DNA of 32,000 nucleotides from Trichodesmium erythraeum IMS101 (lineage in GTDB: Bacteria > Cyanobacteriota > Cyanobacteriia > Cyanobacteriales > Microcoleaceae): positions 7,650,001 through 7,682,000 of the forward strand of contig NC_008312.1 in the NCBI RefSeq assembly GCF_000014265.1. The letters are read 5' to 3'. The translations under genes and the position numbers were made by a program. Below the pieces are notes generated by a model that ran no database searches, was not told where the DNA came from, and worked only from the letters and a program-made list of their open reading frames with translations. This document shows positions 1 to 32,000 of this stretch, piece after piece (position 1 is the first letter of the stretch; each line of letters starts with the position of its first letter).

Positions 1-1
1 G

Positions 2-172
2 AATGATAATGCTGAAGTAAGAAAGAATGCTATCCGAGATTTAACACGAATTTATGAGTTAATAATTCAAAGCACCAACTTATTACAACAAGCAGAGTAT
101 GACTCAGATCCAGAAGTTGAAGAAACAGCAAAATGGGCTTTAAAAAAGTTAAATAGAACCAATATAAGATGA
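2..172 (+). CDS. 3' end of a HEAT-like repeat protein (PBS-lyase HEAT-like type), 5' part outside the window
   Basis: Frame 2 is open from the window edge to TGA at 170-172. It reads NDNAEVRKNAIRDLTRIYELIIQSTNLLQQAEYDSDPEVEETAKWALKKLNRTNIR. The D-x-x-x-VR-x-x-A and DPEV-x-x-x-A-x-x-AL spacing is typical of HEAT-like repeats. It is absent from the ORF track because it has no start in the window. Confidence 0.5.
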   Translation, partial: NDNAEVRKNAIRDLTRIYELIIQSTNLLQQAEYDSDPEVEETAKWALKKLNRTNIR

Positions 173-254
173 AGGGAATAGAGAATAGGAAGTAGAATAT
201 TGACTTGATCAAATAGTAATGGTTGAGACAAAATTCCAAGTATTTGAGGTACAA

Positions 255-395
255 ATATTAGGTAGTCCTGTATAGTAATGCTAAGAGACTGTTTGTCAAA
301 AAAAAGCTAAAGATGGCCATGAAAAAGGATTGAAGGTAGGAAAATCAAAAAAATAATGATCACTGTCAAATAACTATCGTGAAAATCTTTAGCCA
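255..395 (+). repeat. Dispersed repeat, partial copy of the element seen at 9860-10002
   Basis: The stretch agagactgtttgtcaaaaaaaagctaaagatggccat...gattgaaggtaggaaaatcaaaaaaataatgat...aatctttagcca aligns by eye at roughly 85% with 9889-10002. The preceding 25 nt also resemble 9862-9888. Confidence 0.6.
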
Positions 396-656
396 TAGCT
401 CTAAGCCCTCGTGAGTGGGAACTACTCGAACCTCTGCTACCGAAACCTCTTTCAACGAGGGCTAAAACCAAATGCTAATTTCACAGAAGTAGTAAATAGT
501 ATATTATATCAGGACTTACGTAAAGACAATATATATAGCGTATACTAAAGAGACTGATCGGTCTATAATTTATAGCGATCGCCTGAAAAAAACATGATCA
601 TAACTAATACTAAACATAGGATAGTATAATTACTTTTAGCTCTATGATATATGAAC

Positions 657-1498
657 CTATCCCACTAATAAAATGCGATTAATCCAAATATTTATAGTGG
701 CGATCGCTACAATTGCTTCAATACAAGCAGAAATACGCTCCCTTTGTACAACTAGGCAACGATATTTAGGTTGATACTAGGCAAAACAACCCTCTTATTA
801 AAAATGAGGTACAGAAAATTTGATCGCATTTCCTAGTTTTTTTTGCCTTTCCAAAGTCGTTTTAGCATTTGAAGTCTAATCCCTCTTCCATACCTTGCTT
901 ATCTTTGTCGTTGACAATGATATCCTTTCTCAGTGGCAATGACTTAGAATTCTTTACGTGGACGACCTCCTTTATCAGTTTTCAGATTCGTACTATCAAT
1001 TTACCGGAATTAGCTGTTATTTTTCATTGCCATTAGCAGGGGTAGTACAGTTAGCTACTGGTTATCCATTTCCTAGGATCAAAGTATAAATTCAAATCCC
1101 CTTCCCTTTATGGCAGCAAGCTACATCCTCTCCTTCACCCTGACAAAGGGGAAAAATAGCCCTCCACGGCTGCGGAGCCATAATTGATTAGTCCTTAGTT
1201 TTCTGCAATTCCTAGAATTTGTCCTTGTAGGTTTTTGAGAGTTCCATCTTCTTCCCAACGCTTCAGCCATCTGTGTGCTGAACCCTTGGAAGCCCAAATC
1301 TCTCAAGTTGTTACATAACAACAACGATAACCTGTTATTTAGGCAGTGAGAAGGATATGATTGTAAATATGGAAATGGAGTATGAGGCATATCTTTACCT
1401 CTTTTTTCTGGTGAAATAGGAAAAATATCTTCAAATAATTTCCATTCTATGTCACTTAATCCTTCAAATATAGCTGAGATATTCTTTCAATTTACCAT
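657..1498 (-). pseudogene. IS5-type (DDE_Tnp_1) transposase, decayed by multiple frameshifts and stops
   Basis: Minus-strand translation across three frames gives M..FEGLSDIEWKLFEDIFPISPEKRGKDMPHTP, SAHRWLKRWEEDGTLKNLQGQILGIAEN, GEGEDVACCHKGKGI, LANCTTPANGNE, RERISACIEAIVAIATINIWINRILLVG*. These are the characteristic N-terminal, middle and C-terminal blocks of IS5-group transposases. The track ORF 1121..1390 is an out-of-frame reading of this remnant. Confidence 0.65.
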
Positions 1499-1698
1499 AA
1501 CTGAGTAAGGCTTATCGTGGAATAGGCTTTGGGAGTAATGTAATCAATATTTTACCTCTGGTTGACGAGTTCCATTTTCTCTGTTTTACTTCCCCATTGT
1601 TTTATTTTAATTTTTTTTTACAGATACTCTCTAAAATATCAAGTTTCAAAAACTTTTTATGACTAATTATCAGTAATATAATATAACTACTGACTGCA

Positions 1699-2790
1699 TT
1701 AACTGATTCTCAACAATACTCTCCTCAACACATCTTGACTTACCTTATCTGTCACTGTAACTGATCCTATTCCAGTAGGTAAAACAAATCGTACCTTACC
1801 TGCTTTTACCTTTTTATCTGTCTGTAAAGAAACCAAAATATCATCAATATCCAAGCCATCCGGAAGTTTGGTTGGCAAACTAGCTTTTTCTATCAAGACT
1901 AACTGACGGCGATCGCTCTGCTCATCCCACATTCCTAACTCTAATGCTAACCCACTTGCTGCCACCATCCCAATACTGACCGCCTCACCATGAGTCACCG
2001 CGGTATAACCAGTCAAACTTTCCACTGCATGACCTATGGTATGACCGTAATTCAAAATTGCTCTTAACCCAGATTCTTTCTCATCTTTTGCTACCACATG
2101 TGCTTTACTTTGGCAAGACTTAATCAAGATTTCCTCTAATAACCCTGGTGTTAAATTGTTAATGTCATCAAGACTCTGACTATTTTCCATTTGAAAAAAC
2201 AACTCGGCATCCCATATAACTCCATATTTGATCACTTCTGCCATCCCTCCCCGAAATTCTCGCAAGGGTAAAGTCTTTAGTACCTCTGGATCAATTAAGA
2301 CTAACCGTGGTTGATGGAAAGCACCGATAAGATTTTTGCCTTGAGGATGATTAACTCCTGTTTTTCCACCAATAGCAGCATCGACCATCGCCAAAAGAGA
2401 AGTAGGAACTTGTACTACATTCAAACCGCGTAACCAAGTTGCCGCAGCAAACCCGGTCATATCCCCAACTACTCCACCACCAAGAGCGACTATTGTGGAA
2501 GAGCGTTCGAGACGGTGTGCTAAAGCTGCATCATAAATACAGTTAAGGTTTTGAGGAGTTTTATATTCTTCTCCTGAGGGGAGAATGCAGTCCGAGACAT
2601 CAAAACCGGCTTCTTGGAGTGAGATAATTGCTCTTTCGCCATAATGAGCAAATATTTCTGGGTTGGATACCAGCAAGACCTTTTTTCCCAGGTTGAGGGA
2701 TTCCATTTTTCTGCCAAGTTGGTCGAGGTGGCCTGAAGCGATCGCTATTTCATAGGATTTTTGGGGAAGTTGAACAGTGATGGATGCCAT
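1699..2790 (-). CDS. aroB: 3-dehydroquinate synthase
   Basis: A 363-aa ORF with an ATG start. It has the [14 protein letters not shown] nucleotide-binding loop, the [11 protein letters not shown] motif and the metal-ligand region HTIGHAVE...HGEAVSIGM, all typical of AroB. The length is right for the family. Confidence 0.95.
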
Positions 2791-2873
2791 AAGTGGTTTA
2801 GAACTTTGCTATTTTGAACATTAAGTATTAAACTTAATATTATAATTATATTAGCTATTTTGGAGAAAATTTA

Positions 2874-2975
2874 ATGACTGTTGAAGGAATTATTGCTTTT
2901 TTTGGGATTTTTGTTGCTGCTTTAGGTGTAGCTGCAGTTCTGATGTTTGGCTTACGTATTGTGAAGTTAATTTAG
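2874..2975 (+). CDS. petL: Cytochrome b6-f complex subunit 6 (PetL), 33 aa
   Basis: The ORF runs from ATG at 2874 to TAG at 2973-2975, with a GGAGA Shine-Dalgarno at 2862-2866. The product MTVEGIIAFFGIFVAALGVAAVLMFGLRIVKLI is a single transmembrane helix ending in the FGLR-x-x-KLI tail that I recall for cyanobacterial PetL. It is below the ORF-track length cutoff. Confidence 0.7.
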   Translation: MTVEGIIAFFGIFVAALGVAAVLMFGLRIVKLI

Positions 2976-3646
2976 AATTCTAAAACTTCTCCCGTTAGAC
3001 TTTTTTAGTAGTTTGACGGGGGTTATTAGAATATAGAGGTGAAATATGCCTAGTAAAATTCTAAGTACAGGACAAAAAGCTTGACTTTCTAATGGAGGAA
3101 AAGGCTTCATAGAAATTAAACCATAAGGTCCATGAAACCTGAAGATTTGGGAGATTATTTGACTACAAAAAAACTCTAAATTACCACTTTTGTTGGCATG
3201 GAGCCAGAATCAAATTTCTCCCTTTATTTATCTAGGCTATATTTCAAGTAGAAAGTATTAACCAGGCACAAATAGCAACTGCCTGAAATCAGGTTTGCGA
3301 TCGCCATCACCAACTTCGCTTTTATATAACCAGACTCAGCCGAAACTAATTCGTCCTTTCTTTAAGTTGTCACGACTGTAGACATCAATTAGTCTAGAAT
3401 TTTATCAAAAGGCTAGCAGTAAAAATAGGAAAAACTATTTACATAGTCAAACATCAGTTACTCTCAGACTAGTTGAGCTAATAATTGAAGAAGCCCACAA
3501 TAAAATTTAGGGCTCGCAATGATTTTGTAGTTATTTTTTACTCTAGTTTTAACAATAGTGATTTTGTATCTACTCAATATGATGGGGTAGGCAATGATTT
3601 ATAGTTGTCAAGACCAACCAAAGGAATGAATAAAGGAGCGATACGG

Positions 3647-4005
3647 CTAACACCACCAAATAATAGTTGCGACAGCAGAAACATTCATCGTCTGAGAAAT
3701 GCGATCGCGTAAATATTCAAAAAACCTTAATCTTAGCTGACGAGCAGTAGCAACCAGGGACATAAAAGTATCCCAAGATGCCCTCCCCTCCATCGTCTGA
3801 GTTCCATAATTGATATGGCGTCGAGTTAGCATAGTTCAAGCAGCTAACTGTGCCTGGTTATTATGCAATGGCAATTGGGGATGCTCCAACACCAACAGAA
3901 ACCCTCAGATGCAGGGTAACAGTTAATCGTTTTGGTTCTACCAAGCTGCTGATCACCACTCACAGTTGTGAAGTTAGAACGGAAAGAAGTTGAGAATAAA
4001 GTCAT
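3647..4005 (-). pseudogene. IS66-like transposase C-terminal fragment
   Basis: The minus strand reads ...LEHPQLPLHNNQAQLAA*TMLTRRHINYGTQTMEGRASWDTFMSLVATARQLRLRFFEYLRDRIS. This fits the IS66 TnpC C-terminal pattern (L-x-NN-x-AE...R...G..T..G.....SL..T......F.YL.D.I). It is interrupted by a stop and has no N-terminal part. Confidence 0.4.
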
Positions 4006-4609
4006 GTTCTGGTCTATTTACCTAAACCTTGAAGTTAACTTAATCGCTCTTTGTTGGGAGTAGTAAAGTAGATTGTATAAGGATTACACACTATATTTGT
4101 GGTATAATTGAGAGCACCTACACTGGCTTCTGTTTTGTCAAAGTGCTGCCAGGGACTACTTAATAGTCTCTCTTGATAAATTTCGCTTTTTGAAGTCTTA
4201 AAAAAAGACTGGTTTTTGATGAAAAATATTGACACCCTTCCCCACTGACATGGATATGCCCAAAACCGCCATCTTAAAATTTAATAGTTGATTTATATTT
4301 CCCCCATAGTACAAACCTAAGATTCAGCTTTTTATTCAAGAAGCAAATTCTGATAGCCTACCTGGTGGTAATTTTGCCATTAGGGGTTTTTCCCTTTTGA
4401 GGTGAGTAGTATTTCTGTTTAAGGAATAATACTTTATCTGTTTTGTTGGTAATATCTTGAATATCATACTCAGAAAAGTTTTTGAGCCGATACAATGACT
4501 TGGACTTGGACTTAGATTTACTCTTGCTCAGACCTACTAACTACAGTTTTTTATATTATCTTCACTTCTTAATTTTTGCTATCTAATCATCTTTTGTGCA
4601 ACAAAGTCA

Positions 4610-4850
4610 TAAAAAAGGCTTGATAATTCAACAAAAAAATAATAAAAACGAACATATTGGGTAATTATCAAGACCCTCACGGGATGAAAAGCTAGTTGAA
4701 AAGCATAGATAGAAAGGAATTTGCGTTTAGGAATTTAATAATACTTCAATTAAAAGAAAACCCTTATTGATAGAAATAAGACTTAGTTTGAGTGTAAAGC
4801 TCTCATACTACATCCCCACTTTTATTGAAAAATAGTTCAATTTTAATAGC
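4610..4850 (+). repeat. Dispersed repeat family A: tail-to-head junction copy
   Basis: 4610-4675 (ggcttgataattcaacaaaaaaataataaaaacgaacatattgggtaattatcaagacc) matches the interior of the copies at 6800-6860 (inverted) and 9765-9822. It is directly followed by ctcacgggatgaaaagctagttgaaaagcatagatagaaaggaattt..., which matches the head of those copies (9556 onward, and 7072 downward). Confidence 0.6.
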
Positions 4851-5044
4851 CAGCAAAATCAGAAAAAAGGTAAATTTTATTAATTTTAATTAATCATAAA
4901 AAATTAACTATTTTTTCTCCAATTGAAAAATTTTGGTCAAAAGTGAAAGCTATTTAAATAAAAGTTAAAGCAAGAAATTATAAAGATTGAATTAATACCA
5001 TTACCTCGGCTATATTAAAAGTTAGTCAACAAGATATTCGCAAT

Positions 5045-5520
5045 TGGTTTACCCATTGTTGTTACTGTAGATCATAGCTATGGGAATTGCTATATTTAAT
5101 CTAGTTTCATTTGCTTTTGCTCCTTCAATATTGTAACCTCCACTCTTACAATCTTTGAATATGGCATCAATTTTCATTCTTTGACTATATGCTTTATTAA
5201 TTTTATCTGATGACAATAAATTACTAATAATTTACCAGGTTTATGCTAGATTTTCTGGTTGATTTAGCGCTTTTTGATATATTAACAAATTGCTGAGACA
5301 GACTTGCTTAACTTTAGTAATTTTTTGATTTAATAATAATTTTTTTGAGCCAACTGTTACTTTTAATCGCTCTAGTTTACAATATTTACTACCACCCTTG
5401 ATTTGGGCTGTATTTTTTTGTAAAAATGGAAAGTATAGATGTTTTGAGCATAACTTTTTTCATCAACATGATATAGCAATCCCATATTGGTCGCAACAGA
5501 TGTAATAGTAAGAATAACAT
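5045..5520 (-). pseudogene. IS4-family transposase fragment
   Basis: The minus strand of 5050-5160 reads AIFKDCKSGGYNIEGAKANETRLNIAIPIAMIYSN, a C-terminal block typical of cyanobacterial IS4-family transposases. The upstream part is broken by many stops. Confidence 0.4.
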
Positions 5521-5540
5521 GTCTAAGAAAAAGAAAAAAA

Positions 5541-6640
5541 ATGAATATTATAGATAAACTAGATGATTTTATTAATCAAAAAAAAGAGCTCACAGAAATT
5601 AAAATAGTCTAGGCCGTCAAAATGAGCTTTTCAGGAAAAATACTACCATGAAATCAAAGAATTATTAAATGTAACTCAGCAGTTTAGAAAGCGAATGGAA
5701 AAACCAAGTATGATTTCATGGTTGAGAAAGTTTAAGGCTTCAGCTATCTTGGGAAACAAGGTTACTTAAAGGCAGTCGAAAAAGACAAAATAATTTAGTG
5801 CTTGAGGGTACAAGATTATCTTAGGTTATCAGATTTAAAAAACTATTTATAGAAGCAATATGATGTGGTTTTTTAGTATAATCAAAGTTATTATAAATTG
5901 CTGAAATAAAAGTTTAATGCTTCAGCTATCTTGGGAAACAAGGTTACTTAAAGGCGGTCGAAAAAGACGAAACAATTTAGTGCTTGAGGGTACAAGATTA
6001 TCTTGGGTTATCAGATTTAAAAAACTATTTATAGAAGCAATATGATGTGGTTTTTTAGTATAATCAAAGTTATTATAAATTGCTGAAATAAGCGAGCATA
6101 AGTTGAGAAAAAACTTAAAAAAATAATCTTACTAAAAATGATAAATTAGTAAAAGCTAAAATAAAAAAATATAGAGAAGTTGTTAGCTAAATGGTAACCC
6201 GAAATAGAAGCTGAAAATTTGACAGTTTTTATCATTAATGAATTTTCTCTTCTATGTATAGATATATTAGGTTTTACTTGGGTAAAAACAGATGAAAGAA
6301 TAGAAATTGTAATGAAAAATGAAAAAGAAAAACAGACTTATTATGGCGCTTTAGATTATCAAACTAAAGAATTTATTGTGCAAGAATTAAAAAAGTGGAA
6401 ATACTAAAAGTACTATGGAATTCATTAAATATTTGCAGAAGCAAAGACCGGTAATAAATTGGCAATATTTTGGGATGGAGCAACTTACCATAACTCTCAA
6501 GCATATCGAGAATATTTAATGACAATTAATCAAGACTTATCGGAAAAAGAATGATTGATAAACTGTACGCTTATTTGCTCTAAATTCTTCGGAGCAAAAT
6601 TCAGATCAGAAAAGATATTATTTGTCAATGATTGTTAAGA
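5541..6640 (+). pseudogene. IS630-family transposase, decayed and carrying an internal tandem duplication
   Basis: From ATG 5541 it reads MNIIDKLDDFINQKKELTEIKIV*AVKMS...GYLKAVEKDKII*CLRVQDYLRLSDLKNYL*KQYDVVF*YNQSYYKLLK. Later it reads GALDYQTKEFIVQE, LAIFWDGATYHNSQAYREYLMTINQDLSEKE*LINCTL. These are the IS630 HTH and DDE blocks with several in-frame stops. Track ORF 6219..6407 is one surviving piece. Confidence 0.65.
5728..6091 (+). repeat. Tandem duplication, 2 x 182 bp
   Basis: 5728-5909 and 5910-6091 are near-identical, with a handful of substitutions. For example cagctatcttgggaaacaaggttacttaaagg occurs at 5741 and 5923, and ctgaaataa ends at 5909 and 6091. Confidence 0.9.
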
Positions 6641-6724
6641 TCAGCTAATCCTGTGTATTTTCGGCGACTTTTAGATTGAATTGGTAGGAAAAAAAAGCTG
6701 ATGATTTTGATATTTGTACAGTTT

Positions 6725-7072
6725 TATGCACTGATATCAAATATAGCAATATTTTTAATGTTTAAACTAGATCGCTGGACTCCATTTCTGCTTTATTTAG
6801 TCTGGATAATTACCCAATATATTCATTTTTATTGTTTTTTTGTTTAATTATCAACCCTTTTGAATAATCTTATTTTTAAGAGGATTTAAAATCTTTTTTT
6901 TTGAATAAAAAATAAACCTGAAATATGGGTGGGGAGTTGGTGAACGCGAAGTGTTCACCAACTCCCCCTTATTCCCAATAAGCTTTCCATTGCACTTAAA
7001 TTATTATTCAGCTTAACTTGTAAATTCCTTGATATATCTATTTTCCAGCTAGCTTGTCACCCCGTGAGCTCT
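6725..7072 (-). repeat. Dispersed repeat family A, inverted copy (left arm flanking the ABC-ATPase gene)
   Basis: The reverse complement of 6725-7072 aligns along its whole length (about 85% by eye) with 9556-9890. The shared order is ctcacggggtgacaagctagctggaaaatagatatatcaaggaattt, then the hairpin, then a poly-A block, then gataattaaacaaaaaaacaataaaaatgaatatattgggtaattatccagac, then aaataaagca...ccagcgatctagtt. Confidence 0.8.
6931..6967. other. Perfect 15-bp-stem hairpin inside repeat family A
   Basis: The sequence is ggggagttggtgaac / gcgaagt / gttcaccaactcccc and the arms are exact reverse complements. The homologous site in the other copy (9658-9694) has two arm mismatches. Confidence 0.85.
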
Positions 7073-7347
7073 AATATACGAAGGTTTAACCAGGGTTAAA
7101 CTTTATGTATTTAGCTTGACATAAAATAATTTTTAAGGTATTATAAAATGTTTACATTAAATTACATCATCTTGAAAACAATAGCTATTATTAGAGCATA
7201 ATCATAAATTTTGGTGTAAGCTTTTTGGTTACTAGTGGAAATATATTCTAATCTCTAAAATTAAGATCTATTATTACGGGCACTGACTAAAAAATTAATC
7301 GTTAAATCTCAAATCTATAAAATGACCAAAAAATAAGGTCAATAGTC

Positions 7348-7363
7348 TTCCCTTTAAAGGGAA
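7348..7363. promoter_or_regulatory. 16-bp perfect palindrome about 90 bp upstream of the ABC-ATPase start
   Basis: ttccctttaaagggaa is self-complementary with no spacer. It lies in the 380-bp gap between the repeat arm and ATG 7453. Confidence 0.3.
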
Positions 7364-7452
7364 TAAAAAAGTAAACTTCAGTATTTCAAGCCTCTGGCTT
7401 CAGCCGGAGATAATGATAACTGATAACTAAAACGACATCTTACACCTGAAAA

Positions 7453-9282
7453 ATGACTAATCAACAAACTCTAAGGAAGAAACTCTTAGACTTAGATAAC
7501 GCTAACTACAAAGCCTACAGAGACATTCAAGGTAGTTACCAATTTTCTGACTTTACCCTAATTATTGACTATGTTCAAGGAGACCCCTTTGCAGCCCCTA
7601 GTAAACTTCGGGTACAGTTGCCCTATACTGTTTCTGGCTTTCCTCCAGAACTATATAAAACTCCTATTAGAGAAATGGCCTTACGAGATTTCCTGACTCG
7701 TAAATTTGACAGAATGGCCTACGAAGTCAGTGGAAGGCGTGGGACAGGCAAGAGTGGAATGATAGCAATTACTAAAATGGGACAAGAAGTTCTAGAACGG
7801 ACATCAGTATACCTGATTAAGCTAGCGCCTCCAGTTCCTAAGCCAGCCCCTGGCTCAAACCCAGCTTTAGAAAGGGCAAAACCTATAAAATTAAGCAGTC
7901 AAAAGGGTGTAGAAGTTCGATTAGTAGTAGGATTACCTGCTGGTGGTCGTAGGATTTTAGGTAGGCAAGCAGCAGAAATGCTTTGTGATGATATCCCATA
8001 TATTGTTCACCGGACTCTCAAATATGAACAATTAGATGCTGATGTTTGTCGCCGTCATGTAGAAACAGTAGAAGATACAGATTGGTTACGGAAACAGTTG
8101 CCAGAAAAAAATTTAGTGGCTTTTGTTGCTAATGGGGCAATTTTACCCCGTAGGAGTGGAGTTGATGATCGCCCTTTATCATCCGAGGAAGTAGTGCCAT
8201 TTAAATCTCCCCCTTCTCTGGAAGTAGAGTTTGAATGCCCAAATCAAGGTAAAATTTCTGGTATGGGAATTCCTAAAGGGGTGACATTGATTGTTGGTGG
8301 TGGTTATCATGGTAAATCTACTCTCCTCAAAGCAATTGAAGGAGGGGTTTATAATCATGTTCCTGATGATGGACGTGAATTTGTAGTGACAGATCCCGCA
8401 GCAATTAAAATTAGAGCAGAGGATGGTCGTAGTGTTGCTGGTGTAGATATTTCTCCTTTTATTAATCAGTTGCCTCAAAATCGTTCGACTACTCAGTTTA
8501 CTACTGAAAATGCTAGTGGTAGTACATCTCAAGCTGCAAACATTATGGAAGCTTTGGAGGCCGGTCTGGGAAATAGTAACCTTGAAGAAACTACAACTAC
8601 AGCTACTACGCCTGTGTTTTTAGTAGATGAGGATACAGCAGCTACTAATTTTATGATTCGCGATCGCCGAATGCAAGAACTGATTGCTAAAGAACAAGAA
8701 CCAATTACACCTTTTATTGATAAGGTACGACAGTTATATACGGATTATCAAGTCTCAACTATTTTAGTAATGGGTGGTAGTGGTGACTATTTTGAGATAG
8801 CAGATAAAATCATTGCGATGGAAAACTTCCAAGCCCAAGAAGTTACAGAAAAAGCTAAGGAGATTGCTGAAAAATATGCTACTGGTCGTACAGCTGAAGG
8901 TGGTGAAAAATTTGGTGTAATTCGATCGCGAATACCATTACCAGAAAGTTTAGACCCTAGTCGGGGGCGACGAGATGTGCGTTTAAAAGTACGAGATCTT
9001 GATGAAGTCGTGTTTGGGAGTGAAGATGTTGATCTTTCTGCAGTGGAACAATTGGTTAGTAAAGACCAACTAAGGGCAATTGGTGCCGCTATGGTTTATG
9101 CTAAAAAACAATATATGGATAGTAATCGGACATTATTAGAAATTATTGATGCTGTTATGGCAGATATTGAATCCAAGAGTTTGGATGTTTTAGTTCCTTT
9201 TCCACAAGGAGATTTAGCTCTATTCCGACGTTTTGAGTTAGTGGCAGCAATAAATCGTCTGCGAACTTTGGTAGTTAAATAA
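7453..9282 (+). CDS. ABC-class ATPase (COG3044 / PF09818 ABC_ATPase family), function unknown
   Basis: A 609-aa ORF with an ATG start. The N-terminus L..L....YKAYRDI.G.Y.F..F.L.IDYVQGDPFAAPS..RV is characteristic of this family. Walker A is GGGYHGKSTLLKAIE and Walker B is VFLVDEDTAATNFM. Confidence 0.85.
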   Translation: MTNQQTLRKKLLDLDNANYKAYRDIQGSYQFSDFTLIIDYVQGDPFAAPSKLRVQLPYTVSGFPPELYKTPIREMALRDFLTRKFDRMAYEVSGRRGTGKSGMIAITKMGQEVLERTSVYLIKLAPPVPKPAPGSNPALERAKPIKLSSQKGVEVRLVVGLPAGGRRILGRQAAEMLCDDIPYIVHRTLKYEQLDADVCRRHVETVEDTDWLRKQLPEKNLVAFVANGAILPRRSGVDDRPLSSEEVVPFKSPPSLEVEFECPNQGKISGMGIPKGVTLIVGGGYHGKSTLLKAIEGGVYNHVPDDGREFVVTDPAAIKIRAEDGRSVAGVDISPFINQLPQNRSTTQFTTENASGSTSQAANIMEALEAGLGNSNLEETTTTATTPVFLVDEDTAATNFMIRDRRMQELIAKEQEPITPFIDKVRQLYTDYQVSTILVMGGSGDYFEIADKIIAMENFQAQEVTEKAKEIAEKYATGRTAEGGEKFGVIRSRIPLPESLDPSRGRRDVRLKVRDLDEVVFGSEDVDLSAVEQLVSKDQLRAIGAAMVYAKKQYMDSNRTLLEIIDAVMADIESKSLDVLVPFPQGDLALFRRFELVAAINRLRTLVVK

Positions 9283-9309
9283 TTGGGTATTGCTCAGTGT
9301 ACCCCCAAG

Positions 9310-9560
9310 TCAAAATTGAAAAGTAATCTCTAACTTAGAGGTTGTTTGAAAAGGGATAGGGGTGTAACCAATGGGTGCTAAACGCCGAACCATGAGACGA
9401 ATCATGGCGATGTAAATCATGGTCTGGGAGTTTTGAGGTAAATGCTCGTAGTCTTGAGGACAGCGTCAATACCAATTCCACCCTCCCTAGTTGCGCTAAA
9501 CCACCCAACACTTTTTGAGGAGAATGAAACCCTTGGATTCTTGAGGACGCAGCACCCTGA
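9310..9560 (-). pseudogene. IS4/IS5-superfamily transposase C-terminal fragment
   Basis: The minus strand reads LRPQESKGFILLKK(C)WVV*RN*GGWNWY*R(C)PQDYEHLPQNSQTMIYIAMIRLMVRRLA. This is the classic ...RWVVERT.AWL..YRRLSKDYE......MI..AMI.LM.RRL terminus of DDE_Tnp_1 transposases. It is cut off at 9556 where repeat A begins. Confidence 0.6.
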
Positions 9561-10002
9561 CGTGGTGAAAAGCTAGCTGAGAGATAGATATATCAAGGAA
9601 TTTACAGGTTAAGCTGAATAATAATTCAAGTCAAATGAAAAGCTTATTGAGAATAAGGGGGAGTTGGTGAACACTTCGCGTTCATAAACTCCCCCCCTAT
9701 TTTAGTTGATTATTTATTCAAAAAAAAAAGGGTTTAAATACTCTTAAAAATATGATAAAAAAGGGTAGATAATTCAACAAAAAAAACAATAAAAATGAAC
9801 ATATTGGGTAATTATCAAGACCAAATAAAGCATAAATTAACTCCAGCGATCTAGTTAAAAAATTAAAAGTCTTGTTATGTTTTATATCAGAGACTGTTTG
9901 TAAAAAAAGCTAAAGATAGCCATAGCCATAAAAAAGTATTGAAGGTAGGAAAATAAAAAAATAATGATTACGGTAAAATAAATGTTGTAAAATCTTTAGC
10001 CA
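9556..10002 (+). repeat. Dispersed repeat family A, direct copy (right arm flanking the ABC-ATPase gene), continuing into the 255-395-type repeat
   Basis: See 6725-7072 for the family A alignment. From 9889 onward it continues into agagactgtttgtaaaaaaagctaaagatagcc...gtattgaaggtaggaaaataaaaaaataatgat...aatctttagcca, which matches 284-395. Confidence 0.8.
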
Positions 10003-10099
10003 GGGGTCTGATACCATTTCTCAAAAAAAAATGCTATAGTTTACTGGATATGAAAACAGTGAATAATATGGCGTGTCTTGTTAAATTAAATATTCTGGA

Positions 10100-10900
10100 A
10101 TGGGCCGAAGAACTCCAATAAATATTATCCCGACAGACAGCAATTGTTTTTCAAGCAAAAACTACAGGCATTATATTGATACTTAATAAGACCAGCAGAT
10201 ACTATTGAATATATATCAATGTTATTAGAATGTCATCGTACAACTGTTTGTTGCATAGAGATAGATTACAGAATTTATGACCCAGATACTGACAATAAAA
10301 GCAAAATATATCATGTTGAATAAATGATACAAAATAGCTATAAAAAATAATGAAATACAATTTAAAATAGTATTAATAGATAGTTGGTATGCAACACAAA
10401 GATTAATAGCATAAATAGATCATGATATAAGAATTTATTATTGTCCTTTAAAAAGGAATCGCGCCTATTGATGATACAGGTGGTGTATAAATATACAAAT
10501 AATTTTAATACCTAAATTTGAATAAAACAGAAAAATTCTAGGGGGAAAAAATAAAAACTAAAGGCTTTTAACCAGAAAAAAAGTGAAAATATTTTGGGTA
10601 ATTGTGTCTGCCAAAGTTTGCAGAATATATTTTCACTAATGACCTGAATCAATAATCACTTATGGATGTAGATTTTGAATCTCTTGACTAGATATAAAAT
10701 TGAAGATCTCAATTTATAAATTAAGCAATTGAAAGGTTTAGGAAGCGTGTTAGTGTCGTCTGCAAATAATTAAAAAAATCATATTGTTTGTGCAATGGAG
10801 GGTGTGGAACTTCTTAAAAATACTTGCTTAGTTATATAGGAAAAAGTATTTGTAAAGAAAAGCCACGGATTATTATCAAAATATCTAACCGACCAATTGA
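10100..10900 (+). pseudogene. IS4-family transposase, heavily decayed
   Basis: The translation contains VLIDSWYATQRLIA*IDHDIRIYYCPLKRNR (a DDE-region block), KVKIFWVIVSAKV and ILFVQWRVWNFLKILA. More than 10 stops and frameshifts interrupt them. Confidence 0.5.
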
Positions 10901-11009
10901 AATATCCTTCAATTAAAATTAAAGTTATTTAAATTGAAAAACTCAAGAGTTTTTTGAATAAAAATAGTTAGGCGATTAAGAAACTCAATAATAGTAGTAT
11001 AAATATTTG

Positions 11010-11410
11010 TGGTTATATGGGTTGGAACGAAACTAATTCAGGAGAAAGCTTTTGCTATAAGTTTAATAATTTAGATGATTTTTGTTTGAAAAGATTTTTG
11101 GAGATATTTTCCCACTAACTACCCTAATGATTTACATATAATTAAAGTAAATAATGCTGGATATCATTAACCATTAAACCTAACAATTATTGATAATATT
11201 ATTCTCATATTTCAACCAATTTATTCTCCAGAAATTAACCTGATAGAAAGGTTATGGTTAGCAATAAAACAAAAACTGAAGTGGATAATATTTGGAGATT
11301 CATCAGACCTTTTGAGAAAATATTTAAGGAAATTCTACTAAATATTAACTAGGATGTTGTAGCTTCATTAACAGGATAGCAGTTTATCATTGATGCTTTA
11401 GAAAAAGTAG
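11010..11410 (+). pseudogene. IS630-family transposase C-terminal fragment
   Basis: It reads FLEIFSH*LP**FTYN*SK*CWISLTIKPNNY**YYSHISTNLFSRN*PDRKVMVSNKTKTEVDNIW. After frame correction this becomes ...DNAGYH..L...DNIILIFQPIYSPEINLIERLWLAIKQKLKW, the IS630 DDE third-acidic-residue block. Confidence 0.55.
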
Positions 11411-11582
11411 GTATAATAAACAATTTTAATTCGCCTGCTCCGGCTAGGTAAGCAAGTTATCAATAATATGAATAAGTAATTTTTTTACATATATTATGTG
11501 ATAGCAGTATCAGGTATAGTATTTTTTTGACAAATAGTATAAGTATCGCTTGTTTCCCTGGACCTAACAGCCAGAAAAAATG

Positions 11583-12482
11583 TCAATTCCTCTTAATTTC
11601 TAGAATACCTTTGTCTCCATCAAGATTAGCCTCTATTCCCACAGGTAAAGCAGCATTAGGACTATCATGGCCAAAAGGAAGGTCAGAAACAATGGGAATA
11701 TTTAGATCCACCAAGCGATCGCGCAATACTTCCTCAACAGTAAACTCAGTATGATTTACTACTCCACCGGAACACTTACTAAACCGCCCGAGAGCAATAC
11801 CTTTAACCTGCTCCAACAGACCCGCCATACGCCACTGAGTCAACATTCGGTCAATGCGGTAAGGAGCTTCATTTACATCTTCTAAAGCCAAAATTGTCCC
11901 AGTTAAATCTGGTTGATACTTAGTACCTAATAAATGACCAGCTACAGTCAAATTTGCTGGCATTAAATATCCCTTTGCTTGGCCACCACCCCAACCATTT
12001 CCTGTTAGAGGTTCTAGGGGCCGACCCTCTACCAAATCAAATAGTCGTTTAATTGACCACTTTGGTTCGGCAGATAAAGTAGCCAATAATGGACCATGAA
12101 TGCAGAGAAAGCCCATCTTGCTAAAAGTCCAGAGTAGAGCTGTAACATCAGAAAAACCAATCAACCATTTAGGAGTAGACGATGAATAATTATTGATGCC
12201 TTGCCAGTTTTCTAGTATACGAGTAGCGCCATAACCACCCCTAGAGCAAAGAATACCACGACAATTTTCATTATTAATAGCTGCCACTAATTGACTACAG
12301 CGACTTTCATCTGTACCTGCTAAATAACCCCACTGCTTGTCATAGTTAGGAGTGAGTTCCACTTGATAGCCATGTGATCGCCAAATTTGTAATCCTCTTT
12401 TGAAAGCATCCAACTCTCCCAAACAGCCACTGGGTGAAATAACTTGTAATAAGTCACCTGGTTTTAAATAGTTTTGATTCAA
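11583..12482 (-). CDS. ldcA: LD-carboxypeptidase (peptidase S66, muramoyltetrapeptide carboxypeptidase-like)
   Basis: A 299-aa ORF. It has LKPGD.L.VISPSG at the N-terminus, the GFSDVTAL nucleophile-Ser motif, the LEDVNEAPYRIDRML Glu motif and the PFGHD His motif. The track start at 12482 is TTG and there is no nearby ATG. Confidence 0.85.
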   Translation of the reverse strand: MNQNYLKPGDLLQVISPSGCLGELDAFKRGLQIWRSHGYQVELTPNYDKQWGYLAGTDESRCSQLVAAINNENCRGILCSRGGYGATRILENWQGINNYSSSTPKWLIGFSDVTALLWTFSKMGFLCIHGPLLATLSAEPKWSIKRLFDLVEGRPLEPLTGNGWGGGQAKGYLMPANLTVAGHLLGTKYQPDLTGTILALEDVNEAPYRIDRMLTQWRMAGLLEQVKGIALGRFSKCSGGVVNHTEFTVEEVLRDRLVDLNIPIVSDLPFGHDSPNAALPVGIEANLDGDKGILEIKRN

Positions 12483-12600
12483 AATATTATAGCAGTTTCC
12501 TGCTTGATAAAGTATATATTAGAGAATAAGGAGGAAATAAAAAATATATATCCCATTAATAATATCACATCAATCACCGTATCTGCTCTTGTAAGTAAAA

Positions 12601-12735
12601 CTCGGACAGCTGCTAGTTCTTCTTCAAGCTTGACCATTTCCTGTGGCAACCCATCTAGTTATTTTCTGAGGTTTTCTTCTGTAGATTCCATTGCTGATAA
12701 TACTCTGATTCTGTTAATTAATAATATAGAGCCCA
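12601..12735 (-). pseudogene. Duplicated 5' fragment of the GAF-PP2C phosphatase gene
   Basis: 12601-12735 aligns at about 85-90% (by eye) with 14917-15047. The minus-strand reading is SILLINRIRVLSAMESTEENLRK*LDGLPQEMVKLEEELAA, against SLYIINRLRVLSTMESIEENLRKELDGLRQEMAKVEEELAA in the intact gene. There is an in-frame stop and similarity ends after about 45 codons. The + strand track ORF 12474..12761 is the antisense shadow of this fragment. Confidence 0.75.
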
Positions 12736-13160
12736 TCTCAGCAGATAAACCCAAAGAATAGAGAAAGAAGTAAAATAACTCTTCTTTTGAATTAAATTAA
12801 AAATCAAATCAATAGACGTCTCCAAAATAAAAATTAAGCGATAATTGTAGGGTCGTTTTTGTAAAAAAAAATACTAATGAACAAAATATTAGAGTATATA
12901 AATCACTACTCCAAAGGAAGCAAAAGAGTTATCAGTTATCAGTATTAATTTTTAGCAATTGAAAACATTAATAGAATATAATCAAATTATATCTGAAAAG
13001 AAAAAATTTGAAAAGCTTTCTAAGTGAGTAGTCTTTAGTAAACAACCCATACATAAAAAATACTCCTACTCTCCTTTAATTATCGCTAAAACAAAAAGTG
13101 CTAGTGATGTAGAGTATTATCGCGATCAAAAAAACTATAGCCACCCACTAGCAAAGTCTA

Positions 13161-13586
13161 TTATGTTGTTATCCTATTCACAACTAAAATATTACGATTA
13201 CGATCCCCTTTATACTCATAAATAAATTCATCAACACTTTCTTGTACCAAGTGAATTCCTAAGCCACCAATTGGACGTTCTTCTAAACTTTTTTGTAAAT
13301 CTTCTTGGGTAACTGCTTCTTTTTTCTTAGGATCAAAAGGTATCGCAGTATCTTCAATATAAATAGTTAAACTTTGTTCATCTATTTTAGTTTCTACATA
13401 TATGTTTCCTTCTAATCCATTATCATTATAGCCATGAGTAATAATATTTGTTGCTATTTCATCTACTGCTAAACATAAGTTATATGATGGTTTCTTTTCT
13501 AAACCTGCTTCTTTTGCTGCTGACTTAACATATTCGCGAATTTTTCCTAGACTATCTAGCTTTCCTTGTACTTTTAATGCCTCCAT
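13161..13586 (-). CDS. Anti-sigma-factor-type serine kinase (RsbW/SpoIIAB-like, HATPase_c_2)
   Basis: A 141-aa ORF with an ATG start and an AGGAG Shine-Dalgarno 6-7 nt upstream. It has the N-box-like VDEIATNIITHG and the G-box IGGLGIHLV. It sits 39 nt downstream of the phosphatase gene. Confidence 0.85.
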   Translation of the reverse strand: MEALKVQGKLDSLGKIREYVKSAAKEAGLEKKPSYNLCLAVDEIATNIITHGYNDNGLEGNIYVETKIDEQSLTIYIEDTAIPFDPKKKEAVTQEDLQKSLEERPIGGLGIHLVQESVDEFIYEYKGDRNRNILVVNRITT

Positions 13587-13625
13587 AAATTCTCCTGTTT
13601 TTGATCTTTTTACTAATAGCTTGAT

Positions 13626-15050
13626 CTAACTTCTTCGCACAGCTAACACCGTAATGTCATCAAATTGTGCTGCATCTGCTATATAATCAAATAATTTCTC
13701 TTTAATGCGACTCATCAATTCTAATGCAGAATTAGCCGGTTTTTCCACCAATTCTTTCAGCCTTTTGTCTGTAAATAACTTTCCTTCAGGACATTTAGCT
13801 TCAGTCACGCCATCAGTATAACCTATGAGCATTTCTCCAGGCTCTAACTTAACTTCCTGAATTTCAAACTTCATATTTGGCATCATCCCTACAGCAGGTC
13901 CAGTAGAATTTAGTATTTGCCTTATGATACCATCTTGATTAATAATAAAAAGTGGTTCATGTCCTCCATTCACATAACTAACTAAACCTGTCTCTGGATC
14001 TAGCACCCCAAAAAATAATGTAGCAAACATACTCATTTGCCAATGGTTTTGCACAACGTAGTCATTAGTAAGGCGAACAGCTTGAAGAGCATTCTGGTGA
14101 ATTAAATTAACTGAAGTTGCAGTTTCTTGTAATTTACTTTCCCCAACAGAAAAGATACGAATTAAGCTGCGAAATAAAGCCATAAACAATGCTGCACCGA
14201 CTCCCTTATCACAAACATCTGCTATAACCAACCCTATTTGATCCTTGGGCAGGGTAAAAGCATCGTAAAAATCTCCGGCTACTTGCTTTGCTGGATGAAA
14301 ACAGGCAACTATTTCCCAATTATCCAACTGAGGGATATCGTAGGGAAGAAAATCTATCTGAATTTGTCTACCCTTTTCTAATTCATTGTCAAGAGCTTTG
14401 GAATAAGTATCTAGTTGCCCATAAAGTCTGGCATTTTCTAGAACTAACCCTATGTGTTCTGCAGTTGCCTCCATTGACTCTGCCATTCTCTTAGTAAAAT
14501 GATTAGGTTCAGAGTGCAATAAAGTAATAATACCAAGCAAATCTTGACCATTGATAATTGGAACCCCCAATGCTGAACGAACGATGTAAGGTTGATTAGG
14601 TAAAGTTAACCAACGATCATCATCTTCTGTATCTGTAATTAATCCTATCTCACGATGACGACTTACCCAACCTGCAAGCCCTTTGTCTCTAACATTACCT
14701 ATCAATTTAGCCCGTTGTTCTGAGGTTACTTCAGTGCGAGTAAGAATAGCGTCTACTACTTTCTTAGATGTAGGATCTAGTAAAAATAAACTTCCCTTCT
14801 CAGTTGCAGTTACATCAGCACAAACATCTAAAGTTTTTTGTAAAGCTGCTCTAATAATCCCTCCTGGGTTAGAGTTGCATCCTGTTGTTACTTCTGTTAA
14901 TACCTTTTGGGCTAGTCGGAAGGCTGCTAGTTCTTCTTCTACTTTGGCCATTTCCTGTCGCAACCCATCTAGTTCTTTTCTAAGGTTTTCTTCTATAGAT
15001 TCCATTGTTGATAATACCCTTAACCTATTAATAATATAGAGGCTAGGCAC
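13626..15050 (-). CDS. GAF-domain PP2C (SpoIIE/RsbU-type) serine phosphatase, IcfG-like
   Basis: It has an N-terminal coiled-coil segment (EENLRKELDGLRQEMAKVEEELAA), then a GAF-like region (GSLFLLD...GLAGWV...SALGVPI). The PP2C/SpoIIE motifs follow: AGDFYD, IADVCDKGVGAALFM, GYTDGVTEA and DDITVLAVRR. The track start at 15050 is GTG. The first ATG (MESIEENL) is at 15005 and is an equally plausible start. Confidence 0.9.
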   Translation of the reverse strand: MPSLYIINRLRVLSTMESIEENLRKELDGLRQEMAKVEEELAAFRLAQKVLTEVTTGCNSNPGGIIRAALQKTLDVCADVTATEKGSLFLLDPTSKKVVDAILTRTEVTSEQRAKLIGNVRDKGLAGWVSRHREIGLITDTEDDDRWLTLPNQPYIVRSALGVPIINGQDLLGIITLLHSEPNHFTKRMAESMEATAEHIGLVLENARLYGQLDTYSKALDNELEKGRQIQIDFLPYDIPQLDNWEIVACFHPAKQVAGDFYDAFTLPKDQIGLVIADVCDKGVGAALFMALFRSLIRIFSVGESKLQETATSVNLIHQNALQAVRLTNDYVVQNHWQMSMFATLFFGVLDPETGLVSYVNGGHEPLFIINQDGIIRQILNSTGPAVGMMPNMKFEIQEVKLEPGEMLIGYTDGVTEAKCPEGKLFTDKRLKELVEKPANSALELMSRIKEKLFDYIADAAQFDDITVLAVRRS

Positions 15051-15333
15051 TGATGACTAGGAAATAATTGCAACCTAGCCCTACCTTTTTGATTTATAAT
15101 ATCAAATCTCCATTTAAAATAGGGAGTAAGTACATTAAATCGTAGCATTATTTTCGCGGACTAGTAACATATCATTATATTGCTTTATTGTTGATTAGGT
15201 AAACTTCTCCCTAACTTTGACAGGTATCATGAGATTTTCCTGTGACTTATTTATTAATTTTAATTATAGCAGTCATCAGTTAAATTAGGTTATTTTCCTT
15301 CCTCTCAAATTGAGTCACAATTATGGATGGTGT

Positions 15334-15365
15334 GGGCGAATTACAATTCGCCCCTACTTTTGTCT
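15334..15365 (+). terminator. Orphan terminator-like hairpin in the STAS-phosphatase spacer
   Basis: gggcgaat / taca / attcgccc forms an 8-bp GC-rich stem with a tetraloop, followed by ctacttttgtct on the + strand. No + strand ORF lies upstream. On the minus strand no U-tract follows the hairpin. Confidence 0.35.
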
Positions 15366-15891
15366 AGTAGACATCTACACAAACTCAATCTTTACTCAAA
15401 TATTCTAAGGGTTTGAGATTAATTATCCCAGAACTCTAATAGGCTATTCAGATACTTCTGAAGTTGCACATAAGGGACAACTGGGTAATTCAGCCTCAAA
15501 AATTTGGGCTCCACTTATGAGGTAATACAGTTCTACTAAACTTATCCAAACTTACATGGAACATGAATTGCATAAGCTTTGGAGATAGCTTAGGTGTTTC
15601 ACTCTTATGCCACTAACCGCAGTATGTAATTTATCACGACCCAGGCAACAAAATCGCCAGGAAGCTCAAGATACTTATTTACTTAGTTTTCGCTCATTAC
15701 TCATATTGCTACAATAATATCACTTAGTATTGTATAACTTTAAATAAGTAAAGTAAATTTTTATTGAACTGTCAAGATATTCTTCTCCTGTGTTAATAAT
15801 AATATATTCTATTCTCACTTTCCCATAGGACACGCTTATTGAAAATTAGAGAACAGGACTTCCCGCCAGGAGAGTTAAACTTCTATCTTAG

Positions 15892-16230
15892 TTATGATAT
15901 CGACTTCTGATAGTCATCGAGCTCTTGTAAATAAACACTTTTATCGAAACCAGTTTTTTTAATAGTCTCCTTTACCATCTCTTGAACCCCTACCATATAA
16001 ATATTAACATCTGTTCCCATTTTTTGTTTAGCGAAAATCAATACCCGTAGACCCGCACTTGCCATAAATGTTAAGTCTTGCATCATTAAAAAAAGTTTTG
16101 TCGGCTTTTTTGCTGCTGCCTCCTCTACTTTTGTTTTAAAATCAGCAGCTGTCGCCCCATCTAACTCTCCAGATAACGTTATTTTAACAAAACTATCTTT
16201 AATTATTTCTAAGTCTGCCGTAAAAGCCAT
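15892..16230 (-). CDS. STAS-domain anti-sigma-factor antagonist (RsbV/SpoIIAA-like) 1
   Basis: A 112-aa ORF with an ATG start and an AAGGA Shine-Dalgarno. It has the L.GELD......F motif and the conserved phosphorylatable-Ser context LTFMASAGLRVL. Confidence 0.85.
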   Translation of the reverse strand: MAFTADLEIIKDSFVKITLSGELDGATAADFKTKVEEAAAKKPTKLFLMMQDLTFMASAGLRVLIFAKQKMGTDVNIYMVGVQEMVKETIKKTGFDKSVYLQELDDYQKSIS

Positions 16231-16500
16231 AATTTTTCCTTTGTTGTTGATTTTTTTTCTATTGTAGCAATTTCAGGTCATTGTGAAATTTTTAGCCTCT
16301 TTAGAGAACCCTTCTAGTATCAATGCCCGGGATTAATTTTTTGACTCAGGAGTCATATGTGAGAATTAGGCTATACGAGAAAAAGATTAAAAAATACTCC
16401 AATACACCTGATATCCTCTAATCTATACAGATATTCTATTCAACCTCCCTACTCCCAATTCATAGATATGATCATAAGCTCTATAATATCATTTCCGACT

Positions 16501-18621
16501 TTATTTACTTACTAAAATAACTATAGATCGATCCCCAAGTAATAACCCATGTTGATTTTCTAAAACAGGTTCGCTCCCAAGTTCCCAAACATCTTCTGGC
16601 GAAGCACAAGCAGTATTAACAAAAATATGCCAATGTTTCCCATCTGATAAACCGGGAATGTTAAACCAGAGAGAGTCCCAGTGCATATTCATTGCTACAT
16701 AAATATCATTATCTTGCTTTGTCACCTCTGTAGCATGTTTACCACAAAGCATAAAAGCCAAAGTTCGAGAATTATCTGACCAGTCAGCATTCCAAGCTTG
16801 AGTACCATGCCAAGTAATATCAGATTTTCCACTACCTACATAATCTTGATTTCGGAAATGGTTCTGATTTTTCAATATAGGGTGAGCTTTCCGAAATGCC
16901 ACACAATTCTTCACAAACCTAAATAACTCAGCATTAGTTTCCAGAAGCTCCCAATTTAGCCAATTTAGTTCTGAGTCATGGCAATAAGTATTATTATTAC
17001 CATTTTTACTCCGCCCTATTTCATCTCCCATCAGCAACATAGGAACACCTTGACTAACCATCATAATTGCGATCGCATTTCGCATCTGACGGCTACGCAA
17101 AGCATTTATTCCAGGGTCATCACTCCAACCCTCTGCCCCACAGTTCCAACTTTCGTTATCATTAGCACCATCATTATTATTTTCACCATTAGCTTCATTA
17201 TGCTTATCATTGTAGGAAACCAAATCAGCCAAAGTAAAACCATCGTGGGCAGTAATAAAATTAATAGATGTTGCCGGTCCACGACCTTGCCAAGCATAGA
17301 GGTCTGGAGAACCCTGTATCCTTTGTGCCATTTCCCCTACAGTACAATCACCTTTAATAAACTTGCGAATTGCATCGCGATACTTACCATTCCATTCGGC
17401 CCAACGTCCAAAAGCAGGGAAGGAACCCACTTGATATAAACCACCAGCATCCCAAGCTTCTGCAATCAACTTACAGTTAGCTAAAATTGGGTCAAAAGCC
17501 AAAGTTTCTAATAATGGAGGATTTGCTAAAGGTGCGCCCCAGGGGTCACGTCCAAGAATTGAAGCCAAATCAAATCTGAAACCATCAATATGATATTCAC
17601 TTGCCCAATAGCGCAAACAATCTAACACCACATTACGAACAATGGGGTTATTACAATTAATAGTATTGCCACAACCACTAAAGTTAAAATAATAACCTTC
17701 TGGTGTTAGCATATAATATGTCTTATTGTCAATACCCCGGAAAGAAATTGTCGGACCGTTTTCATTTCCTTCTGCTGTGTGGTTGAAAACAACGTCAAGA
17801 ATTACTTCAATCCCATTTTTGTGCAGGTCTTTAACTAGAGTTTTTAACTCATCCATCTGCATTCCTAACTTACCTGTCGCTGCGTACCCTGCCTTAGGAG
17901 CAAAAAACCCGACTGTACTATAACCCCAATAATTGTAGAGCATTTCTCCTGTGATGGGGCTGGGCCGAGAATTTTCAAACTCATCAAATTCATAGATAGG
18001 CATCAACTCCACCGCGTTAACACCTAATTCTTTGAGGTAAGGAATTTTTTCGCGAATAGCAGCAAATGTGCCTGGATGTTTGACACCAGAAGAAGGATGA
18101 GCCGTAAAGCTACGAACGTGCATTTCATAGATAATCTGATCTTGTGGTGGAATTTCTAGTGGGCGGTCATTTTCCCAGTCAAAATCATCATAGGGAATTC
18201 TCCCCCGGTGTTGATAAATATCATCCCAGTTTGGTGTTTTTCCCCAAACATCCCTACCCCCAATAATCTTAGCATAGGGGTCCATGAGAATTTTACTTTT
18301 GTCGAACCATTGACCCTCATGGAAATTATTCGGTCCATCCATGCGATAGCCATATTCGATGTTCTCAACATCAAGATCAAAGACAATCATACAATAAACA
18401 TTCCCTATCCGAAATTCTTCAGGAAAAGGAATTTCTGCCATTGGTTTTAAAGCACCTTTTTGAAACAAAACCAATGTACAAGATGTAGCATAAGAAGAGA
18501 AGATGGAAAAGTTTACTCCTCCAGACACCATAGTTGCACCGAATGGAAAAGGTTTTCCACTACGGAGCTTAAAGTCACCATGACTGTGGGTAGGATGGAT
18601 ATCAATACGCTCTTGTAACAT
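16501..18621 (-). CDS. glgX: Glycogen debranching enzyme (isoamylase-type, GH13)
   Basis: A 706-aa ORF. It has the four GH13 conserved regions: DVVFNHT, GFRFDLASIL, IAEAWD and FITAHDGF. The N-terminal PFGAT....GVNFSIFS CBM48-like start is typical of GlgX. Confidence 0.95.
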   Translation of the reverse strand: MLQERIDIHPTHSHGDFKLRSGKPFPFGATMVSGGVNFSIFSSYATSCTLVLFQKGALKPMAEIPFPEEFRIGNVYCMIVFDLDVENIEYGYRMDGPNNFHEGQWFDKSKILMDPYAKIIGGRDVWGKTPNWDDIYQHRGRIPYDDFDWENDRPLEIPPQDQIIYEMHVRSFTAHPSSGVKHPGTFAAIREKIPYLKELGVNAVELMPIYEFDEFENSRPSPITGEMLYNYWGYSTVGFFAPKAGYAATGKLGMQMDELKTLVKDLHKNGIEVILDVVFNHTAEGNENGPTISFRGIDNKTYYMLTPEGYYFNFSGCGNTINCNNPIVRNVVLDCLRYWASEYHIDGFRFDLASILGRDPWGAPLANPPLLETLAFDPILANCKLIAEAWDAGGLYQVGSFPAFGRWAEWNGKYRDAIRKFIKGDCTVGEMAQRIQGSPDLYAWQGRGPATSINFITAHDGFTLADLVSYNDKHNEANGENNNDGANDNESWNCGAEGWSDDPGINALRSRQMRNAIAIMMVSQGVPMLLMGDEIGRSKNGNNNTYCHDSELNWLNWELLETNAELFRFVKNCVAFRKAHPILKNQNHFRNQDYVGSGKSDITWHGTQAWNADWSDNSRTLAFMLCGKHATEVTKQDNDIYVAMNMHWDSLWFNIPGLSDGKHWHIFVNTACASPEDVWELGSEPVLENQHGLLLGDRSIVILVSK

Positions 18622-18697
18622 GAATCTTTGTGAATATATTTTTTAGTACGAGCACGATAGAAGTTTTGTTGTTTAAATCAACTAGCATAGTGTTAGT

Positions 18698-19057
18698 TTA
18701 TTTGGGTTCGTTTGTTTCTTCCAAGAGTTTTTCCCTACCTTGATCAACTGTTTCAGCAGTTGTCAAAAAGTCTAAAAACCCAGTCACAGACATAGTATCT
18801 TGAAGTTCTTCACAAAGTCCTACTAATACGGTTCTTCCTTCCTTGGCATTTGTTTGTCGATGTAATGATAGTAACATTCGTAACCCAGCACTAGACATAT
18901 ATGGTACCTTAGTCATATCCATCAAAATTCTGCTACCTGTTTCTGCTAGAGGTATAACTTGTTTTTGAATATCAGGTGCTGTACTAGCATCAATATCTCC
19001 ACTTAGTTCTACTACTTTAATTTTTTCTTCTGTTTTAATATTAATTTCTATTGCCAT
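18698..19057 (-). CDS. STAS-domain anti-sigma-factor antagonist (RsbV/SpoIIAA-like) 2
   Basis: A 119-aa ORF with an ATG start. It has the L.GDIDASTAP.....I motif and the phosphorylatable-Ser context VPYMSSAGLRMLL. It lies 76 nt upstream of glgX. Confidence 0.85.
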   Translation of the reverse strand: MAIEINIKTEEKIKVVELSGDIDASTAPDIQKQVIPLAETGSRILMDMTKVPYMSSAGLRMLLSLHRQTNAKEGRTVLVGLCEELQDTMSVTGFLDFLTTAETVDQGREKLLEETNEPK

Positions 19058-19367
19058 TTTATTTAGTTAAATAATATTTAGGTGTTTTAGATTTAGGTTA
19101 GGTTGAGGGTAGCTCATACAAATTATGCCACGGATATAGTAGATTAAGAGTGTAGCAGGGTACCTTCATGAAATGTCAAGTACCCCATACTGCATACTCT
19201 ACAATTATTCTCGGCGCGTTACGCTTTCCTGCGAAATGTTGCGCAAATACTTTTAATGTCGCCCAACGAAACCCACTCTACTGGACTTTAATACCTCTCC
19301 CCATGGCCATCTCCTTCAAGGCGACGGCCAGGGGGGTTAGGTTTCACCCATAGTGTTTCTTGTCTAA

Positions 19368-21188
19368 TTAATTAGGTACAATATTGACCTTAACTTTCAC
19401 CCGTTCCTTAGTATCAGGCAACTTCACAAAAAGTTTATCCGCATCAAAATCACTGTAAGGTTTACCATCAATTTCTACAGAACCAATTTTAATGCTACCA
19501 GGAGGCAGAATATCTGGTGATACTCGTAAAATATTATCAGGGAAACCACTAGGAATAGGCTTAAAATAAAAATCCATTGGCTGCTTAGTAACCAATAGAT
19601 TAGTATAAACTGCAGCTAGATAGCATAATTCTGTAGAGTGATAACCGCTCATAGAGTGGGAACCTTTACCTCGTTCATTACCACTTGCCAAGAAAGGGAT
19701 ACCATTAGCAAGAACATTGAAATAAACCCCACCATCTTCTGTATCCAGAAACCAGGCGTTGTAAAAAGCTGCAGCTTCCCGCCCTAAACGATGATATTCT
19801 TGATCTTTAAGAGTTCCTGCAAGAATATAATAAGCCAGAATAGACTGTTCTTGCTGCCACCAAGCTTTGCGATCATGCCAAACAAAACGATGATTTTTTT
19901 CATCTTCTCCTAATGCTCTTTCCACCACGTCATACCAACCACCTCGTTGTTGATCACTCCCTACTGCTGGCATCACCTCAGCAATTTTCTTTGCCAGTTC
20001 AACATAAGTATCCTTAGGTTTGAGGCTATTCATCCGCATCAAATTCCAAGCAATTTTCATATTGTGACCAATTACTGCCCGGTTTTGCTGCCATCCCCAA
20101 GTATGATCTGCACTCCAGTCTTCAAAGAATTTTTCATTGACAAAGGGGCAGTTTTCGTAATCTGGAAAACGCTTTTCAATAGTATCGAAAGTGTATTCGA
20201 GCATATCTGCATATTCAGGTTTTTCTGTCGCTAACCAGAGATTAATTAGATATGCTGGTGCATGGTCACCAACTGAGTTCCAGTTTTTAGTACCTTTGTT
20301 CCGACCTAATGACTCGCTCAGAGGATCTAGAGTAATAGGATCTAGGTGGGAGTAATAACCACCGCGATCAGTTTTATCTAGAAAAAAGTCGTTGAATAAC
20401 TTAATAGTTTTCTCGGTATCGTCCATTATCCTAGGGTCGCCATTAATGCGATAAGTTTGTAATGGACCTGCCAAGGCATAAATTTGTTCGTAAGCGGGAA
20501 TAGCATCATAGTCATCACCAAATTCTGAAGCGAAAATTTTCTGCTCTCGTTCCCCTTGCACATCGATACCGTGATACCAATAAACTATACCTTCATCTAA
20601 GTCCACAAATCTCATGTGGTCTCTCAGATATTCAGTACCTTTCTCAGCTGCTTCTAGGAAAATTTCTTCCCCAGTCATCATATATGCTGTAGCCATCCCA
20701 TAAACCATCCGGGAGATAGTATCTGTTTCTTGTCGGAAATTCACCTGAGACCTTACACCAGAAAGACTTAAAGTTGTGCGATAGTTGCGGTAGTCTATTT
20801 CTTCACCAGCAAATTGAGCTTTGACATAAAAATTAGCTAGGGAGCGAACCTGGTGTACCCACCAGTTTGATTTTTCAAATATATAGTCATCTGCTTGACG
20901 ACCGACAAATACTATTTGTTTAGCTTCAAATATGGAACTATCTGGGTAAAAAACGCCATAAGTGAATACATACCTACCAGGCACCAGCATCGATCGCATA
21001 GCACCTGTAGCATCTGGGTATGCTTCGTCTAAGTTTTGTACTAGCTTAGCATAACTAGTAGGAGTTAACTTGGCTTTAAATTCTCTGCCATCTGTTGTTT
21101 TGAGCCCAAAAATATCTGTGCCTGAGTCGAAGTTTGTAACATACCCGGCGATCAAGTCGGAAAAAGTAAACTCTACTGGAGTAGTCAT
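19368..21188 (-). CDS. AGE-superfamily (N-acylglucosamine 2-epimerase-like, alpha/alpha-6 barrel) protein with N- and C-terminal extensions
   Basis: A 606-aa ORF with an ATG start. The central roughly 400 aa show repeated aromatic-rich helical hairpin motifs (RMVYGMATAYMMTG, YEQIYALAG, GDHAPAYLINLWLAT, IGHNMKIAWNLMR, WWQQEQSILAYYILAG, GYHSTELCY). These resemble AGE/YihS-type barrels as I recall them. The assignment comes from motif recollection, not from an alignment. Confidence 0.55.
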   Translation of the reverse strand: MTTPVEFTFSDLIAGYVTNFDSGTDIFGLKTTDGREFKAKLTPTSYAKLVQNLDEAYPDATGAMRSMLVPGRYVFTYGVFYPDSSIFEAKQIVFVGRQADDYIFEKSNWWVHQVRSLANFYVKAQFAGEEIDYRNYRTTLSLSGVRSQVNFRQETDTISRMVYGMATAYMMTGEEIFLEAAEKGTEYLRDHMRFVDLDEGIVYWYHGIDVQGEREQKIFASEFGDDYDAIPAYEQIYALAGPLQTYRINGDPRIMDDTEKTIKLFNDFFLDKTDRGGYYSHLDPITLDPLSESLGRNKGTKNWNSVGDHAPAYLINLWLATEKPEYADMLEYTFDTIEKRFPDYENCPFVNEKFFEDWSADHTWGWQQNRAVIGHNMKIAWNLMRMNSLKPKDTYVELAKKIAEVMPAVGSDQQRGGWYDVVERALGEDEKNHRFVWHDRKAWWQQEQSILAYYILAGTLKDQEYHRLGREAAAFYNAWFLDTEDGGVYFNVLANGIPFLASGNERGKGSHSMSGYHSTELCYLAAVYTNLLVTKQPMDFYFKPIPSGFPDNILRVSPDILPPGSIKIGSVEIDGKPYSDFDADKLFVKLPDTKERVKVKVNIVPN

Positions 21189-21390
21189 TTTTTAATTATC
21201 TTTAATTACAAGTTTTTTTAATGTTTTTTGTCTCAGCTAAAAGGTTATTATCAGGACTAACCAACCCAAACAAAAAAAACCGGGTTTATTTCCCTGCATA
21301 TTATTTTTCACTATTATACAATCTTCTTTAATAAAACCTAGGTTATGGGTGACTCCTAATAAAAATAGTATATCTCTAGCTGTTCTCCTA

Positions 21391-21434
21391 AAATTACCCA
21401 AACTTATTCAAGAAATTACCCAAACTTATTCAAG
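21391..21434. promoter_or_regulatory. Perfect 22-nt tandem direct repeat about 200 bp upstream of the AGE-family gene
   Basis: aaattacccaaacttattcaag occurs at 21391-21412 and again immediately at 21413-21434. Confidence 0.4.
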
Positions 21435-21983
21435 AGCATTTTGGTAGCTTAGTTGCTGTTTCACAGCAGACCAGTAACCGCAGCCCGTAAATCTACAATA
21501 GTAGTTACATTATTGCTTGAAACTCAAGCCAACTAACTATTATCATAATTATCTATTGTCAGTTATCAGCAAGGAGTAGGATAATTATTTGTTTTCATCT
21601 CTTGTTGTTGTTGCCTACAGTCAACCATCGTTTTTAACCATAAAGTTTTCTAGGTTGACCGTAGAATTCAAATCTTTCTTAGTAGTCAAAGCACAAGCGC
21701 TAGACTTGTAAGTCTTTAGTCTTTATATTTTCATAGTATTTTCTGGTCATCCCTACTGTTAAAACTTGAATCAAATCAATCAACTATTACTAACTTTGAT
21801 CCATACCACTCATATGAGACTAAAGCTATTAGTTACCTCCTTTAATCAATTAGACATAATCTTTTTATAGTATCACAATCAATATCTAAATCCAATCATT
21901 ATGTCCAATTTTTTTTACTTCATGTCGTTATTCTTGGCACATTATAATTTTCATCAGATGATTCAAAAGAACTACCTTAATAT

Positions 21984-22586
21984 TTAGCTAGCTTCGATCG
22001 CTTCGATAAATTTTTCCATAAATTCATCGGTTACACCAGGGTGCTTTGCTGTGATTAAGTTACCATCAATAACTAATTCTGCCGTTTGTTCCCCATCAAA
22101 TATTACATTAGCTCCAGCATTTTCTACGTCACAAATGATATTATGAGCGCAAGTTACTTTTTTATCTTTAAGCATTTCATTGTCAGCACAAAACAGCCAT
22201 AAACTATGACAAATTGCTCCTAACTTTACATTTTCTGTATTGACTGCATTGCGCAAAAATGCTACTGCTGGTGCTTGGTTTTTTTCGCCTTTTTTAGGGT
22301 TTACCTGATAACGCAACCGATCCATAGCATAAGCACCAATACATATAATACCTTTATAGTCTGAAGGCTTAATATCGTTAACTTCTGTGCTAACTGTCAC
22401 TTTTTCTTCAATAACATTGTTCTCTGGGTTAGAAGCAAAGTGTAATTCTTTTTGCCCCCATAAATGAGTAATATATTCTACTTCATAGCCTTTTTCAGGA
22501 AAAAATTCATTAAATTTACGGTATTCTGTAGAATCAAAGTGGTCTTCAATTAAAACTCCAATTTTGCCTTTTGTTGCTGCCACCAT
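21984..22586 (-). CDS. DJ-1/PfpI-family (class I glutamine-amidotransferase-like) protein
   Basis: A 200-aa ORF with an ATG start and a strong AGGAG Shine-Dalgarno. It has KIGVLIEDHF at the start and the nucleophile-elbow GAICHSLW. The fold pattern ends ...VIDGNLITAKHPG. Confidence 0.75.
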   Translation of the reverse strand: MVAATKGKIGVLIEDHFDSTEYRKFNEFFPEKGYEVEYITHLWGQKELHFASNPENNVIEEKVTVSTEVNDIKPSDYKGIICIGAYAMDRLRYQVNPKKGEKNQAPAVAFLRNAVNTENVKLGAICHSLWLFCADNEMLKDKKVTCAHNIICDVENAGANVIFDGEQTAELVIDGNLITAKHPGVTDEFMEKFIEAIEAS

Positions 22587-23101
22587 TTTTTTTCTCCTGA
22601 TTTTTTTCTGTAGTCTAATGAAAGAATAGTTTAACGTTATTAGGACTTATGTAAATAAACCGGTTTTCTAGGATGGATAAATCGTTGTTTTTAACAATAA
22701 ACATTAATGAAAACAACTAGGTCCCTGGGCTCACCCACATAAGTCCTTGCTATAATATTTAATACTCGGATAATAAGTAAGTAATAAAAAAGCTATTGCT
22801 TGTAGTAGAACTTAGCATAATATAAATCAGGCTTTAGTTCTACTACGAGCCTTAATTATAACTATTCTTCTGGATCTGATATAAGTCCTAGTAAGGCTTT
22901 TTCAGGGTTTCACATTACCATTGTTTATTTGCAAGACTAAAACCTACAATTGTATCCTCAGGAAATGTAACCCCTTTTTCTGATCAATCTAAATATTTTG
23001 GTAGTAATAAACAAGTAATAATGTTTTCCAGTCTACCTTATGACAATTCAAGGAATGTAAAAGTTAACATTCTTAAATATTTAAGACAATCAATGTTTGT
23101 C

Positions 23102-23665
23102 TTATGTCGTAATTAACTTCAATAGTGATTGATCAGCAAACACATCGCGGTAAAACGTTAATTGTTCAGTTTTCAAATAACAACCACCTCTATGACCACG
23201 ACGTACCCAAGTCACATTTCCCTTAGCAATAGTTTCGTTAGTTTCAAGATCCACACTCTTCCATTCAAAATATGTATGTTCTCCATAAAACATGACAATT
23301 GGCCAAGTCATAATAACTCCTGGTTGAGAAATTAATGCCCACCAATGCTTTTCCCGTTCTTTTTGTTGTTCTAGACCCTGATAAGGTCCATCTTGGCAAA
23401 AATAAACTAAATCATTCCGATACTCATCCGTTAAAATATCACCGCGTCCTTGTCTCAAAGCTTCACAATGAGTAGGCCACCAATCTTTATTTTCTTTTTC
23501 TATCTGTTCTAATGTGTAGTCATCTCCGATCGTTGGTAATGTTGCTTCTTTCATCTTGCATATCTTTTCTGCCAAAGCAATCATCTCTTTAGCAACATCA
23601 GTAGCTACTGGAACGGCTCTAGAGTAATCTGCTGCTAAGTCTTTGTAGTAACTTGTGCGTGCCAT
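23102..23665 (-). CDS. Hypothetical protein, possibly NTF2/SnoaL-like fold
   Basis: A 187-aa ORF with an ATG start, 42 nt downstream of the EthD gene, so probably co-transcribed. The C-terminal half (VMFYGEHTYFEWKSVDLETNETIAKGNVTWVRRGHRGGCYLKTEQLTFYRDVF) has the strand pattern of SnoaL-like cone folds. That fold call is weak. Confidence 0.6.
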   Translation of the reverse strand: MARTSYYKDLAADYSRAVPVATDVAKEMIALAEKICKMKEATLPTIGDDYTLEQIEKENKDWWPTHCEALRQGRGDILTDEYRNDLVYFCQDGPYQGLEQQKEREKHWWALISQPGVIMTWPIVMFYGEHTYFEWKSVDLETNETIAKGNVTWVRRGHRGGCYLKTEQLTFYRDVFADQSLLKLITT

Positions 23666-23707
23666 AATATCCCTGTTAATTGTTTTTTTACTTGGAAAAC
23701 TTAAAAA

Positions 23708-24646
23708 TTAATCAGTCAACTGATTCTTCAACATTAGATCAACTATATCATCTTGTAGTTGATTGGCAGCTCCAATATCCATAATTAGTTGTGCTACTGT
23801 TGAACTTCGTTGGCCTGCCAGCGTCATTTTACCATCATTGACAAATGTGTAAGCACTTCTTTCTGGAAATGGTCTTATTTCTTTGACATACTTACTGTGT
23901 TCGCTTACTAAGTTTTTAAAATCTTTAGATGCGAAAAGTAGTTCTAGTTCTAAGCGGTTCCAGTAAGCTATTTCTACAGCAGCTTGATAATTTAGTTCTG
24001 GTAATTCAGAGTGAGATACTCCATCGGCATCTGGTCTTGTGTTATCAACTTCATCAAATAGATGTAATCGTAGTTTCAAGACATGAGCCATCTTGGCTAG
24101 AGCCGGTGCAAAGTTCTCTTTATAGTATGAGCGAAAGTCTTCTAATTTGACTCCATCAGCTTTCCTGATCATACAATGATACTTTTCTAGCCCCAGATAG
24201 CCATTAGGAGAACCATTTTCAATTCCATCTTTAAAAGTAATAGAGTTACCGGGGCTGGTATTATAACCTATGGCTTTACTAAAAATGTTATGCTCATCAT
24301 CCATCAAAATAGTTGCTGCATTGAACCATTTGTTCCGGTCTTCTACTGTTTTAAAGGTTAGCTCAGCAATGCCATCAAAGTTTTCTTCTGCAGAAGAAGC
24401 ATCTACTAAGTCTCCTATACTAGGCCATACTCCCCCATCATTGTGAGCAACATGAAATTGCCAATATTGGTACTGACCTGGTAAACGACCACAAACTGGT
24501 CCGTGAACGTCTCTCCAATAGTCATCAAATAATTTGAGGCTTATTCCTTTTCTTTTCCACAGAAGAACATAGAAAGCTACTTGTGCTTCTTGATCACGAC
24601 TAGAATAGTCAGCAACTTTTCCTTTATTAATCAGAGCTGATACCAT
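23708..24646 (-). CDS. Tandem EthD-like (dimeric alpha-beta barrel) domain protein
   Basis: A 312-aa ORF with an ATG start. It has two halves with the EthD-type signature: VLLWKRKGISLKLFDDYWRDVHGPV and CMIRKADGVKLEDFRSYYKENFAPAL. Confidence 0.6.
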   Translation of the reverse strand: MVSALINKGKVADYSSRDQEAQVAFYVLLWKRKGISLKLFDDYWRDVHGPVCGRLPGQYQYWQFHVAHNDGGVWPSIGDLVDASSAEENFDGIAELTFKTVEDRNKWFNAATILMDDEHNIFSKAIGYNTSPGNSITFKDGIENGSPNGYLGLEKYHCMIRKADGVKLEDFRSYYKENFAPALAKMAHVLKLRLHLFDEVDNTRPDADGVSHSELPELNYQAAVEIAYWNRLELELLFASKDFKNLVSEHSKYVKEIRPFPERSAYTFVNDGKMTLAGQRSSTVAQLIMDIGAANQLQDDIVDLMLKNQLTD

Positions 24647-24877
24647 AGTTTACTATCTTGGCTTTTCAGATATTACAAGTTTATTTATAGTTTTGCTGAA
24701 CTGACCCAAAGATTTTTGAAGCTTGTTTAGTTTAGCTTCAGTGCTTCAATGAGAATCATGCTACTACTATTTGTTATTTAATTTTCTACCAAGATTTTCA
24801 ATTCCTGGCAAATTTACTCTGGACTAGACGAATCAATCATACTCCGAGTTAGTCGAAGCTGTTGAAAATGCTTATGA

Positions 24878-25243
24878 TTATTTTGGTGGGAATAATTCGT
24901 TTAATTCGTCTTTTAATTCTCCGAGAGCCCCGAAGCAACCTGCTGCTTTATTAAATCCTGCATAAACACAGGTAAATACTAGCAATTCCTCTATTTCCTC
25001 AAAAGTAGCTCCTTGAGACATTGCCATTTTAACATGAGCACCAAATGGGTTTCCAGGACCTACATGATCTTGATTAACTACATCTATTGCTACTGTAATT
25101 AGAGCTTTGGTTTTTTGGTCTATTATTGGTAGACCCCATGCTTCACCTGCTACACGAGTACAAAAGTCCCCAAATTTGGGATTGATACTATTTAAGCCTT
25201 CTTGCAGTGCTTTGTCATCTAATACTGCGTTCTTGTATGCCAT
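24878..25243 (-). CDS. Carboxymuconolactone decarboxylase-family (AhpD-like) protein
   Basis: A 121-aa ORF with an ATG start. Its motifs are WG..IIDQKTKALI.VAIDV, H......GAT.EEI.E.L and YAGFNKA, typical of small CMD-family proteins. Confidence 0.8.
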   Translation of the reverse strand: MAYKNAVLDDKALQEGLNSINPKFGDFCTRVAGEAWGLPIIDQKTKALITVAIDVVNQDHVGPGNPFGAHVKMAMSQGATFEEIEELLVFTCVYAGFNKAAGCFGALGELKDELNELFPPK

Positions 25244-25246
25244 AGT

Positions 25247-25293
25247 TATCTGTTTAATTTTTCTAGCTTTTATCTATTTAATTTTTCTAGCTT
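25247..25293. promoter_or_regulatory. 23-nt tandem direct repeat abutting the CMD-family start codon
   Basis: tatctgtttaatttttctagctt (25247-25269) and tatctatttaatttttctagctt (25271-25293) differ at one position, with a period of 24. The repeat begins 3 nt upstream (minus-strand sense) of the ATG at 25243. Confidence 0.4.
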
Positions 25294-26242
25294 AACTGTA
25301 GTCTTTTTTCTACATTTAAGGTATATTTAAGGATCTAGTTCAAATTAATTAGCGTTATCTAAGATTATCCTCTTCTGACACAGTTGAACATTTAAAATTT
25401 TGTGATCAACTCATCAGTTATGAAGTCGTTATATGATGGCCACTAAGAATAAATTTCAGACAATGTGGACAAACAATTCATAATCCATGATCCTGACCCT
25501 TTGGTTTTAGTTTTTCAACTATAAATACTTAATATTTGCGCTAAAAAATTTTTTTCCACTATATATATTACTATAGTGCTGACATTTTTTTATTTTTGGT
25601 GGTAATTAATTGAAATAAATGTAGGATCACTGACAAAGTCATAAACGTCATCCATCAATTTCTTGATGTACTACCCAAGAAACAAAAAATATATTCTGTA
25701 AAGAAGTTTAATATTTTTTTAATAAATATTTTAAATTTATAATTTATTATATTTGTTTAAGTAAAAGTTAATTATGTAGTAAGTAGTAGGTTGCATTCGA
25801 GTAGAAGTTAATTTGAATCTTTAGTGCTGGCAGAAACCCAATAACAACAACATTATTGAGGGTGCTTTACTAGTTTTATGATTATAGACTGAAAGGTTCA
25901 ACAAATCGATTAGCTTAAGTCGGTAGCCCAATATTTTATGATAATTCAAGGGTTGTATCAACCAATACCCTGACATCTTTAGGACTAGCAAATAGATTTA
26001 TTAGTCCCAGACAGGCAGTATAAGACAAACAGAAGCAGAGGCAGGCGTAGCTAACCTCGACCCCCTTCCAAGAGGGTGACTAAAGGTGCGGGTAATCTAT
26101 TTGAGGAGAGCTTTGCGCCAGAAAGCAAAACGTTAATCTGCGCTTGAACTTTGACTCTTGTTGAAATCCTTAGGCTTTTAGGACAGTAAAAATATCCATA
26201 TTAATCATTGTACTTAGTTTAACGGAGTAAAAATTAATAATT

Positions 26243-29200
26243 ATGGCTGACATTGCACTACGAGACGCTAAGACTATTGGTCAAGAAAACTTTGAATCAT
26301 GGAGTAAAGGCTTTAATCCAGATAATTATCTTGATGTATTGCCTCACCCAGATAAAGTAGTTCCCTTTTATAATCCAATTGAAGAGTGGCAAAATAACCC
26401 AGAAGCAAGCACCGGAGATTACTTTTCGAGCTGGGGCCCAAATGAGGTATTAGAAGCACAAATCTCAATGGAAGAGGTAGACCAATTAGAGGTACCAGGG
26501 CTGGGAATTCTTAGGTCAGGAGATGGTAGAGTACCGTGGTTACCCAGTCCTATTGATGGAGAACCTAGCTATACTCCTTATGAAGCACTTAGAGTCTATC
26601 AGGGTAAGGGTCCTGATGGTACAGCTTTGGACCCTAGAATTCCTGGACCATTGTTCATTACTGAACCAGGGGACAAAGTAAAACTTACTCTGACAAATAA
26701 TTTAACTAAAATAGAAGAAGCAGGAAATCACGCAGCTAATGTATTCTCTAACATACATACCCACGGTTTCCATACATCTCCTAGGGGTCGTGCTGATAAT
26801 GTGCTACATTTAATAGATTCTGGAGAAACCTTTGAATATGATATTCAGGTTCCCACAGACCAAACTTTGGGTATGAGCTGGTATCACCCTCACTTTCATG
26901 GACAGACTAATACCCAACTAGCAGCGGGGTTAGTCGGAGTAATGCAAGTTAACCCTAGATTCGATGAACCAGACCTAAATAAATGGGACCCAAGCTCAGA
27001 AAACTTCTATTTGATGACCCTTAATACTTTTGGCCTTCAGCAAGTAGATCGAAAAGGTTCACCAGACGACCCACTCAACCAAAACCCTAATATTTCATTA
27101 CCTGCAGGTACACCTATAGAAATCCAGGGATTTACGGATAATGGTGACCCCATTTATGAGCTATCGGATGCTCCATTTATAGGTTACAATGCATTACCAG
27201 ATCTCTATGACCCCGAACGACCTCTGGGTAGAAACGAAGATGGTACAAATAATCCCAATCTATTTGAATATGGCGGTGGTGTTTTAGAGGCACCAGCAGA
27301 AAACGTTATTCACACTATTAATGGCCAATACAATCCCACACTTGAATTAAAGACTGGTGAGTTACAAACATTTTCACTCTTGAATGCAGATGTTAATTCT
27401 CACCATATACTTCAGTTATACAAAGAAGGGATTGATGATGATGGTAATGTAATTCTTACCCTCCAGGAAATGACTTATGTAGGTCTTGATGGTGATTCTT
27501 TTCCAGGTCGGGCGACAGAAAAAATCCGCAGAACTATGGAGGATTCACCAATCTTTCAACCAGGGCAACGGATAACTATAGATCATTCTTTTGAAGAACC
27601 AGGTAAGTATTATTTACTCTCTAATGGTACCCCAGAAATTGTTGGTGAAGATAGCCCAGAGTTGATCCAGACAATGACCAATAAATTAAAAGAAGGCCAG
27701 AAATCTCAAGGATTTGATGATGGTCACTATACTTGGGGACCCCAGGTTTTGATGACCTTTGATGTAACGGGTCTAGAAAATGAGGCTAGTCCTATTCCAG
27801 AAGCCTATGATAGCCTAGCAACAAGAGTTGAAGCACTGATAGAAAGAGTAGATTCAGCTGAGAATGGTATTGGTGTACAACGGGAACGCACATATATCTG
27901 GAGTGCAAATATTGGTGGCGCGATCGCTGAAGGCAATGCTCCAGATGACCTAGAAGTAAAGACATTTGAGGGAACTTATAGAATTAATGGCGGGTATTTT
28001 GCAGGAGGAAATGAGACTCCACTGACAATGCCTATGTTAGGTACAGCGGAAATATGGAATGTTTTTAACATCTCTGGGTTAAAAGAAGAAAGTTTTACTC
28101 CAGATCTTCCCCTCTTAGAATGGCATCCATTCCACATTCACCAAAATCCTTTTACAGTTTTAGATATTAACGGTAAGCGACTAGCAGATTTAAATAATAC
28201 CTATCTACCTTATATAGAAGGGGATACCATTGCTCTACCTCCCACTTATCAGGATGGTACAGTTACAGACACGAACCCATACGGTGTAGCAGAAACTGAT
28301 GGTGATGCTTCCTTGGTCAGAATTTATATGCAGTTCAAAGACTATGACGGTAGCTTTGTTAACCATTGTCATATTCTGTTCCATGAAGATGCAGGTATGA
28401 TGGCAGTTGTGCGGGTGATTTTGAATACAAATGATACTTGGTTGGGTTTGAGCAATGAAGAAGGAGATGCTGATGGTACAAGTATAGAACTACTCCGGGG
28501 TAGTGGTATAACAGGACCAAGCCTTAATTTGAGACCTTTTGGTTCAAATTTCACAGGTGGGGTAGATATTAATATTGATGATGTTAATTCCTTGCTACCA
28601 TTTAACGGCAATAATGTTACGGATAATGTTACTGATGTTGTTGCTATGGAGATTGAAGGAGATCATACAATTCGAGTATTTGATGGTAGGTCATTATTTA
28701 ATCTCCAAGAACAAGGTATAACAGATGTTGATGGTGATAATACTAGCTTACAAATTACTCAATTTAATCCTTTTCAAGGAGTAAATAATATTGAGGGAGA
28801 AAAAGGATCTGTTGCTACTGGTGATATTAATGGGAATAACTTTGCTGACATAGTTACTGGTATCGTTACAGAAGACGGGGTCTCTATTGAGATTTACGAT
28901 GGTGGCGATTTTCAGCTGCTTACCCGTATACTTGTGGATGGATTAACCTCTAATGAAGATGATTTAGAGAATAATCTCAATATAGCAGTGGGAGATGCTA
29001 ATGGAGATAACTTTGATGATATCTATATCACCAATAAGGGCAAATTAACGATTTTAAATGGTATTGATATTGAGAAAAAGATCAAGCTAGATGAAAATAT
29101 TGATGGGAGTGATGTAGTAGTAATAGATGCTGTTAGTCCCTATGAAAATTATACAGGGGAGATTGAGATTACCTCTGGTTATCTACTGCAGCGACCTGAA

Positions 29201-30283
29201 CCTGAAGATGATATTGTTCCTACTTCTGATTTTGATTTGTCTAAGGAAGCTTTTAATACTACTGTTCAAACTAATTCTGCTAACATTACTACATTGGCTG
29301 TTGACAAAGAACAGTTAGCAGAGAGTGAAGAGCAGGTGAAGGTTTGGACTTACACTGGAGGAGGGCACCACGGACATGGAGGAGATGATGGTAAACATGG
29401 TGAGGGTAAACATAGTGATGATGACATGAAAACCATGGATGACATGGAAATGAGTCAGGCAGGGGACTCAGAGATGGAAATGAATGATGAGGCTAAAGAA
29501 GGAAAGTCTGCTCCGCCAATTCGTCTAGATGCTGAATTTACTCCTGAAAGTGATATTAAAAATTTATCTGGTACTTTTGCTGATGTCCCTGGTCATCAAC
29601 GAGGCGAACCAGTTTTATTTGTTCAAAATAAAGAAGGGATCCGGGAGATACTTCAGCTCCGGGATGGAAATCTCTTGGCAGAAAATAAAATTGGTACGAC
29701 AGGAAATAATCTCATTAATGGAGACAATAATGGTGACAATATCTACGGACTGGAAGGAGATGATACCCTTAATGGTAATTTTGGAAACGATTTGTTATAC
29801 GGTTTTCGAGGTATAGATTCCCTTAATGGTGGTGCAGGAAATGATTCTTTTCGTGGTGGAAAAGATGAGGATACTCTAAGAGGTGGAGAAGGATCGGATG
29901 TTCTTAATGGGGAAGAAGGAAATGATATCCTAATAGGTGGAGAAGGTTCCGATATATTTGTCTTTGATACTGATGAGATATTTGATCCTGAAATTTTAGG
30001 TATTGATTCAATAACTGACTTTAATGCATCAAAAGATTTAATCGAACTTGGAGCTATGAGTTTTACCAAATTTGAGACAACAGAAGATATACAGAAGAAT
30101 TTTGCTGTTGTTTCTAGTAATAGTGATGCTGCTACATCAGAAGGATTGATTGTTTACAGTAGTCAAAGCGGTAATTTGTACTATAATACTGATGGTACGG
30201 CTCCTGGTTTCGGAAGTGGCGGTCAATTTGCTACATTAGAAGGTAATTCAGACTTGGCCGCTAAGAACTTTATCTTGGGTTAG
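26243..30283 (+). CDS. Multicopper oxidase fused to FG-GAP/VCBS-like repeats, a His/Met/Asp-rich tract and C-terminal RTX (hemolysin-type calcium-binding) repeats
   Basis: A 1346-aa ORF with an ATG start. All four MCO copper-ligand motifs are present in order: HTHGFH, WYHPHFH, HPFHIH and HCHILFHEDAGMM. Further on come GDINGNNFADIV and GDANGDNFDDIY loops, then GGGHHGHGGDDGKHGEGKHSDDDMKTMDDMEMSQAGDSEMEMNDE. About 9 GGxGxD nonapeptides and a typical RTX-protein C-terminal tail complete the protein. There is no N-terminal signal peptide. Confidence 0.9.
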   Translation: MADIALRDAKTIGQENFESWSKGFNPDNYLDVLPHPDKVVPFYNPIEEWQNNPEASTGDYFSSWGPNEVLEAQISMEEVDQLEVPGLGILRSGDGRVPWLPSPIDGEPSYTPYEALRVYQGKGPDGTALDPRIPGPLFITEPGDKVKLTLTNNLTKIEEAGNHAANVFSNIHTHGFHTSPRGRADNVLHLIDSGETFEYDIQVPTDQTLGMSWYHPHFHGQTNTQLAAGLVGVMQVNPRFDEPDLNKWDPSSENFYLMTLNTFGLQQVDRKGSPDDPLNQNPNISLPAGTPIEIQGFTDNGDPIYELSDAPFIGYNALPDLYDPERPLGRNEDGTNNPNLFEYGGGVLEAPAENVIHTINGQYNPTLELKTGELQTFSLLNADVNSHHILQLYKEGIDDDGNVILTLQEMTYVGLDGDSFPGRATEKIRRTMEDSPIFQPGQRITIDHSFEEPGKYYLLSNGTPEIVGEDSPELIQTMTNKLKEGQKSQGFDDGHYTWGPQVLMTFDVTGLENEASPIPEAYDSLATRVEALIERVDSAENGIGVQRERTYIWSANIGGAIAEGNAPDDLEVKTFEGTYRINGGYFAGGNETPLTMPMLGTAEIWNVFNISGLKEESFTPDLPLLEWHPFHIHQNPFTVLDINGKRLADLNNTYLPYIEGDTIALPPTYQDGTVTDTNPYGVAETDGDASLVRIYMQFKDYDGSFVNHCHILFHEDAGMMAVVRVILNTNDTWLGLSNEEGDADGTSIELLRGSGITGPSLNLRPFGSNFTGGVDINIDDVNSLLPFNGNNVTDNVTDVVAMEIEGDHTIRVFDGRSLFNLQEQGITDVDGDNTSLQITQFNPFQGVNNIEGEKGSVATGDINGNNFADIVTGIVTEDGVSIEIYDGGDFQLLTRILVDGLTSNEDDLENNLNIAVGDANGDNFDDIYITNKGKLTILNGIDIEKKIKLDENIDGSDVVVIDAVSPYENYTGEIEITSGYLLQRPEPEDDIVPTSDFDLSKEAFNTTVQTNSANITTLAVDKEQLAESEEQVKVWTYTGGGHHGHGGDDGKHGEGKHSDDDMKTMDDMEMSQAGDSEMEMNDEAKEGKSAPPIRLDAEFTPESDIKNLSGTFADVPGHQRGEPVLFVQNKEGIREILQLRDGNLLAENKIGTTGNNLINGDNNGDNIYGLEGDDTLNGNFGNDLLYGFRGIDSLNGGAGNDSFRGGKDEDTLRGGEGSDVLNGEEGNDILIGGEGSDIFVFDTDEIFDPEILGIDSITDFNASKDLIELGAMSFTKFETTEDIQKNFAVVSSNSDAATSEGLIVYSSQSGNLYYNTDGTAPGFGSGGQFATLEGNSDLAAKNFILG
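26600..28420 (+). other. Multicopper-oxidase (cupredoxin) region of the 1346-aa protein
   Basis: The copper-ligand motifs are HTHGFH at 26756-26773, WYHPHFH at 26879-26899, HPFHIH at 28124-28141 and HCHILFHEDAGMM at 28364-28402. Confidence 0.85.
28565..29077 (+). other. FG-GAP/VCBS-like repeat region
   Basis: There are two clear Ca-binding-type loops, VATGDINGNNFADIVTG and IAVGDANGDNFDDIYIT. They are separated by about 55 aa, as in integrin-alpha-type propeller blades. Confidence 0.6.
29357..29491 (+). other. His/Met/Asp-rich low-complexity tract
   Basis: The tract is GGGHHGHGGDDGKHGEGKHSDDDMKTMDDMEMSQAGDSEMEMNDE. It has 6 His, 6 Met and 15 Asp/Glu in 45 residues. Confidence 0.9.
29699..29962 (+). 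other. RTX nonapeptide repeat block
   Basis: The block reads TGNNLINGDNNGDNIYGLEGDDTLNGNFGNDLLYGFRGIDSLNGGAGNDSFRGGKDEDTLRGGEGSDVLNGEEGNDILIGGEGSDIFVF. This is consecutive G-G-x-G-x-D-x-[LIF]-x units. Confidence 0.9.
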
Positions 30284-30297
30284 AATTAATTAATATT

Positions 30298-30328
30298 AGG
30301 GGGTATAGTTACCCCCTTCTGATATTTT
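30298..30328 (+). terminator. Rho-independent terminator of the MCO-RTX gene
   Basis: agggggta / tagt / taccccct is an 8-bp stem with a 4-nt loop, starting 15 nt after the TAG. A T-rich tail tctgatatttt follows. Confidence 0.7.
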
Positions 30329-30645
30329 GATATCTTATGTCAAATGTGGTTATATCAGTATAAATAAAGTATAAGGGGAAAGTATCAAATGCCTGATCAT
30401 CAATTAAGTTATAGACGTTGCATACAACATCTATAAAAAATGTGAATCATTTATATGCTCCTGGGGAACTAATGATCAGAAAAGTTATTCTACCTTGTAT
30501 TAATTACTCAATAGTTGAAGTTTCACATAAGCATAAGATATAGCATTATTTTTTTACTTTTAGTAAAACATTTACGTCGGATAAATATGGTTTTTTATAA
30601 CACTCTATTTGCAAGTGGATTTTATATTACAAACATAATTTAGGA

Positions 30646-30942
30646 ATGAGAAAATACATTATTTTGTCAATCTTTTTATTCATATTGTTTTTTGCTTTTG
30701 CGCGACCGGTAGCAGCATCTTTTTGCCGTAATGACAAGGGCAACAAAATTTGTATTCTCAATATTAAACGTAGCGCTAAAAACTATTGGGAATATCGAGC
30801 AGAAGTTAGTATTAATGGTGTAAGAAAGCCATTAGAAATTTATAATTGTCGGACTCAACAGAAAATTGAAAAGAATGGTAATATTGTCAAATTTTCATCA
30901 AATGGTGCAGGTAAATTGATTTGTAGTATTCTTAATAAATAA
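30646..30942 (+). CDS. Small secreted protein with four Cys (hypothetical)
   Basis: A 98-aa ORF. Its N-terminus MRKYIILSIFLFILFFAFARPVAAS is a Sec-type signal peptide with an A-x-A cleavage site. The mature part has 4 Cys (CRND...CILN...NCR...ICS). Confidence 0.6.
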   Translation: MRKYIILSIFLFILFFAFARPVAASFCRNDKGNKICILNIKRSAKNYWEYRAEVSINGVRKPLEIYNCRTQQKIEKNGNIVKFSSNGAGKLICSILNK

Positions 30943-31268
30943 TGATTAAGAAATAGGGAAGTTTTTTATGATAAATATCTCACAGAATATGGTATAAACA
31001 TTTAGCTGTGATGCAAATCCACTCCCTAAATACACATTCTTTTTTCACATTCTCTCTAACCATACCTTTATCTCATTACCTCCACAAAAAGATAATTTAT
31101 AAACAGGATTTAGTATGATTACTCTACTTCCCGCTTTTCCATATTCCCAGAATATAGAGCAATTTTTTTGACATTTAGTATAATAAATATCTGTTGCTTC
31201 TGTTCTGCAATTATCAGATTAAATATCTTCTCAATATGAGCCCATTTTTATCAGTAAAATATCAACCT

Positions 31269-31541
31269 TTAAAACTGAAATTCCTGACAATTTGCCTGTA
31301 CAATTTTTCTAACTTCTCCAGGCTCTAATTTCATTAATTTATGACTTGCTTGAATTTGAGTTGGTTGATTTTCTAACTGTTGACGCTCAATTAATTCCCA
31401 TTCTTCTGCTGTTTTTGTGTAGCGCCTAGATGTAGCTCTATCCATATTTAAAGATGTAGCAACCTCATTGAGAAAATCCCATCCTGGTTGATTACGCATT
31501 CTGTGTAAATAGCGAGTCATTATATCAATATCAATTTTCAT
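31269..31541 (-). CDS. Hypothetical protein (possible small DNA-binding protein)
   Basis: A 90-aa ORF with an ATG start and an AGGAA about 13 nt upstream. The segment LNEVATSLNMDRATSRRYTK looks helix-turn-helix-like. I recognise no family. Confidence 0.45.
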   Translation of the reverse strand: MKIDIDIMTRYLHRMRNQPGWDFLNEVATSLNMDRATSRRYTKTAEEWELIERQQLENQPTQIQASHKLMKLEPGEVRKIVQANCQEFQF

Positions 31542-32000
31542 AGTCTATTTTCCTGATTATTTTTGATCATTAAAATTATAGCGCCGTGTACAAGTCAAAA
31601 GTTATAAGTCACAAGTTAAAAGTAATATCTGAATGAGTTTTTCATGTCCCAATACTCCGCTGAGTCAATTTATCAATGTCCGTACCTAAGTGAGTCGTCC
31701 TATCTTTATAAATATTAGACATCTCCAAAAATGTCAATTTTAGAATAAATATAGAGGGGTAAAGGGTGAGATATTACAGGGGTAAGTTTTTAAGCAAGAG
31801 TTAAGTAATCAGTTTTATTTAGTATAAAATATCTAAGAAAATGTAATTTATTATACAATAAATATCTGATAATTTATTCTAGCCTTTATCTTCTCAAGGT
31901 TTTTGAGCAACTGTGACATCAAAGATAAAAAACTTACCCTTCTAAGGAGGGAGAGATAGGGAATATTTTTTAACCTTTTTCCCCTATTGGTTCTCTACCT

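Follow-up and report, generated by a model that had tools for sequence, protein, structure and literature searches.

Tery_5023, a gene of the marine nitrogen-fixing cyanobacterium Trichodesmium erythraeum IMS101 lying in the 32,000-nucleotide stretch of DNA analysed here (the window), has as its probable product a three-domain multicopper oxidase, catalytically competent and active outside the cell, a reading to which we assign a probability of roughly 0.6. The uninterrupted frame of 1346 codons described in the initial annotation was recovered from the ORF list and its translation (Table 1), the protein being identical to the deposited ABG53935.1 / WP_011614229.1 / Q10UY9. The gene is apparently intact. 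Sequence inspection places an in-frame TAA five codons upstream of the ATG, so that no N-terminal extension of the product is possible, and a terminator-like GC-rich hairpin begins 15 nt past the stop codon. The protein is very acidic, with 230 Asp/Glu against 78 Lys/Arg, and its sole cysteine is the T1 copper ligand (C709). Its locus tag and pI (3.92) are taken from the supplement of Linhartova et al. 2010 (PMC3034196), in which Tery_5023 was already catalogued as an RTX "oxidase". The view that the architecture is uncharacterised holds for the literature searched, which yielded neither a characterisation nor data on expression, proteome or activity, but the RTX-oxidase fusion itself has been noticed since that catalogue.

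The four modules initially recognised (oxidase, FG-GAP-like repeats, metal-binding-looking tract and RTX block) are all present, but they do not follow one another in line, since an additional conserved extension of 125 aa precedes the oxidase and the tract is nested in the propeller.

Table 1. Features of Tery_5023 and of its surroundings, in window coordinates
Feature	Coordinates	Strand	Basis
Tery_5023, whole gene (1346 aa + stop)	26243..30283	+	ORF list, translation, exact match to deposited protein
Conserved leaderless N-terminal extension, aa 1-125	26243..26617	+	Alignment, model, sequence
Cupredoxin domain 1, aa 128-239	26624..26959	+	Pfam Cu-oxidase_3, alignment to 2xu9, invariant columns
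Middle region, aa 240-590: cupredoxin domain 2 and two large family-specific insertions	26960..28012	+	DSSP of model
Cupredoxin domain 3, aa 591-725	28013..28417	+	Pfam Cu-oxidase_2, alignment to 2xu9, invariant columns
FG-GAP type beta-propeller, aa 733-1150, six or seven blades	28439..29692	+	Model strands, Foldseek, Pfam
Ca-loop motif 1, aa 861-869	28823-28849	+	Motif scan
Ca-loop motif 2, aa 918-926	28994-29020	+	Motif scan
Disordered His/Asp/Glu/Met loop inside propeller, aa 1038-1092	29354..29518	+	pLDDT, family composition
RTX block, 8-9 nonapeptides in register, aa 1160-1243	29720..29971	+	Pfam, register, model, Foldseek
C-terminal capping region and putative uncleaved secretion signal, aa 1244-1346	29972..30280	+	Alignment, fold match; signal function inferred
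Terminator-like GC-rich hairpin	30298..30317	+	Consensus scan; pattern match only
Small Sec-signal four-Cys protein, 98 aa, candidate partner	30646..30942	+	Position conservation
Divergent neighbours, as block	21984..25243	-	Pfam
CMD	24878-25243	-	Pfam
EthD	23708-24646	-	Pfam
NTF2-like hypothetical	23102-23665	-	Pfam
DJ-1/PfpI	21984-22586	-	Pfam
Epimerase-like, STAS, GlgX-type isoamylase, STAS, GAF-PP2C (IcfG-like), RsbW-like kinase	13161..21188	-	Pfam
Epimerase-like, 606 aa	19368-21188	-	Pfam

The copper oxidase core

The four copper-ligand motifs previously read from the sequence are found in canonical order and match the ligand columns of solved multicopper oxidases: H172-T-H174 (at 26756), W213-Y-H215-P-H217 (26879), H628-P-F-H631-I-H633 (28124) and H708-C709-H710-x3-H714-x4-M719 (28364) are aligned by phmmer to HWHG, WYHPH, HPFHLH and HCHIVEHEDRGMM of the Thermus laccase 2xu9. 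Cupredoxin domain 1, aligned by the same means to laccase residues 44-146, carries the trinuclear-cluster ligands of HTHG (H172, H174) and WYHPH (H215, H217) together with the invariant D185, while domain 3 carries HPFHIH (H628 of the T1 site, H631, H633) and HCHILFHEDAGMM (H708, C709, H710, H714, E715, M719), the axial T1 ligand being the methionine. When the proposed profile searches were run, Pfam Cu-oxidase_3 (E 9e-12), Cu-oxidase_2 (E 1e-9) and HemolysinCabind (E 3e-13) scored above their gathering thresholds, with FG-GAP slightly under its own (21.3 versus 22.1 bits).

The structure prediction suggested for counting the cupredoxin domains returned, with AlphaFold, a three-domain oxidase nearest the Thermus thermophilus laccase (pLDDT 85.6 and pTM 0.87 for aa 1-1150), and this laccase is also the top Foldseek match (E 1e-29, TM 0.77), followed by CueO, CotA, McoC, McoA and McoP. 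Domain 2 is predicted at about aa 355-460, in a middle region modelled mostly at pLDDT >90, whose insertions are deduced from a Foldseek alignment covering ~680 columns against targets of ~440 aa. No substitution of the ten His, the Cys or the axial Met occurs in any of the 59 family sequences, which reach down to 38% identity to Tery_5023, so that the motif match lies far beyond chance. The presumed proton-relay Glu and Asp are, like these 12 ligands, invariant or nearly so across the family, and their joint retention at such identities indicates selection on catalysis.

The N-terminus has neither a hydrophobic core nor a twin-arginine (RR), as first described. The extension to which it belongs is well conserved (consensus M-x3-L-x2-A-Y-I-I-G-Q-x-N-F-x2-W-S-Q-G-F), is modelled at pLDDT 85-96 and starts at the same position in 20 of 21 aligned sequences, the exception (P0055) carrying an additional ~220 aa at its N-terminus. 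No family member has a signal peptide, and lack of a leader is a conserved trait of the family.

Propeller, RTX module and predicted export

The propeller model shows about 25 strands, with Foldseek matches to integrin alpha headpieces and WD40 propellers, and PF01839/PF13517 are listed for most homologues. Both expected FG-GAP-type loops were located, as D-x-N-x-[DN]-x3-D at aa 861 and 918. In the model the propeller is rigidly packed against the oxidase core; its probable role is to attach the enzyme to a ligand on a surface or in a matrix, or to shape the access of substrates. The His/Met/Asp tract (5 His, 6 Met and 15 Asp/Glu) is real, but it forms a disordered loop (pLDDT 22-35) and not a linker; residues 1093-1149 come back to finish the propeller, which makes the tract an insertion inside it. 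Across the family the tract spans 18-107 aa with 13.7% His (2.1% elsewhere), has at least three His in 52/59 sequences and at least three Met in only 12/59, and is also found in marine Synechococcus members. Its Met enrichment is thus lineage-specific.

Approximately nine RTX nonapeptides had been counted, and eight to nine do run in perfect 9-residue register, though only three are strict GGxGxD. The beta-roll is modelled at pLDDT 81-96, and the C-terminal 200 aa retrieve in Foldseek the RTX beta-rolls of serralysin and alkaline protease, AlgE R-modules and CyaA block V. The tail, estimated earlier at roughly 100 aa, comprises 103 aa beyond the repeats and ends ...KNFILG; it falls within the serralysin-type fold matches and aligns with the tails of RTX-bearing homologues, which share an I-x-D-F motif and a [DEN]-[FL]-hydrophobic ending. 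Serralysin and alkaline protease are T1SS substrates, and type I secretion of Tery_5023 is a well supported prediction from sequence and model. A calcium-folded extracellular oxidase of T1SS type, with its exporter encoded elsewhere, remains the best reading of the RTX fold, the acidity, the single Cys and the leaderless N-terminus. As originally reported, a search of the window gave no T1SS ABC, MFP or TolC gene, and none was present in any homologue neighbourhood examined. In the T. erythraeum genome, a published scan with TIGRFAM models listed two HlyB-type ABC proteins but no MFP or TolC/OMP match, and the same survey credits this genome with 35 predicted RTX proteins, more than any other that it covered (PMC3034196).

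In the mechanism we propose, Tery_5023 would be synthesised without an N-terminal signal, its C-terminal tail would be recognised by a T1SS encoded elsewhere and the protein would be threaded out unfolded. The RTX block would adopt the beta-roll on contact with the millimolar Ca2+ of seawater, after which the propeller and the oxidase core would fold and the four coppers would have to be taken up outside the cell; for copper capture the best candidate is the conserved His-rich acidic loop, which in the Trichodesmium lineage is also rich in Met. The T1 site (H628, C709, H714, M719), probably of low potential because it is Met-ligated, would carry out the one-electron oxidation of the donor, and the Cys-His bridge would conduct electrons to the trinuclear cluster (H172, H174, H215, H217, H631, H633, H708, H710), where O2 would be reduced to water with the aid of E715 and D185.

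Gene neighbourhood, electron donor and alternative readings

The oxidase gene is recurrently found beside a cyanobacteria-wide cluster of CMD, EthD, NTF2-like, DJ-1, epimerase-like, GlgX and IcfG partner-switching genes. The first four lie within 10 kb of an oxidase homologue in 11/19 cyanobacterial loci, spanning five orders; the set running from the epimerase-like gene to the RsbW-like kinase matches the Synechocystis slr1852-1862 operon by annotation (PMC8670252, PMC3564720), and the same set adjoins the oxidase in Nostocales HT-58-2. On the downstream side, the 98-aa four-Cys protein, which gave no match in family searches, has equally placed counterparts in Okeania (76% identity) and Microcoleaceae MO_207.B10 (73% identity); in the latter it lies 61 nt past the stop of an oxidase only 47% identical. 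Among the neighbours across lineages are CMD, EthD, NTF2/SnoaL, VOC, AtaL, cupin, tyrosinase, GMC oxidoreductase, 2OG oxygenase, HpaB, FMO, O-methyltransferase, MFS transporter and OprB porins. It is because of such neighbours that we lean, tentatively, towards a small organic reductant (phenolic, quinol or enediol) tied to their chemistry as the electron donor; metal ions (Cu(I), Fe(II), Mn(II)) are somewhat weaker candidates, and a donor of another kind is unlikely.

A dedicated metallo-oxidase (cuprous oxidase, ferroxidase or Mn(II) oxidase) that is secreted and acts on the surface of the trichome or colony, with the loop as a metal-substrate arm, would be a sub-variant of the preferred reading, differing in the donor alone. 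The nearest folds belong to a bacterial group that includes metallo-oxidases (Thermus MCO, CueO, McoC, McoA, McoP), the axial ligand is Met, and the family-wide His-rich acidic loop is Met-rich in Trichodesmium and marine Synechococcus; in CueO, CopA and PcoA, Cu(I)/Cu(II) is bound by segments rich in Met and His. However, this loop sits in the propeller whereas that of CueO lies over the T1 site in domain 3, it is highly variable in length and sequence, and most members lack the Met enrichment. CueO and CopA are the best NCBIfam matches, but far under their cut-offs (52.7 bits versus 525 for CueO). Moreover, neither a metal transporter nor a metal regulator is conserved near the oxidase in the loci examined, and the conserved neighbours resemble organic-substrate enzymes, all of which leaves this variant rather doubtful.

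The family is small, sharply separated and cyanobacterial, and its C-terminal module is swappable (RTX, DUF4114, other or none). In place of RTX, relatives have DUF4114, PF18885 or no module, those without RTX including marine Synechococcus, a Pseudanabaenaceae member and P0068, and all are equally leaderless. RTX-dependent export cannot therefore account for the whole family, of which the RTX module is not a defining trait. The universal absence of a leader, the lack of any recognisable C-terminal module in several members, the neighbour linkage in 11/19 loci and, in Nostocales HT-58-2, the tight co-directional packing of the oxidase among cytoplasmic-looking enzymes would suit an oxidase-propeller core that is cytoplasmic or unexported and works in a pathway with CMD, EthD, NTF2-like and DJ-1, the RTX tail being a minor lineage-specific add-on; leaderless multicopper oxidases do exist, CotA being an example. 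Such a location is nevertheless improbable, given that RTX beta-roll folding requires roughly millimolar Ca2+, far above cytosolic levels, and that Ca loops of FG-GAP type and DUF4114/RTX tails typify proteins found outside cells. The wider clade appears extracytoplasmic, since distant non-cyanobacterial relatives bear signal-peptide-like N-termini; in other genomes the oxidase gene has further RTX-tagged oxidases nearby, a CHRD-cupin-RTX and a tyrosinase-CHRD-RTX protein, and the single Cys and low pI are consistent with T1SS substrates. A primarily structural or adhesive role at the surface (S-layer or adhesin-like), with vestigial oxidase chemistry, is highly improbable in view of the conserved ligands and relay residues, even if FG-GAP propellers and RTX are common among adhesins and cyanobacterial RTX proteins include S-layer and motility proteins (PMC3034196).

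Comparison with known systems

Tery_5023 shares with bacterial three-domain multicopper oxidases (Thermus thermophilus laccase 2xu9/6wcn, CueO, CotA, McoC, McoA) the four ligand motifs, an axial Met, second-sphere residues HED and Asp, and a fold of three cupredoxins (target-normalised TM 0.64-0.78). It differs from them in identity (only 14-18% in Foldseek), in having HTHG in place of HWHG and in size, since to their 440-510 aa it adds the 125-aa N-terminal extension, ~250 aa of insertions, the propeller and RTX. Most of those enzymes leave the cytoplasm by Tat or Sec or form part of the spore coat, whereas Tery_5023 lacks a signal peptide.

The C-terminal beta-roll and capping region have the same fold as in serralysin, alkaline protease and PrtC, which are likewise leaderless and acidic with an enzyme passenger N-terminal to RTX. 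The passenger is a zinc protease in these proteins and a 1150-aa copper oxidase plus propeller in Tery_5023, which, unlike them, has no adjacent ABC-MFP-OMP operon. The neighbouring 98-aa Sec-signal protein recalls the periplasmic inhibitor genes of serralysin operons, a resemblance for which homology is not claimed. The integrin alpha FG-GAP propellers share the propeller fold and the D-x-[DN]-x-D-x3-D calcium loops, but Tery_5023 has only two canonical loops and a 55-aa disordered His-rich insertion ahead of the last blade.

The MopA-type RTX haem peroxidases of Aurantimonas and Erythrobacter, which oxidise Mn(II), also combine an oxidative metalloenzyme with RTX and are presumed T1SS-secreted; their catalytic superfamily is haem peroxidase and that of Tery_5023 cupredoxin, so the likeness is one of design, not homology. 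An RTX protein with an animal-haem-peroxidase domain (P0074) also surfaced in the homologue search. MofA, MnxG, MoxA and McoA, large Mn-oxidising multicopper oxidases that use signal peptides or accessory proteins, are similarly oversized, with extra domains and extracellular action, and none of them is known to combine an FG-GAP propeller with RTX. The RTX haem peroxidase parallel is also reached through reference 30 as cited in PMC6890756. In the literature searched, the only biochemically described cyanobacterial laccase is the extracellular enzyme of Spirulina platensis (PMC5383238), a monomer of ~66 kDa with no known gene-level connection to the present family, against the 147 kDa of Tery_5023, which is likewise placed, by prediction, outside the cell.

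Gene, copper core and propeller

The initial annotation had described a single uninterrupted frame of 1346 codons encoding a multicopper oxidase (MCO), and ORF listing and translation recovered Tery_5023 as exactly that. An in-frame TAA lies five codons 5' of its ATG, so that the start cannot be extended and a signal peptide hidden in an upstream extension of the ORF is ruled out. The protein matches exactly ABG53935.1 / WP_011614229.1 / UniProt Q10UY9, annotated in databases as "multicopper oxidase, type 2". The window has a base composition of about 35% G+C and is sparsely coding, both in keeping with the T. erythraeum genome. Many Trichodesmium assemblies and metagenomes contain the exact Tery_5023 sequence (read on 23 contigs, with index entries in 48 blocks), and this recurrence, together with the conservation of all ligands, rules out a pseudogene or chance ORF. 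The protein is not an unnoticed one: besides being annotated, it was catalogued in 2010 as an RTX protein of the class "oxidase" (Tery_5023 / YP_724408.1; 1346 aa, 146.8 kDa, pI 3.92, 6 RTX repeats) by Linhartova et al., being among the 35 predicted RTX proteins of T. erythraeum, the top count in that survey (PMC3034196 and its supplement). A literature search found no mention of Q10UY9, WP_011614229, ABG53935 or Tery_5023 in main texts, no Trichodesmium exoproteome report on Tery_5023 and nothing specific on a cyanobacterial MCO with RTX, FG-GAP or type I secretion.

The four His-rich copper motifs lie precisely where they had been reported, in the canonical order, and together supply 10 His and one Cys (see table). 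The Pfam profiles Cu-oxidase_3 (PF07732; aa 128-239, E 9e-12, 45.5 bits for a cut-off of 21) and Cu-oxidase_2 (PF07731; aa 591-725, E 1e-9, 38.5 bits for a cut-off of 20.4) exceed their gathering scores, as does HemolysinCabind. In a phmmer comparison with PDB sequences the motifs align onto HWHG, WYHPH, HPFHLH and HCHIVEHEDRGMM of the Thermus thermophilus laccase 2xu9, and hence with the ligand columns of MCOs. Across family alignments of 21 and of 59 sequences there is no variation at the ten His, at the Cys or at M719, nor at D185 and D716, and E715 is very nearly invariant; D185 and E715 are presumably the equivalents of D112 and E506 of CueO, the proton-relay residues of the trinuclear site. 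An AlphaFold model of aa 1-1150, built with the 59-sequence alignment (pLDDT 85.6, pTM 0.87), displays the three-cupredoxin fold. Foldseek against the PDB gives Thermus laccase as the best match (E 7e-30, target-normalised TM 0.77), followed by CueO, CotA/bilirubin oxidase, McoC, McoA and McoP, a ranking that points to a three-domain core, to which some 250 aa of insertions and an N-terminal extension of 125 aa are here added. As judged from motifs, profiles and predicted fold, which all agree, Tery_5023 is a member of the three-domain MCO superfamily (laccase/CueO/CotA).

The core is followed by a propeller of about 25 strands (aa 733-1150) in the AlphaFold models; in the second of these (aa 740-1346, pLDDT 74), Foldseek matches the propeller part to integrin alpha headpieces and WD40 propellers. 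The two FG-GAP-type loops claimed initially are present (D-x-N-x-[DN]-x3-D at aa 861 and 918) and the propeller fold with calcium loops is borne out, but the FG-GAP Pfam score (21.3 bits) falls just under its cut-off of 22.1; most homologues carry a PF01839 or PF13517 record. The His/Met/Asp tract that had been taken for a separate module also exists, but lies inside the propeller: aa 1038-1092 are disordered in the model (pLDDT 22-35), and the conserved aa 1093-1149 (R-L-D-x-E-F-T-P ... G-T-F-A-D-I-P-G ... R-G-E-P-V-L-F) return to build the last blade, making the tract, as modelled, an insertion and not a linker. Across the family it spans 18-107 aa, has almost no Lys/Arg and contains 13.7% His versus 2.1% elsewhere, with at least three His in 52 of the 59 sequences and G-G-x-H-H-G as its usual opening; marine Synechococcus members also have a His-rich tract. 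Met enrichment is restricted to 12 of the 59, Tery_5023 included.

Family extent, termini and export

Searching 5.8 billion proteins gave 68 relatives (62-100% of the query matched), all of those named by source being cyanobacterial. The named ones belong to Okeania (77% identity), a second Trichodesmium lineage (56%), Microcoleaceae, Floridanema, Phormidium, Aerosakkonema, Argonema, many Nostocales, Gloeothece, Pleurocapsales, Geminocystis and Pseudanabaenaceae. Members with 30-39% identity also occur in marine Synechococcus genomes, sometimes as tandem paralogues. Of the 1.84 billion representatives in a library clustered at 50% identity, no more than 26 score E 1e-30 or better, and around twelve of these cover most of the query; weaker matches are ordinary oxidases that share domain 1 only. 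At the sequence level the oxidase-propeller family is thus small and sharply separated from other MCOs. No characterised member was found, nor any earlier description of a leaderless MCO core with a fused FG-GAP propeller, a His-rich loop within it and a swappable C-terminal module.

Two tandem oxidase-propeller paralogues occur at each of two marine Synechococcus loci, one of which (L020) also holds a third, different large MCO encoded on the other strand and a GMC oxidoreductase; neither of the two propeller-type copies whose ends were read has a leader or RTX. A separate class of large MCOs (about 1450-1600 aa; loci L024, L040 and L084) is found in Synechococcus and one Methylococcaceae genome, with a common C-terminus ending in ...G-F-F that may be a sorting signal.

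The N-terminus of Tery_5023, read directly, has neither a signal peptide nor an RR motif, in keeping with the earlier description. It is well conserved, with a common start residue in virtually all family members, and the leaderless N-terminus is, on this alignment, a family trait. Distant relatives in other phyla carry signal-peptide-like N-terminal segments, which suggests an extracytoplasmic role for the wider clade and a change of route in the cyanobacterial branch.

At the other end, HemolysinCabind (PF00353) matches with E 3e-13, and of the approximately nine nonapeptides announced, eight to nine stand in perfect 9-residue register (aa 1160-1243). The expected tail of roughly 100 aa, a candidate uncleaved secretion signal, measures 103 aa, can be aligned with those of homologues bearing RTX and closes with [DEN]-[FL]-hydrophobic residues; to our knowledge, there is no universal T1SS C-terminal signal motif by which tails could be scored. 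Foldseek matches the C-terminal 200 aa to serralysin, alkaline protease, PrtC, AlgE R-modules and CyaA block V. The whole protein contains 230 Asp/Glu versus 78 Lys/Arg, and its single Cys is the T1 ligand. From the RTX beta-roll, the serralysin-like fold, the acidity, the single Cys, the missing signal peptide and the many RTX proteins of this organism we infer, with good support, that Tery_5023 is a type I export substrate.

The exporter itself is not nearby: a scan of the window genes found no T1SS gene, as initially stated, and no ABC transporter, MFP or TolC-like OMP gene lies beside any homologue in the loci examined. A TIGRFAM-model scan of T. erythraeum gave two HlyB-type ABC proteins, Tery_0225 and Tery_1352, and no MFP or OMP (PMC3034196). 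The C-terminal module is apparently interchangeable across the family, Pfam recording RTX in 27 of the 68 relatives, DUF4114 in 14, PF18885 in 2 and none in the rest; in some relatives for which no module is recorded, a degenerate RTX-like tail can still be aligned. Members without RTX are equally leaderless. Because of these members, and since no exporter is adjacent and no MFP or OMP was detected, export is unproven, and RTX-dependent export leaves part of the family unexplained.

The neighbouring gene cluster

Divergent from the oxidase are, in order, genes for CMD, EthD, a 187-aa hypothetical protein, DJ-1/PfpI and a 606-aa N-acylglucosamine-2-epimerase-like protein, followed by those for a STAS protein, a GlgX-type isoamylase, a second STAS protein, a GAF-PP2C phosphatase and an RsbW-like kinase. 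The annotations of this core cluster correspond to those of the Synechocystis slr1852-1862 / icfG operon, where Slr1853 is CMD, Slr1855 epimerase-like, Slr1856 STAS, GlgX2 the isoamylase and IcfG the phosphatase (PMC8670252, PMC3564720). By tblastn, CMD, EthD and usually the NTF2-like gene lie within 10 kb of an oxidase homologue in 11 of 19 cyanobacterial loci, often with DJ-1, the epimerase-like gene and GlgX alongside, counts that represent a sample and not a census (at least about 14 cyanobacterial loci came from a reference-genome scan). The linked loci are those of Trichodesmium, Okeania, Microcoleaceae MO_207.B10, Gloeothece, one marine Synechococcus and six Nostocales genomes, plus a partial Tolypothrix locus. 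Gene order and orientation vary among them, and in Nostocales HT-58-2 and Microcoleaceae several cluster domains occur together in single fusion proteins of 1095-1339 aa. In the loci examined from Aerosakkonemataceae, Argonema, Pseudanabaenaceae and four other Synechococcus, linkage was not seen; two of these four have only divergent oxidase relatives. The 187-aa protein, labelled NTF2-family by one source, has 932 relatives at E 1e-10 or better, the named ones all cyanobacterial and the best 120 of the 932 being 73-96% identical; it has no Pfam match, and an NCBIfam scan of the neighbours gave sub-threshold matches or none. The oxidase can be read as an accessory repeatedly kept beside a core cluster of probably small-molecule chemistry, and this recurrent linkage tilts the guess at its donor, without proof, toward an organic reductant.

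Other recurrent neighbours are CHRD-cupin proteins (one with RTX), a tyrosinase-CHRD-RTX protein, VOC/glyoxalase, 2OG oxygenase, GMC oxidoreductase, FMO, HpaB, an O-methyltransferase, a KAS-III-like enzyme, an MFS transporter and SLH-OprB porins. Together with the oxidase, the CHRD, cupin and tyrosinase proteins suggest a common extracellular oxidation toolkit. The predicted secreted oxidative enzymes located near oxidase homologues are of the types CHRD+Cupin_2 with RTX repeats, Tyrosinase+CHRD+Calx-beta+RTX and CHRD+Cupin_2 without RTX.

Directly 3' of the oxidase lies the gene of a four-Cys protein of 98 aa with a Sec-type signal. The protein is conserved in this position in three Microcoleaceae-type genomes and is better kept than the oxidase, which in Microcoleaceae MO_207.B10 is only 47% identical. 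Its conserved position and identity make it a candidate partner of the oxidase; it has no Pfam family match and no PDB sequence match.

Elsewhere in the window, Rfam (gathering thresholds) and tRNA scans found no matches, including in a 4.7-kb stretch with no ORF >66 aa. Short blocks of the 1-kb divergent intergenic region, such as AGAAGTTTAATATTTTTT and AATGTGGACAAAC, are kept with Okeania and may be regulatory sites; a 24-nt tandem duplication adjoins the CMD start codon. A 90-aa ORF, 95% identical and in the same position in Okeania, has a weak sub-threshold match to the HVO_A0261 N-terminal (winged-helix-like) domain. The aroB gene and that of a 609-aa P-loop protein appear unrelated to the oxidase.

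Coordinates of the oxidase, its copper ligands, neighbouring features in the window and related loci
Feature	Position	Strand	Remark
Tery_5023 ORF	window 26243..30283	+	1346 codons
Motif 1 ligands	H172, H174		
Motif 2 ligands	H215, H217		
Motif 3 ligands	H628, H631, H633		
Motif 4 ligands	H708, C709, H710, H714		axial M719
3-dehydroquinate synthase (aroB)	window 1699-2790	-	
ORF-poor stretch	window 2791-7452		4.7 kb
Inverted repeats	window 4600-4674 / 6800-6874		75 nt, 84% complementary
Tandem duplication in ORF-poor stretch	window 5727-6091		182 nt, 97% identical
ABC_ATPase/MRB1590-type P-loop protein	window 7453-9282	+	609 aa
Core cluster	window 13161-25243	-	
187-aa NTF2-like protein	window 23102-23665	-	
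Divergent intergenic region	window 25244-26242		1 kb
Tandem duplication at CMD start	window 25246-25293		24 nt
98-aa protein	window 30646-30942	+	
98-aa protein, Okeania	L005 14237-14530		76% identity
98-aa protein, Microcoleaceae MO_207.B10	L090 13868-14164		73% identity
90-aa ORF	window 31269-31541	-	
Cluster-linked loci	L005, L009, L011-L016, L018, L019, L089, L090		
Predicted secreted oxidative enzymes	L090 6065-8665; L091 530-3202; L009 5652-7682		near oxidase homologues
Tandem paralogues, marine Synechococcus	L019 10010-17370; L020 6235-20640		
Propeller-type copies without RTX	L019 10010-13435; L020 9983-13510		leaderless

Proposed mechanism and known systems

The reading preferred here, with a probability of about 0.6 on sequence and model evidence, is that Tery_5023 is an active MCO exported by a type I system, and folded and metallated outside the cell. 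The protein would be exported unfolded and would start folding at its RTX end, triggered by seawater Ca2+. Copper would then be acquired outside the cell, the His-rich loop being a likely capture device, after which a donor would be oxidised at the Met-ligated T1 site and O2 reduced to water; the propeller may dock the enzyme or gate access to the active site.

Trichodesmium, whose colonies process iron from dust and generate reactive oxygen outside the cell, is a keystone nitrogen fixer of the ocean. An extracellular oxidase would be a candidate agent of the surface Fe, Mn or Cu, or phenolic, redox chemistry of this organism, for which the literature searched gave no specific enzyme. The donor is estimated to be organic at about 45%, a metal at 35% and other at 20%. 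A dedicated metallo-oxidase, a sub-variant of the secreted-enzyme reading in which only the donor differs, is less likely. The NCBIfam scan gave Tery_5023 no match to a model of MnxG/MofA/MoxA Mn(II)-oxidising MCOs or Fet3-type ferroxidases. A cytoplasmic enzyme working with neighbouring gene products would be at ease with the leaderless N-terminus and the linked cluster, and much less so with the RTX beta-roll and its serralysin-like fold, and is quite unlikely. That the protein is mainly a structural surface protein, as propeller and repeats might allow, is highly improbable with every copper ligand invariant.

The secreted oxidase could also belong to a larger scheme, itself unlikely, in which the family would serve a conserved cyanobacterial pathway as its extracellular arm. 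The core cluster would make or regulate a small reductant, which would exit via the nearby MFS transporters and OprB porins and be oxidised outside the cell by an oxidase that self-metallates there using its His-rich loop. If so, the carbon status of Trichodesmium would be tied to colony-surface redox chemistry, be it through cross-linking of the matrix or the redox cycling of Fe, Mn or Cu.

MCOs are as a rule exported either in folded form, by Tat, or by means of a signal peptide, and free copper is extremely scarce in seawater. An MCO leaving unfolded via a type I system would need to fold and to receive four coppers outside the cell, which would surprise MCO specialists. How extracellular MCO metallation works is thus a real biochemical question, to which the His-rich loop offers a testable answer. 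The repeated linkage of the oxidase to a cyanobacteria-wide cluster could in turn serve as an entry point to both the family and the cluster.

With regard to known systems, the only biochemically described cyanobacterial laccase found in the literature search, an enzyme of ~66 kDa from Spirulina (PMC5383238), looks unrelated to Tery_5023. Equivalogy with CueO (52.7 bits for an NCBIfam cut-off of 525) or CopA (39.6 for 479) was rejected, the scores being about a tenth of the cut-offs. CueO/CopA-type enzymes have a Met-rich segment over T1 in domain 3 and a Tat signal, whereas in Tery_5023 the Met/His tract sits in the propeller and there is no RR motif. The hallmarks that Tery_5023 does display, namely beta-roll repeats, no signal peptide, an acidic composition and one Cys, are those of RTX/T1SS substrates.
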